A DNA stretch of 64,000 nucleotides, taken from positions 416,001 to 480,000 of the forward strand of contig CAWGPD010000004.1 of the NCBI GenBank assembly GCA_963824385.1, in the 5' to 3' direction. The notes below the pieces were generated by a model, which saw only the letters and a list, made by a program, of their open reading frames with translations, searched no databases and was not told the origin of the DNA. The first letter of the stretch is position 1, and each line of letters starts with the position of its first letter. The DNA comes from an uncultured Nitrososphaerota archaeon. GTDB taxonomy: Archaea; Thermoproteota; Nitrososphaeria; Nitrososphaerales; Nitrosopumilaceae. Below are positions 1 to 64,000 of the stretch, one piece after another. The translations under genes were made by a program, and so were the position numbers.

Positions 1-242
1 ATTCCGCCAGATATTATAACTGATCCAATAAATCGTGAACCGTATCTTCGTCCCATCATAAAAGCAGAGCCAGTTAAAACTATCGCAGGTGCAATACCAA
101 TAGATATGAATTCTTTTACCTCAGATGAAGGATCAATATCTTCTGATGGATGAGTAAGATATATGGAAATTGATATCATCTGAGCTGCAAACATAATATA
201 CAAACCAAGACTTGCAACAGATATCCATCTCTCAATTGCCAT
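1..242 (-). CDS. Membrane protein, 3' end runs off window (MAIERWISVASLGLYIMFAAQMISISIYL...)
   Basis: Manual translation: ATG at 242, open to window edge, several hydrophobic segments. Confidence 0.7.
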   Translation of the reverse strand, partial: MAIERWISVASLGLYIMFAAQMISISIYLTHPSEDIDPSSEVKEFISIGIAPAIVLTGSAFMMGRRYGSRFIGSVIISGG

Positions 243-284
243 TACAACCCATCTCTTACTTGAATAAATAAACCAAATGATTGT

Positions 285-1301
285 CTAAACTATTCCGACA
301 AGACCTGCAAGTTCTTTTCTACATGCAGCACCAAGCTCCTCTGCAGCTTTTTCAGGAGGTACTTTGTTAAGAAATACTCCATATCCTCTTTCAAGTCCAG
401 ACCAAGGATCAGCTTGCGGATACACTTCGATATGCCAATGAATCTGTCTATTGTTTTTCTTTTCAGGAGAAAGATGAAAGACCATGTTATATGACAGAGT
501 TTTCATTGTATTTGCAAGTCCACCTAAAGTAGCGCGTAAAATAAGTGATAAATCATTTATCTCTTTTTGAGTTATTTTAGAAAAACTCGTAATGTGTTTT
601 TTTGGATAAATCCAAAATTCATATGGATGAGATGGAGCCCATGGGCAGAAAGCAACAAAACCTTCTGTCTGAAGTATTTGTCTAGGTCCTCCAGTTTCAG
701 TACCCACAGTCTGACACATTGGACATATTCCTTTTTCATTTAGGATTTTGTGCGCTGCCTCAGCCTCTTGTTCTATAACAGGAGGAATTGTGGAAAAAGT
801 TACAACATTTAGGTTGGCGTGGTTAGTAGAGCCACCAGCTTCTTTTCCGTGATTTACGTATATTGAAACATATGTAACACCGCGTTGGGTGTATAGCCAC
901 CTAAGCCTGTCTTGTATTACAACAAGTACATTAGACCATTGTTCAGTGGATATGCTTGCAAGGGAATCCTTGTGTTTTTCCGAGGCAACAACAACATAAT
1001 GATACCCGTAAGCAGGCTCGCTGTAAAGCGGTCTATCACTGTAAGAGTTTTCAGAAGTAGTTGTAACAACAGGATTTTTACTTTCAAATACTCTAACTGA
1101 CCAATTCTGTACATAGTTATCTTCAGTATCTTGAAGTCTTTGCAACATCCCATCTTTTGCAACCAGAGAAAGTGTTGATGGATTGGTCATGGATTCATTT
1201 CCAGGACAATAAGGACATTTCTTGGAATCATTAACAGAATTATTTTCAGGAGAAACTATAACAAATCTATCAATTGAATAATCCTTCCTTAAATCCCCCA
1301 T
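285..1301 (-). CDS. galT: Galactose-1-phosphate uridylyltransferase (GalT/HIT)-like protein
   Basis: CPYCPGNE, CPMC, FCPWAP..PYEFWIYP and HWHIEVYP motifs; the HxH motif reads HAN. Confidence 0.85.
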   Translation of the reverse strand: MGDLRKDYSIDRFVIVSPENNSVNDSKKCPYCPGNESMTNPSTLSLVAKDGMLQRLQDTEDNYVQNWSVRVFESKNPVVTTTSENSYSDRPLYSEPAYGYHYVVVASEKHKDSLASISTEQWSNVLVVIQDRLRWLYTQRGVTYVSIYVNHGKEAGGSTNHANLNVVTFSTIPPVIEQEAEAAHKILNEKGICPMCQTVGTETGGPRQILQTEGFVAFCPWAPSHPYEFWIYPKKHITSFSKITQKEINDLSLILRATLGGLANTMKTLSYNMVFHLSPEKKNNRQIHWHIEVYPQADPWSGLERGYGVFLNKVPPEKAAEELGAACRKELAGLVGIV

Positions 1302-1452
1302 ACTGCTAGATTTTAAACTAGCAATTTAAAACCTTTGCAAAGATCGGAAATTACCGCCAATACAGTACAATTTTGATTCCAACAGTCCAAAACAATCATT
1401 TTATTAAAAAAATTAAACTTAAATTGGAAGATCGAGATCTCTAAATTATTAC

Positions 1453-2007
1453 ATGTCAACAACATCATTAAGACGAGATCATGATTTAATAGAAAAAGTA
1501 CTAAAGTCAATGTGGTCTACTATTCCTCTACTACAATCTGGTAAGACCATACCAGAACCAATTCTAAACCAAGTGATTGATTTTTCAACAAATTTTACCG
1601 ATGTGTGCCATCATGGAAAAGAAGAAAACTCTCTGTTTCCAGAACTTGAGAAAAAGGGAATGCCAAAAAATACAGGCCCAATCACTGTTATGCTCATGGA
1701 ACATGAGGTCACCCGCAAGATAGGAGCAAGAATGGAAGTATCTGCAAAAACATACCTAAAAAGTAGTGATGCGACCCAATTAATTACAGACATGCAAGAA
1801 TACATCAATCATGTGGTACAGCACGTATGGAAGGAAAACAATAGGTTGTTTGAGATGGCCGAGATGGCTCTAAGAAATGAAGCAGAACAGGTCAATAATA
1901 GTCTGCTAGAGGTAGAGCATGCAAAACTCAAGGAGATAGGAAAGACAAGAGAGCATTATGAGAAATTTGCAGATGAATTTGCAAAGCAATTTCCGTCAAA
2001 CGACTAG
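1453..2007 (+). CDS. Hemerythrin/HHE cation-binding domain protein
   Basis: HHGKEENSLFP, EH and HVWKENNRLF motifs. Confidence 0.85.
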   Translation: MSTTSLRRDHDLIEKVLKSMWSTIPLLQSGKTIPEPILNQVIDFSTNFTDVCHHGKEENSLFPELEKKGMPKNTGPITVMLMEHEVTRKIGARMEVSAKTYLKSSDATQLITDMQEYINHVVQHVWKENNRLFEMAEMALRNEAEQVNNSLLEVEHAKLKEIGKTREHYEKFADEFAKQFPSND

Positions 2008-2108
2008 GTCTAGATTTACTACCAAAGGACTTTTCTAGTACACATTTGTGAGAAAAATATGAAGAAAATAAAACAATATTTTCGCATACAGGTATGGAGT
2101 GTTAAACC

Positions 2109-2543
2109 TTGACTGCAAAGACAGGAGACAAGGTCAAGATAGAATATACAGGAACTCTTGATGACGGAACAGTCTTTGATAGTAATGTTGATGAGGGAAA
2201 CCTATTAGAATTTGAAATCGGCGGAGGCCAGGTAATAAAGGGATTTGATGATGCAATACTTGGAATGAAGGAAGGAGAAGAAAAGCAATTTAGTATTTCT
2301 CCAGCAGAGGCATATGGTGAACACGATCTGACCCTAATTCAAAAGGTACCAAAAGAGATTTTCCCACCTGATGCAGAACTTGTTCCAGGACTATTGTTTG
2401 AAGCAGGACTGCCCACTGGAGAAAAGGTACCTGCAGTGATAACTGCAATAGAAGAAAATATAGTTTCAGTTGATTTGAATCATCCTCTTGCAGGAAAGAG
2501 ATTAAATTTTAAGATAAAATTATCTGCAGTCACATCATCTTAA
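2109..2543 (+). CDS. slyD: FKBP-type peptidyl-prolyl isomerase (SlyD-like)
   Basis: YTGTLDDGTVFDS, PAEAYG, DLNHPLAGKRLNF. Confidence 0.92.
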   Translation: MTAKTGDKVKIEYTGTLDDGTVFDSNVDEGNLLEFEIGGGQVIKGFDDAILGMKEGEEKQFSISPAEAYGEHDLTLIQKVPKEIFPPDAELVPGLLFEAGLPTGEKVPAVITAIEENIVSVDLNHPLAGKRLNFKIKLSAVTSS

Positions 2544-2702
2544 TTTTCTTTCAGTTTAGATATCAAAAATTGGTTCTCATTATTGTAGAAAATCAATATT
2601 GAAAATATAACCAAGCAGAAATTTGTTTTAGAATTTAGATCGCTTAAAAAATCAAGGTTTATGTGTGATATGAAAAAACGGAAGCTTGGGAGATTTAGAA
2701 AA

Positions 2703-3983
2703 ATGGATAACTCCGATGTTCACATGATTTACGTTCTTCTTGATGGAATTGGCGACTTGCCTCATCCAGATTTGAAGGGTTCAACTCCGTTAAGTTATGC
2801 AAAAACTCCCAATCTTGATAGACTTGCAAGAAATGGTGCCATAGGAGAAGTTATTTCAGTAGGCAGGGGAATAGCCCCTCAATCAGATATTGCAGTGTTC
2901 AATATGCTTGGGTATAGATTTGAAAATACGCAATATGTTGGAAGAGGAGTAATTGAGGCAATTGGGGTAGGCATTGATTTTAAAAATGGTGATCTTGCAC
3001 TGCGAGGAAACTTTGCTACAGTAAATGATGAGAGAATTATAACAGATTGTAGAGCTGGAAGAAACATAGAGAAAGAAGACGCTATTGCAATTTCTCGGGA
3101 GCTAGAACAAAAAATCAAGTTTTCAAATCCAAAAGCATCAGTTGTCGTAGCCCCAACAATTGGACATAGGTTAATTGTTAGAATAAGATGTGATGGGATA
3201 TTTCTTACACCAGATATTAGCAATACTAATCCAGCTTATGCAAGAATAGACGGCATGGGAGTTGCCAAGGCAGTTGGGGATTACATGGAGGTAGAAAAGT
3301 CATTGCCCTTAAACGAGTCTGATGGTGCCAAACTTTCAGCATTACTTGTAAATGAATTTACAGACAAATCGCTTCAGATTATGAAAGATAGTACTGTAAA
3401 TAAAAATAGAAAAGAACAGGGCAAGAAGATGGTAAATTCAATTCTATTACGTGATGCTGGAAACAAGTTTCCAGATGTTACTCCAATAAACAAGTTGCAT
3501 GAGATGCAGTTTTCATGCATAGTAGACATGCCAGTAGAGATAGGCATTGCAAATGTTTTGAAGATGAAATCATTTAGTGCAGGTGGTCTTACTGATTATG
3601 AAGAAAAGGCACGTGTTGCAGCCAAAGCAATGCAGACAGAAAATGCAATTTATGTTCATATCAAGGGACCAGATGAATTTGGTCATGACGGAGATGCAGT
3701 GGGCAAGATGCAAAACGTAGAAGAAATAGACAAAAGATTCTTTGGGACTTTGCTTGATAATATAGACACATCAAAAGTTGCAGTTGTCATATCAGGAGAT
3801 CATTCTACACCATGCATAAACAAAAGCCATAGTGACGATCCAGTCCCTGTTTTGATTTCAGGAGATTTTATCAAAAAAGATGGAACTACAAGATTTACAG
3901 AAGAGCAGGCAAAGAAAGGCAGAATTGGACTCATCATGGGAGCAGATGTCATCAATACTGCAATAAAGGCCATTAAATCATAA
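2703..3983 (+). CDS. apgM: 2,3-bisphosphoglycerate-independent phosphoglycerate mutase, archaeal type
   Basis: DGIGD, PQSD, YVGRG, DEFGH and GDHSTP motifs; start placed at MDNSD. Confidence 0.9.
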   Translation: MDNSDVHMIYVLLDGIGDLPHPDLKGSTPLSYAKTPNLDRLARNGAIGEVISVGRGIAPQSDIAVFNMLGYRFENTQYVGRGVIEAIGVGIDFKNGDLALRGNFATVNDERIITDCRAGRNIEKEDAIAISRELEQKIKFSNPKASVVVAPTIGHRLIVRIRCDGIFLTPDISNTNPAYARIDGMGVAKAVGDYMEVEKSLPLNESDGAKLSALLVNEFTDKSLQIMKDSTVNKNRKEQGKKMVNSILLRDAGNKFPDVTPINKLHEMQFSCIVDMPVEIGIANVLKMKSFSAGGLTDYEEKARVAAKAMQTENAIYVHIKGPDEFGHDGDAVGKMQNVEEIDKRFFGTLLDNIDTSKVAVVISGDHSTPCINKSHSDDPVPVLISGDFIKKDGTTRFTEEQAKKGRIGLIMGADVINTAIKAIKS

Positions 3984-4533
3984 ACGGTTCTATGTTTTTA
4001 GAAGAGATCATTTTCTCAATAGTTTTTCTAAACTTGTCCATGTCAATGTCATAATATATGCCAAAAGCGCTAGAGAGTTTTTCCATAGCCCTCTTCATTA
4101 TTGAAAGACATATGTCATTTTCATTTTTTTGATAATGAACTAGTGCCGCTGCAACAAGAATAATTCCTTGAACAAGATCTTTTTCTCCTTCATGTGTCTT
4201 TTTCCAAACACCCTCAAGGACTTCATGACACTCCCAATATTTTTCATCGTTAAAGTATTGTTTTGCTCTTTTTAGTGCCTCTTCTTTTTCAATTTTCTCT
4301 TCGACAACATGTCTTGCATCATCAAGAGGTCCAATGGACTGGAATTTTTTTACAACTTGATCCAGTTCTTCTTTTTTAACAGACACATCAAATTCTAAAT
4401 ATTTAGTTGAGACTCTCATGTCTCGTACAATTACATCCATTTCAGAAGTTAATTGATCAGCTTTTGCAAGTAGTGCTTTTGCATCAGTTGGAACATAACC
4501 TGAGTTTTTCAGGTGTACCATAAATCTATCCAC
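3973..4533 (-). CDS. DUF309 domain protein
   Basis: FNDEKYWECHEVLEGVW...QGII..AA.VH signature. Confidence 0.8.
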   Translation of the reverse strand: MDRFMVHLKNSGYVPTDAKALLAKADQLTSEMDVIVRDMRVSTKYLEFDVSVKKEELDQVVKKFQSIGPLDDARHVVEEKIEKEEALKRAKQYFNDEKYWECHEVLEGVWKKTHEGEKDLVQGIILVAAALVHYQKNENDICLSIMKRAMEKLSSAFGIYYDIDMDKFRKTIEKMISSKNIEPFMI

Positions 4534-4616
4534 AGGCTTTAGATATCATGATTTCATAAATTTGTTGTCTAGCAGCCGTTAAGATTTATATGAACTATTA
4601 AAAGGACTTGGATTAC

Positions 4617-4973
4617 ATGTCCATGATCGAAGTTACACGTGATGTAAAGAATCCCTTACTGTCAAGAAGAGAGATTACTTGTAACTTCAAAGGGCTTTCT
4701 GGCAGACTAAAGAAACTAGAAGCAGTTGACATGATCTCAAAAAAATTCAATCTAGAAGGAAAAATTGTAATACCAATAATTTTGAAAAATGAAACTGGAA
4801 GACCAGTAGTATCAGGAAGTTTCTATGTATATGAAGATGAAAAACTTGCTAAAGAACATCTCAAGGCTGCAATTTTTGCAAGAATAGAAAAGGCAAAAGG
4901 TGCAGTTGCAAAACCAGAGGGTACTGAAGCATCAGCAGAGAAGACAGAAGCACCAAAGGAAGAGAGTAAGTAA
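4617..4973 (+). CDS. rps24e: 30S ribosomal protein S24e
   Basis: NPLLSRREI motif; directly upstream of S27ae. Confidence 0.85.
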   Translation: MSMIEVTRDVKNPLLSRREITCNFKGLSGRLKKLEAVDMISKKFNLEGKIVIPIILKNETGRPVVSGSFYVYEDEKLAKEHLKAAIFARIEKAKGAVAKPEGTEASAEKTEAPKEESK

Positions 4974-5146
4974 TGGCAAGCAAAAAAGGCTCTAGCCCAC
5001 AAGTTTACAAGTATTACAAGGTGTCCGGAGATAAAACAGAGAGAAAAAGGAAGGAATGTTCAAGATGCGGTAAGGGCGTATTCATGTCCAACCATAAAAA
5101 TAGACACAGTTGTGGCAAGTGTGGATTTACCGAATTCATTCAATAA
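4973..5146 (+). CDS. rps27ae: 30S ribosomal protein S27ae (57 aa, below ORF-track cutoff)
   Basis: MASKKGSSPQVYKYYKV...CSRCGKGVFMSNHKNRHSCGKCGFTEF; start overlaps the S24e stop (TAATG). Confidence 0.95.
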   Translation: MASKKGSSPQVYKYYKVSGDKTERKRKECSRCGKGVFMSNHKNRHSCGKCGFTEFIQ

Positions 5147-5856
5147 TTAATATAGCTTCTTTTTTCTAAGTCTAGAAACTTTTTGAGTCTATTTGATCTA
5201 ATTTCTGTAAAAGATTTGGTTCAAGTCACAGTATTTGCAATCACTGTTACTGGAATCTTGGCAATGTTTGTATCCATTGTAATGTTTATGATAGGAAGTT
5301 TCTTTTCTATCCACAATTTTAGAACTTTATCCTCAAGTTTATAGTCCCTAAATCCTTCTGGAAACTTTTTGGTTATGTGTGATAGAAGTGTTTTATCATC
5401 AAATACAGCCCTTGGGTCAAAAAGTCTGGTGGAATCAGAGTAACTACTCTCAAAAAGATTTCCGCTTAGTTCATCAGATATAATATCCATCTTTGATATT
5501 CTTCGAATCAGTTCTAAATAGTGGAGAAATTCATGTGCCAAGATAGCATGAATTGTACCTTTGAGGCCATATGCTACAAGTGGGGCAGTAATCTGTATTA
5601 TGATATTTAATTTATCACCAGAGACAATTGGAATTGTTCTTGCAAACAATATACCATAATCAAAAGAGCCAGATGATGGGTGAGATACTACTACTGACGG
5701 TTCTACATATGCAAGTGGAAAATTAATTCCGGATGCCTTTTCTATCCTTTGTATGCCGGACAAAGTCACCTCAAACCTCTTAATTATTAACGAGTGAATT
5801 TTCTCAGGAATTAGCCCATTTTTGTAAGCTTCGTGTACTCTAAGTAAAGGATCCAA
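5147..5856 (-). CDS. Conserved hypothetical protein with HExxH motif; two +1 frameshifts near the 3' end
   Basis: ILAHEFLH; removing two bases near 5227 and 5178 extends the ORF to ...SRLRKKKLY*. Confidence 0.65.
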
Positions 5857-5962
5857 TCGAACAAGAGTGAATTAGACTATAATAAAAGCTTGACATAAAA
5901 TGACAAATTTCATTTAACCAGGGTAAATTAGGAAACTGTCCTTGTTTTATCACATTACAAAT

Positions 5963-7111
5963 TCAATTGCTAAGCACTATTTTATGAAAATCAAATGTAG
6001 TACATTTGCATGAATTTTCAAGCAGCATGCTAATGTTTGGTTCTACATTATTACCAGTCACAAGTCTCTTGAGTGGAATTCCCCCATCCAATTCTACAAG
6101 AATATTAAATGTTCTAGGATCTATTTTTTTGATCTTTACATTGTAGATTCTTTTTTGATTATTCCTAGATGTGTTTTCACTTATTGAAATAGGCATATCT
6201 TTTAGGCCTTCTAAAACGTTCAATGCTTCAGGGACCAGATCTTTTTCAGTGGATATTTCCAATAAAACATTTGTTTTGAATTTGATTTGATCAGTTGGTA
6301 CCTTTGAAACTATTCTTAGATGTAAAATAGAGACACCATCAAGTACAATATTTTTTGGCAAGATGATTTTTCTTTTATGGGGATTTATCAATTTAACAAA
6401 GAAAGGTCTTCCATTACCAAGAACAAGACTAGACTCATCCTCACCGCCAATCCAGGTCATTTTGGCTTGTTGGGCACCAAATTTTTCGAACAAAAACTTG
6501 GCAATCTTACCTTCTACACTATTAAATTCAGATATTCCGTGAAAGTCGCATACAAAACATCCTTTTCCGTCACATCTATTGCAAGATTTTTGTTTTTGTG
6601 GAATTCCACGCATATCTTTTGTATATCGCCCTTGCAGTATCAATGCTTTTGGCTTTACTTCGCATTGGTCTTTTTTGAAATCAATTGTAAAGACAATATC
6701 CGGATTTTGATAATCAACTTTAGTTCTAGTTTTTTTTCCAAATTGTTTTCCCATCTCTCTTGTAATGTCACTTTTGATTCCAGCAATTCCACGTAGCTTA
6801 AACTTTGAACGGACGATATCATCCCTATCCAAAATTGAAGGTTTAAGAATCGCCCCTATAAGAAATGTTGAAAATTCATATTTCTTTGAAATATCAAGTA
6901 TCTTGCTTAAGAAAACATCAAGTTCTGGCATTAGATTTTTGCATAAATAGCATGATTTTGGATTATTTTGCTTTATAATTTTCCTAATTTTTGTACCGAG
7001 ATTTTTGTGAGAAACTAATCCTAGTCTACTTGCAAACATTCTTCCAAGACAGTAATCACATAAATGATATTCCCGTAGGATTTGCTTGGTTTCCTCAATC
7101 ACTGTATCCAT
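5963..7111 (-). CDS. pus10: tRNA pseudouridine(54/55) synthase Pus10-like
   Basis: CxxCLGR, CYLC, THUMP-like region, GRYTK..RGIPQ, SVE, GGED, GNGRPFFV. Confidence 0.85.
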   Translation of the reverse strand: MDTVIEETKQILREYHLCDYCLGRMFASRLGLVSHKNLGTKIRKIIKQNNPKSCYLCKNLMPELDVFLSKILDISKKYEFSTFLIGAILKPSILDRDDIVRSKFKLRGIAGIKSDITREMGKQFGKKTRTKVDYQNPDIVFTIDFKKDQCEVKPKALILQGRYTKDMRGIPQKQKSCNRCDGKGCFVCDFHGISEFNSVEGKIAKFLFEKFGAQQAKMTWIGGEDESSLVLGNGRPFFVKLINPHKRKIILPKNIVLDGVSILHLRIVSKVPTDQIKFKTNVLLEISTEKDLVPEALNVLEGLKDMPISISENTSRNNQKRIYNVKIKKIDPRTFNILVELDGGIPLKRLVTGNNVEPNISMLLENSCKCTTFDFHKIVLSN

Positions 7112-7267
7112 CTTAGTTTTTTTCAACAACATACAAAGCAAATGAGAGGTGTTTTAATCGTAATTAAACAGTCAAAAACATTATTGGATAAACTAATCCA
7201 TAGTACTGACAAGCGTATGTTAAGTTGGCATATGTGAACAACTGTTAAATAAAGTGAAGTCCCACCA

Positions 7268-7529
7268 TTGAATATGGTTTCAAGAGAACTCGTAATCATT
7301 CTGGCAGCCTGTTTTGGTGGCGCATGCGTCATAATGGTTGCAATGTCAACAGCAGGCGGTGGGGCACCCCCAGGAACTTACAGCGGAAACAGCAATGGTG
7401 CACATATGGTTTCTAATCCACAAAACTGTGATTCATTTCAGACAGGCTGTGCGATTAATAGCACATATGCGAACAGCAAGACTTGTCAGCGGTGCATATC
7501 TAAGTGGTAACTACAAGAACCTTAGTTAA
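7268..7529 (+). CDS. Small membrane-anchored hypothetical protein; probable +1 frameshift near 7480
   Basis: Hydrophobic N-terminus; AAGACTT to AAGCTT joins ORF 7268 to the frame ending at 7529. Confidence 0.5.
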
Positions 7530-7648
7530 ATCACATAATTTTTTTTTCCTTTATTAAAATAATTCCCGAAAATCGGGAATGAATAATCATTTTTTTCTCA
7601 GTGATACCTGAGAATCTTAGGAACCGTAGATAGTCACAATTATATAAT

Positions 7649-8324
7649 TTACCACGGATATAGACGTCTACAGGATTCTTTTTCTGAAACACTAATGGCT
7701 TTGGTAGGACATGTTTGTGCAGCATCAAGTATTTTTTCTGACTTTGCGCCTTGTTCATTAATTACTGTAGATTTGGGATTTACTCTAACATTCTTTTCTA
7801 CCCTAAATACAGAAGGAGCAATTGTCTCGCAGCTACAGCATGCTATGCACCTACCAGGATCAACTTTTACAGATACGGAGACCTCTTGTTCTACATGTAT
7901 TGGTTCAGTTTCAGATCTTGTCTCGGTTCTTACTTTTTCATAATAATCCCAAAAAGTCTTTTCATAATGTGACCAAAAATTTTGATATTCATCTTCAGCA
8001 TATCTTGTATGTCTAGTCCAGTCTTCTTCTGGGTTTCTATCCGATTTTCTTGCACCCCATGAATAAGTCGAGTTAGAATTAGATTTTTTCTTGGAATCTT
8101 TATCATGATATTTTTCAGAAGACTTTGTTCCTATCTTGTTTTTGTATTCCGTACGAAGTGTTTGATATGCTTCAACTACCAGTCTTGAATTTGGTGCTTT
8201 CCTGATCCAGCGTATTTTTATCTGGATGAAATTTTAAAGCTAGTTTTCTATATGCCGATTTTACTTCCTTAATGGAGGCTCCTTCTTGGATACCCAGAGT
8301 CTGATAACACTGATAGGTGTTCAA
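7649..8324 (-). CDS. DnaJ-ferredoxin fusion (J domain plus Fe-S ferredoxin); one +1 frameshift at ~8183
   Basis: Manual translation: [38 protein letters not shown]...[16 protein letters not shown]...[10 protein letters not shown]...RLYPW*. Confidence 0.9.
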
Positions 8325-8383
8325 CAAGATGTTTAGATAATATCACATATGATATTTAGATACATCTTTATTTGAAAAATATT

Positions 8384-9712
8384 CTAACCCAAGCCCATCT
8401 TTCGTAGCATTCCCTGCATCTGTCTTCCTTTAGAAGCCTTCATCATGGTCTTTGAATTTTTGTATGCTTTGAGAAGTTCTTTTACCTCATGCTCTGGCCA
8501 CCCAGAACCTCGTGCAATTCTTTTCACTCTAGAAGCATTTATCAAATCAGGATCTGATTTTTCACCCTTTGTCATAGATTGGATAATAAAACGCCACTTT
8601 TCCATTCGTTGTTCTTGTTGCTCCACCTGATTCTTCTTTTACCATACCAGAAAAACCAGGCATGTTTTCTAGGATGTTACGCAATCCCCCTGCCTTTGTT
8701 GCCTCTTCAATTTGAAAGTAGAAATCTTCCATGTTCATTTTTCCATGTGAGATTCTCTTTAGTCTGTCCTCATTGCCCTCAGTCTCAAGTCTTTTTGCCA
8801 TGTCAAGCAATGCTTGAATGTCACCCATTCCAAGCATTCTTCCAACAAATCTTGTTGGCGAGAATTTTTCAAGAATCATCTATTCGTTCACCTGTTCCAA
8901 TGTACATTATTTGTGCACCCGTTGCAGCTGCTGCCGCAAGTGCACCACCGCCCTTTGCACTACTATCTAATTTTGTGACTATAATTCCTCCCACTGGAAC
9001 TGTTTTATGAAATGCTTCAGCTTGATTGTAACATTGTTGTCCAATAGTTCCATCAATTATCAATAATGCAAGGTCTGGGTTTGCAATTTTACCAATTCTT
9101 GTCATTTCATCAAGAAGATTCTTTTTCTTCCTTGTGTCTTCCAGCTGTATCGATTAGAATAATATCAAAATTTTGTCCCTCAAAATGCTTTAGACCATTT
9201 TTTACAAGTTCTGGAGAATCTTTGTTTCCTTCATCACCATACACTTCCACGTTTGCCTTTTCACACATTGTCTTAAGTTGGGTAAGTGCTCCAGGTCTGT
9301 AAGTATCTGCACCGATTACTGCAACTCTGTAACCTTGTCTTGTCAAGAGCTTGGCAAGTTTTGAAGTTACAGTAGTTTTTCCACTTCCCTGAATTCCAAG
9401 CATCAAAACCTTGTTTACTTTACCGGGTTGAAATACGAATTGTTCTTCTGTGCCTAATAATTTAGCAAGTTCTTCATATAGAATTTTCACAATGTGATCT
9501 TTTCTAGAAAGTCCAGGAGGAGGAGTCTCTTTGATAGATCTCTCCTCCAAGTTTTTAGTAATTTGAAAAACTAGTTTTACATTTACATCAGATTGTAGTA
9601 ATGCCCTTTGGATATCTTTTGAAAGTTCCTTGATTAGAGCCTCATCAATTCCCGAAGAATTTACTATTTTCTTTAACGCTGCTCTAAGACCTGTTTTTAG
9701 ACCGTCTAACAT
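8384..9712 (-). CDS. srp54: Signal recognition particle protein SRP54; three +1 frameshifts
   Basis: [46 protein letters not shown] spread over four ORF pieces. Confidence 0.95.
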
Positions 9713-9714
9713 TG

Positions 9715-10396
9715 CTATGCTAAGACAGTCTTCGGTTATTTCAAATCTTCCTCTATAACCATCCCAGATCTTGTTTGCTTTAATTATTCTAATAGGAGAG
9801 TAAAACAATGGACAGTCTACAACAAATGTCTCAGCCTCTCCCCCTTCAAATGTTAAATTAAAACCATGTTTGGCAGACAATAAGACAAGTTGTCCTACAT
9901 CGTCTCTAGTTATTTCGCGCCCCAACCATGTTTCATCAAGTCCTGCTGAAGTTACGCTTGTTATAATAAACTTGAATTTAGAATCCAACAGTTCGTTTAA
10001 ATAATTTTTTTGATCAATATGCCAGAGCGGGGATAGTACTTTAAGATTCAGATTATTTCCAATTGTTTCAAACCGAATTCTTTGGTAATCACTAAACAAT
10101 CCCCCATGAACTATTCCATCTATTCCAAAATCCTTCTTTGCTTTTCCCAATAGGTTTTGTAATTCTTCAAGTTCGATTTTAGGATCAGTTGTATTTACTC
10201 TGCTTAGAATTTTAGGTATTTTCATTGCAGTAGATTGTAACGATGTGACTGAAATGTTTGGATAGTGTAAAAGATGGCTTTCTTCAGATTGTGGAAATAT
10301 TGAAGCAAGACATTCTATGCTATGACCCTCTTGCTTGGCTTTGTATATTGCATATGTACTATCCTTTCCACCTGAAAAAAGAGACGCTAATTTCAA
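9715..10396 (-). CDS. dph6: Diphthine--ammonia ligase (PP-loop); apparent fusion to SRP54 caused by a +1 base
   Basis: SGGKDS PP-loop, PLWH, EGGEAETFV; removing one base at ~9729 gives EAVLA* just before the SRP54 ATG. Confidence 0.88.
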
Positions 10397-10421
10397 TTTA
10401 CTATCATACCTTTCAGGTCAA

Positions 10422-10535
10422 TTAATTTTTTTCCAGTACACGTACTTGCTTCAGACAGTTAGTACATAGTGAAAGATGGTCCTTTAGCGTAGTTTCAACG
10501 TTGGATGCCAGACAAACATGACAGAGTCCTTTCAC
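10422..10535 (-). CDS. 37-aa CxxC-CxxC zinc-finger mini-protein
   Basis: GTG start; (M)KGLCHVCLASNVETTLKDHLSLCTNCLKQVRVLEKN*. Confidence 0.55.
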   Translation of the reverse strand: MKGLCHVCLASNVETTLKDHLSLCTNCLKQVRVLEKN

Positions 10536-10588
10536 ATTGTACCCATACAAGTTGTACTGTATAACTAGTTCTAATATTTGAAAAGCCT

Positions 10589-10654
10589 GGATGCTTCAAT
10601 ACTCATAATCTTCATCATACCATCAGTTGGCTTTTCTAGTCATCATCAGCATCC
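10589..10654 (-). ncRNA. Box C/D 2'-O-methylation guide sRNA
   Basis: GGATGCT-G-ATGATGA(C)-13 nt guide-CTGA(D')-TGGT-ATGATGA(C')-12 nt guide-TTGA(D)-AGCATCC, with a perfect 7-bp terminal stem. Confidence 0.85.
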
Positions 10655-10659
10655 GAATT

Positions 10660-11073
10660 TTAATTCTTAATTCTAACTATAATAGTTCTGTCCATGACTT
10701 TCCAGTATTCAACGTCTGAACCCTGGGCAACTTTGTCTTTAATTTCGTCTTCAATTAGTTGTGCATCAAATACTTCAAAGGTTTCAGAGTCCATTATCTG
10801 GGTACTTACAGGTGTTTTTGAGATTATGGAGCCTACTCTTTTATCAATAAGAGGAACTTGAACTTGAGCACTGACTGGTGAGACGTGTGAATATTTTTTC
10901 TTGTCAAATATTCCAACTCCCACTATTCTTGCCTTTGCTGCACCGTGTTTACCTGGTTTACTTGTATCATATTCAACAATTCTACATGGCTCTTCATTGG
11001 GTCCACCTACTGGAAGTAATATGTAAGAGCCAATTTTTAGCGCACCAAGCTCAGATGGCTTACTCATTACCAA
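10660..11073 (-). CDS. eif5a: Translation factor aIF5A
   Basis: SKPGKHGAAK hypusination motif. Confidence 0.95.
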   Translation of the reverse strand: MVMSKPSELGALKIGSYILLPVGGPNEEPCRIVEYDTSKPGKHGAAKARIVGVGIFDKKKYSHVSPVSAQVQVPLIDKRVGSIISKTPVSTQIMDSETFEVFDAQLIEDEIKDKVAQGSDVEYWKVMDRTIIVRIKN

Positions 11074-11155
11074 AACAGAATTTGGAAGAGTATATAACTT
11101 TTCTATTATTGTTTAGAATTACAAGTGATCTCTTGAAAAGAGATTCTCAAAAAAT

Positions 11156-11767
11156 CTATTTTATTTTCTCAATTACTGACAGATTGAGAAGAGTTGTCAT
11201 CCCAATTCCTTTTCTTTGAACCTCTTTTCTTGTTTTCTCACAATATTTGTTATCGGCCTGATGTTTGCTATCACTTGAAACTTCAAGAACTACCAAATTT
11301 CCCTCATATGGAAAAGTGAATTTTTGGGTTTGATTAGTAGACAGTTTGAGAGTTCCCATCTCTGCTCTTCTTACTCTGTTGCGCTTGGCAATAATAAAGC
11401 CAAGATCATCTAAATCAGATTGAGTGTCACCATATTCTAGATAGTAGAATGACAATAAATTCAAATTATGATCTGCTAATCTCTCAAAGAATTCGTCACT
11501 TTTTGTAAAAACAAATGTAGGAGTTTCTTGATTACATTTTTCAACTTCAGTCATAATTTGGGAACGATCTTTGAATCTTGCAAGAAGATACGTATTGGAG
11601 CGTGATGGAAAATATGCTCGACCGTCTTCTGAAAAAGTTGCAGTTACAAAATACATATTGTCGACAAGATCTGAATTTTCAAATGTATTCTTTAATGTAG
11701 TAAAGGAATCGTTTTGTAAATATGGTACACATACATATCCACCTTCAGCCATTTTTACCCCCGACAC
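11156..11767 (-). CDS. Hypothetical protein
   Basis: 203-aa ORF co-oriented with aIF5A; no motif recognised. Confidence 0.7.
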   Translation of the reverse strand: MSGVKMAEGGYVCVPYLQNDSFTTLKNTFENSDLVDNMYFVTATFSEDGRAYFPSRSNTYLLARFKDRSQIMTEVEKCNQETPTFVFTKSDEFFERLADHNLNLLSFYYLEYGDTQSDLDDLGFIIAKRNRVRRAEMGTLKLSTNQTQKFTFPYEGNLVVLEVSSDSKHQADNKYCEKTRKEVQRKGIGMTTLLNLSVIEKIK

Positions 11768-11899
11768 ATCATCGAGACAATCAATCCCGTTTATATGTAA
11801 TATGATCAGCTGAAAAATTTAGCATCAAGATTAGAATTTTTTGAAAAAACATGGATTATCGATAGTTATTTAATACGAAAAAACTGCGTGAGAAACAGT

Positions 11900-12023
11900 C
11901 CCACGCTAGCTCAGCCTGGTAGAGCTTCCGGCTGTAGTGGTTGGCCATCGGCTAACTGTCATTCAGCCTATCAGGCTTACAGAAACCGGGTTGTCGCAGG
12001 TTCAAATCCTGCGCGTGGGACCA
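11900..12023 (+). tRNA. tRNA-Tyr(GTA) with 47-nt intron at 37/38 (11938-11984) and encoded CCA
   Basis: Acceptor CCCACGC/GCGTGGG, anticodon GTA at 11934-11936, GGTTCAAATCC T arm, BHB helix CTGT/ACAG. Confidence 0.95.
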
Positions 12024-12061
12024 TCATAAACTTCAAAAAGTCATTACTCAAATAGAAAACC

Positions 12062-12568
12062 ATGTCAGATGATCAAAACTGGTCTACATTAGATGAGGTT
12101 GATCAAAAGATAATTAACATTCTTAACAAGAATGCAAGGACGCCATCAAAAGAAATAGCAAGTGAACTGAGAAATTTTGGAGTAGATGTATCAGACAGAA
12201 CAATTCGAAAAAGAATTGAAAGACTGGAGAAGAACGGAATCATAAAAGGCTACAAGGCAGTATTGAGTGGCATATCTTCAAATGATCTGTTTGAAGCATT
12301 ATTTCTCAAACTCAAAATAACAAGATCAATGGATACCATAACAGAATCCATAAAAAATTACGTCAAGACTTTGCCAAACTATCTCTTTGTTGCTACAGTA
12401 GATGGAGACTGGAATATGATCACAGTACTAAGAGTAGAAGGGACAGAAAAAACCCCATCAGCGCGAGTAGTAGAAAAATTCTCCGACCAGATTATAGATT
12501 ACAAGATAAATGGAATTCAAATCAAAGATGTGAATCTGCTTAACATGTCGATGTTATTACTTAATTGA
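12062..12568 (+). CDS. Lrp/AsnC family transcriptional regulator
   Basis: LDEVDQKIINIL..NAR...RIERLEKNGIIKGY. Confidence 0.88.
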   Translation: MSDDQNWSTLDEVDQKIINILNKNARTPSKEIASELRNFGVDVSDRTIRKRIERLEKNGIIKGYKAVLSGISSNDLFEALFLKLKITRSMDTITESIKNYVKTLPNYLFVATVDGDWNMITVLRVEGTEKTPSARVVEKFSDQIIDYKINGIQIKDVNLLNMSMLLLN

Positions 12569-13305
12569 TTTCAGACAACTTAGCTGTATCTAGTGCATTT
12601 TTTAACTCGTTTATTGAAAAGGGTTTTTGAACAAACGCTGTTGAACCATAACCAATAGTACTTCGAACTCGCGGTGTTGATTTTTCATCGGCAGTAATTA
12701 ATATAATTGAAATATCCGGTTTAGCTTTTAGAAGCGTTTTTGCAATAACATCTCCTTTTAGGTCTGGCAATTCCATATCAAGTAATACAATCGGATTTTG
12801 CTTTGATTTTATAAGTGTCGAAACGAGATTAATTGCTGATTTTCCATTTGCAGTCTGTTTGGATATCATCATAACCTAACTGTTGGAGAAAATTTTTAAG
12901 TCTTAATAAAATTGCAGGGCTGTCATCAACTACAACAATCGGTCTTTTTTCCTCAATTACTTTTGGCGTATACCTTTGAGCAGATTCAAATGCTTTCATT
13001 GCGTCATCATAATGTCCAGTTCTTAGAAAACATCTTGCGGCACACTGATAGGCATAATTTGCATTAGTGGGATCCTTTTTTGCAATCTTGATATAGAAAT
13101 TAGCAGCTTCCAAAAGTTCTTCCTTTCTTTCCTTTCCCTGCTTTGATTTACATTCAGATGCCAGTATTAGGTAGAGTCCAGCTTTGTAGCTGTTATTTTT
13201 CATCTCTTTTTGGGCAAGTGCAGTAAACAAGTTGTGAGCTGCAGCACTCTGATCATTTTTAAGATAAGTGCAAGCTAGGTCAAATTTTTCCAAGTCTTGG
13301 TCCAT
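12561..13305 (-). CDS. Response regulator with N-terminal TPR-like helical domain; one +1 frameshift at ~12854
   Basis: VVDDS, LLDMELPD, ITA and KPF receiver motifs across two ORF pieces. Confidence 0.85.
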
Positions 13306-13422
13306 TTCTAGAAATATACAAGATCCGCTTATAATATTTGGGATGTGTTAGAGGAAAACTCTTGACTTGAGCTGAGGAAAAGAGTAGATAAAACACGTAT
13401 TATAAACAAAAAAAGCAGTAAG

Positions 13423-14085
13423 ATGGTGAGCAAAGAAAATCCAGATGTAGGTATTTCTCAACCGCCAGTGAACATATTATTTAGTCCTCTAGATGTTTCA
13501 AAAAAGGATGTATGGAGTATAGATGTAATACGCATCCTAGATATTTTGATTAAAATTCTCAATCAGACAGATAAGAAAGATCTCAGAGTAGCAGGAATTG
13601 CGGCCTTGTCTTCAGCCATGATACACAGAATGAAGGTAGAAAGTATTTTTGCGCTACAAAAGGCAGCCATGGAGAAAAAACCTCTTACCCAAAGAGAAGA
13701 CATGGACATTGAAATAATTAACATGCCATACAGACACGAGTCTACATATCCAGTAACACTGGATGAATTGTTATCAGTTTTAGAAAATCTTATTGGAACA
13801 ATAGCAAATCCGCGTTCAAGTAGAAGACAACTTGAGTTTGAGCCAGTCCAAGCCCCCAATTTTGATGATTATTTCATCTCTCTTGAGAAGATCATAGGAC
13901 AATATGAAGAACTGATAATGAACAAAATTAAAGCCACAGGCTTTGGATCCTTTAAGAGTATAACATCGGAGTCTGAGCTCATTGATGTAATCAGATGTTT
14001 CTTTGCCATTCTCTTTTTGGCAAGGGATATGAAAGTAGACCTTGAACAGACTGAAGATGACATAGTAGTCTCTCTGATAAAATAG
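13423..14085 (+). CDS. scpA: Segregation and condensation protein A (kleisin)
   Basis: DVWSIDV, VTLDELL, FFAILFLA; directly upstream of scpB. Confidence 0.8.
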   Translation: MVSKENPDVGISQPPVNILFSPLDVSKKDVWSIDVIRILDILIKILNQTDKKDLRVAGIAALSSAMIHRMKVESIFALQKAAMEKKPLTQREDMDIEIINMPYRHESTYPVTLDELLSVLENLIGTIANPRSSRRQLEFEPVQAPNFDDYFISLEKIIGQYEELIMNKIKATGFGSFKSITSESELIDVIRCFFAILFLARDMKVDLEQTEDDIVVSLIK

Positions 14086-14154
14086 AAATTTACAAGTAGA
14101 TCAACAGTCAGTAGGAATTTCATTTAAGTATGCTCCAACCCTTACTTGTTTCAT

Positions 14155-14736
14155 ATGGGAAAGATAGAAGATGATGAGGCAATGGCACGACTAGAAGCAT
14201 CACTATATTCAGCAGGAAGACCCCTAACCATAGAGGAATTGATAAGAGCATCTGGAACAGAATCCAGAACCAAGACTTTGGCCTTGATGACAAATCTTGT
14301 CAAAAAGACAAAATCAGCATTTCAAGCAATTGAGGTAGCTAGCCTACCAGACGGATCATATGTATTTCAACTAAAACCAGAGTATAACACAGTAATTCGA
14401 AAGTATGCATCAAAGCCACTTTTGCCTACTGCTACACTTAAGACATTATCGTATATTGCATACATGCAACCAGTCTCTTCAAAGAGGCTAGTAGAAGTAA
14501 GAGGATCTGGTGTATACATGCATCTAAAACTATTACAACAGCTGGACTATATCGAGCACCAAAATGTTGGAAGATTAAAGATTTACAATACGACTGAAAA
14601 ATTCCAGAAATACTTTGGCATTCAAGGAGACAAGGATCTTCTAAAACAGAAACTCTTTACAAAAGTAAGAAATCCAAGTCAGGTCCCAGTTGCAGAAGAA
14701 TCCTTACCTGCTGAACCCTTGACTCCAAGCCAATAA
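14155..14736 (+). CDS. scpB: Segregation and condensation protein B
   Basis: LEASLYSAGRPL, TLSYIAYMQPVS, VRG, TTEKFQKYFG. Confidence 0.9.
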   Translation: MGKIEDDEAMARLEASLYSAGRPLTIEELIRASGTESRTKTLALMTNLVKKTKSAFQAIEVASLPDGSYVFQLKPEYNTVIRKYASKPLLPTATLKTLSYIAYMQPVSSKRLVEVRGSGVYMHLKLLQQLDYIEHQNVGRLKIYNTTEKFQKYFGIQGDKDLLKQKLFTKVRNPSQVPVAEESLPAEPLTPSQ

Positions 14737-14800
14737 TCAAACCAAAAATAGCATCCCATACTGTAAATGGTATAAATTAGAGTTACTTTATCGAATCAAC

Positions 14801-15181
14801 ATGAAGAAATCTGTGGAAAATCTTGCTACAAGTAAGATTACTGGTGGAAGAAGATATCCTCTACGATCAAGACGAAAATATGAAATCGACAGATATTCTG
14901 TAGAAGCAATTAAAGGAGAACAGGTAACCATATCGCGAAAGACTCGGGGAGGAAATCAAAAAACATCATTGAAGACCACAGATGTTGTAAATTTATCAGT
15001 TCCAGGTTCCAAGGTCAAGAAATTAAAAATTCTCAAGGTGTTAAAGAATTCATCAAACAAAGATTATGAAAGACGCGGAGTAATTTCAAAAGGAGCAATA
15101 TTAGAAACAGAAGCAGGTCAGTGCAGAGTGATTTCTAGACCTGGTCAAGATGGCGCAGTTAATGCAATCTTGATAAAGTGA
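14801..15181 (+). CDS. rps8e: 30S ribosomal protein S8e
   Basis: KITGGR, RGGN, SRPGQDGAVNA. Confidence 0.95.
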   Translation: MKKSVENLATSKITGGRRYPLRSRRKYEIDRYSVEAIKGEQVTISRKTRGGNQKTSLKTTDVVNLSVPGSKVKKLKILKVLKNSSNKDYERRGVISKGAILETEAGQCRVISRPGQDGAVNAILIK

Positions 15182-15185
15182 TAAG

Positions 15186-15485
15186 ATGAAGGATTACGAA
15201 CACGTCGTAGTCTGGCTGGATTATTTTAATAAAACCATTACAAAGAAAATGGGTAGACGTGTATCCCGTGAAAAGAGCATCTTTGATCCATCATTAAATG
15301 AATTAATATCCGCTGCCAAAGCTGCAGGGCTTGAGCCAACTGAGACAAATGATCAAGTTAGATTTCCAAGAAGACCGTATGTCAGGTCTGGATATATCAC
15401 ACTTGTTAAGGCTCAGCCAAAATCAAAAATAATTTCTGCAATTTCTGAAAAACTAGTTTCAAGAAGAGCAAAGCAGACCAAGTAA
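15186..15485 (+). CDS. srp19: Signal recognition particle protein SRP19
   Basis: VVWLDYF...GRRV...P...FPR; context between rps8e and gar1. Confidence 0.88.
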   Translation: MKDYEHVVVWLDYFNKTITKKMGRRVSREKSIFDPSLNELISAAKAAGLEPTETNDQVRFPRRPYVRSGYITLVKAQPKSKIISAISEKLVSRRAKQTK

Positions 15486-15547
15486 ATAGTGTTTATAGCT
15501 TGAAGCTAAAGTAATTTTGACAGAACTCTATTGATAACAGTATTTGA

Positions 15548-15832
15548 TTGAGAATTCAATTGCAGGAGGTAGGCGAAGTATTGCATCTAGCGAGTAGCGG
15601 TAGAGTCATCATTAGGCTCACAAAACATCTAAGAGATAACCAGATAGTCGTAGACAACTCTGGAGTCAAAATCGCCAAAGTGTCAGAAATGATAGGTCCT
15701 GTTGATGCACCATATGCTTCAGCGGTTCCGCTTACCAACAATATCAAAAAATACATTGGGAAAAAAGTTTTCATCGTCGAAGAATCTCCTGTGATGAGAC
15801 CCAAAAGATTCAAAGGAAATAGAAGAAGATGA
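15548..15832 (+). CDS. gar1: H/ACA RNP component Gar1
   Basis: KVSEMIGPVDAPY motif; upstream of tfb. Confidence 0.85.
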   Translation: MRIQLQEVGEVLHLASSGRVIIRLTKHLRDNQIVVDNSGVKIAKVSEMIGPVDAPYASAVPLTNNIKKYIGKKVFIVEESPVMRPKRFKGNRRR

Positions 15833-16788
15833 CCATGACAGAACTACAAACAAATTGCCCAGAATGTCATTCCAATTTAATTGACGACATTCACAACGGG
15901 GAGAAGATTTGTTCTGGCTGCGGATTGGTCGCAATGGAACAGATGCCAGATTACGGGCACGAATCAAGAGCAACAAATCCAGAAGACAAGATGAAGTTGA
16001 CACGAGCATCAGGACAGACAAGTTATGCACAACATGACTTGGGAATTAGAACAGAGATTGCCATGGGAACAAAAGACTTCAGTGGAAGAACAATATCAAG
16101 CGACATGGCAAATCAGATGTACAACCTAAGAAAGTGGCAGACTAGAATCAGAGTTGCATCACCAGAAGAACGACGACTTGCAAACATTTTAGCAAAGATA
16201 GGCGAAACATGTCATGCCCTGTCATTGCCAAGAAATGTAATCGAGTCGGCATCTATGATATACAGAAACTTTCAGGGACAAGCAGACGCAAAAGGTAAGT
16301 CAGTTGCATGCATGTCAGCTGCAACAATTTACATGGCATGCAAACAATGCGATGTTGTAAGATCCCTTGATGAGATCTGTGCTGCAACAGGAAGTTCAAA
16401 AGAAGAAAAGCTCAATGTCAAACTAACGGCAAAATACTATAGAACACTTGTGATGGAACTGGGTTCTACAACAGCACCAGTAGTAACTCTTGAAAAATAC
16501 ATATCAAAAATAGCAAATCTGGCAAAACTTGAAGTTCGTGTAGAAAGACTTGCTGCAGAAATTGCAGAAAAAACATCTGACCACAGTCTTGCCGACGGAA
16601 AAGCTCCAAACGGATTGGCTGCTGCCTATCTATACATAGCATCAACTCTCCTTGGACAGAGCATCCTTCAAAGAGATGTCTCAAGTGTAGCAGGAATAAC
16701 TGAGGTCACTATTAGAAACAGATGCAAGGAAATTCTCACAGCCTACAAGATCAAAGTGACATTACGACAATCGCTAGTCAAGAACTAA
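15829..16788 (+). CDS. tfb: Transcription initiation factor IIB (TFB)
   Basis: Zn ribbon CPEC..CSGCG, LRKWQ, two cyclin repeats, VTIRNR. Confidence 0.95.
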   Translation: MTMTELQTNCPECHSNLIDDIHNGEKICSGCGLVAMEQMPDYGHESRATNPEDKMKLTRASGQTSYAQHDLGIRTEIAMGTKDFSGRTISSDMANQMYNLRKWQTRIRVASPEERRLANILAKIGETCHALSLPRNVIESASMIYRNFQGQADAKGKSVACMSAATIYMACKQCDVVRSLDEICAATGSSKEEKLNVKLTAKYYRTLVMELGSTTAPVVTLEKYISKIANLAKLEVRVERLAAEIAEKTSDHSLADGKAPNGLAAAYLYIASTLLGQSILQRDVSSVAGITEVTIRNRCKEILTAYKIKVTLRQSLVKN

Positions 16789-16790
16789 CC

Positions 16791-16806
16791 CTTTTTCTTT
16801 ATTTTT
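16791..16806 (+). terminator. U-rich archaeal terminator after tfb
   Basis: CTTTTTCTTTATTTTT immediately after the stop codon. Confidence 0.5.
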
Positions 16807-16828
16807 AATCTAGTCCGTTAGGATGACC

Positions 16829-17017
16829 TTATCCAGATATGGCTATTTTTGTCAGATATCCCGCATTTGTACGATAAGAAAGACAAGAGGTATGTTGGTG
16901 CCTTAATGTTTCTCTGCTACACATCTTGCATATTTTTTGTATCGTCTTTCTGCAATTACTACACCAAAGATGTTTTACAAGTTCTCCTCCACATCTTCTG
17001 CAACTCTCATCAGGCAT
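16829..17017 (-). CDS. Small Cys-rich zinc-binding protein
   Basis: CRRC, CSNC, CKMC, HTSC. Confidence 0.7.
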   Translation of the reverse strand: MPDESCRRCGGELVKHLWCSNCRKTIQKICKMCSRETLRHQHTSCLSYRTNAGYLTKIAISG

Positions 17018-17203
17018 TATACAATCACACTTGTGATTACAAGATCTTTGCTTTTAGTAGAGTGTAAATAGATTTAGTAGTTCACCATATGAATCAGATT
17101 TTATTTTAAAATAAAGACCAGTATGATACTGACTAGAATATATGATAGAATAGGGTGTTCCCTATGAAAAAACTAAAAATAAAAAAGAAAAGTTGGTTGT
17201 TCT

Positions 17204-18413
17204 TTATGGGTATGCCCAGATCTGTTGTCCGTTGTATTTTATTTGAGCAAGACCTGCATAGTCCAAGTTTTGTAGGACACCTGGTAATGGAGCATAACCT
17301 AGTTTTCCTGCATATTGCTGGCCGTCGGATAGCATCCAGTAGAGCATGTAGACTAGATCATTTGCTTTTTGTTGACTCTCACCCTTGATCTGATCAAGAT
17401 TTGGATTCACCAGTAGATATGTGAATGATGAGATAGGATATGAGTTTGGACCCGCTACATTAGCAATCGACACATGACTCCAATCTCCGTCTGAAGTTGG
17501 CAGTGAAGATATTGCACTTGATGCAGCTGCTTCAACATTTGTCATGGTTGGTTGAAGAAATGCAGTTCCGTCAGCGTTTTGAATATATGCATATGGCATA
17601 GGAACTTTGCCCGAGCCTGCAACTAAACCTGCACCGCTGCCGGTATTAGTTGTCAAGAAGTTATGTGTGGCATATCCATATTCAACATATCCTAGTGAGT
17701 CAGGAACGGTCTTGACTACATTGGCAACTCCAGCATTACCTGAGCCTCCAATTCCTCCTTTCCATGGAACAGATGTTCCTTTTCCTACTTCTCCAGCCCA
17801 GTCATCACTGACTTTGCTAAGATAATCGGTGAAGGCATATGTTGTTCCAGAACCATCAGATCTGTGTACAAGAACAATCTTGTTTCGATCATCTTTCAAT
17901 GCTTGTGCAATATTTGGATCTGTTTGAAGACTTACTATAGCTGGATCATTCCAGGTAGTAATTTCACCCAGATAGATTTTTGCTATAACATCTCCTGTTA
18001 ACAAGAGTCCATTATGACGAACTCCTTCAAGATTGTAAGTCATAACTATCGCGCCCATTGACTCTGGAATAGTAAGAGTTCCTGGTGGAGCTTTTGCAAT
18101 TTGAGCTGTCTGCAATGGAGCATCAGTTCCTGCAAAATCTACCTTACTTGTCAGAAACAAGCTTGATACCAGCGCCACTACCTACTGATTGATAGTTCAA
18201 TTTGATTCCTGGGTATATTTGATTAAATTTAACTCTCCATTTATCCATTAATGGATATATGAAAGTTGAACCCCCGGAATTGTATTTGAATTTATCACCA
18301 TCGGCAGGTGGTGTCGGACCGGGATTTGTACTCTGTGCATGCGCACTAAGAACAGTTGTCGGTACTAAAAGAATTAACATTAATGTTAATCCTAGTAAGA
18401 CTTTTTTTGTCAT
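17204..18413 (-). CDS. pstS: Phosphate ABC substrate-binding protein PstS (paralog 1, no C-terminal anchor); one +1 frameshift at ~18160
   Basis: Signal peptide, GSTF.YP, GSGAG, DFAGTD, RSDGSGTT, YPI. Confidence 0.9.
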
Positions 18414-18619
18414 TGAGCTGATCTAAAACAATTGGTATTTACATAAGATCGACATAGATCATGTAACTAACTATATGCTACATTGATTTGTGAAATTCAT
18501 TTGTATACAACATAAGTTATAGAATCACCATAGTAAGAGATTAAAACACATTTATTGTGAATGAAAAAATCCAATAATTTTTAGGTGTTGTTTTAGAATC
18601 GTACGACTTGCAGATCAAA

Positions 18620-19085
18620 TTAATGTATTATCAGTACTGGACAGGTAGCATTTTCCAAAATATGTCTACTAACACTTCCTAGAACTTTTTTTTCAATACC
18701 TTTGTGCCCTTGACTACCCATAACAATTAGATCAACATCATTTGTTTTTACAAAATCAAGTACTGCGTCTCCTGGTTTAGGCTGAGATTATCTCATAGTC
18801 TGCCTCTACTCCCTGTTTCCTGCAATATTCCACAGTTTCTTGAAGTATGTGATCTGCCTTCTTTGCTGCAACATCTACATACTCATCAAATGATTTATTC
18901 CAGTCCACCCCCTGAACCATTCCAAAAAACATGCCTGGCGGTTCAAGCACTGGCGTATGCACCGCCATAATAATACTAAACTCAGAACCAAAATCTTTTG
19001 CAAGCTTGAGGGCTTCATCAAGTGCCCTCTGTGCATATTTCGAACCATCAAATGGAACTAAAATGTGCGAATAAATTTTTGTCAT
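18620..19085 (-). CDS. Universal stress protein; one +1 frameshift at ~18781
   Basis: ILVPFDGS; the repaired frame gives DLIVMGSQG...LGSVSRHILENATCPVLII*. Confidence 0.9.
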
Positions 19086-19396
19086 AACGTATGTTGTATC
19101 CCAATCTATTATAGTAGATGAAAAATATCACGTATGAGAACTATGAGTATTATGAAAATATGAATAGATAATAATTTATCTATAGAAATCATATATGAAG
19201 AAAAATCTATGTAATTCAATCCGAGGCATAATACTCAGATTGTCAATTGAATTGTTAACAATGTATTGAACATTGTAATACCTTAGACACTAGATTTGCG
19301 GATTTATCCAATTGTAGCAACTTAAGAATTGATAATTTTAAAAAAGTACCGAAATAAACCAACTGTGGAATGATAATTTTAAAAAAGAAAAAGAGT

Positions 19397-20613
19397 TTAG
19401 AGTTTTGGACTAAATCTCAGTCCAGTCTTTGCTGAAACTGCAATTATTGATACAATTGCAATTGCAAGAACTAGAGCTGACGATTGGGCCAAATTCTGGT
19501 ACTGCTGCATTACCTGCTGGTGCTATGGTACTGGTTATTGCTTGACCATTGAAGGTCACTGTAGCAAGTCCATCCATGTCTACCTTCTTAATGGAATCTG
19601 GTAATGGCACATACAACAACCCTGAAGCATATTGTTGACCATCATTAACTATCCAGGTGATGAAATTTATCACCTCGGTTGCCTTGTCCTGCGTTTCCCC
19701 CTTAATTGTACTCATGTCTTGATATATCATGACATAAGTCAATGTGGATATTGGGTACGAGTTACTTCCTGGTTGGTTAACAATTGATACTTTACTCCAG
19801 TCTCCGTTTGATGCTGGCAAGTTTGAACCAGCTGCTGCGGCGTCCGCTGCAACACTGTCAAGAGTTGGCTCTACAAATGCAGTTCCATCCGCATTTTGGA
19901 CAAATGCGTATGTCATATTGCTTTGATAAACATATGCAAGTTCTACATAGCCTACAGCGTATGGTGTAGTTTTTACTATGTTAGCAACACCTTCATTTCC
20001 TTTTCCTCCAGTACCAACTGGCCAAGGGACTGACTTTCCTTTACCTATTTTAGTATTCCAATCAGGACTGATTTTGGAAAGATAGTCAGTAAAAGCATAT
20101 GTTGTTCCAGAACCATCAGATCGGTGAGATACTACAATATTTTGACTTGGTAGAGTTGTTCCCGGATTGAGGTTTGCTATTGCAGGATCATTCCATGAGG
20201 TTATGTTGCCCATGAAGATCTGTGCAATTACAGGTCCTGTAAGTTTTAGGCCTTTATCAATTCCAGGAAGGTTATATGCAATTGTTATTCCCCCTATTGA
20301 ATCTGGAATGGTAAGTACTCCTGGTGCATTTTGTTGATCAGTTGTTGATAATGGTGCATCAGATGCTGCAAAATCCACATTCTTTGCTTCTAAGAGACTT
20401 TATTCCTGCTCCACTTCCAAGTGACTGGTAGTTGAGTTGGATGTTCTGGTAGATTTTGTTGTATTGAACTCTCCATGTATCCATTATTGGAAACACGAAT
20501 GTTGAACCTGCTCCTGTTATCGTATAACTTGTCTGTGCAAGCACCGGTAATGACATTGCTGGCACTATTAGAATTAGCATAAATGCTAATCCCAGAATGA
20601 CTTTGTTTGTCAT
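19397..20613 (-). CDS. pstS: PstS (paralog 2) with PEFG-CTERM anchor; two +1 frameshifts
   Basis: GAGSTF, DFAASD, RSDGSGTT; repaired C-terminus VPEFGPIAALVLAIAIVSIIAVSAKTGLRFSPKL*. Confidence 0.92.
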
Positions 20614-20673
20614 GTAAACTGTGCAAAAAATATCATATTTACCTTTGCCTACCATAGTTTTCATGTTAATATG

Positions 20674-20689
20674 AAATCTATATAGATTT
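20674..20689. promoter_or_regulatory. 16-bp perfect palindrome AAATCTATATAGATTT upstream of pstS-2
   Basis: Seen directly; its CTATATAG core recurs in other intergenic regions of the phosphate island. Confidence 0.55.
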
Positions 20690-20722
20690 GACCTAGTGAA
20701 ATAATTTTTATAAATTAAACTA

Positions 20723-21346
20723 CTAATAGGTTCTCGTACCAGTTACAATATAGTTTACCGAGTCACCTACGAATGCCGCATGGTCTGCCATTCTCTCCAT
20801 ATATCTTAGAACCAAGGCATCAGCAAGAGCACATTTTACATTACCAAGCATTATCAACATTGGCAGGTGTTTGTTATAATATTTATCAACAAGATCTTCA
20901 TCAGTTCGCAATTCATGAGCCTTATTAAGATCAAGGGTTGCAAAACATTCTACAGCAAGTTTGACCATCTGTTTAATTTCACCAGATAAAGTATAGATTA
21001 CTTCATTCTTACATTCAGTGAGATCTCCAAAAGTTTCACGAACCATTGTTATGTCATATGCATATCTACTCAATCGTGTAAATCCATATGAAATCTCAAG
21101 TGAGGAACGAATAAGCCTAAAGTCACTTGCAACAGGCTGATACCTAAGAATCATTTCAAATGTCAAATCACCAACTTTGTCATACAAATTCATCATTTGA
21201 CTAGAGAGTTCATGAACCTGTTTTCTAGCATTTTGTCCACCCAAGTAAGAGTCGATTGCAAGATTTGCAGATTGGATAGACAAGTCTGACATTTGTTTCA
21301 TCATTTCAGATAAATTTTGTAAATGTGGATCTATAAGACGTGTCAT
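20723..21346 (-). CDS. phoU: Phosphate uptake regulator PhoU
   Basis: QPVASDFR, ERMADHA; last gene of the pst operon. Confidence 0.88.
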   Translation of the reverse strand: MTRLIDPHLQNLSEMMKQMSDLSIQSANLAIDSYLGGQNARKQVHELSSQMMNLYDKVGDLTFEMILRYQPVASDFRLIRSSLEISYGFTRLSRYAYDITMVRETFGDLTECKNEVIYTLSGEIKQMVKLAVECFATLDLNKAHELRTDEDLVDKYYNKHLPMLIMLGNVKCALADALVLRYMERMADHAAFVGDSVNYIVTGTRTY

Positions 21347-22159
21347 TATCCAAAATGGCCTTGAACATACTTTGCGGTTAACTCATTTCTGGGATTTTCA
21401 AATATTTGTTTTGTTTCTCCAAATTCAACCAAGTCTCCAAGATACATAAAGCCAGTATAGTCAGAAACTCTGGTTGCTTGTTGCATATTGTGTGTCACAA
21501 TAATTATCGTGTATTCTTTTTTTAGTTCATGCATCATCTCTTCAATTTTCTGAGATGCTATAGGATCAAGAGCAGAAGTTGGTTCATCCATTAAAAGAAC
21601 TTCTGGTTGAATAGCAAGTGCTCTAGCAATACACAAACGCTGTTGTTGTCCTCCAGAAAGACCCATTCCTGGTTTTTTCAGATCTCCTTTTACTTCCTCC
21701 CAAAGTGATGCCATCTTAAGACATCCTTCCACCACTTCGTCAAGTATCTTTTTATCTCTGACTCCATTTAGTTTTAGACCACATGCAACATTATCGTAAA
21801 TGGACATTGTAGGGAAAGGATTTGGTTTTTGAAATACCATTCCTATTTTTCTTCGATTTATAATAGGATCTACTTTGGTAGAGTAAAGGTCCTCACCATC
21901 AAGCATAACTTTTCCTGTCAGTGTAGCATTCTTTGTAAGCTCATGCATTCTGTTTAAACATCTAAGAAATGTTGTCTTTCCACATCCAGAAGGTCCTATA
22001 AGAGTCTGTAACTGCCCTGTCTCGAAACTTCATTGATACATTCTTTACAGTTGCTATACCGTCATAGCTTGCAGTAATATCTTCTGCAATGAGTTTGTAT
22101 TTTACATCTTCAGTTGAAATCCCCTTTACAGGAGTTCTTGTAGTTGCTGTCTCCATCAT
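21346..22159 (-). CDS. pstB: Phosphate ABC ATPase PstB; one +1 frameshift at ~22005
   Basis: Repaired [41 protein letters not shown]. Confidence 0.95.
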
Positions 22160-23076
22160 GATACAGCTCTCTTTCTCTTGAACCTTAAAAATGTTTTTTC
22201 TTTATTTCTCAAAAATATATACCTCACACCAATATTTATTGAAAGAACCATGATTATCAAAATAAATGCTGCCCCCCATCCTTGAGTCACTGCACTGTCA
22301 TATGGGAGTGATGAGAGTCTCCATATCCTAAGCGGAAGTGCGTCAATTGGTCCATTAAAGTCTGATATGAAGTCGCTGCTACCAAGAATTGTGAATATAA
22401 GAGGTGCTGTTTCACCAGATATTCTTGCAACTGCTAACAAAATTCCAGTTACAAGACCATTTTTTGCACCACTGAGTACAATAGTAAAAACTACTCTATA
22501 TCTCCTAATTCCTAAAGCATATCCAGCTTCCCTATATGTGACAGGTACTAATTTGAGTGATTCTTCGGTTGTTCTCATTATTATTGGCAACATAACAATA
22601 GAAAGTGCAAATGAACCAGCCCAGACAGAAAAGTTCCCTACTGTTAAAACAATTAAAACAAATGCAAACACACCAATTACAATTGTTGGAAATTCTGCAA
22701 GTACGTCATTGAAAAATCTAACTGTCCTACCATATCTATTGTTACCATATTCTGAGAGAAATATTCCACCCATCACACCAACCGGAACTCCAATTAGACT
22801 AGACATTCCAATAAGCACCAAAGTTCCTTGAATAGCAGGACCAATTCCTCCTGGGTCATCACTTCCTACAGCTCCAGGTACTTCAGTGAGAAATTCCCAT
22901 GTTAACGCAGGTGCTCCATTACTAAAGACATTGACTAAGATAGCCAGCAGTGGGACAATGGCAACTATCACACATGAAAAGACGATACACTTAACAATTT
23001 TGTCCAGTACAAGTCTCCTACCTACGTTATAACGAAAATGTTTTCTAAATTCAGCTCTTTGTTCAGGAGTAATCAT
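22156..23076 (-). CDS. pstA: Phosphate ABC permease PstA
   Basis: PTIVIG, ARISGETAPL. Confidence 0.93.
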   Translation of the reverse strand: MITPEQRAEFRKHFRYNVGRRLVLDKIVKCIVFSCVIVAIVPLLAILVNVFSNGAPALTWEFLTEVPGAVGSDDPGGIGPAIQGTLVLIGMSSLIGVPVGVMGGIFLSEYGNNRYGRTVRFFNDVLAEFPTIVIGVFAFVLIVLTVGNFSVWAGSFALSIVMLPIIMRTTEESLKLVPVTYREAGYALGIRRYRVVFTIVLSGAKNGLVTGILLAVARISGETAPLIFTILGSSDFISDFNGPIDALPLRIWRLSSLPYDSAVTQGWGAAFILIIMVLSINIGVRYIFLRNKEKTFLRFKRKRAVS

Positions 23077-24041
23077 GCCAGTACTGCTCCCTCGTGAGAC
23101 TTTACTACTCTAGCAACAAGAAGATGTGCAATTACATTGATGGTAAAGGCCATAAGGAAAAGAATTAGTCCAATACCAATAAGAGCTGCTAAATGAAGAC
23201 CACCTTGAGAGGCCTCAGCAAATTCATTTGCCATTATAGTAGCCAATGTTTGGCTAGGTTGGAATAATGAGGTTGGAATTGCAGCTGCTCCAGTTGCGTT
23301 TCCTATCAACATTGTAACTGCCATTGTCTCACCCACAGCTCTTCCAAGACCCAATATTGTAGCACCAATTAATCCAGATTTAGAATATGGCAATACTGCA
23401 AGTCTGAAAGCTTCCCATTTTGTAGCTCCAAGCATATATGCCGCTTCACGCTGACTATTTGGAACTGCCAACATAATCTCTTTTGAAATAGAAGCAATGG
23501 TAGGAATTATCATAATGGCTAAAATAATACTTGCTGTAAGAATATCTAGTCCAAAAGGAGTTCCTGCAAATATTATGCTCTTGTCTCCAAAGAAGTTATG
23601 AAGTGGAGTCTCTATCCAGTCTTGGATATAAAATCTGAATACAAGCAAGCCCCACAATCCATACACTACACTTGGAATAGCTGCAAGAAGCTCTATGATC
23701 ATAGAAAGAGGGGTCCTCAATAACCTAGGGGAAAGTTCAGAAAGAAACATGCCAATTCCAAAGCTTAGAGGTACTGCTATTAGCATGGCAATTCCAGCGT
23801 TAACTATAGTACCCATTATGTAAGGAAATGCACCATAAGATTCTCTGTCTTCAACAGAGTTCCAGTCAGAGCCTGTAAGAAATGATATTCCCTCTTGCTG
23901 CCAAACTTGTGCTGAACCGGTTACAAGATTAATTACAATCATTGCAATAACTACAAGAACATACGTGGCTGCCGCTAAGGCAACAATTTTAAAAATTTTA
24001 TCTACATGAGGTGACCCTTTATTCATTTTAATGGTCATCAT
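23073..24041 (-). CDS. pstC: Phosphate ABC permease PstC
   Basis: IPSVVYGLWG, GRAVGETMAV. Confidence 0.95.
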   Translation of the reverse strand: MMTIKMNKGSPHVDKIFKIVALAAATYVLVVIAMIVINLVTGSAQVWQQEGISFLTGSDWNSVEDRESYGAFPYIMGTIVNAGIAMLIAVPLSFGIGMFLSELSPRLLRTPLSMIIELLAAIPSVVYGLWGLLVFRFYIQDWIETPLHNFFGDKSIIFAGTPFGLDILTASIILAIMIIPTIASISKEIMLAVPNSQREAAYMLGATKWEAFRLAVLPYSKSGLIGATILGLGRAVGETMAVTMLIGNATGAAAIPTSLFQPSQTLATIMANEFAEASQGGLHLAALIGIGLILFLMAFTINVIAHLLVARVVKSHEGAVLA

Positions 24042-24100
24042 TACATATTTTCAAGACATTAGATTAGATATCAGAGGATCGACCATGATTTCTTAAATCT

Positions 24101-24135
24101 CATAGTTCAATATAGAACTATATAGTCATATATAG
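24101..24135. promoter_or_regulatory. Four (C/T)ATAG repeats at 10-bp spacing including ACTATATAGT, in the divergent pstC/regulator promoter
   Basis: catag 24101, tatag 24111, 24121 and 24131. Confidence 0.6.
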
Positions 24136-24180
24136 AAATAGGGGGCAAGTGCTTTAATTATAGGATATATAATAAAATCA

Positions 24181-25233
24181 TTGTCCGAAGTACTAAACGA
24201 TAGAGAGGTTCGAAAACTACAACTTGTTGGGGGATCCACGTATGTTCTATCTCTTCCCAAAAAATGGGTCGATGAGCTGAAACTAAAGACAGGAGATTCT
24301 GTTTCAATAATTAAAAATGTCAACAAATCGCTTTCAATATTACCAACGACAAACACTTCAAGTCCAAAGCTTTCAAAATCAAAGACAGTCATTAGTCAAA
24401 AAGATAGTGTAGAATCAGTTCAAAGAAAGATCATTGCAATGTATCTATCAGGTTATCAGATTATAGAAATTCATGCAAAAGGAGGAAGAATTCAATTAGA
24501 ACACAAACAGGCAATAAGAGATCTTGTAAGAAAAAACATGATCGGAACTGAAATTGTAGAGTCTACACCCGAATCACTTACAATTCAGGTTTTAACCAGC
24601 CTTCCAGAACTTTCAATTAGTGATGCCCTCAAGAGGATGTTTTTACTCACGTCAACAATGCATAGACAGGCAATTGATGCCCTAAAAGAAATGGATGTGG
24701 AGTTAGGAGAAGAGATTACTCATCTAGATGATGAAGTAGATAGATTCAGTCTATACATACTTAGAAATTTAACACTTGCAGTTGAACATGAAAAGATCCT
24801 TCGAGATGTAGGACTCAAAAAACCATCAGATTGTATTAGTTATAGAATAGTGGTAAAATCAATTGAAAGAATTGCAGATCATGCAGTATCAATTGCAAGT
24901 AGGATAAAATTTTTAAAATCAACTTTGGAACCTGCGTTGATACAAAAGATAACTCGCCTAAGTGAAGAATCACTCAAAGTTTTCGAGGACTCTATTTTGG
25001 CATTAAATAAGAGAGACTATGCACTTGCAGATAGTGTTGCAACCAATGCGTGCAGGATAACTGAAAAAGAAAAAGAGTTTACAGATAGCCTTGAGGAATC
25101 AAAGAAATACTCTAGTGTGATCAAGTTTGTCTTAGAAGATATTCGTAGAACTGCAGAATATTCTAGTGACATTGCAGAAGCTGTAATTAATGAAACCGTT
25201 CAGGATGTAATTTCTGAGAACATATCTCCATAA
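24181..25233 (+). CDS. AbrB-PhoU phosphate uptake regulator
   Basis: N-terminal RKLQLVGGSTYVLSLPKKW (AbrB-like), LDDEVDR and IERIADHA PhoU repeats. Confidence 0.9.
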   Translation: MSEVLNDREVRKLQLVGGSTYVLSLPKKWVDELKLKTGDSVSIIKNVNKSLSILPTTNTSSPKLSKSKTVISQKDSVESVQRKIIAMYLSGYQIIEIHAKGGRIQLEHKQAIRDLVRKNMIGTEIVESTPESLTIQVLTSLPELSISDALKRMFLLTSTMHRQAIDALKEMDVELGEEITHLDDEVDRFSLYILRNLTLAVEHEKILRDVGLKKPSDCISYRIVVKSIERIADHAVSIASRIKFLKSTLEPALIQKITRLSEESLKVFEDSILALNKRDYALADSVATNACRITEKEKEFTDSLEESKKYSSVIKFVLEDIRRTAEYSSDIAEAVINETVQDVISENISP

Positions 25234-25253
25234 CAAGAAAACAAACACGTTTT

Positions 25254-25281
25254 ATCTATATAGATCACTTGTCCTATATAG
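25254..25281. promoter_or_regulatory. Two CTATATAG palindromes upstream of DUF47-pit
   Basis: ATCTATATAGAT at 25254-25265 and CTATATAG at 25274-25281. Confidence 0.55.
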
Positions 25282-25317
25282 AGCAGGTATTTATCTATGA
25301 ATCTTATGAGACCCAAT

Positions 25318-25950
25318 ATGGCAAAATGGTTGTCTTGGATAAAATCAAATGACAAAGAAATTATTGCAATATTAAATGATTCTGCAGGCAAAGCAGAAGA
25401 GTCTGCAAAACTGCTAGTTGATTTATTTGCAAACTTTGATAAATTAAATGAGAATCATGCTGAAATTGAAAAACTAGAAAAAGAAGCAGACAAACTTACA
25501 CATTCCATTTTTGAAGAATTAAACAAGACATTCATTACCCCTCTAGACAGAGAAGATATTTCCAGGATTGCATCAAAGACAGATGATATCATAGATTACA
25601 TTGATGGAATAGTGGGAAGAATAATTGGTTTTAAAATAAAATCTCCTCCACCATACATGCTTGAAATGGCAAAAGAAATTCACAATTCCACAAAGGAAAT
25701 TAATTTAATGATTACAAGATTAAACAAAGTAAAGGCAGACAAATCACTAATTGAACACTGCCGGGTAGTAAATGAACAAGAGCACAACGTTGACGCTATT
25801 TTTCGTAAAGCCATAGGAGAATTATTTGAGACAACGGATGTTATTAATATTATAAAAATGAAAGATACCTATGAAGCACTTGAGAACGCTTCAGATAGAT
25901 GCCTTGATGTAACTGATTCCATAGAGGACATTGTTCTCAAATACACATAG
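25318..25950 (+). CDS. DUF47 phosphate transport regulator (PhoU-like Pit accessory protein)
   Basis: FITPLDREDI, EKEAD, LENASD; upstream of pit. Confidence 0.88.
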   Translation: MAKWLSWIKSNDKEIIAILNDSAGKAEESAKLLVDLFANFDKLNENHAEIEKLEKEADKLTHSIFEELNKTFITPLDREDISRIASKTDDIIDYIDGIVGRIIGFKIKSPPPYMLEMAKEIHNSTKEINLMITRLNKVKADKSLIEHCRVVNEQEHNVDAIFRKAIGELFETTDVINIIKMKDTYEALENASDRCLDVTDSIEDIVLKYT

Positions 25951-25959
25951 GTATTTTCT

Positions 25960-26951
25960 ATGATTGAATTAGCCATAGGTGCGATTGTAGCAGCACTAGT
26001 TTTTGATTTCCTTAACGGATTCCATGATGCAGCAAATTCCGTTGCAACTGTAATAGGCACTAGAATTCTAAGACCACTTCACGCTGTATCAATAGCAGCA
26101 GCTGCCAATTTTATTGGTCCATTTCTCTTCGGAGTTGCAGTTGCAACAACAGTGGGAAAAGGAATCATCAATCCAGATTTTGTTACACTCAATATAATCA
26201 TCGGGGCTCTTGTTGGCGGCATAGTATGGGATATTTTCACATGGCTGCTTGGTTTGCCTACATCAAGTAGTCATGCATTGGTAGGTGGAATTATAGGCGC
26301 TGGAATAGCAGGAGCTGGAACCAAGGTAATAGTGATTGACGGGATACAAAAAGTTGTCATGGGAATTCTGGTCTCCCCCATTGCAGGTTTTGCAGCAGCA
26401 TTTGTAACTGGATTAGCGATAATGATGATATTTGCAAAAGCAAAACCTCATGCGGTAAACTCTGCGTTTGGAAAGCTGCAATTAGTTTCTGCTACATATT
26501 TTTCATTAACCCACGGAGCAAATGATGGACAAAAAACAATGGGAGTCATTGCTTTGATTTTACTAACTCAGGGAGTAATTACAAAATTTAGTGTTCCATA
26601 CTATGTGATCATAATGGCTGCATTAGTGTATAAGCCTTGGAACATTTTTTGGAGGATGGCGCATAGTAAAGACAATGGCAGTAAAGATTACTCAGCTTAG
26701 ACCATACCAAGGTTTTGCTGCAGAAACAAGTGCAGCTGACAATACTTGCAACTCTTGCATGGTTCGGAATTCCAGCAAGTACAACTCATGCCATATCTGG
26801 AAGCATAATGGGAGTAGGTGCAGTAAGAAGAATGTCAGCAGTAAGATGGGGCATAGGAAAAAGGATCGTATGGGCATGGATTATAACAATACCTGCTAGT
26901 GCGGCAGTATCATTTGTAATTATGCTACTCATAAAAGTAATATCACATTAA
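25960..26951 (+). CDS. pit: Inorganic phosphate transporter, PiT family; two +1 frameshifts
   Basis: NGFHDAANS, PTSSSHAL, HGANDGQK; repaired GGWRIVKTM and PASTTH. Confidence 0.93.
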
Positions 26952-27068
26952 TTATAAAATTTCAATCATACCATAATCAGACATTTAATTAAAGTCAGTA
27001 TACAATTATCAAATTCTTTTCGTATCATAAAATAAACAGATCATAACTTAAAAGAACAGGGTATTATT

Positions 27069-27882
27069 ATGAATATAATGAAAGAAACTTTAGATTTTGA
27101 CAAGAAATTATTCTTCAAAAAATTTGAAAAAATTCAAGAGAAATTTTATCAGCAATTACAAGATTACATAAAAAAGCCAAGTGATGAAAATATCCATGAT
27201 ATTAGAGTTGCAATTAGACGTTTAGAGACAGCTTACAAAATTTTGCCAAAGAATTTGAGGAAAAAAGAAAAAAATACAAATTATGTAAAACAAGTTAAAA
27301 CACTTTTTAAATTAAATGCAAAGATAAGGGATTATGATATAATATGTGCAAAAATGGAATCCAAGTATAAAGACCAAACATATGATTTGGTAGTTATTCT
27401 AAAAAATGCCAGAATTGAAAAACTTCATAGTGCTAATGAAATTGCATTAAAAATCCTACATGCATCTACTCCCAAGATCTCTGTCCAACATGATAAAAGA
27501 ATCAAAATTGAATAAGAGATATTTCAAAATATTGGGCAAAATAGAATTGGACATTCAAAAAAATACAATTATTGCACTTGGAGATGAGAAAAAAATAGAA
27601 GAGCTGCATATGCTAAGAAAAGATTTTAAAAAATTACGATACTCATTTGAATTAGCATCAAGTAAAGGAAAAACAGTCCAAATCCTCAAAAATTTAAAAG
27701 AAATTCAAGATATGCTTGGCGATGTTCATGATAGTGACATAATTATCGATAATCTTAGAAGTATTGAACAAAATTCAAAATATTTAGACATCATAGAATC
27801 TGAAGTTTTAGAAAGGAGAAAAAAATACAATGCGTTTGTAGATGCCTTTAAGAAAATAAAACCAAAGGCAGGATATTTCTAA
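27069..27882 (+). CDS. CHAD domain (polyphosphate-binding) protein; one +1 frameshift at ~27480
   Basis: IHDIRVAIRRL, RDYD, LHMLRKDFKKLRY, QDMLGDVHD. Confidence 0.88.
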
Positions 27883-29403
27883 CTATAATTCAAGGATGGA
27901 GCTTTGTGGACTTCCCAGATAGGGACGAGTTGAGAGAATAACTTTAACATCAAATACAATCTCAAACTTTTTCAAGGCATCTTTGAGTAAAAATTTCTGA
28001 GTAGAACGTGATTGGGTGATGGTGATTTCTATTATTCTTGTCCCATGTTGTTTTAATTCAATCTTTGACTTGGTTCTTTCAAGAATCTTTCTTAGAGTAA
28101 TCAATGCGGAGATTTTCTTCATAGATATCTTATCTTGTTGAGATAGAATTGTTCTGTATCGGGCAAATAACCAGTCGGATGTCTTAGTATGTCTTGCATG
28201 TACTAGAGAAAGTCCTAAGACTAGTTGATCATTATGATCAAGCGGAATATCTTCATCCATGATTGAATAAAACACACTCTGTGGACTACTAAATGATGAT
28301 TTCTCTGACATTATTTTTTCAGCATAATCAAGTATCTTTCGTCTCTCTTTTAGAAATGAGTTTGATAGATAAAGAGTGTTAAGAAAAGATTCTTTTTCCA
28401 GAACTTGTGATACGTGGTTCATCAAGACCGATTGTTTTTCTAATTTGTTCAGCAGTAAGGTATCCATCATGATACGCCTTTGGATCTTCCAAGAATATTG
28501 AAAGTGCTCCCTCTCTGAGTCCATGGTTACTTACATACAAATCTGAAAAATCGTATTTTTCCATCAATGTCTCAATTACATAAGAGCCTGCAATAATTGT
28601 CTCAGATCTACTAGAACCCAAGACTGAGATCTTTGAAATATCATCCGAACTCATTTTTGACAACCCACTAATTGTAGAATCAAGAGATTTACGACTAATT
28701 TTGTAATTATGAATTTTATCCAATGGATATAATGAAACTCTTTGCTCATATCTAGCCAAGGCACGCAATGCACCACCAACCCCAACAAGCTTTACATCTC
28801 GACTCATGCCCAAATCTTTTTTGCTAGGAAGAAGATTCCAGATGTGTCGTTTTAGGTCCTTGAGATTTTTTTCAGTGAATTTACCTCTTCTGCCATCAAA
28901 TTGATGTGTCAATCGTAGAGCTCCGAGAGGTAATGAGATTACTTTTTTTATCTTGAATCGTTCTGCGTAAACAATCTCCAAGCTACCACCTCCAATGTCA
29001 AAAAATAATGAATCGGGAATATGAAGTGATTTTATTGCACCCACATATGAGTACAGAGCTTCCTCTCGTTCAGATAGAACTTTGAAATTAAATCCAGTTT
29101 CTTTAGAAACAACATTTAGAAAGTTTTCCTTGTTACGTGCCTCTCTTACTGCACTAGTAGCAATAGGTAGGACTGATTTTATAGGATTTAATTGAATTAT
29201 ATCTCTAAAAACTTGTAGTGTATCTATTGCTCTTGACATGGGTTTTTTTCCCAATTTGCCTTTTTCGTCAAGTCCTTCTCCTAGTCTTACTTTGATTCCT
29301 TCTTGCTGATAAACATCAAACGAATCATCATCTTTGACATTATAGATGACCAATTTAGCAGAGTTAAAACCAAGATCGATTACAGATATTTTCAGTTAAA
29401 CAT
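27883..29403 (-). CDS. ppx: Ppx/GppA exopolyphosphatase; frameshift near 28400 and probably near the start
   Basis: VIDLGFNS, ATSAVR, EEA, DIGGGSLE, GLREG. Confidence 0.9.
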
Positions 29404-29487
29404 TACCTACTTTTTTACTAACATGAACTATTAATCTACTTCTGATTTACATTTTTTCACTAAATGAAAAACATAGGAAACGTAAAC

Positions 29488-29986
29488 CTACGATATTTTC
29501 TTCAAAAGTTTTGGAGTAAGCAACCATCTTAGATCTCCTTTGAGTTTAGGCAGTATAGCCAGTACTCTTATCCTAGCTAGTCCAGCTCTTCTTTAGATCT
29601 ATTCTACAATCAGATTGAGATATAGATTCACTAATCATTTGGCTCAGATATGGTTCATGACCCACTACAAGCACTACAGATTCTCGTTTTAACTTTGACA
29701 AGGCAGAGTAAAATTCTAGTCTGCTTCCTTCAGGTTTCAAGGCATCTAATTCTTCGATTTTACCTTTGTATTTGAGAGATTTTGCTACAAGTTCAGCTGT
29801 ATTTTTGGCTCGTAAGAGAGGACTAGTAAGGATATAATCCAATTTCACTTCCAAGAATTTTAGACCATTTGATAGATCTAGAATCTCTTGACGTCCATCA
29901 GGGGTAAGTGTTCTCTTAAAATCCCCCGATGATGGAGATCGTTTTCCCGCGTCACCGTGTCGTAGCACTAACAGATCCATAGACAA
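29488..29986 (-). CDS. sixA: Phosphohistidine phosphatase SixA; one +1 frameshift at ~29589
   Basis: LRHGDA, R.LT..G, SPLLRA, VGHEP. Confidence 0.9.
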
Positions 29987-30110
29987 GTCATCAGTTTTTC
30001 AAATATTTATGAGTTAAAGAAGGTTTGGCGTTACAACCATAATGTAGATTTGAAATGAAATTGCAAACCGTCTACACCATGAATTATTATTTTTTTTAGT
30101 GTTACATTTA

Positions 30111-30118
30111 CTATATAG
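30111..30118. promoter_or_regulatory. CTATATAG palindrome in the divergent sixA/kinase promoter
   Basis: Seen directly. Confidence 0.45.
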
Positions 30119-30225
30119 ATCATAGTCATTAATTGATGAAATTTTACAAACCGCATGATAGATGGAAAAATGGCAGTAAAACCTAAAATTGCCGTCATGT
30201 CACAAAGTAACTCGAGATAAGAAAA

Positions 30226-30897
30226 ATGGAAAAAAGAGGAAAACTAATCATAGTTGAAGGCATAGACGGTTCAGGAAAATCAACTCAACTTCATCTTTTA
30301 GAAAAGTGGCTTGCATTCAAGGGTGTCAATGTTTTCAAGTCAGAATGGAATTCTTCTGAAATGGTAAAAGAGATCACATCCAAGGGGAAAAAGAAAGGAT
30401 TACTCACTCCAACTACGTTTAGTTTATTGCATGCTACAGACTTTGCAGATAGATATGAAAGAAATATCTCACCATTGTTAAGAGCAGGCTATTTTGTATT
30501 AGCAGATAGATTTGTCTACACTGCATTTGCAAGAGACATTGTAAGAGGTTGTAATCCTGCATGGGTAAAGAAAGTGTATGATTTTGCAGTCAAACCAGAT
30601 GTTGCGTTTTACTTTAAAGTTCCAGTAGACATTGCAGTTGATAGAATTCTCATTGGTAGACCCAAGCTAAAGTATTACGAAGCTGGAATGGATATGAACT
30701 TGAGTAATGACCCATATGAGAGTTATAGAATTTTTCAAGGAAGAATAATTGAGCAATATGACTCACTTGCAGAAAGTGAGGGGTTTACCATAATAGATGG
30801 AACACTAAACATTGAAGAACAACAAAATATGGTAAGAAAAAATATCATGCCACTTTTAGAAGACATGAAACCAACCAGGACGAGGGCAAGGAGATAA
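30226..30897 (+). CDS. Thymidylate-kinase-like P-loop protein; putative catalytic subunit of a family-3 polyphosphate kinase
   Basis: EGIDGSGKST, ADRF; neighbours ppx, CHAD and sixA. Confidence 0.8.
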   Translation: MEKRGKLIIVEGIDGSGKSTQLHLLEKWLAFKGVNVFKSEWNSSEMVKEITSKGKKKGLLTPTTFSLLHATDFADRYERNISPLLRAGYFVLADRFVYTAFARDIVRGCNPAWVKKVYDFAVKPDVAFYFKVPVDIAVDRILIGRPKLKYYEAGMDMNLSNDPYESYRIFQGRIIEQYDSLAESEGFTIIDGTLNIEEQQNMVRKNIMPLLEDMKPTRTRARR

Positions 30898-30900
30898 GAC

Positions 30901-31632
30901 ATGACGCGAGACAAATACAAGGATCTTGGAACCAGAACTGTGGAATTTTATGGTCATGGAATAAAGAATTTGCAAGACACTGAAATTAAGGGAAAATTGA
31001 TTGTTATTGAAGGTCCAGACGCATCAGGCCGTAGCACGCAGATCCAATCAATCACTACAAGATTGGAAGCAGATGGTCATGCAGTACTCAATACTGGCCT
31101 TAAAAGATTAGAACTTGTTGGCAAAGGAATATTGGAAGCAAAGGAAAATTACACATTGGGTAAGAAAACTCTAGCGTTATACTATGCCGCAGATTTTGCA
31201 GACCAATTTGAATACAAGATTATTCCCGCATTGCAAGCAGGATATATTGTCCTTGCAGACAGATACATCTACACACTCATAGCAAGAAATTTGGCAAGAG
31301 GTTTGGACAAAACTTGGTGTCACAATTTATACGGATTTGCAATCAAGCCAGACATTGTATTTTATTTAGATGTTGAACCATCAGTCTTGATACACAGAGT
31401 TTTCCAAAAGAATTCTACATTAGACTATTACGAATCAGGGGCAGACATGGGACTATCAAATGATATGTACGAATCATTTTTAATTTATCAAAAGAGAATA
31501 TCACAAGAGTTTCATTTGATGCAAAAAAGATATGGTCTTGTACCTATCAATGGCAACAGAACTATGCTCGAAATTCATAATGACTTACAGAAGAGAATAG
31601 ATAATTTTCTTCGTCGGGTTGGTCACAAATAA
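30901..31632 (+). CDS. Second thymidylate-kinase-like protein with altered P-loop; putative regulatory subunit
   Basis: EGPDASGRST (K replaced by R), ADRY; tandem paralog 3 nt downstream. Confidence 0.8.
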   Translation: MTRDKYKDLGTRTVEFYGHGIKNLQDTEIKGKLIVIEGPDASGRSTQIQSITTRLEADGHAVLNTGLKRLELVGKGILEAKENYTLGKKTLALYYAADFADQFEYKIIPALQAGYIVLADRYIYTLIARNLARGLDKTWCHNLYGFAIKPDIVFYLDVEPSVLIHRVFQKNSTLDYYESGADMGLSNDMYESFLIYQKRISQEFHLMQKRYGLVPINGNRTMLEIHNDLQKRIDNFLRRVGHK

Positions 31633-31669
31633 ATAGAAAACTAACTTATTACACGTGCTCAAAAATTCC

Positions 31670-32053
31670 TTAAATTGGATCATGCGAAGATACTACATTT
31701 TTTACAGTATTTTCAGTTGTCTCATGAGATTTGACAAACTTGATCTCTGTTAGAGTAGCATACTCCGCTTTTCCTTTTGACATTGGAACTAGAATTTTTT
31801 TCAACTTTTTTAGATGTTCAGTTTTTTCATGTGTTTTCTTGGCATTTTTATCGGTAAAGGACATGATATGCACAAACGAGGAACTGTCATCAGCATCCTG
31901 AAACACTTTGTATTCAATTGTTCCCGGTTCATTCTTTTTTACTGCGTCTACATACTCGGACAGTGCATCTTTTGCTTTAGCAAGTTTTTTCTTTTTCACG
32001 TTGTATTGTACCGTCATTGTAATTAGTTCCAAGACAATTAACCTAAAAAACAA
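31670..32053 (-). CDS. Antibiotic-biosynthesis-monooxygenase (ABM) domain protein
   Basis: NEPGTIEYKVF, H..T.H pattern; true start may be slightly downstream. Confidence 0.7.
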   Translation of the reverse strand: MFFRLIVLELITMTVQYNVKKKKLAKAKDALSEYVDAVKKNEPGTIEYKVFQDADDSSSFVHIMSFTDKNAKKTHEKTEHLKKLKKILVPMSKGKAEYATLTEIKFVKSHETTENTVKNVVSSHDPI

Positions 32054-32222
32054 ATAACTATTATCTAATAAAAACTTGATTGCAAAATTTCACATAAAGC
32101 AGGCATAACAGAAATAATTTACAAGAATCATACTACATAGTTTCTTAGAACTATATTGGCATCATAGACAATAACATTCTATACGGCTCATCCTTTTCAT
32201 CCACCAAATACATCACAATAGT

Positions 32223-32624
32223 ATGACAAGTTATTTTGAAAGTCTGTTTGAGTTTGACTCACTTTGTAGTAACATTGCAAAGATTGATGATAACATTGAG
32301 TTAGTTGCAGTTCTAAATAACAAAGGTAGAGCCATAGAAATGATTGCCAAAGAGGAAGGCATCAACAGAGATTTTCCTCCTCAGAAAAGAGAGATGCTAT
32401 TCATGGAATATGTGCTCAAATCTAACATGAATAAGGAACATAATCACGAATTTGGTAGAGTTTTCAGTTCCATTCTTGAAAGGGAGAAATTCACAGTATT
32501 ATCATTTGAGATATTAGAATACGTATTATTAGTAATAACAAAATCAATTATCAATCCAATAGAGATCAAGAACAAAATTTCAGAAACAATAATCAACAAT
32601 AGAAAAGCAGAACTAGCACAATAA
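32223..32624 (+). CDS. Thaumarchaeal roadblock/profilin-like hypothetical protein (DUF6659-like)
   Basis: C..I..ID..I..V.VLN.KG...FG.V pattern shared with ORF 40301-40729. Confidence 0.6.
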   Translation: MTSYFESLFEFDSLCSNIAKIDDNIELVAVLNNKGRAIEMIAKEEGINRDFPPQKREMLFMEYVLKSNMNKEHNHEFGRVFSSILEREKFTVLSFEILEYVLLVITKSIINPIEIKNKISETIINNRKAELAQ

Positions 32625-32953
32625 ATTATTCCTGACACACATTTTCACATCATATAGATTATTTTGTATTAGGAAAATAAGGATAAAATAAAAATCTCGT
32701 TCATCTATTCGTTCTCATTGATTGCGTGATATACTATTTAGCAAACATGGGAGACATGCTACGATTCGATAAAACTATAGACAATATTTAGATAAAAACA
32801 GGTAACTCTGTAAATTGGTCTACAGAGATTCCTTTACATGTCAAGGTTTTCCGAATTTTTGTAGACCCTCCCCACAATTACTAGTTCTATCATTTTTTTC
32901 TGACAAGAAATGAAGCGAGAATTGATTATACCTCTGAAACAGATTCTTCTTCT

Positions 32954-34289
32954 TTACTTTATTATTTGACTTAATTCCTTTTGTCGGATTATCTTTCCTA
33001 GTGTTATGGTATCAAGAGTTGAACGAATTTTTCCTTGCTTGATTTTATCATTCCATTCCTTTACTTTGGCAAACTTGTCCCCATCTCCAATTATTTTCGT
33101 AGCCAAAAATGGATTGTTTGACCACCATGAAATTGCAGTTTGTATGACATATTGCAAATCATTATCAGATATTATTGGCCATTGCTGACTCAATACATTT
33201 TCAAGCGGAAGATCAAGAAGACCCAGTCTTTTTTTGATCATAAATAAAATTTCTATAAACCTAGGCGGTTCTTCAAGTGCTGATACAGATATTTTTACCA
33301 TATTTCCATCTTGGGCACTTTTGTCACTATCTACAAATATTATCTTGACCAACCCACGAGTACCTGAGATAGTCAGCTCGTCTTTTCCAGATTCAATCTT
33401 ACCTCCCATCTCTTTGACAATATCCAACATAACTTGAAGACGTTGTTTCTGCATCTCTTCAAGCGGTATAGGAGTATCAGATTTTTTTTCAGTCAACGTA
33501 GTTATGGTATCAGATGATTTTACCAGATTCAATCTTGATGCATCCCAATACAGTTTGTACCAACTCAAAATCATCATTTTCAAATATCAGAGTATCAGGG
33601 ATTCTCTTGTCTACAGTTGCCAGCCTTCGCAAGACATTAAAAATCTCATCAGGCACATTTGGCAACTGGGAATTTTCAACAAATCCGTGTTTTCCCTCAG
33701 CATCAGATTTCCAAGTAGCTGCGATTGGCTCGGCAATTGTAGATACAATATTGTATACTGCACGTTTTTCCATAGGTGCAAGCATTGGGGTATTATCATT
33801 TAGATAAGTACGAAAGTATGTCGTTCCTTCAAAACTTGAACATTTGAGTACGTTGCCAAGATTTACTTTGGCATAGAATTTTTCTTTCTTTGTTTCAACT
33901 TTTAGCTGAGTCCAGTCTCTTGATTTAGGATCAAAGACTTCCCAGGATTCAGGACTAGGAAGTTCGACTTGTTTTTCATCCCCAAGTTTTCTTACTTCTG
34001 GCTTGTACAGTCTTGTCATAGTTTTGACATGATCTTCTAGTGTATGAACAGAAGCGTTTACACCCCACAAGGAATCAAGAAACTCTTTGCGTTTTGAAGA
34101 ATCAACAACTAGCGTCCAACGCTTATCAACAGAACGCGGTCTTATCTCAAGTCTGTTGAGAAGTTTATCCAATCTAGATTTCTGTGAGAATTGTAATGGA
34201 TTAATTTTGGTAAATGTATTTTTGTATGTCTCACATAGATTTGGTTTTCCCCTCTGAAAGCAAATATCACAAAATTCAAGCGGTTCCAA
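32954..34289 (-). CDS. Conserved hypothetical protein with N-terminal Cys cluster; one +1 frameshift at ~33528
   Basis: Two overlapping long ORFs that join when GAATC is read as GATC. Confidence 0.7.
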
Positions 34290-34456
34290 ATCTATATCTC
34301 AACTAGTAATTATAATTGGGTATTATAATAGATATCAAACTTATAATCAAAAATAAAACCCGATAAAAAATGCTTTAACTAATTTAACTAATAACACCAT
34401 ACGATTTCACAGTAACGCATACCTTTGAAATTGTCCAATGTCATAGTGGTATCATC

Positions 34457-35647
34457 ATGAGTGAAGCTGCAATAGCATTAGAAGGCGTAGCTGGCAAATA
34501 TGCCGCAGAGGCAATAAAACAAGACAACCAAGGCGCTAAAGGCAATGCAGTTACTAATTATCAGAAGGCTATTGAGGCACTAACAAGACTAATCCATCTT
34601 TTCCCAGATAATACTTTGAATGCTGTTTATCAACAACATTGTGAACAGTACCAAAAAAGAATAGGCGAATTACAAAACTCATTTGATGATTCATCTCCTA
34701 ACGAAAACTCTGGCAACAACGGTTCATCCCAAGGCAACTCCAATCAAACAACTACTAACACTAATCTTGATAACATGATATTAAAAGAAAAACCAAATGT
34801 TAGCTGGAAGGAGGTAATAGGCCTAGAGGATGTCAAGACAGCACTACGGGAAGCCATAGTATATCCTGCCAGAAAACCAGAACTCTTCACATTAGGTTGG
34901 CCAAGAGGAATTCTCCTATACGGACCTCCAGGATGTGGAAAAACAATGCTTGCTGCAGCAACTGCCAGTGAGATTTCAGGCTATTTCATTAATGTCGATG
35001 CTGCTTCAATGATGAGTAAATGGTTAGGTGATGCTGAAAAAAATGTATCCAAACTATTTCACATGGCACGAGATACTTCTAAAAGAGAAGATGTGCCAGT
35101 CATAATGCTAATTGATGAGGTAGACTCGCTTCTTGGAAATTCACAGAATGAAAACGGTGGAGAGATTAGAGTAAAGAACCAGTTTCTTACAGAGATGGAC
35201 GGAGTAAATGATAAAGGAAAAAATCTTCAAACTTATGTTATTGCAGCTACTAACAAACCTTGGAAATTAGATTGGGCATTTCTTAGAAGATTTTCAAAAA
35301 GAGTGTACATACCATTGCCAGCAGTGGAAGCAAGAGAAAAGCTCTTTTCAATATATTTAGCAAAACTAAAAAAAGATCCATCAGTAAGTGCATTAGAACT
35401 TGCTCAATTAACAGACGGGTATAGTGCAAGTGACGTAAAAGACATCTGTCAATCAGCGCAATTATCTGTTATAGATGAATATTTCAGTGTGGCAGATGCA
35501 AACGGGGACAAAGATCTTTCACATGTCAAACTGCGAGACTGTACCACAGATGATTTTCAGAAAATCATTAAAAAAAGAAAACCTAGTGTCAATCAAGGAA
35601 TGATCCAGGAATATTCAAACTGGACTAAAGACTTTAGTGCACTATAA
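34457..35647 (+). CDS. cdvC: Vps4/CdvC-type AAA ATPase with MIT domain
   Basis: MIT-like N-terminal helices, GPPGCGKT, SKWLG, IDEVD, ATNKPW, RRF. Confidence 0.88.
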   Translation: MSEAAIALEGVAGKYAAEAIKQDNQGAKGNAVTNYQKAIEALTRLIHLFPDNTLNAVYQQHCEQYQKRIGELQNSFDDSSPNENSGNNGSSQGNSNQTTTNTNLDNMILKEKPNVSWKEVIGLEDVKTALREAIVYPARKPELFTLGWPRGILLYGPPGCGKTMLAAATASEISGYFINVDAASMMSKWLGDAEKNVSKLFHMARDTSKREDVPVIMLIDEVDSLLGNSQNENGGEIRVKNQFLTEMDGVNDKGKNLQTYVIAATNKPWKLDWAFLRRFSKRVYIPLPAVEAREKLFSIYLAKLKKDPSVSALELAQLTDGYSASDVKDICQSAQLSVIDEYFSVADANGDKDLSHVKLRDCTTDDFQKIIKKRKPSVNQGMIQEYSNWTKDFSAL

Positions 35648-35714
35648 TTTTATTTTATATATCTTAATTTTTAATCTAGCAATCCCTGATTCAAATTTTA
35701 GAATAAACGAAATT

Positions 35715-36956
35715 CTATTCTCTTCTTAATGCAACCATTGGAGAAAGCTTTGATGCCTTCCATGCAGGATACATTCCTGCCAAGACACTTAGTCCCAAAG
35801 AAAGTAACCAGACTTTGATCAAATCCGTAGGAACGTAGATTGGCGGTATGTGAACAGGTGCACCTCCTCCAGTAGGAGTAGTGGTTGTAACTATACCCAA
35901 TATGATACCTGCAACCATGCCAATTGCCATCCCAGATGAAGCCCCAATTATGCCAATCAGCGCAGCCTCTACTAGGAACAGCGCAAGTATCTCAGCATTC
36001 TGAGCCCCTATTGCCTTCATGGTACCTATCTCACGAATTCTTTCTGTAACAGAATTGTATAATGTAGTAACAATACCAACTGCACCTACAACAAGTGCAA
36101 TAATTCCAACCATTAGAATAAAAGCTGCGTTTCCGCTTGCAGCTTGCTGCCTTACTGCCATAAGTGCCTTGGGCGTTGTAGCGCCAAGAGTTTTTCCAAA
36201 CATATCAGTTATCTCTTGCTGTACAGTATCAACATCATCAGGACTAGTTGCAGCCATTATCAGTGAATCATACCTGTTTTGCTTGTGCAGTAGTTGATTG
36301 CCTGCATCAAGATTGATAATCATAGACCTGTCGATTCCAGTATTACCAGACGGTTTTAGTATTCCTGTAACTATAAAATTTTTTATTACTGTGTGCGATC
36401 CACTTGAATCAGAATATGTTGCTGTTGCCTTGATTGTTTCTCCAAGTGTGACAAAAGCAGTATCCGCGCCAGGCGGATTTACTATAGTATCTCCCACTAG
36501 TGCCGACCCCCGGTCACCGGGATTTACTACAGAACCATCAATATATTGAAGATTGGGTAGTTCTACAGTCAATTTGGATGGATCAATTGCGGTAACAGAA
36601 GCATGCTGAACGCTTCCCATTGAATTCATCTGTATAGAACCAGTGTACTCTGGTACGACATCAGATACATTTGGAAGACTCTTGAGTTTTTGTACAATGA
36701 CATCATTGATTGTTATAGAATTACTTGTGGAAGTTGCATATGAGCTAAGGGAACGTTGTCCACTACCTACAAAAAGAACATTAGCTGCTAATGTGTTAAA
36801 TTGTTGTTCCAAGAATGCAGCCTGACCTGCACTTAGACCATTTAATACGACAACAAGACTGCTGCCAAGTACGACCATTAAAATTGTAAGTAGTGTCCTG
36901 ACCTTTCTATCAACTAGTGCCTCAAATGACAATAAAAAAAGATCTTTAGGATTCAT
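35715..36956 (-). CDS. ABC transporter permease, MacB/FtsX family
   Basis: RTLLT.L, ERIREIGTMKAIGA, YPAWKASKLSP..ALR. Confidence 0.9.
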   Translation of the reverse strand: MNPKDLFLLSFEALVDRKVRTLLTILMVVLGSSLVVVLNGLSAGQAAFLEQQFNTLAANVLFVGSGQRSLSSYATSTSNSITINDVIVQKLKSLPNVSDVVPEYTGSIQMNSMGSVQHASVTAIDPSKLTVELPNLQYIDGSVVNPGDRGSALVGDTIVNPPGADTAFVTLGETIKATATYSDSSGSHTVIKNFIVTGILKPSGNTGIDRSMIINLDAGNQLLHKQNRYDSLIMAATSPDDVDTVQQEITDMFGKTLGATTPKALMAVRQQAASGNAAFILMVGIIALVVGAVGIVTTLYNSVTERIREIGTMKAIGAQNAEILALFLVEAALIGIIGASSGMAIGMVAGIILGIVTTTTPTGGGAPVHIPPIYVPTDLIKVWLLSLGLSVLAGMYPAWKASKLSPMVALRRE

Positions 36957-39220
36957 TTTCTTTCTTTTTGGTATCGTCAAATATGGATACTATGTCCGAA
37001 TCCCCCTGTGTTACCATCTTTAGTTTTTTCTTTGCCAGTTTTTTCTTTCTCGCTAGAAATACAATCACTGCAGCTACTGCAACAATTATTCCAATAGTCA
37101 CTGGTTCTGGTAGAGGTATCTGATTAAGTATTGGTATATTACCAAGTATAGAACCAGACTTGGCAGTTGTAATGGCCTGACGAGCCTTTGCAATAGATAT
37201 GGTTCCATTTACTATAACAGTATGAAAGACCTTTAGATCATCAGCATATACTACCTTGAATGCCACATTATAGGTTCCAGACGGTATTGAAGTAAGTCCT
37301 CTAATCGGAACGCTGATTGGAATTGGTGAATCTGGTGAGAGATCACCTATGAATTGTTGCGATGAACTTGCTGCACCGCCGCCTCCAGAGCGCCCTTGCC
37401 CACCTGCACCACCGCCACTCCTCCTCCAGAGTATCCACCTGCACCGCCGCCACTCCTCCTCCAGAGTATCCACCTGCACCGCCGCCAGCTCCTCCTCCAG
37501 AGTATCCACCTGCACCGCCGCCAGCTCCTCCTCCAGAGTATCCACCTGCACCGCCGCCAGCTCCTCCTCCAGAGTATCCACCTGCACCGCCGCCAGAAGG
37601 TGTAGATGAATGGGTTTGATTATTTGTCGAATTTGCAATTCTTGCAGTTCGCATTTCTTGCGTAAGTTGTGAAGGTGCAAGCTGAACTGTTGTAAATAAT
37701 GCAGTTGTACTACCTTGATTGAGTAAATTGCCCACTATGGTAGAAGTTCCACCTGCAGTAGTTTCAGTTAGACCATATACTTGGAGCTTGATATCACCTA
37801 CAACAAATGCACCAAGTGTAAGGGAATTTGTTTGAGCTTGACCATTTGAATCATAACTAGCAGTCAGTGTAAACGAGGTTGGAGTAGAAATCAGTGAAGT
37901 TGCTGCATATACCTTAGTTGATAGAGTTTGGTTAGATCCTGGGCCTAAGGTTGGTATTGTCCAAGTAGAAGTTCCAACAATAGATACTGAAGTTGATTGT
38001 GGTACAAGATTTATAATTACATTAGTCATCGTATTGTTGCTATGATTTGATACCGCAAAATCAAGATCAGCTAAATTTCCTGCAACAATCACAGGAGTTG
38101 ATTGATTTCCAAGATATGACAAAGTAATAGATTGTGGCGGACTAGGAGTTACAACAAGACCTGTAGAAACATCAGTGGTTAAAATCTTGCCCCAGGCATT
38201 TTCATAACTAATATTTAGCTCCACCTGCTGGGTAGAACCAGCAGCACCAGTGCCTGGGTAAACAGTTGTAGATATCCGAGCATCCGAGTTTGCATGAATC
38301 GTTCCAAGGTTGAAGGAATTAGGCCCTAAATTAACAATATTAGTAGTACCTGAAGACAATGTAATTGCTCCACTACTAGAACTTCCAGAAGCACCTTTAG
38401 ATTGTCCAAGATTTACAATTGTGGCAACTACACCTGTTGCATCAGCAGAGCCCTTGTTTTCAACATCTATCGTTATAGTACTCTGAGTTTGAGGAGGAAC
38501 CTCTGGAGTATCAGTTGATGCATCCATTATTACCTTACCAGGAAGAACAAATGGAACGTCAAGTAATGCCGAAGTACATTGCGTTCCAACTACTCCTACT
38601 TCAACATAATTTGCAACAAGTGTGGTAGCAAAAGTACCTACTCTAGCAGTTGATAGCACATTTATGTTAAAGTACATAGTAAATGTACCTCCAGGCGATA
38701 TGGTACCATAATAGTTTCCAATTGCAGCACTAGATGCAGAAGAAACTCGAGATGCTTGAGTGTGTTGTTGAAGTAATTGAGGATTTGCGCTCTCTCCAGT
38801 AGCTGCAAATCCCGATGGAAGATTAAGAAAAGCAGTAACAGATGTTATCGGAAAGTTTGAATTTCTGTTTGTCATGACCACTGCAAAAACTGAAGGTCCT
38901 TCTCCCGGGCCTATCTCTTTTTTGACAGGATTGCTAGTAATGTCGGTATTAGTAGACGTTCCTTGATCTACCCAATACGAGTCAACAACCACTGGACCGG
39001 CATAAGTGGCATCAAGTATTGTAGTAAGAGGTGCAAAACAATCCTGTGTTTGTTGTGTCGATATACCTGATGTTGTAGTGGTAGTGGTTGTAGTCTGTCC
39101 AAATGCATTAAACGATGAAATCATGGTAGGTGCAAAAAGCATCAGGATTAAAATCGGGATTACAACTTTAACTGCAAGTTTTCTTGAGAAAAACTTGCTA
39201 AAAGAGTTAATGGTAGACAT
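36946..39220 (-). CDS. Large secreted, membrane-anchored S-layer-like (COG1361-type) protein with Gly-rich repeat; two -1 frameshifts inside the repeat
   Basis: Signal peptide, Thr/Ser-rich beta-sandwich repeats (N.G...A, LGTI), C-terminal TM plus basic tail; lies between ABC ATPase and permease. Confidence 0.8.
37400..37596. repeat. 36-bp GC-rich tandem repeat, ~5.5 copies, encoding GGGAGGYSGGGA
   Basis: Unit CCACCTGCACCGCCGCCAGCTCCTCCTCCAGAGTAT; two copies lack the G of AGCT. Confidence 0.95.
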
Positions 39221-39944
39221 CTTGTTCTATTCTCCCATCTCTTAGCAATATAGATCTATCACTATTTGCAGCAAGTTCTGGATTGTGAGTTACCATGACT
39301 ATGGTACGTTTGAATTTGTGTGAAAGATTTTTCAGCATGGCAAAAACGTCATCACCAGTCTTTGTATCCAAGTTTCCAGTAGGTTCATCAGCTAAAATTA
39401 TAGTAGGATTATTTATCAACGAACGAGCTATTGCAACTCTTTGTTGTTGTCCACCACTAAGATTTACGGGTTTTTGGTTTTTCTTATCATCTATACCAAG
39501 TGCTTCCAGGATTTTGGTGGCACGAAAGTCTGCAACATCATGTGACATACCGGCAATAAGTCCAGGCAGTTTTACATTTTTCAGCACAGTTGTTCTATTG
39601 ATAAGATTAAACGATTGGAAAATAAATCCAATTCGCTCATTTCTCAGGGTAGCAATTTCAGAGTCATTCATAGAAAACATATCTATGCCATCAACTGAGA
39701 TTTTTCCGCTGGTTGGTCTATCAAGTGCACCAATCATATTAAGAACTGTAGATTTTCCACTTCCAGATGGTCCTACAATTGATACAAATTCACCTTTTTT
39801 AATTGTAAAACTTACGTTATCTAATGCAACAACTCTTCCTGCAGCAGTATCATAGATCTTTGAAAGATTTTCAACTCTTAGAGCATTAGAATCATTAGAT
39901 CCGGTTTGTGTATTTTTAGATACTAAATTTTGTTTATTACTCAT
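39207..39944 (-). CDS. ABC transporter ATP-binding protein (LolD/MacB-like)
   Basis: [26 protein letters not shown]. Confidence 0.93.
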   Translation of the reverse strand: MSNKQNLVSKNTQTGSNDSNALRVENLSKIYDTAAGRVVALDNVSFTIKKGEFVSIVGPSGSGKSTVLNMIGALDRPTSGKISVDGIDMFSMNDSEIATLRNERIGFIFQSFNLINRTTVLKNVKLPGLIAGMSHDVADFRATKILEALGIDDKKNQKPVNLSGGQQQRVAIARSLINNPTIILADEPTGNLDTKTGDDVFAMLKNLSHKFKRTIVMVTHNPELAANSDRSILLRDGRIEQDVYH

Positions 39945-40052
39945 AATCAGTCCCTTTGAAATTCATAGACGTATTGCGTAATATTAAGAAACTCATCATA
40001 GTAATTATTTCTAAAGTACATGATAACATGATATTTTAGTTAATTTTTTTAC

Positions 40053-40097
40053 ATAAAACGTTTGTCAAACCTTGTTCAAGAACATTGTTAGTGATGA
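40053..40097. promoter_or_regulatory. Copy 1 of a ~45-bp duplicated operator-like element
   Basis: ATAAAACGTTTGTCAAACCTTGTTCAAGAACATTGTTAGTGATGA, closely similar to 40752-40797. Confidence 0.6.
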
Positions 40098-40149
40098 TTC
40101 AAGATGAACTACAAATAAGGATAAAATCACACATAGAAATAAGACAGAT

Positions 40150-40314
40150 CTAATACGGTTTAAAACATTCCAGATGAAAATATTTTGGAGGTCTTGCTCC
40201 AATTCGCAACATTGTATCACCTTCTACAAATCCTAGATTACATTTTCTACACTTGTTATTTCCAAACGTATCAAGTCTTGCAATATCTCTGGGCTCTAGT
40301 TTAATTTGCATCAT
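40150..40314 (-). CDS. 54-aa CxxC...HxxC (PARP-type-like) zinc-finger mini-protein
   Basis: MMQIKLEPRDIARLDTFGNNKCRKCNLGFVEGDTMLRIGARPPKYFHLECFKPY*; start overlaps the upstream ORF. Confidence 0.65.
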   Translation of the reverse strand: MMQIKLEPRDIARLDTFGNNKCRKCNLGFVEGDTMLRIGARPPKYFHLECFKPY

Positions 40315-40729
40315 TTTTGCCAATTTTATCTTCTAAGAGTTGCATTATTAAAAATGGAATTTTTAAAAAATCTAGATCTTTTTCTGCTGTAACACACAAT
40401 ATTTCAGTCTCCAATGGAAAGATTAAAGATATCATATTTTGACCATATGAGATTGTAAAATTTACAGGTCCAAGTTGAGTGTCGTGTACTCTACGCATCC
40501 GTACTCCTAATGCAGTCTCCATTAACAAAATCTCTAGGTCTTTTGGATCGATGAAAAATTTCAATCCCGTCCTCTTATTTTCAGTAAGTAATTTTCCCTT
40601 ATCATTAAGTATTCCAGCAAATCTAATTTTAGGATCTAAATTGAGGATCTCGGCACAAAAAGATTCAAGTCTTTCTTGAGAATAATTTTTTTGACTAGAA
40701 TCTTGAACTGACTGCAACTCAAATGCCAC
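40301..40729 (-). CDS. Thaumarchaeal roadblock/profilin-like hypothetical protein (DUF6659-like)
   Basis: C.EIL.LDPKIRFAGILN.KG...LGPV.F. Confidence 0.7.
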   Translation of the reverse strand: MAFELQSVQDSSQKNYSQERLESFCAEILNLDPKIRFAGILNDKGKLLTENKRTGLKFFIDPKDLEILLMETALGVRMRRVHDTQLGPVNFTISYGQNMISLIFPLETEILCVTAEKDLDFLKIPFLIMQLLEDKIGKNDAN

Positions 40730-40751
40730 ATCTATAACTCATCAATTTCAG

Positions 40752-40797
40752 ATAAAACAGTTGCCAAACCTTGTTCAGTAACATTGTTACTGAATGA
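40752..40797. promoter_or_regulatory. Copy 2 of the operator-like element, with perfect inverted repeat TTCAGTAACA-T-TGTTACTGAA (40774-40794)
   Basis: Seen directly; lies in the divergent promoter of the wHTH regulator. Confidence 0.7.
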
Positions 40798-40855
40798 CAA
40801 ATGTACTAAAAATACAACTGATCAAAAGAAATAATTTCGAATAAAGGCTTAATAC

Positions 40856-41188
40856 TTGACTGATACCGCATCAAACTATAACTTGTCACACGAATATAGA
40901 GATAGAATTTACATACGAAAAGATATAATTTTAAAATTAACAGAGTTTGGTGAGCTCAATCAGACATCACTTCTTAGCTATTGTGGCTTGAATTTAATGA
41001 AACACAAAGATATTCTTGAGAGTCTTGAGAAAAAAGGTTTCATAGAGAGAAAAGAGCAGGCATGGGGAAATAAAAAGATAATAAAATACGCAGTGACTCA
41101 AAAGGGACGAGAGTTTTTCAAACTAATTTTAGAACCATATGAGGATATGTTTCCTAGAAAGGAGAGACATGTTGAAGAACAAAGTTAG
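40856..41188 (+). CDS. Winged helix-turn-helix transcriptional regulator
   Basis: YRDRIYI..DII..L, L..LE.KGFI, Y.VT.KG. Confidence 0.8.
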   Translation: MTDTASNYNLSHEYRDRIYIRKDIILKLTEFGELNQTSLLSYCGLNLMKHKDILESLEKKGFIERKEQAWGNKKIIKYAVTQKGREFFKLILEPYEDMFPRKERHVEEQS

Positions 41189-41225
41189 CGAAGCATTTTT
41201 AATGCAAATAGAGGAGATCTACTAA

Positions 41226-41756
41226 ATGTCAGAACCAGAAAACAATTCTTCTAAAAAAGAGAAAATGCCAGAGGATAAAGACGAGGGTACAAAATCTGAC
41301 AATGTTTTAAAAATTTTAGACGAACTTTTAGCTCATACTAATAGGTCAAGACGGTTATTTTTGGCGTTTATTGCAACTGCGTTATTTTTTGGACCTGCCG
41401 CAATAATACTAGGAGGAATTTTACTTGAGCATCCGGATTATAGTATAAGACAGTTAGAAGCACAACAAGGAAATGGAACCGAATTTCGTCATATTCAGCC
41501 AGGAACACATCTTCAACTAGTTGATCAGAATGGTACAGTCATAAGGGAGATAACTACGATGGGTGCAAACCGTGCTCCTCATAACACAGCCATAATTTTG
41601 GGATTACGCATATTCATCATACTCTCAATAACATTTGCTGTAATCCTATTGCTTATTGCAGTAAAGGAATACAAATTCTTTGTTCATTGGAGCAAGCGAT
41701 TTACCAAATACAAATCTCTCCAAGATAAAGTCGACAAAGAATTAGGCGATGACTAG
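41226..41756 (+). CDS. Two-TM membrane protein
   Basis: Two hydrophobic helices flanking a polar loop. Confidence 0.7.
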   Translation: MSEPENNSSKKEKMPEDKDEGTKSDNVLKILDELLAHTNRSRRLFLAFIATALFFGPAAIILGGILLEHPDYSIRQLEAQQGNGTEFRHIQPGTHLQLVDQNGTVIREITTMGANRAPHNTAIILGLRIFIILSITFAVILLLIAVKEYKFFVHWSKRFTKYKSLQDKVDKELGDD

Positions 41757-41896
41757 TACTAAAGACCAAAGACTGAAAAATCATCAATAGAAAAAAGGAT
41801 TAAGCAGTAAGAAAATTGAAAATGTAGAAAGTTTCTAGCATCAAGAACTTTGTTAACTAATACATAAATATCTCTCCTGAAAAATAATGAAGCATA

Positions 41897-42650
41897 TTGA
41901 AACCCATTTTACTTTTAGGATTAATTGCCATAGTGTTTGTAACAAGTATGATATTTGCAACACAAGCTAGTGCACAATCCTCAGGACAAGGAGGTCAAGG
42001 ATACCAAGGTGGAAATGGAACTGGAGGTCAACACCAATTCCAGGGTACACGTACTCCTGTAAATGGCACATATACCAATTCTAACTTTGGAGTGCAGATA
42101 ACACTTCCAGATGGATGGAGCGGTTTTGAGATGAAATCAACCTCAGGAAGTACTAGAGTAATGATAGCACCTGGAGGATACCAATCAACACAGGGAGCAC
42201 CACGACCACCAATTACAATCAGTATGTCAATGACACCAATTAGTCTCAACAACATCTACATCACAATTCCCGCAAAGAACTATGCAGGGATTAACATGTA
42301 CGAATTCCACATCGACTAATACTGTCAACGGTTTGAATCTTAACGTGTTAACAAAAGACTGTACAGGGACGGATTCTAATGGAAATCCTATTGAAATGAA
42401 ATCCAAGGCCGAGACGACTCAAACAGGCTCGGCAAATATAATGCTAAGTTATAGAGCAAACTCTTCTTCAGGGCATGATTCCCAAGTTGCAGCTTTTGAC
42501 AGCATGGTTAACACTCTTCAGATTTCAAGCCCTTCACAAGCACCTGCCGTACCAGAATTTCCAGTTTCCATTGTAGGATGGGTTGTTGCAATAATGGTAG
42601 GAGTGATCGTAGTACTTGGAAGAGTAAAAATAATTCCAAGCAGCATCTAA
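41897..42650 (+). CDS. Secreted protein with PEF-CTERM-type anchor; one +1 frameshift at ~42244
   Basis: Signal peptide, YTNSNFGVQITLPDGW, C-terminal AVPEFP plus TM plus basic residues. Confidence 0.8.
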
Positions 42651-42723
42651 GATTCTAGTTTACTAACATACCAAGAAAAATGCGATCAAACTTTATTAAA
42701 ACGGATCAAGTAATATTTAGTCA

Positions 42724-43293
42724 TTGGATAGTAGTCAATGTTACAAATTACTTGGTATAAGTGAAAATGCTTCTATAATTGAGATTAAGAATGCATATCG
42801 TAGACTTGCCCTAGAGCATCATCCCGATAAAAATATCTCTTCAAAAGATGGAGTAAAATTCAAAATGATAGCAGAGGCGTATCATACCCTACGTGTAAAA
42901 AATAGTGCATATGCCATGTCAGACTATGCAGCAAAATATCATGCCATGAGTAAAAATCACAAATATGAAAAAGATAGCATTCTGGCTTGGCTGAATTTTC
43001 TGTACTATAAGATAGATTACAAATATGTAAAATATGTAAGAATAATATTTTTTTATTATCTCAAGTATGAACCAACCTTGTTTGAATACAGTGATGAAAT
43101 AGAGAGAAAGGCATCCATCTTGATGCATCGCTCAATCGAATTTTTCCGAAACGAATGCATAAGAATTATGTTTAGAATTATCACATTATCTTCAAAGTCA
43201 ATCCACATACCGTTAACCTCAAAGGAGTTTAACTTTACAGTGATGTTATTTTCATTCAAGAATCATCTGAAGAATAAAGAAAAAACAGTGTAA
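42724..43293 (+). CDS. J-domain protein without ferredoxin
   Basis: [27 protein letters not shown]. Confidence 0.8.
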
Positions 43294-43497
43294 AGCATAT
43301 GCACTCAATCATACCATAACACTTGGAAAACCTTCTGACCGATATCACATACACATCATTCAAAGACAATCAGGATTTATCTAGAAACATTTTAAGTCAT
43401 TCACGTGAGATTAGATCATTCTAAATTCTTAGAATTAGAATTAGCGATAGCTGAATTTTTTGTTAGCTTATATATCCAAAATCATCTAGAAAACATA

Positions 43498-44274
43498 ATG
43501 GCAACACTTGAGATTAAAGATCTTCATGTACAAAGAGACGGTAAAGAAATTCTCAAAGGGGTAAATCTCAAAACAGGCCCTGGTGAAGTTCATGCCATAA
43601 TGGGTCCAAACGGTTCTGGTAAGAGTACTTTATCATATACAATTTTAGGTCATCCAAAGTATGAAGTTACAAAAGGAGATATTTTGCTTGATGGACAAAG
43701 CATACTTGGTCTTTCCCCTGATGAAAGGGCAAAGAAAGGATTGTTCTTGGCATTTCAATATCCAACAGAAGTTTCCGGTGTAGGCTATTCACACTTTCTA
43801 AGAACTGCATACAATGCATTAAGCAAGTCACTTGCAGATGAAAAAAGAGAAGTGTTTCTTACAGTCAGAGAATTTCAAAACTATCTAAAGAAGAATCTTG
43901 ATGAAGTAGGACTAAAACACGATTTCCTATCAAGATATCTTAACGAAGGGTTTTCAGGTGGAGAGAAAAAAAGATCAGAGGTTTTACAGATGGCAGTATT
44001 ACAACCAAAAATATCAATCCTTGACGAACCAGATTCAGGTTTAGATATTGATGCAGTACAAGCAGTCGCAAAGGCCATTAGTTCAGTCTCAAGAAAAGAT
44101 GCAACAGTAATTGTAATCACCCACTATGCAAGAATTCTAAAATTCCTAGACAAGCTTGACTTTGTTCATGTAATGGCACAAGGAAAGATGATCAAAGAAG
44201 GTCCAAAAGAGCTTGCCGATGAATTGGAACAAAAAGGCTACGGGTGGCTTGGAATTCAAGAAACTACAGAATAA
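43498..44274 (+). CDS. sufC: Fe-S cluster assembly ATPase SufC
   Basis: MGPNGSGKST, FLAFQYP, NEGFSGGEKKR, DSGLDIDA, ITHY. Confidence 0.93.
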   Translation: MATLEIKDLHVQRDGKEILKGVNLKTGPGEVHAIMGPNGSGKSTLSYTILGHPKYEVTKGDILLDGQSILGLSPDERAKKGLFLAFQYPTEVSGVGYSHFLRTAYNALSKSLADEKREVFLTVREFQNYLKKNLDEVGLKHDFLSRYLNEGFSGGEKKRSEVLQMAVLQPKISILDEPDSGLDIDAVQAVAKAISSVSRKDATVIVITHYARILKFLDKLDFVHVMAQGKMIKEGPKELADELEQKGYGWLGIQETTE

Positions 44275-44377
44275 AGAATTTTCAATATAACCACGCTCAA
44301 TTAATAAAAAAAAGACAATAATCGTGTCTAAAATTTCTTACATATGTACACAAACCTAATTTTTTTAATGAATATAC

Positions 44378-44536
44378 ATGCAGACAAGCAGTCAATCCAA
44401 ATCTAACGAGTTTTACACAAACTGTATGAAATATTTTGAGGCACTAAGAAAGACTGGAAAACAGGATTTTGGTTTTGAAGATGAATTTTTCTATACCATG
44501 CCTGCCATGTCAGAGAAAATCATAAGCGAGCAGTAA
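44378..44536 (+). CDS. 52-aa hypothetical protein
   Basis: MQTSSQSKSNEFYTNCMKYFEALRKTGKQDFGFEDEFFYTMPAMSEKIISEQ*; fills an intergenic gap. Confidence 0.55.
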   Translation: MQTSSQSKSNEFYTNCMKYFEALRKTGKQDFGFEDEFFYTMPAMSEKIISEQ

Positions 44537-44599
44537 AAGCATTCAAAAATCAATACAATCACGGTTTCAGTTATATATTCAGTACAGTGATCTCTCGTT

Positions 44600-44698
44600 G
44601 CAGAGGTACCGAAGCCCGGTCAACCGAGAGGGACTCAAGATCTTCTATAAGATATCCCTTCCCTTAGGGGTTCGTGGGTTCAAATCCCACTCTCTGCA
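44600..44698 (+). tRNA. tRNA-Leu(CAA) with 14-nt intron at 37/38 (44640-44653)
   Basis: Acceptor GCAGAGG/TCTCTGC, anticodon stem AGGGA/TCCCT, long variable arm, GGTTCAAATCC, T-rich run downstream. Confidence 0.92.
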
Positions 44699-44820
44699 TT
44701 TTCCTTTTCTTTTTTTCTCGTCTCTGTCGTTGTTTACGATTTAGCTCGTCATATCCTCTGTGATTTTCACCCATAGTAACGCATACTAGTGTTTATTAGA
44801 AAATTTTTCCATATTATGCC

Positions 44821-46047
44821 ATGGAAAAGATAGAGTCAAGAGACAAAATACCAGGGCCAAAAGCTAGGCGCATTATTAACACGATGAAAAAGCATGCTTA
44901 TGATTCAACATTTATGTATTCTTTGGTAGTTTCACATGGACACCGTTGTATCATTGAAGATGTAGATGGTAACAAGTATCTTGATCTTACATCCAACATA
45001 GGAGCTTGCCCTTTAGGATATTCACATCCAGATATCATAGAAATACTTGCAGCATATTCATCAAATGGCACATACAAGATAGCAGGTCAGGATTTTTACT
45101 GTCAAGAACATGCAGATCTTGCAGAAAATATTTCAACCATCTTACCTACAGGTTTTAAGACATTTTTCATAAATAGTGGTGCAGAAGCTGTTGAGAATGC
45201 AATAAAAATTGCATATAGAAAGAACGGTCCACTTCCTGGAATTTCATGCACTGGTGCATTTCATGGAAGAACATTAGGCGCACTTAGTTTTACATATAGT
45301 AGACCCGTGCAAAAATATAATTTTCCAGAATTTCCATCTAAAAGAATCAAGTTTTGCATAAAAGACGATGATGCAGAAATTGATGCAGTAGAAAATCTAT
45401 TAAAAGAAAATAAAATTGCGTTCATTCTGACTGAGATAATCCAAGGAGAAGGAGGTTACAATGTTGCAAGTAAAAAATTCATTTCAAATCTGAGAAAATT
45501 TGCAACAATGTATGGAGTTCCACTAATATTAGATGAAGTTCAATCTGGAGTAGGTCATACAGGCAAGTGGTGGGCCTTTGAACATTATGGAATAAAACCA
45601 GATATTATGAGTACTGCAAAAGCATTACAGATAGGAGTTACTGCATATAACAAAAAGTTTGAACCAAGTCAAAGATCAGCATTATCAAGTACATGGGGAG
45701 GAGGAAATAGAATAGACATGGCAGTTGGTACACGAGTCATTGAGGTAATAAAACGAGACAAGTTATTAGATAATGCAACAAAGATGGGCAATAAACTTAG
45801 AAAAGGATTGACGGAGATGACTGGAAAAAAAGGTGTAGTGGATGTAAGGGGATTAGGCCTTATGGTAGGAGTTGAATTTGATACAACACTACACCGTGAC
45901 AAAAAACTTACTGAATTATTCAAACATGGTTTGTTGACTCTTGGAGCAGGTCAAAAATCAATGAGGATCATACCTCCACTCATAATTACAAAAGAGCAGA
46001 TAAATGAAGGTCTGGAGATTATGCACCAAGTATTGATGAAGAGCTAG
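44821..46047 (+). CDS. Class-III PLP aminotransferase (4-aminobutyrate/ornithine type)
   Basis: NSGAEAVENAIK, AFHGRT, QGEGG, DEVQSG, TAKAL. Confidence 0.9.
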   Translation: MEKIESRDKIPGPKARRIINTMKKHAYDSTFMYSLVVSHGHRCIIEDVDGNKYLDLTSNIGACPLGYSHPDIIEILAAYSSNGTYKIAGQDFYCQEHADLAENISTILPTGFKTFFINSGAEAVENAIKIAYRKNGPLPGISCTGAFHGRTLGALSFTYSRPVQKYNFPEFPSKRIKFCIKDDDAEIDAVENLLKENKIAFILTEIIQGEGGYNVASKKFISNLRKFATMYGVPLILDEVQSGVGHTGKWWAFEHYGIKPDIMSTAKALQIGVTAYNKKFEPSQRSALSSTWGGGNRIDMAVGTRVIEVIKRDKLLDNATKMGNKLRKGLTEMTGKKGVVDVRGLGLMVGVEFDTTLHRDKKLTELFKHGLLTLGAGQKSMRIIPPLIITKEQINEGLEIMHQVLMKS

Positions 46048-47297
46048 TATGCGTCATACTTGTCACCCATCTCAAGTGATGCTATTTTGAGTTTTAGTAC
46101 TTCGTTTGCCCCTTCATAGATTACAATTGCCCTAGAATCAAGAAAGTGTCTTGCCACTCTGCTTGTTTTTTGATACCCATAAGAGCCAAAGACTTGGACT
46201 GCTCTATTTGCACAGTCAAATGCAGCATTTGTTGCGTGCAACTTGGCAATAGCAGCAAGCCTATCAGCCTTATTTCTTAGTTCAGAATATTCCTTATTTT
46301 CTCGGTCAAGTAGAGATAACCAATTTGCGTCATTTTCTTTGAGTGTTTCCACATAATCATGGAGTTTTTGCCTTGCAGTCCCTGCACGACATACTAGCCA
46401 TCTAGAACTTTCTATATTTACAATCATCGTAGCAAGATGTTCTTGGATTAGCTGTTTTTTTGCAAGAACAGAACCATGTTGTTCTCTTTTTTGCGAGTAT
46501 TTTATTGACTCGTCAAGACAATCTTTCATTACTCCCACAGCGCCAGCAGCTACACTTAATCTCCCATCAATTAATGCACTAAATGCAACACTAAGACCAT
46601 TTCCAATCTTCCCAAGAAGATTTTGTTTTGGAACTAGACAATTTTTTAAAGTAATCTCTGCATTTTTTACCGTAAGCAATCCCATTTTGTTATGCATCTC
46701 TTCTGCGTGAAATCCCTCCGAGTTTGTATCTACAATAAACGCAGAGATTTTTCCATCAGATCCACGTGCATACGTTGTAATGACTTTGGCAAATGTCCCA
46801 TTTCCCACCCAATGTTTTACTCCATTTAGAATATAATTATCTCCACGTTCTTCAAATTTTGTTGAAGTCTTACCAGGATCGCTTCCTGCATCAGGCTCTG
46901 TTAGTGCAAAACCCATTATGCTATTTCCATTAGTGGTATTTGGAAGATATTTCTTTTTTTGTTCTTCATTTCCCCAGTTTTGTATCACCATCTGACCAAT
47001 TGATATATGCGCAGAGAAAAATGTACGAAGTGAATTTCCCTCTTGGCCAATTCTTTCTATGGCAAACAAGTATGTCAAAATATCATATCCAAGACCTCCA
47101 TATTTTTTTGATATTGGACATCCAAGCATTCCTATTTCTCCAAATTCAGGAATTACTCGGTCATTTGATTTTTCTTCTAGATAACATTTTGTTTCATGAT
47201 CTCTAATTGAGTTACAAACTCTATCTATTTTATCAAGAAAATTTTTCTGCTCTTCTGATACTTCAAAATTCATCTTGGAAATATTTGAGTATGACAT
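46044..47297 (-). CDS. Acyl-CoA dehydrogenase
   Basis: FALTEPDAGSD, NGVKHW, AVQVFG..G, IYEGANE. Confidence 0.92.
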   Translation of the reverse strand: MSYSNISKMNFEVSEEQKNFLDKIDRVCNSIRDHETKCYLEEKSNDRVIPEFGEIGMLGCPISKKYGGLGYDILTYLFAIERIGQEGNSLRTFFSAHISIGQMVIQNWGNEEQKKKYLPNTTNGNSIMGFALTEPDAGSDPGKTSTKFEERGDNYILNGVKHWVGNGTFAKVITTYARGSDGKISAFIVDTNSEGFHAEEMHNKMGLLTVKNAEITLKNCLVPKQNLLGKIGNGLSVAFSALIDGRLSVAAGAVGVMKDCLDESIKYSQKREQHGSVLAKKQLIQEHLATMIVNIESSRWLVCRAGTARQKLHDYVETLKENDANWLSLLDRENKEYSELRNKADRLAAIAKLHATNAAFDCANRAVQVFGSYGYQKTSRVARHFLDSRAIVIYEGANEVLKLKIASLEMGDKYDAY

Positions 47298-47341
47298 GTG
47301 GTTATTCAGTTATCTCCAAGAATATTATTTCATTTGAGTTT

Positions 47342-47464
47342 CTATACTTTTACTATTTGAATCTCTCGAACATTATGTTTTGAAAGATCCTCATGTAAAG
47401 CAGCGTGTGACTCGTCAGTAAAAGTCAAATTGCATCTATAACACTTCCACGCTTTAGTACTCAT
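47342..47464 (-). CDS. 40-aa C2H2 zinc-finger mini-protein
   Basis: MSTKAWKCYRCNLTFTDESHAALHEDLSKHNVREIQIVKV*: C-x2-C-x12-H-x5-H. Confidence 0.65.
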   Translation of the reverse strand: MSTKAWKCYRCNLTFTDESHAALHEDLSKHNVREIQIVKV

Positions 47465-47636
47465 GGAAACCATACGTGAATTTAATTAATAAGTATATTG
47501 AATTATTTTTGTATTTTCTAGTATAACAAGGTCATAGATTTCAATTACTTGAAATATTTCCTATATTCAGATACATTTCTTGAATTTTTCTAGCATTATA
47601 ACTAGAAAGATATTTTGATAACTTTAATTTATAAAA

Positions 47637-48278
47637 ATGGAATTAATTCTAATGACCAAATTGAAATTAGAAAAATTAAAGGAATATGTAAAAAAAGAGA
47701 TAGAAAATGACGCCGCACATGATTTTGAGCACATTATAAGAGTACTCAAGAATGCAACAATGATTGCAAGAAAAGAAAAATCAGACATGGTATTGATTAC
47801 TGCTGCAGTGTTATTGCATGACATAGTCTCTTATCCAAAATCAGATCCTCGTTCAAAAAATTCATCGCTAGAAAGTGCAGAAGAATCAAAAAAGATTTTA
47901 AAAAAATATGACTTTACCAAAGATGAAATTAAAATCATTTCTGATGCTATTAGAGATCATAGTTTTTCAAGAGGAATTATTCCTCAAACATTGGAAGGTA
48001 AGATATTACAAGATGCAGACAGATTAGATGCATTAGGATCCATAGGAATTGCAAGAACATTTGCAGTAGGTGGTGCAGAGAATAGACCATTTTACAACAA
48101 GGATGATCCATTTTGTAAGAAGCGTTCTCCAGATGACAAGAATTGGACATTAGATCATTTTTACAAGAAACTTTTACTTTTAGAAAAAATAATGAATACA
48201 AAGACTGGAAGAATAATGGCAAGAAAAAGAATTAAAATAATGAAAAATTTTCTGGATGAGTTAGAAAAAGAAATCTAG
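47637..48278 (+). CDS. HD-domain phosphohydrolase
   Basis: AHDFEH..RV, LLHD, QDADRLDALG. Confidence 0.88.
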   Translation: MELILMTKLKLEKLKEYVKKEIENDAAHDFEHIIRVLKNATMIARKEKSDMVLITAAVLLHDIVSYPKSDPRSKNSSLESAEESKKILKKYDFTKDEIKIISDAIRDHSFSRGIIPQTLEGKILQDADRLDALGSIGIARTFAVGGAENRPFYNKDDPFCKKRSPDDKNWTLDHFYKKLLLLEKIMNTKTGRIMARKRIKIMKNFLDELEKEI

Positions 48279-48586
48279 CCATAGTCGACATATCTTTTGT
48301 ATCTAGTTTCAATTTCAGGATTATTACCAGTTAGAATTTTTCTAATTTCATCTTCATGTTTTTCTTTGACATATGCAATGATTTCTTTAAAATTTTCTTC
48401 TTCGGGAAATGCATTTGTAAGCGGAACTAGCATCTTAAAATATTCAGCCACTTTTTCTCGGAATTCTTCTTTTGTCGGTCGTCGCCTCTTATTCATTCTA
48501 AACCAAATTGATGCCCAACTTGCACCAACTACATGTGGCAATAGGTCATATGCTCGAGTTATCTCAAATGACTGGTCTTCTCTCAT
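48275..48586 (-). CDS. Conserved hypothetical protein
   Basis: 103-aa ORF overlapping the hemB stop (ATGA). Confidence 0.7.
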   Translation of the reverse strand: MREDQSFEITRAYDLLPHVVGASWASIWFRMNKRRRPTKEEFREKVAEYFKMLVPLTNAFPEEENFKEIIAYVKEKHEDEIRKILTGNNPEIETRYKRYVDYG

Positions 48587-49563
48587 CTCTGATTGAGTGC
48601 TTTTGCTGCATCCTTTGAGAAATATGTTACTATCATATCTGCGCCAGCACGTTTGATTGCAGTAAGAATTTCAAGTGTCACCTCTGTTTCGTCAATATAT
48701 CCTGCCATAGCGGCTGCCTTGACTAGAGCATATTCTCCAGACACACTGTATGCAGCTATAGGTATGTTGAATTTTTCTCTAGTCATGGAAATCAAGTCAA
48801 GATAAGCAAGTGCTGGTTTTATCATAACAATGTCTACTCCCTCTTGTATATCAGTTTCAACTTCACGCATTGCCTCTTTTGGATTAGTATATGGTAACTG
48901 GTAGGTTTTCCTATCTCCAAACTGTGGAGCAGAATGCGCCATATCTTTGAATGGAGAATATAATGAAGAGCGATGTTTTGCAGAGTGGGACATTATTGCA
49001 ACGTCGTGAAAACCAGCATCATCCAAACCTTGTCTTATTGCTTTTACTTGTCCATCCATCATAGCAGAAGGTGATACAACATCTACTCCAGCTTGAGCTT
49101 GGCTTACTGCAATTTTTGCTAATGTTTCAAGACTAGAGTCATTATCTATCTTATCTCCTTTAACAAGTCCACAATGACCAGAACTAGTATACTGACAAAG
49201 ACAAACATCTGCCATTATAGCAACATCATTTCCAAGATTCTTTTTAATTTCAGAAATTGTTTTTTGTACAATTCCATTTGGAGTAAAAGCTGATGTACCG
49301 TGATCATCTTTCTGAGTAGGTATTCCAAATACCATTACTGCGGGAATTTTTAATTCTGCAATGGAATTTACTTCATTTGTTACATCAGATAATGCAAGTC
49401 TCTCCATTCCAGGCATTGAAGTTCCAGGGATTTTTGATTTTAGATCCTCTTGGACAAAAATTGGACAGATGAGATCCTTTGGGGAAAGTCGTACTTCTTC
49501 TAAAAGTTCCCTGATTTTACCAGTTTTTCTAAGACGTCTCAGTCTTAAATTAGGAAAAGACAA
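48583..49563 (-). CDS. hemB: Porphobilinogen synthase
   Basis: RLRRLR, DVCLCQYTSSGHCG, PSAMMDG, MIKPA, SGEY. Confidence 0.95.
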   Translation of the reverse strand: MSFPNLRLRRLRKTGKIRELLEEVRLSPKDLICPIFVQEDLKSKIPGTSMPGMERLALSDVTNEVNSIAELKIPAVMVFGIPTQKDDHGTSAFTPNGIVQKTISEIKKNLGNDVAIMADVCLCQYTSSGHCGLVKGDKIDNDSSLETLAKIAVSQAQAGVDVVSPSAMMDGQVKAIRQGLDDAGFHDVAIMSHSAKHRSSLYSPFKDMAHSAPQFGDRKTYQLPYTNPKEAMREVETDIQEGVDIVMIKPALAYLDLISMTREKFNIPIAAYSVSGEYALVKAAAMAGYIDETEVTLEILTAIKRAGADMIVTYFSKDAAKALNQR

Positions 49564-49597
49564 TATACAAAATACCTTTTTTTAGCAATATAATTTG

Positions 49598-50855
49598 TTA
49601 CTCTTTGGTCTTATAATCAAAGAGTTTTGTGACAGTTTTTAGGATTTCAGAATCACCTTGTTCTGAGGCTTTTCTTAGATTATTCATAGGAATTGACATT
49701 ATATCTTCAACAATTGCCTGAGTAAGTTGGTCAATAATTCGTATTTTTTGTTCATCTTTTTCGCCTAGCATTTGAAGAGCCTTCTTCAATTCTTTGACTC
49801 GTGCTTGGTCTATCTCCTTGAATACATTTGTAACGATTGGTTCTACTTCTAGTCTCTTCATTGCTGCTTCTACTACAGGAAGCTCTTCATTAATAATTTG
49901 TTCTGCTGATGATACAACTCCCATCCTTGTCTGTAGATTCTTGTCAACCATCTGTGCAATCTGGTCCATGTTCATAACTTTGATTTTATCGATAGTTCCA
50001 ACTTTATCGTCCACAGTTCTTGGATTAGAAAGATCCATTATGAGCATACCATCCTTGCCTGACTCCATTGCTTCTTTTACTCGATCATATGTAACAAGAA
50101 AATACGGTGCAACGGTTGCTACAAACAGTACATCGATTGATTTGAAATTAGATGTAGACTTCATCAAATGGTATAGGTATTCCACCTGCAGTGTCAGCAA
50201 AAGCCTTTGAACGCTCAAATGTTCTACTAGTGACAAGAAAATTAATTTCTCGTTTTTTGAGGGATTTTGCAACTAAACTTGCTGCTTCTCCAGTTCCAAT
50301 TAACAAAATATGCTTTGATTTTAAATCATCAACATTTTCTTCTGCAAGATTTACTGCCATAGAACCAACAGAAATACTACCCTTTCCAATTCCAGTTGCC
50401 TGACGTACACGAGAACCAACTCTAATTGCCTTGTCAAATAGAGTATTGAGATTATCTCCAGAGGCCTTGAGTCCTCTGGCAGTAGAGATAGAGTCTTTTA
50501 TTTGGCCAAGTATCTGTTCCTCCCCTATTACAAGAGAATCAAGTCCAGATGTGAGCTTGAGTAAATGAGCATATGCGTCAGTTCCTTTGCTTATCTCAAG
50601 ATTATCCTTAAACGCATTTTCTTCTAGTCCTGCAACAGATGCCCATGTCTTTTTTATTTTTTCAAGATCAGTAGTAGCAGTACAACCAAAGAGTTCAACT
50701 CTATTACAGGTTTGCAGTATAACACATTCTTGCAATCCAGAATGTTTCAAAAATGATTCATATGCAGAATCAACATCTCTAAAAGTGAATCTTTCAAGCA
50801 TATGAATAGGAGATTTTCTAAAAGTAACTCTAGCGTTAATTACATCACTTGTCAG
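49598..50855 (-). CDS. hemA: Glutamyl-tRNA reductase; one +1 frameshift at ~50158; start approximate
   Basis: QTCNRVE, SGLDSLVIGEEQILGQ, IGTGE, DLSNPR. Confidence 0.93.
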
Positions 50856-51506
50856 ATTAGATCACCTAGCATTTCCATAACCCGCTTCTGTGCCTTTTTT
50901 AGATTTCCGTCTTGTATTAATTGTTTAACACGATTGTCATTCATAACACCATATAGAAACTTCCTTCGTTCAGAAAAGGTGTGGGATCTTGGCTTTGGCA
51001 GCTTTTCTGGCAAAATCTTGTAGTTTTATATGGTAAATATCCTCTTTTTTAATTAATTTTTTAAAGACTTGTTCTGCCTGAATTTTTAATTTTCTTGCCA
51101 TGGCAGGGCTTCGACCTCCTGTTGATATTGCAATTTGTACGGTATCATCAATGTTAATTACAGATCCAAATGCAAAATCACTTACTTCTGGATCATCAGA
51201 AGCATACGCATAACAATGCATAGTATTTGCTTGTTCTACAATTTTACGATTAAGTTCTTTATTGTTTGTTGTAGCCAACACCATAAATGGTTTGTATTTT
51301 TTTAGAAAATTTGCATCGGCAAGTTTCATTTGTTTAAAAGAAATTTTCTTTTGCTTGACATAGTTTTGGATTTGCCTGTTAGTTGAATCACTAATAAGAA
51401 GAATTTTACAATCTTGTGTTAAAAGAGTATTTACTTTTTTTAGACCTTCATTTCCTCCACCCACTATAATTACCAAATCTCCCTTAAGATTCAGATCAAC
51501 TATCAA
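50852..51506 (-). CDS. sirC: Precorrin-2 dehydrogenase/sirohydrochlorin ferrochelatase (SirC/Met8); one +1 frameshift at ~50980
   Basis: IVGGG, AISTGGRSPAMAR; the repaired frame continues to 50852. Confidence 0.88.
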
Positions 51507-51594
51507 TTAATCACGCTGACTTGAGATGATATTTATAGATTCTATGGGAATATAGGCAACATTTTTAATTGTAAGACCAGATTTTGCATTCATC

Positions 51595-52609
51595 ATGGAT
51601 AATCTGGACAAAGAGATTTTAAATGAAATCCAGTGGACTTTTCCTTTAACACCAAAACCATATTCTGAGATGGCAAAGAAATTTGGATTATCAGAACAGG
51701 ATATGATGCAGAGACTCCATGTCCTAAAGGATGCAGGAATAATCAGACAGATTAGTGCAATATTTGATACAAGAAAATTAGGATACAAGAGTGCATTGGT
51801 TGCAATGGCAATCGAGCCAGAAAAATTAGACTATATTGCAAATCAGGTAAACAGACATCCAGGTGTATCTCACAATTATGAGAGAAATCACGAATACAAT
51901 CTTTGGTTTACTCTAGCAGTTCCTCCAGGATCTGATCTAAAAACAGAGATAGACAAATTCTCCAAGTTACCTGGAATTAAAAAAACCAGATTACTTCCTA
52001 CTATAAAACTATTCAAGATTGGAGTAAAGCTTGAGATGGTAGATGAAAAGAAATCAGATGTCAAACCATCCGAAGAAAAGAAGAAAATAACTGAAACAAA
52101 ATTTATTGCAAACGAAGAAGAAAAAAACTACATACGTGAATTACAAAAAGATTTAGAGATAATTGAAAGACCGTTCTTAAAATCTGCTCAAAAACTTGGA
52201 ATAACTGAAGAGCATACTTCTCGAAAAGGTAAAGCAATATGAAGAAATAGGAGTTATGCGAAGATTTGCAGCCATTTTACGACATAGAGAAGTAGGTTTT
52301 ACTGCAAACGGTATGATTGTATGGAAAGTTCCAGATGAAAGAATTGAAGAAGTTGGTGAAAAACTTGGTTCATTTCCGCAGATTAGTCATTGCTATCAAA
52401 GACCAGTATATCCAGACTGGCCATACAGTGTATTTTCCATGGTACATTGCAAATCAATTGCAGATGCAGAAGAGATGGCAAAACAAATCCAGAAACAGGT
52501 AGAGGTTAATGATTACAAGATCCTTTTTAGTTCAAGGGAATTCAAGAAAACAAGAGTGGAATACTTTGTTGAACATGAATTTAACATAGAAGACCCAATT
52601 ACTGTATAA
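51595..52609 (+). CDS. Fused siroheme decarboxylase AhbA/AhbB (NirDL/NirGH-like); one +1 frameshift at ~52214
   Basis: SHNYER..YNLWFT and SHCYQR..WPY..F.M.H domains. Confidence 0.88.
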
Positions 52610-52629
52610 TATATCTATAAAGTAAATTT

Positions 52630-52951
52630 CTAAGATATCTCAATTATAGTCTCAGGAGAAGAGTTCAATGAGACTTTGATCGAATTGACCTTGCTTTGAT
52701 ACATAAAGAATTTTTTACCAGATGAATTTGTATCCCCTGAAATACGGACAAGTCCGGCAGTATGAAGTCTACGAACCCACCTATACACTTGAGTTAGAGG
52801 TATTCCAGACTTGGTGCTAATCTCCCATGCAGATTTTGGCGCGTCAGTAGTAGACTCGAAGTATATGCATTGCTTGGTCATTTGATATAATTTTCAAAAT
52901 ACCGTCTACGCTTTCCCCTTCAAGAATTCTGCCTTGTTGGAGTATCAGCAC
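52630..52951 (-). CDS. Small wHTH (ArsR-like) regulator; one +1 frameshift at ~52854
   Basis: Repaired ILRATTDAPKSAWEIS..SGIPLTQVYRWV..L. Confidence 0.75.
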
Positions 52952-53024
52952 GTTAACATTAACAAACTACAAAAATATAACATGCTCGATTAGATCGCAC
53001 TCAGTTGCAAACGTTTGCAATCAT

Positions 53025-53559
53025 TTATTCAGTAAATTTGAAGGACATCATACCCACATTATAGTCAAAATCAACCTTTTTCCCCAAAACTTCTTTGAAA
53101 ATTAATTCAAGTACGGTTGTGTGATATAATGACCAGTTTTCACCAAGATCGTGTTTGATGATAAACGTATGAACATTATTTTTTATGTTATGATTTATTT
53201 CAATTGAAGATGCACGCATTCTTGCCTCAAACCAAGAGATGAACGAATCAAGATTGATATCACCTTGCATGAATAGGGCAGTATCTCTTACTACATTTTT
53301 ACCAATACGATTAGCCATGTCTATTGCTTGATTCTTAGTCATTTTTCCAAAGAGTTCAACTATGATTGGTTTTGCAATTGGAACCATGCCCACTTTCAGC
53401 TTCATACATATCCCATTCAACATATCTTTTGAAGATGTGATTGACAAACGTATTGAGACTAGTTTCCCGATGTTCTGATTCGGAACGAAGTTTACTTAGG
53501 ACGTCTTCATCAATTCTAAATGTCATAGTGGATGTCTTTTTTGTACTAAGAACCATCAC
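53025..53559 (-). CDS. Protein with N-terminal ribbon-helix-helix-like domain; one +1 frameshift at ~53397
   Basis: TMTFRIDEDVLSKL...SLNTFVNHIF joins KVGMVP...IKHDLGENWS. Confidence 0.75.
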
Positions 53560-53621
53560 TTTGATTTATTTTCTTTGAATATAATTTGTTTTATTTCTCT
53601 AGAATTTTAGAACCAGCATCC

Positions 53622-54621
53622 TTAGGCAGTTTGAGCTGATGCTTTCAACTCGTAGGAAGGCCATTGATTGAATAGTCCAATTACCTCATTCTTGTCATTA
53701 TCACTTAGGTATTTTCCATCGGACATGGCTGAGAACATCTCAATTTCTTCCTCACTTACTACAGTAGGAAGTACTGATGAGATAGGTTTTTGGGAGAGAA
53801 TGAATTTAATTGCAAGTTCGGTAATGTTTAATCCGTTTCTTTTTGCAATAGGGGTCAACTGATCTACTTTTTTTAATGCCTCTTTTACCCAGTCTCCAGT
53901 ACGTACTGAACGATGATCCTTTTCGCTAATTTTTGTATCTGCATTTACTTTTCCCGTCAATATTCCAGAAGCATCAGGTACTCGAACTAAAATTCCCACA
54001 TTGTGTTTTTCTGCTTCTGCAATCAGAATATTTCCAGGGTTTTGTTCAAGTATATTATAGACAGTTTGTACCGCAGTAGTATTAGTTATCCTCATTGATT
54101 CTAGACCTTCCTGTGTCCACCCTATAGCAGGACCTAGTGCAATCTGATAACTTTTGATTTCGCCTTCTTTGATCTTTTTATCCAAAAAATCAAAGATTTG
54201 TTTATCTTTGATAGTGGAGATTTTGGGATTGTGTAAACCATATACATCAACATAGTTTGTCTGTAATCTTTCAAGACTTTTCTTAAGAGCAAAATCCGTA
54301 AATTCAGTGGTAAATTTTTGTGGAAGTTCCTTGTGACCTATCTGCTCAGTAGAGTAAATATCATAACCATATTTTGTGGATAATACTATTTCATTTCTCA
54401 TTCCAGAAAATACTTCGCCTATTAGACTTCTCACTTTTTCCTCTTCCGTAAATATCACCAGTTTCAAAATAATTAATGCCTAGATCAAATGCCCGTTTCA
54501 GCATTTTTTTAGCCTCATCGTCCTCTATTTTTTTGCCCCACCAATCAAGACCAAGAGTCCAAGCTCCAAATCCTATTTCAGATACTTCAATTCCACTTTT
54601 ACCTAGTTTTCTATATTTCAA
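53622..54621 (-). CDS. Aldo/keto reductase; one +1 frameshift at ~54426
   Basis: YRKLGKSG.EVSEIGFG, YG.GKSE, SLERLQTNYVD, YNIL. Confidence 0.9.
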
Positions 54622-55163
54622 TTCACAATCCTCCTAAACTCGGATATTTTTTGTTGAAGATCTGATTCATTTAAAACGACTTTTCCAGCCTCTGTATTTA
54701 CATTTAATTCTATCCAAGATTTGCATCCGTGATATTCTGGAAGAATAGGAATCTCGATTGGAGGAATCTTGAATACCTTCAAGAAAATTGCCACCATGGG
54801 TTTTTGAGGCATCCAGTTCATTCTTTCCACCATATACGAATCACTCCATATATGAAATTGTGATAAATCATCGATCATTTTCATTGAAGAAACATCATGC
54901 TCAGCAAGTACTTCAGCATACGATGTTATTCTGTTAAATCCCTCTTGCGGCTTTTGTTCTCGCACATCTGCAAGATATCTATAAAATTGTGATTTTAGAG
55001 AAGCATTGTCTTGGTGTTCATATGTTGGAAAGAGTACAAATTTTTTATCTTCAATTTTGAAACCAGATGCAGTCTCAAGTATTCCACCTTTTCGTAGAAG
55101 AACTGTTTGATCTCCGTTTTCAAGTGCGGTTACAACAGTTGCCCATTCTTTTAGTGCTTTCAT
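54618..55163 (-). CDS. DUF1802 family protein
   Basis: ALKEWA, LRKGGI, LFPTYEHQ, GCKSW. Confidence 0.85.
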   Translation of the reverse strand: MKALKEWATVVTALENGDQTVLLRKGGILETASGFKIEDKKFVLFPTYEHQDNASLKSQFYRYLADVREQKPQEGFNRITSYAEVLAEHDVSSMKMIDDLSQFHIWSDSYMVERMNWMPQKPMVAIFLKVFKIPPIEIPILPEYHGCKSWIELNVNTEAGKVVLNESDLQQKISEFRRIVN

Positions 55164-55835
55164 CACCCAAGACTCCTAATAAGAGGAACAATGTCTTTTT
55201 TGACACAAACAAGCATTGGTGTGTCTACTGCAACATATCCACTTACACGAGTTTCTCGTAGAATCCATTATCAGATCTTGAAATTTGTCCAGGATGTCAG
55301 TTTCAAAGGCAAGCATGAAATCTTCATCATGAATTCCAAATGAGTAAGTGGTGTTTAATTGCACTTCTGGATATTTGTGTCCAACTTGAATGTGTTCTAG
55401 CATCATCTCTTTTCTTTTTTCAGATGGTAGAAGATACCACTCTCGAGTTTTGATAAAAGGATACACAATGACATATTTTTTCTGTGCTTCCCCTCCAAGC
55501 CAACCACGTGGTGGTGGATTATTTGCATAAATTGACGGTCGTGTGTTTGACAAATAAACATGTGTTGGAATAATATATTTCCCAAAAACCGTGAGATATA
55601 ATTTTGATACGACCTCTTGAATTTTTTCAACTGACTCTGATGCAAACCATAGCATAAATTCTGCATCATCTCTTAATCCTAATGTAGAATAAGTCCTGTA
55701 CATCATATGGGAATTTTTAAGAACAATTTCTACTTCTTTGGCAGATTCCTCTTTTGCAAGATCAGCCATCCAACGCCATTTTGGATCTACTTTGAAGAAT
55801 GAGAAATTGAAAAACGTTCTAGGTTGTTCGCTCAT
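55163..55835 (-). CDS. Chlorite dismutase/coproheme decarboxylase (ChdC/HemQ) family protein; one +1 frameshift at ~55263
   Basis: YS..GLR.DAEFM.W, VYPF.K..EWY.L, M.EH...G, YSFG..D. Confidence 0.85.
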
Positions 55836-55963
55836 AATGAGTTAGTCTCGTATTACCTTATTTAAAATCTAATCAAATTAACCAAGTTTGATAAAACAAA
55901 ATCTTAGATAATCTACATCATGTAATGATTATCTTAAATTAGAGTACTTGTGGTTTGCAGAAC

Positions 55964-56059
55964 ATGAAGCGAAATACCAAGATTACAATAGGAATTGCTT
56001 CCATTTTCGGTGCATTTACAATCGTGATGATTGTTTTGATGTTACAGTCAAACCCGTAA
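55964..56059 (+). CDS. 31-aa single-TM peptide, possibly truncated by the adjacent element
   Basis: MKRNTKITIGIASIFGAFTIVMIVLMLQSNP*. Confidence 0.4.
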   Translation: MKRNTKITIGIASIFGAFTIVMIVLMLQSNP

Positions 56060-56177
56060 AACTATAATCGATGACAATAGAATTCAGAGGGAAAATTATA
56101 TCTAGTTTATGATGGTAAGATTAAAAAAATTGATCTAGACCGGATCCATTAAATGATCCAACTATTGCTTTACAAAC

Positions 56178-56546
56178 ATGGTCACGATCAGACATCAGCC
56201 AATAAATGAAATTATAATCCATGAACTTGTTAAAGTCAATAGTATAGAAGATTTCCTCAATATCAAAACCAACAATATTCCACTAGGCAATTCTGCACCT
56301 CCCGCACGTTGGGCAGATGGAATATTATACGAACCACAAGGTTTCCCTCCCACACCAGAAATTATCAAGGATCAGATTGAAGGAAAGATCCATTTTGCAG
56401 CAATAGAGTACACAGAGATGTCACAATACAAACCGTATCTGAAAAATAGCACCAACAATGTTCTTTTACCAATAATTGATATGTCACACAACGCTGCGAC
56501 CAAACAAATTGCACTCTGGTTAAAAGGTCAGATCATTTCCAAGTAA
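56178..56546 (+). CDS. Hypothetical protein (element cargo)
   Basis: 122-aa ORF. Confidence 0.65.
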   Translation: MVTIRHQPINEIIIHELVKVNSIEDFLNIKTNNIPLGNSAPPARWADGILYEPQGFPPTPEIIKDQIEGKIHFAAIEYTEMSQYKPYLKNSTNNVLLPIIDMSHNAATKQIALWLKGQIISK

Positions 56547-56723
56547 ATTTAAAAATTCATTATAATTTCATTAGAGGACACAAACTACCATTGGTAAGAC
56601 ACCAGCATAACAAGCAGGAATAAAATTGGATTTAGGACAGAATAAGATTGAAATTATCAAGTTCATCTAAGAAAAATTAGCATTAGAACGTAAACTTTTG
56701 AAACCTCCATCTGTACTATAAAA

Positions 56724-57131
56724 TTATGAAGCCAAATCTAGTTTTGCCAACATTACGTGTTGAAAATCCAATTGTCCTAATCCGTAATAGTAGTACTGAG
56801 GTGAATCTAATCTCTCTTTACAGCTACCACATTTTTCTGATTGTCTTATTTCTCCCCAATATGCAAACATGTGAATGAACGCTTCTTTCATGAAGTCTCC
56901 TACGCTGGATGTAATATCGGAAATATACACTTTATTTTGGTATTCCCATGCCGTAATGGCATCCACAAAATTCTTTATCCGTTCATTTATTCTCTTTTTT
57001 ATCTCTTCAGATTTAGCATAATCTGGAAATCTATCATATGTCTCATCTCGTGTTGCTTTTACTCGTAAAACGTGTATGGTTTCTAACATGATAATTGATT
57101 CACAATCACTGGATTTTACATTGTAATCCAT
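56724..57131 (-). CDS. Hypothetical protein (element cargo)
   Basis: 135-aa ORF with one CxxC. Confidence 0.6.
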   Translation of the reverse strand: MDYNVKSSDCESIIMLETIHVLRVKATRDETYDRFPDYAKSEEIKKRINERIKNFVDAITAWEYQNKVYISDITSSVGDFMKEAFIHMFAYWGEIRQSEKCGSCKERLDSPQYYYYGLGQLDFQHVMLAKLDLAS

Positions 57132-57226
57132 TTACCGTATAGTCCTAAGTGCTAATAGCCAAATTTATCAAAAACCCATTCTAAAATATGCTACCCACAC
57201 ACTGGAATCAAAATATGCTAGAGTAC

Positions 57227-57610
57227 TCATTCATTTTTTTCTCGTATGGATTTTAAAATCTCAAGAGAATCTACATCATTTTTATCTGAGTGTGAAAATA
57301 GTAATCCTTTCAATTTATTTTTTGGATCTATATTATCATACTCGACAGGCAATCCCACAAGTTTTCGTAACTCTTCTGCATTTTTCCTACTTTGTTCTCT
57401 AAGTTTCTGTAAATGTGGTTCTTGGATTTTTTCATCTGTTAATTTTTCAATTTGACGAAGTTGATCTCCAGTTAATTTTTCAAGAAGTCTTCGTTGTTGT
57501 ATGATGATAAGTTCAAGATGATCAATTCTATCAATCAGATATTCATGAATTAGTATATTTTTTTCTGTTTTTGACTTATGCTTTAAAGCAATATGAAGCC
57601 TGTTCGTCAT
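57227..57610 (-). CDS. Hypothetical protein with antitoxin-like C-terminus (element cargo)
   Basis: 127-aa ORF ending KLKGL...DSLEILKSIRE. Confidence 0.55.
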   Translation of the reverse strand: MTNRLHIALKHKSKTEKNILIHEYLIDRIDHLELIIIQQRRLLEKLTGDQLRQIEKLTDEKIQEPHLQKLREQSRKNAEELRKLVGLPVEYDNIDPKNKLKGLLFSHSDKNDVDSLEILKSIREKNE

Positions 57611-57639
57611 AGTCTATGTCTTCATGCATTACTTGCATA

Positions 57640-58055
57640 TTCTATCTTAATCTCCTTCTACGCAAAATTTCTTCTGACTCCTTTTCTGAATAATTTTGGT
57701 AAGCTGTGCACCTGATAATGTGATGCAACACATCTTATTTCTCTTAGACTGTTATAAAGTCCTACGGTATTTCCTGACATGTATGATTTGATTAGTTCAT
57801 CAATTTGTTTTTTTAATGTATTGTAAATTGTTTCTTTTTACTTTTCCATTTACTTCACATTATCTTCCCAAAATGAATCATCTACAAACCTATTCATTTT
57901 AAATCTATGAGACTGTCTAAAGCAGAATCTGTTAGAACTGTTCAGTTAAATTTATCTTCATTTACAAGTTTAGGTATTATCTCTAATTTCTCTCTAAAAA
58001 TGATGGTTATGTCTTTCAATTAGTTTTGTACTCCTTGCATTTTGATTCATCCATG
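57640..58055 (-). pseudogene. Degraded or low-quality ORF remnants
   Basis: Coding-like fragments (e.g. KKQIDELIKSYMSGNTVGLYNSLREIR) interrupted by multiple stops. Confidence 0.35.
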
Positions 58056-58160
58056 ATATTTTGATTTATTAATAATTTCACCACTATAATTAATTTATTT
58101 GATCGGTTAAATAAGTATTCATATGACACCAGTAAAATCAGAAACTAAATAGTAGTTCAT

Positions 58161-58334
58161 TTATGAAACATCTCGTAAACGCTTCGTATTTTTTGGTTCT
58201 ATTTTTCTGAGATGATCACTAAGTATGATCCTTATTGTTTCAGGTACAGTTTCCAGTAATCTTTCTTTTCGTTCTTTTTCTAATGCCTTGACCATATCAT
58301 CGGGTAATGCTACCATGACTTTTTTCATTACCAT
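58161..58334 (-). CDS. 57-aa ribbon-helix-helix (CopG-like) protein divergent from the transposase
   Basis: MVMKKVMVALPDDMVKALEKERKERLLETVPETIRIILSDHL: alternating beta strand plus two helices. Confidence 0.75.
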   Translation of the reverse strand: MVMKKVMVALPDDMVKALEKERKERLLETVPETIRIILSDHLRKIEPKNTKRLRDVS

Positions 58335-58403
58335 AATACCGTTAGATACCGTCGGATACCTTTATAAATATATGTGTATATACCTATGGGTAGATAACGG
58401 AAT

Positions 58404-59572
58404 ATGGTAATTAATAGAAAACAAATCCAAACAAGAGAACTAAAAGCACTAACAATAGTTGGTCAATCAGATCAAATCAAAAGAATCAATGCAGTAACTT
58501 ACAAAGTAAAATCACAATCTTCTGACACATGGTATGATGTAGTTCATGAATACAAACATGGCTGGAATTGTTCCTGCCCGCTAATAATTAATACATATGA
58601 TTAAACAAAGTGAGATTCCATGTAAAATAATTAGAAAATACTAACAATTAGATAAAAAGAAAAATTGAAAATTCTAATGAACTAATCTGCAAATGTGGTT
58701 CGCCAAACGTAATCAAAGACGGAGTTAGAAAGAACAAGTCTGGTACTATTCAGAGATTCAAGTGCAAGGAGTGTCTTAGAGAATGGTCAGACAATCTAGG
58801 TTTTGCCAAAAACAAGGTAAATTCCAAGATAATCACAATGGCACTAGATCTATACTTCAAGGGAGTATCACTACGTAAAGTAAAAGAACACATTGTATTA
58901 TTTCATGGAGTAAAGGTAAGCCATGTTGCTATTCTAAATTGGATTCAAAAGTTTGGTGAAGTTGTCGCACCGTTTGTAGACTCTTTAGTTCCAAAAGATG
59001 TTTCAGGCGTTTACCATGTTGATGAAATGATGATTCATGTTAGAAAGGAACACCACGAAAAAGGACACTATCAATGGCTATGGAACATGATGGACAATAC
59101 CACGAAATTTTGGATCAGTTCAAAGGTATCTCAGAGACGTGAGGTAGAAGATGCAAGAGCGGTATTCCAAGATGCCAAGAGAAAAACACCAAAACCAATA
59201 GCCATAGTTCATGACGGTTTACACTCATACAATGAAGCATATTGGAAAGAATACTATGAGATGGAAGGGAAAAGAGTACAGAATATCAGATCAGTTAGTG
59301 TAAGGCATAATGGATTAAACCAAACAGTAGAGAGATTGAATGGCATTTTCAGAGATAGAGAGGTGGTAATGAGAGGGATGGATCATAGAGAATCAGCACA
59401 GAAGCTAATTGATGCTTATCGAATCCATTACAATTTCATTCGTGAGCATGGATCTATTGGTCAGACGCCTGCTGAAAGTGCAGGTATTAGACTACAATTA
59501 GGTGAGAATAAGATCGAGACTCTAATCAAAATGGCTTTGTTTATGAAACCAGTTAAAAACCCACTACACTGA
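58404..59572 (+). CDS. IS6-like DDE transposase with N-terminal SWIM-like and Zn-ribbon domains; disrupted at ~58580-58680
   Basis: YKVKSQS..WY.V...WNCSCP; CKCGS..KDG.R....QRFKCKEC; HTH SLRKV..I.NW; HVDE, VHDG and VERLN catalytic motifs. Confidence 0.85.
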
Positions 59573-59761
59573 GCTCAGTATTTAAGAGCTATAACTTTTT
59601 ATCTTGAATTTTCTAATATCGCAACATGGTAGATAGTTTTGACACCCCAGATTGGGATGAGCAAGATATGGAAATATGCCGCAAATCCGATGAAATGGTA
59701 GAAAGCGGAGAAATGACCTACCGACACATAAGGTAAAATAGTATACACCATTCTTCTCTTT

Positions 59762-60031
59762 TTGTTGAGTCAAAACCAAATTAGTATAGTGTACCGTAAA
59801 ACATTTGATGCTTTCTTAGATACTTTGGATAAAACAAGACGTCATAGCATAGAAACAGCTATTATGTCATATGCTGATGGAGAAATTACTTTAGTTGCAA
59901 GAGATTGTCATCATAAAAATGAGCGAAAAAAAGTGGGAATCAATAGTGCAAATGTAGTAGTGTATTATGATGACAAAGGTGATACTTGGGAATTTATTGG
60001 TGGTCTGGAATACATTACAAGAGTAGCCTAA
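59762..60031 (+). CDS. Hypothetical protein, possibly RelE/ParE-like fold
   Basis: 89 aa; beta-alpha-alpha followed by a three-strand pattern. Confidence 0.5.
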   Translation: MLSQNQISIVYRKTFDAFLDTLDKTRRHSIETAIMSYADGEITLVARDCHHKNERKKVGINSANVVVYYDDKGDTWEFIGGLEYITRVA

Positions 60032-60177
60032 ACAACCTGATCACTCTTTTACATCGTGCTAAAAAACTAAAATAACCCCCGATTCTTAACACCGAGAACT
60101 TTTCAGGTCAAACCCAGATATCTTACCAGAAGTATTCATCAAAACACTTATTATTTGAAGATAGAAAATTTTCTTAA

Positions 60178-60477
60178 ATGCCAAATATAGACCAACTAAG
60201 CAGACCACAAAATAAGCTTGAACCAGTTGAAGGAGTAATCGAAAGCATTAGCGAACCAAGAACTGTCAGCCTCAAGACAGGCGGACAAGCTCAGGTTGCA
60301 GATGCAATGCTAAAAGATGAAACAGGACAGATCAAGCTTAGTCTATGGGATGCACAGATAAAGATGGTAAAACAAGGTTCCAAGGTCAGAATTGAAAATG
60401 GATATATTTCTACATTCAGAGGCGAAAACGCTCTCAATGTTGGAAAATATGGAAAACTAGTAGTACTAGAATTCTAG
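60178..60477 (+). CDS. ssb: Single OB-fold single-stranded DNA-binding protein
   Basis: DETGQIKLSLW, IENGY..F.G...LNVGKYG. Confidence 0.88.
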   Translation: MPNIDQLSRPQNKLEPVEGVIESISEPRTVSLKTGGQAQVADAMLKDETGQIKLSLWDAQIKMVKQGSKVRIENGYISTFRGENALNVGKYGKLVVLEF

Positions 60478-61076
60478 ACATATCTGCTAGACTGATTCTT
60501 CCCCTTTCTCCAATCCATTACGCTAAGTATTATCCCAGATATTACCACAATAATTCCAATAATCAACAAAAATCCTGCCTCGGCCAAGGGAATTATATTT
60601 TTTACAAATGGTGAGTTAGGATCAGTTAACGCTTTTGATTTTTCAGGGTTCTCTGTGAATAACATTATTACAGTTATTGATTCCTTACCTTTGTTTTCAA
60701 CATTAAAGTTGTATGTATCAGCTTTTGATACATCAAATGATTTTATGAAAATTGGATCATCTTCAACAAATGAGCCAAATTTATCTCCAAAGATATTAGA
60801 TATTGATATTCCTACATTATCATTCGGATTATAATCCACTATGTGAACTCCCCACATCAGTGGCACTCCAGCTGTATTGACAGTATGTGAGAATGTATAC
60901 ACATTACCTGCATCAATTGTTACTTTATCAGATACATTATCAAACAGGCTTTCTGGAGAAGGGAAGAAATCTCCATTAGTGCCTTGCTCTTGGGGCATAA
61001 TAGAATATGCAATAGATGCAGCCAAGATAATCATTATTGTTCCAGTAATCAGAATTATTGGACCTCGTTTTTTCAT
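60474..61076 (-). CDS. Membrane protein with N- and C-terminal TM helices
   Basis: Hydrophobic termini, beta-rich central domain. Confidence 0.7.
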   Translation of the reverse strand: MKKRGPIILITGTIMIILAASIAYSIMPQEQGTNGDFFPSPESLFDNVSDKVTIDAGNVYTFSHTVNTAGVPLMWGVHIVDYNPNDNVGISISNIFGDKFGSFVEDDPIFIKSFDVSKADTYNFNVENKGKESITVIMLFTENPEKSKALTDPNSPFVKNIIPLAEAGFLLIIGIIVVISGIILSVMDWRKGKNQSSRYV

Positions 61077-61171
61077 TTTAAATGATATACCTCAATTTTG
61101 TCATAATATAAAATTGATAGAGACATATCGCTACAGAAAAATTAATTCAATATTAATTAAGCGTACAAGTA

Positions 61172-61990
61172 CTACTTTCGTCTGGATTTAATTTTTCTTT
61201 TAGGTGCTTTTTTTGCACGAGATTTTGTTTTACTTTTTGCTACTTTTCTTTTAGCAGGTTTTCTGTTTGCTTTTACTCTTCTCTTTCTTTTCTGAGCTGC
61301 AATTGCTGCCATTCTCTTTCTTTTCTGAGCTGCAATTGCTGCCATTCTCTTTCTTTTCTGAGCTGCAATTGCTGCAAGATTCTTTTGAACTATCGATAAT
61401 GCGTTGCTTACTTGGGTTTCAATCTTTTGGAGAGACTCAAATTTTGGTCTTAAGGCAGCCTCTTCTTTTGTACCAACCTTCAGTTGTTCAACTAGTGCAG
61501 GTTTAGCATGAATTTGTTTCTTTAACTGTTCCTCTATCTTTACTTTCTCCTTTTCAGTAGATTCTATTTCCTTTTCCAATCTTGTCTGGTGAGATTCCCT
61601 TTCCTTTAATTCTGCATGCAATTCTGCTATTTTTTCATCAATATACTTTAGTCTTTGAACTGCACTAATCTTTTCTTCAGTGGCGCCATATTCACTTTGT
61701 TGTTTTGCCTCGTCCTTTGCATTTTCCTCATGTTTTAGTCTCTCCTCAGCAGCAATCTTGAGCCTCTCTATGCTTGCCTTTTGTGAGAGATGTTGGTTAA
61801 GAATTTGAACTATGTGGTCCTTGGCCCTGGTTAGATCTTCTTTTTTCTTATCAAGTGCAACAAGGCCAGATGATGATCTTCTTTTTTTAGAGACTGCTTC
61901 TTTTAGTTTGTTTTCAACCTGTTTTCGTAATTTTGACACTTCTGCTTTTTTTATACCGTATGACTTTGAGAGTGCCTCAAGTGATGCCAT
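61172..61990 (-). CDS. Coiled-coil protein with Lys/Arg-rich tail
   Basis: E/K/Q-rich heptads; repeated AAIAAQKRKR. Confidence 0.75.
   Translation of the reverse strand: MASLEALSKSYGIKKAEVSKLRKQVENKLKEAVSKKRRSSSGLVALDKKKEDLTRAKDHIVQILNQHLSQKASIERLKIAAEERLKHEENAKDEAKQQSEYGATEEKISAVQRLKYIDEKIAELHAELKERESHQTRLEKEIESTEKEKVKIEEQLKKQIHAKPALVEQLKVGTKEEAALRPKFESLQKIETQVSNALSIVQKNLAAIAAQKRKRMAAIAAQKRKRMAAIAAQKRKRRVKANRKPAKRKVAKSKTKSRAKKAPKRKIKSRRK
61281..61375. repeat. 33-bp tandem repeat, ~2.9 copies (MAAIAAQKRKR)
   Basis: Unit CTCTTTCTTTTCTGAGCTGCAATTGCTGCCATT at 61281, 61314 and 61347. Confidence 0.9.
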
Positions 61991-62147
61991 GCGATAATGA
62001 GCTTTTATAATCGATTAAGTTTGTGTTATGATCAGTATTTGACATACGAGTTAAAATTTTTAACATATTTTTGATCTATTTTCTAAAATATCAAGCCATG
62101 ACAAGTGTCACCAAGTAGATTTTATTTACCAAATACGTATCAAAGGC

Positions 62148-62459
62148 ATGGAATTTCATCCATCACAGTTACCAATTGCTCATTCTTTTATGATCGATGA
62201 TGAACAAGAATCTGGAGATGTGGCATCACAAATGGTAAGAATTGGTTTTTCAATGCAAAAAGGAGCATTCAAAGTAATCATGACAAAAGAACAAAAAGTT
62301 GCAAAGAAGATCGGATTTACAATCATGAATGAATTAAACTTTGGATTAAGAAAAGCAAAACAAGAACGCGATATTAGATATTGGATATACAGTCATGATA
62401 AAGATCATTATGCGATGGTTTTGATAAGCTCCAAAGTCATGCAAGAATTAGGTTTTTGA
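62148..62459 (+). CDS. Conserved hypothetical protein
   Basis: 103-aa ORF. Confidence 0.7.
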   Translation: MEFHPSQLPIAHSFMIDDEQESGDVASQMVRIGFSMQKGAFKVIMTKEQKVAKKIGFTIMNELNFGLRKAKQERDIRYWIYSHDKDHYAMVLISSKVMQELGF

Positions 62460-63122
62460 CTTGTCAAAGATAAGTTCGATCTTTAATTTCTTGGAAACAA
62501 TATTGGCAACCAATATTCCAAAGATTACACCAGATATTACAGTTGACGGGTATTCTTGTAATAGGTATAATCTGCTAATTGAGACAACTGCAGGATAGAT
62601 CCACAATAGATACCAACCATTAGGAAAACGCCTAGACAGCGCATATCCAATTATGAATGCAAATATGGTAGTTCTCACAGTAGCCCCTGCTGGAAAAGTC
62701 CCCTCAATTTGGCATGGCACACCAACATCTGCCCCCGATTTGAATGGTAGTTGAGCTCCCAAGTACTCTAGTGTAGGTTTTTCATATCCAGTATAACATC
62801 TAATGTAAGCCACAGCCATGCTACCTACCAATAATGAAAGTAGTAGTATCAGACCAAGTCGCCTTGTTCTTTTTATTATAAACAGAACGATGCTTACAAA
62901 TATTGGATAAAGTACCCATCCCAGTTCAGTAAACATATCCATGGTGAGATCTATTGTTCTATTACCTACAAGTTTTGAAATATAATTTTCAAAGCCAGTA
63001 TCATATATCAATACTGTTTTTGCAACGGTAACATAAAGTAGAATTAAAAATGCAAGTAATAGTAAGAAAAATGTTCTACTTCTTATATCAAAGATCCAAT
63101 TCTGCAAAGAAATCCCTCCCAA
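62448..63122 (-). CDS. PAP2-family membrane phosphatase-like protein with degenerate active site
   Basis: TM topology plus FPAGA and SRLYLLQEYPSTV in place of PSGH and SRxxxxxHxxxD. Confidence 0.75.
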   Translation of the reverse strand: MGGISLQNWIFDIRSRTFFLLLLAFLILLYVTVAKTVLIYDTGFENYISKLVGNRTIDLTMDMFTELGWVLYPIFVSIVLFIIKRTRRLGLILLLSLLVGSMAVAYIRCYTGYEKPTLEYLGAQLPFKSGADVGVPCQIEGTFPAGATVRTTIFAFIIGYALSRRFPNGWYLLWIYPAVVSISRLYLLQEYPSTVISGVIFGILVANIVSKKLKIELIFDKSKT

Positions 63123-63247
63123 GTATTAACATCAGCATTAAGATCGGATATCCTTCCATATTAAAATCAAGATACTTGTCTTTGAGTATTCCTATTGATC
63201 GTTTTACGACTAAAAGATTTTAACCACATCTCAAGATAGGATCGACG

Positions 63248-64000
63248 TTGAGGATCCTAACAATAGACGATTTTGATACTAAGGGTAAAACTGTTTTTCT
63301 CAGAGTAGACATGAATTGTCCCATTGATCCTGTTACCATGAACATAATTGAAACAAGTCGAATTAGAGAATCAACTGAATCACTCAAAGATCTGGAAGAT
63401 GCCAAGGTAGTCATTGGATCACACCAGGGAAGAGTGGGAAACAAAGATTACACCGGCATGGAAAAACATGCTAAAGTACTAGAACAAATCCTAGGACGCA
63501 AAATAAAATACATTGAAGATGTAATTGGTGCTGAAGCACAAAGAGAGATTAAAAATATGAAAGATGGTGACATAATATTGCTTGATAATTTAAGATTGTG
63601 TGCGGAGGAAAATTATGAGTTTGCAGCTTCTGAAGCGTCAAAAACAATAATGGTACAAAGATTATCAAAGTTATTTGATATCTGTGTTTTAGATTCATTT
63701 CCAAGTTCACATAGATCCCATCCATCAATAATTGGTTTTGCACATGTCCTTCCATCTTGTGCAGGTAGATTGGTAGAACGCGAAGTAAGAAAGCTAGATG
63801 AGATAATGACTGTTGCCAAGGGACCTCATGTGGTTGTGCTGGGAGGGTCCAAAGTGGTAGATAGATTAGAGGCAATAAAAGAATTAATTGAAAATGGTAG
63901 AGCTGATCAGGTTCTTCTCACAGGAGTAATTGCCAATGTATTTCTAAGAGCTCAGGGAAGAATCAAGTTCCCACTAGGAATTAAAAGAGAAGAAGAGGTT
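63248..64000 (+). CDS. pgk: Phosphoglycerate kinase, 5' part; runs off window
   Basis: Manual translation: TTG start, GKTVFLRVDMNCP, SHQGR, LLDNLR, HRSHPS, LGGSKV. Confidence 0.93.
   Translation, partial: MRILTIDDFDTKGKTVFLRVDMNCPIDPVTMNIIETSRIRESTESLKDLEDAKVVIGSHQGRVGNKDYTGMEKHAKVLEQILGRKIKYIEDVIGAEAQREIKNMKDGDIILLDNLRLCAEENYEFAASEASKTIMVQRLSKLFDICVLDSFPSSHRSHPSIIGFAHVLPSCAGRLVEREVRKLDEIMTVAKGPHVVVLGGSKVVDRLEAIKELIENGRADQVLLTGVIANVFLRAQGRIKFPLGIKREEEV

Follow-up and report, generated by a model that had tools for sequence, protein, structure and literature searches.

A predicted heteromeric family-3 polyphosphate kinase at a phosphate locus of a Nitrosotalea-like archaeon and the motif state of its partner subunit

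Two adjacent genes that resemble thymidylate kinases, A and B, lie among phosphate genes in the genome (86% complete) of a Nitrosotalea-like soil ammonia-oxidising archaeon, and the question is whether they phosphorylate dTMP or handle polyphosphate. The original prediction was that they encode the two subunits of a heteromeric polyphosphate kinase within an uptake-storage-release module. A heteromeric family-3 polyphosphate kinase (PPK3) has been described in Sulfolobus acidocaldarius, where Saci_2019 (cPPK3) and Saci_2020 (rPPK3) belong to the operon saci_2017-2021 (Hofmann et al. 2026, PMC12995831; preprint 10.1101/2024.08.28.610084), and PPK3 with PPX, SixA, CHAD and Pst neighbours has been reported in Nitrososphaerota (PMC12995831). 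We analysed the whole stretch of 64,000 nucleotides that carries the pair, here called the window (Table 1).

A and B are plus-strand ORFs in tandem, spaced by 3 nt and 39% identical to each other, with the predicted canonical and altered P-loops (GIDGSGKST in A and GPDASGRST in B). The sixA and ppx genes are divergent from the pair and the CHAD gene is convergent with ppx; upstream lie DUF47, PiT (PHO4) and a PhoU/AbrB regulator, then ORFs readable as pstS, pstC, pstA, pstB and phoU, named by eye from their translations. Pfam and TIGR matches and the reading of the ORFs confirmed this arrangement, which had been described as a pair divergent from sixA-ppx, next to CHAD, in a Pst/PiT island. 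TIGR03706 gave 246 bits on the broken N-terminal part of ppx, under its cut-off of 307, and the ppx start codon is probably a CTG at 29395; our literature search on CTG starts in Thaumarchaeota returned nothing specific. The TATA-like element between sixA and A is the probable promoter of the kinase pair. It matched once in the window, with no second copy near the pst genes, and we therefore claim no shared Pho-box.

Table 1. Features of the locus, with positions in the window.
Feature	Position	Strand	Evidence
cPPK3, catalytic subunit (gene A), 223 aa	30226..30897	+	Identity, PDB match, trees
rPPK3-clade partner subunit (gene B), 243 aa	30901..31632	+	r clade, column census, dN/dS
sixA-like phosphohistidine phosphatase, RHG motif	29488..29980	-	TIGR00249 76.4 bits (cut-off 74.5)
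ppx exopolyphosphatase, about 503 aa	27883..29395	-	PF02541 E 4e-52
CHAD-domain polyphosphate-binding protein, about 270 aa	27069..27882	+	PF05235 on both halves
TATA-like element, sixA/cPPK3 intergenic	30110..30129	+	Top-conserved block, 27 intergenic regions aligned
DUF47 + PiT phosphate transporter, accessory	25297..26951	+	PF01865, PF01384
AbrB/MazE-PhoU phosphate-uptake regulator	24181..25233	+	PF04014 + PF01895
Pst cluster: pstC, pstA, pstB, phoU, two pstS; several frameshift-split	17204..24041	-	ORF translations, by eye

Among the 80 best of 423 related loci, many of them truncated by contig ends, the partner gene was present in 77, ppx in 67, sixA in 60 and CHAD in 54, a recurrence that places the grouping of these genes beyond chance; the AbrB/MazE-PhoU regulator was found in 34 of the same 80 and DUF47 with PiT in 12. 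On a related contig (L053) the c gene is followed by CHAD and r is absent. The phospho-His control by SixA that had been suggested is putative and is drawn from the gene neighbourhood.

In this assembly frameshifts interrupt each of the CHAD, ppx, sixA and PiT genes, and A and B are unbroken. Four adjacent frameshifted genes could point to ongoing decay of the module in this strain, which we consider very unlikely, since every break is a one-base indel, unrelated genes of the window are split as well (e.g. the ORFs at 8562-10396 and 36946-39220) and relatives carry intact copies. The extra base of sixA (near 29588) was absent from the contigs of 4/4 runs, of near-identical strains, two pieces being otherwise identical across this site, and the extra base of CHAD (27483) was absent from the contigs of 3/4 runs. 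In 4/4 relatives examined, sixA is an intact ORF of 163-165 aa and CHAD a single ORF of 267-270 aa. Three one-base indels lie in ppx (near 28340-28398) and two extra bases in PiT (26627 and 26737, relative to L005), the third ppx indel and those of PiT being placed by the L005 alignment, and run contigs located indels of the Pst cluster at 20397 and 22005. Single-base assembly errors appear to account for the broken frames of CHAD, ppx and sixA, and real pseudogenisation was rejected on the contigs of the near-identical strains and the intact relatives.

Database names point to a plainer identity for A and B, as spare or specialised (deoxy)nucleotide monophosphate kinases: their homologues are called dTMP kinase, the misannotation that had been anticipated, Tmk structures match the model of B, and the first report on STK_15430 of Sulfurisphaera tokodaii called it a thymidylate kinase (according to preprint 10.1101/2024.08.28.610084). 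Both proteins match Pfam Thymidylate_kin (E 2e-21 for A and 8e-22 for B) and scarcely pass TIGR00041 (86.9 and 84.0 bits, respectively, for a cut-off of 83.25). Despite this narrow pass, both fall outside the Tmk clade and depart from it in the dTMP-pocket residues, a column that is Tyr or Phe in 16/16 Tmk rows being Arg in A and B. A separate canonical tmk, proposed as a check, was found on contig C2 (G000:C2:106573-107109; PF02223 E 2e-38) and groups with the Tmks of ammonia-oxidising archaea, so that A and B are not the sole tmk homologues of the genome. Neither Saci_2019 nor Saci_2020 made dTDP (PMC12995831), the STK_15430 assay tracked ADP only (preprint 10.1101/2024.08.28.610084), and the pair is closely linked to ppx and CHAD. 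A role in nucleotide monophosphate phosphorylation is thus most improbable.

The phylogeny placed A and B with the Sulfolobales subunits and apart from Tmk, as expected of PPK3. In two trees with archaeal Tmks only as outgroup (8 of the 16 Tmk rows in the first, with the genome's own Tmk left out, and all 16 in the second), the clade of catalytic (c) and partner (r) subunits was separated from canonical Tmk with support of 100/99 and 100/100, respectively. B was in the r clade with Saci_2020 and STK_15420 (97/96 and 99/99), and support for c-subunit monophyly was 97/85 in the first tree and 62/20 in the second. The identity of A to the catalytic subunits Saci_2019 and STK_15430 is 49-50% (49% to Saci_2019), compared with 22% to the genome's own Tmk. 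Its best solved sequence match is STK_15430 (PDB 2plr, 5h70, 4nzy and 4rzx, entries titled dTMP kinase), with an E of 3e-65 for 2plr/5h70 and of 3e-15 for the next Tmk. In A the P-loop K18 and the DRX R95 are intact, and the conserved basic residues, a basic-cleft list that we derived from conservation, are K48, K55-K57, H69, R76, R79, R103, R107, K149 and R204; A retains those common to at least 95% of 105 c rows and those shared with Sulfolobaceae c rows.

No PPK2-like gene was found within the window, as had been noted (a search with the PPK2 of this genome gave E 1.1 at best), but a PPK2 gene, the sole PF03976 match genome-wide, lies 133 kb away (G000:C4:312113-312814). Because the genome carries PPK2, the A-B pair is no stand-in for a missing kinase, and the replacement of a missing PPK by PPK3 was rejected, PPK2 being present here and in 22/42 genus genomes. 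A and B gave no match to PF03976, and the PPK1 C-domain (PF13090) gave none in the 86%-complete genome. PPK2 is likewise a P-loop kinase family using polyphosphate, and its two-domain class II pairs an active with an inactive domain; beyond the P-loop core it has no specific relationship to PPK3 (PMC12995831).

The A2B2 model scored 0.67 compared with 0.36 for the best control, for which likeness to solved Tmk homodimers may account; the mark used was reached by 116 of 157 solved pairs and by 2 of 215 mismatched pairs. The runs of the model had at least 80% of contacts in common, with a partner pLDDT of at least 78, and the best solved fold match of modelled B was STK_15430 (TM 0.77/0.89). We put at about 90% the probability that A and B form a heteromeric PPK3 with the roles proposed below; this reading joins the gene content, orthology, motif states and co-occurrence observed here to an activity, direction and stoichiometry carried over from the Sulfolobus enzyme. 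A would be catalytic, binding ADP/ATP in its P-loop and polyphosphate in a basic cleft that replaces the dTMP pocket, and B, a paralogue of A, would join A in an oligomer (probably A2B2) and activate it. The enzyme would move the terminal phosphate reversibly between polyphosphate and ADP, giving mainly ATP at low energy charge and polyphosphate at high ATP/ADP. Ppx would release Pi from polyphosphate, CHAD would bind the polymer, the adjoining Pst/PiT/PhoU genes would supply Pi, and the separate tmk would phosphorylate dTMP. Our literature search found no PPK3 test outside S. acidocaldarius.

Comparison with the S. acidocaldarius PPK3 showed the same tandem c-then-r genes of the dTMPK fold with sixA, ppx and CHAD (the five-gene set of saci_2017-2021), a separate canonical tmk and a predicted A2B2 assembly. 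The pair agrees with PPK3 in its adjacent c-then-r paralogues, its clade apart from dTMPK, its PPX/SixA/CHAD/Pst neighbours, a c subunit with P-loop Lys, DRX Arg and basic cleft, and an r subunit without the cleft. The Sulfolobus genes form one operon, whereas in this window sixA-ppx points away from c-r and CHAD runs toward ppx; the module here is also joined to the Pst/PiT/PhoU cluster, and the genome adds PPK2. Predicted PPK3s of the same genus or phylum are listed for Nitrosotalea okcheonensis, Nitrosocosmicus spp. and a Nitrosopumilus sp., and the profile of N. okcheonensis (PPK1 0, PPK2 1, PPK3 1) is that of this genome, no difference being found between the two predictions (PMC12995831 Data S1). 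The Nitrosotalea-like pair most probably represents the already published PPK3 system (PMC12995831), and not a new kind of system; our literature search on Nitrosotalea polyphosphate returned nothing specific. Of the polyphosphate module first proposed, the PPK3 reading was supported, but the candidate was already in print and "storage" is the weaker direction, since the characterised enzyme favours polyphosphate-to-ATP about 50-fold (PMC12995831).

The partner subunit differs in its motifs from its Sulfolobus counterpart. B has R44 in place of the Walker-A Lys, keeps the DRX arginine (D120-R121-Y122) and R129, and also keeps P-loop D40, G43, S45 and T46, R133 and R166; the seven c-specific basic residues K48, K57, H69, R76, R79, K149 and R204 are lost. 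Its identity is 27-32% to the r subunits of Sulfolobales and 34% to their c subunit, and its dN/dS of about 0.04-0.05 (against three relatives) indicates strong purifying selection. Saci_2020 has Gly, Trp and a Walker-A Lys where B has the DRX Arg, R129 and a Walker-A Arg, and STK_15420 has a Walker-A Arg as in B, with DGY instead of DRY.

The inactivity of rPPK3 has been explained by loss of the DRX arginine (PMC12995831). This position is Gly in 10/10 Sulfolobaceae r rows and Arg in 83/83 non-Sulfolobaceae archaeal, 3/3 bacterial and 85/87 representative r rows, all of them related sequences and not independent. The Walker-A, DRX and R103-equivalent positions are R/R/R in the same 83/83 archaeal and 3/3 bacterial rows and in 61 of the 71 library representatives that span all three, compared with K or R/G/W or Y in 10/10 Sulfolobaceae r rows. 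Among the representatives, 17 of 204 columns reach a conservation of 95% or more (median 50%), R121 being one of them. These representatives were collected with B as query and sorted by profiles from the loci studied here, a sampling biased toward B-like rows; of 150, 12 long and 14 ambiguous ones were excluded. This suggests that the published reason for r inactivity applies to Sulfolobaceae only, and the Nitrosotalea-like helper subunit looks less dead than that of Sulfolobus. With the DRX arginine kept and the Walker-A Lys changed to Arg instead, the widespread partner may still bind nucleotide. Since B retains the DRX Arg, we did not place it in the Sulfolobaceae-type rPPK3 subtype, in which this arginine is replaced, nor did we take its loss as family-defining, because the published PPK3 family includes Nitrosotalea.

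In a refinement compatible with the heteromeric PPK3, B would be more than a passive scaffold: as a pseudokinase that binds nucleotide or phosphate, it would bind ATP/ADP through its Arg-type P-loop and retained DRX arginine without converting them, and would adjust A to the energy charge. The r subunit of Sulfolobaceae would be a derived form that has decayed further. Walker-A Lys-to-Arg variants often bind ATP and do not turn it over; a literature search for a direct source on this substitution found none. The R/R/R state, the conservation of R121 and the long Sulfolobaceae r branch (3.5 and 2.1 changes per column in the two trees) favour this refinement, but the arginines may be structural or passive polyphosphate binders, the relatedness and sampling of the rows weaken the counts, and the conservation of ATP/ADP-binding residues in r and c subunits alike has already been stated (PMC12995831). 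We hold it as a tentative possibility. Its extension is somewhat more doubtful: a DRX-intact, ligand-binding pseudokinase with an Arg-type P-loop would be the common and probably ancestral PPK3 partner in ammonia-oxidising archaea and bacteria, reading ATP/ADP and setting the direction of c, with the CTG start keeping Ppx low, the Sulfolobus subunit atypical and decayed, and polyphosphate an actively switched energy buffer in Nitrosotalea, which has PPK3 and PPK2. A catalytic role for B too, with phosphotransfer of its own (e.g. to another acceptor or in the opposite direction) and hence two active sites in the enzyme, is improbable; the retained DRX, P-loop and other arginine residues and the strong purifying selection would fit, but the Walker-A lysine is substituted in 83/83 rows, the c-specific basic residues are absent from B and the Sulfolobus r subunit is inactive (PMC12995831).

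The A-B pair was found in 33/42 genus genomes and in 16/69 of the family sample, and is thus dispensable and patchy. The pair and ppx were jointly present or absent in 41/42 genus genomes, an agreement that physical linkage alone favours, and the mismatch is one 85%-complete genome. In the genus (n=42), 21 genomes had PPK3 and PPK2, 12 PPK3 only, one PPK2 only and eight neither. In the many genus genomes that carry the pair, dTMP kinase labels hide the polyphosphate metabolism of acid-soil nitrifiers. The motifs of the partner subunit would bring a small correction to the published account of r inactivity. A mesophilic PPK3 in a cultivable genus would be a logical next case on which to test the family, and it might serve for ATP regeneration at moderate temperatures.

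ORF and family matches confirmed two dTMP-kinase-like genes in tandem, 3 nt apart (30226-31632), whose proteins share 39% identity, and the sequence agrees with the P-loops of the original prediction, GIDGSGKST in gene A and GPDASGRST in gene B. The genome is 1.68 Mb and 86% complete, with the window on contig C4. Its closest named loci are those of Nitrosotalea, gene A matching that of Ca. N. bavarica at 97% in the related-locus comparison. ORF and domain matches also showed sixA and ppx oriented opposite to the pair, as in the original prediction, and CHAD convergent with ppx. Upstream lie DUF47-PiT, a PhoU/AbrB regulator and the Pst cluster. DUF47-PiT (25297-26951), inserted between the PhoU regulator and CHAD, is variable: 12 of the best 80 related loci have it, and even some near relatives, L004 and L006 among them, lack it.

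Features of the gene pair region (window positions)
Feature	Position	Length	Description
Gene A	30226-30897 (+)	223 aa	thymidylate-kinase type
Gene B	30901-31632 (+)	243 aa	thymidylate-kinase type
Conserved TATA-like element	30110-30129		between sixA and cPPK3; from an alignment of 27 regions, one copy within the window

Genes A and B are intact, with no frameshift. One-base indels relative to the related locus L005 split CHAD, ppx, sixA and PiT, which are single unbroken ORFs in the four relatives examined (4/4). Comparison with four public runs, one of which may be the source sample, showed that the extra bases at 27483 and 29588 were absent from the contigs of 3/4 and 4/4 runs, respectively, and that two ppx indels were visible in 3/4 runs; two run-contig pieces across the sixA site were otherwise identical to the window. 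From these alignments we read the breaks in the four genes as assembly errors. Other split or wrongly fused ORFs occur at 8562-10396, 17204-22150 and 36946-39220 (SRP54-like, both pstS, pstB and an ABC-associated surface protein containing GC-rich repeats), which is consistent with an indel-rich assembly.

Reference pairs of catalytic (c) and partner (r) subunits of PPK3, the family-3 polyphosphate (polyP) kinase, were recovered from L139 (S. acidocaldarius) and L138 (S. tokodaii), the species being identified by exact protein look-up. By eye, the ends of L139:2118-2750 agree with the saci_2020 primers of PMC12995831; the preceding gene was assigned as Saci_2019 by gene order. Across the residues shown, the c protein from L138 equals PDB 2plr/5h70. 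Gene A is 49-50% identical to these c subunits and 22% to the Tmk of its own genome, while gene B is 27-32% identical to the Sulfolobales r subunits and 34% to Saci_2019. In two trees, containing 8/16 and 16/16 of the Tmk rows, the c and r subunits, A and B included, were split from Tmk with supports of 100/99 and 100/100. Gene B was placed with the r subunits (97/96 and 99/99), and the c subunits formed a single clade at 97/85 in the first tree and 62/20 in the second. A separate canonical tmk lies at C2:106573-107109. Identities, trees and this separate gene bear out the reading of the pair as a putative heteromeric PPK3-type kinase, not tmk, and the module is evident in gene content, orthology and motifs.

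AlphaFold2 gave confident models of A and B (mean pLDDT 89.1 and 89.6), and the top fold match for B was S. tokodaii st1543. The A2B2 prediction scored 0.67 versus 0.36 for the best control, a mark reached by 116/157 solved pairs and 2/215 mismatched pairs. Because Tmk homodimers are already solved, the pass may mirror that likeness, and the calibration is only approximate for this job. The runs had at least 80% of contacts in common with a partner pLDDT of at least 78, and the surest contacts joined equivalent helices (A 61-87 with B 85-104).

Among the best 80 of 423 related loci, B was found in 77, ppx in 67, sixA in 60 and CHAD in 54. Two of the three loci lacking B stop just past A. The third, L053, has CHAD where B would be (L053:3566-5064): it comes after the c-type gene in convergent orientation, and the 5.9 kb contig lacks an r gene. 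PMC12995831 reports c and r together in all cases but one. In 42 genus genomes, each at least 85% complete, the pair was present in 33 and ppx in 32, with concordant presence or absence in 41. Gene A matched 38/401 phylum genomes at E 1e-30: its own, 16/69 of its family, 3/3 of family f15 and 18/20 of f33, the family containing the Sulfolobus and Sulfurisphaera proteins. Because related genomes are not independent samples and the genes lie together, these counts indicate a dispensable block and are no statistical test. The pair also occurs in L049, L068, L069, L073 and L075, from records titled Cenarchaeum, Nitrosopumilaceae and Thermoplasmata; the Thermoplasmata-labelled L073 is nested among Nitrososphaerota sequences in the tree, through either transfer or mis-binning.

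Ppx enzymes hydrolyse polyP and CHAD domains bind it. A and B most likely work as their characterised orthologues do: A would transfer phosphate reversibly between polyP and ADP and B would activate A via oligomerisation. Ppx would degrade polyP, CHAD would bind it and Pst/PiT would bring in Pi; SixA may also have a part. We infer the activity, direction and stoichiometry of A/B by analogy; for Sulfolobus PPK3, PMC12995831 gives ATP formation as about 50-fold faster, with polyP made only at high ATP/ADP. The apparent ppx start is a CTG (29393-29395, - strand) immediately after an in-frame stop. In 43 divergent-type loci this start was CTG in 35, TTG in 5, ATG in 2 and GTG in 1, unlike that of sixA (ATG in 42/42), and a CTG start may hold Ppx translation low.

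The genome also carries a PPK2 gene at C4:312113-312814, about 133 kb from gene A, and the 86%-complete assembly gave no match to the PPK1 C-domain. This PPK2 (287 aa; locus L112, G000:C4:310613-314314) is flanked by SPFH/stomatin-like and universal stress protein ORFs and adjoined by an aquaporin-like gene, all named by eye. N. okcheonensis was scored PPK1 0, PPK2 1 and PPK3 1 (Data S1, PMC12995831).

Some homologues are fused. P0122 (460 aa) is a natural fusion of an intact c-type and an r-type domain, and P0161 and P0229 are two-domain proteins whose first half is degenerate and whose second half has an Arg-type P-loop. In P0127, P0146, P0189, P0262 (620-700 aa) and P0227 (1610 aa), c-type domains are fused to extra sequence that shows weaker second matches.

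The gene arrangement is real, its original interpretation was correct, and the system has already been described down to genus level. PPK3 was defined in PMC12995831 (preprint 10.1101/2024.08.28.610084), which reports it chiefly from Nitrososphaeraceae and Sulfolobaceae, where PPX, SixA, CHAD and Pst genes are its neighbours. The same source gives replacement of the DRX arginine as the reason for rPPK3 inactivity, its Fig. S14 legend on DRX naming Saci_2020 and STK_15420 only. Whereas the arginine is replaced in those two proteins, B keeps it (D120-R121-Y122). Arg occupied the Walker-A lysine, DRX and c-R103 positions in 83/83 non-Sulfolobaceae archaeal r rows of the alignment, 3/3 bacterial r rows and, after 12 of 150 representatives (> 330 aa) were omitted and 14 ambiguous ones put aside, 61/71 representatives spanning all three, a set that favours B-like rows because B was the query; the DRX position was Gly in 10/10 Sulfolobaceae r rows. 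A retained DRX arginine in r subunits was not found in the accessible text of PMC12995831 or in the PPK3 papers retrieved by a literature search; the alignment and tree figures S14, S16 and S19 may show it. Seven basic residues typical of c subunits are lost in B, so that it is still most likely non-catalytic, by another route than the Sulfolobaceae r subunits; the boldest reading, a role for B as an energy sensor, seems rather unlikely. This DRX difference in the partner subunit is the single point worth testing against the published PPK3.
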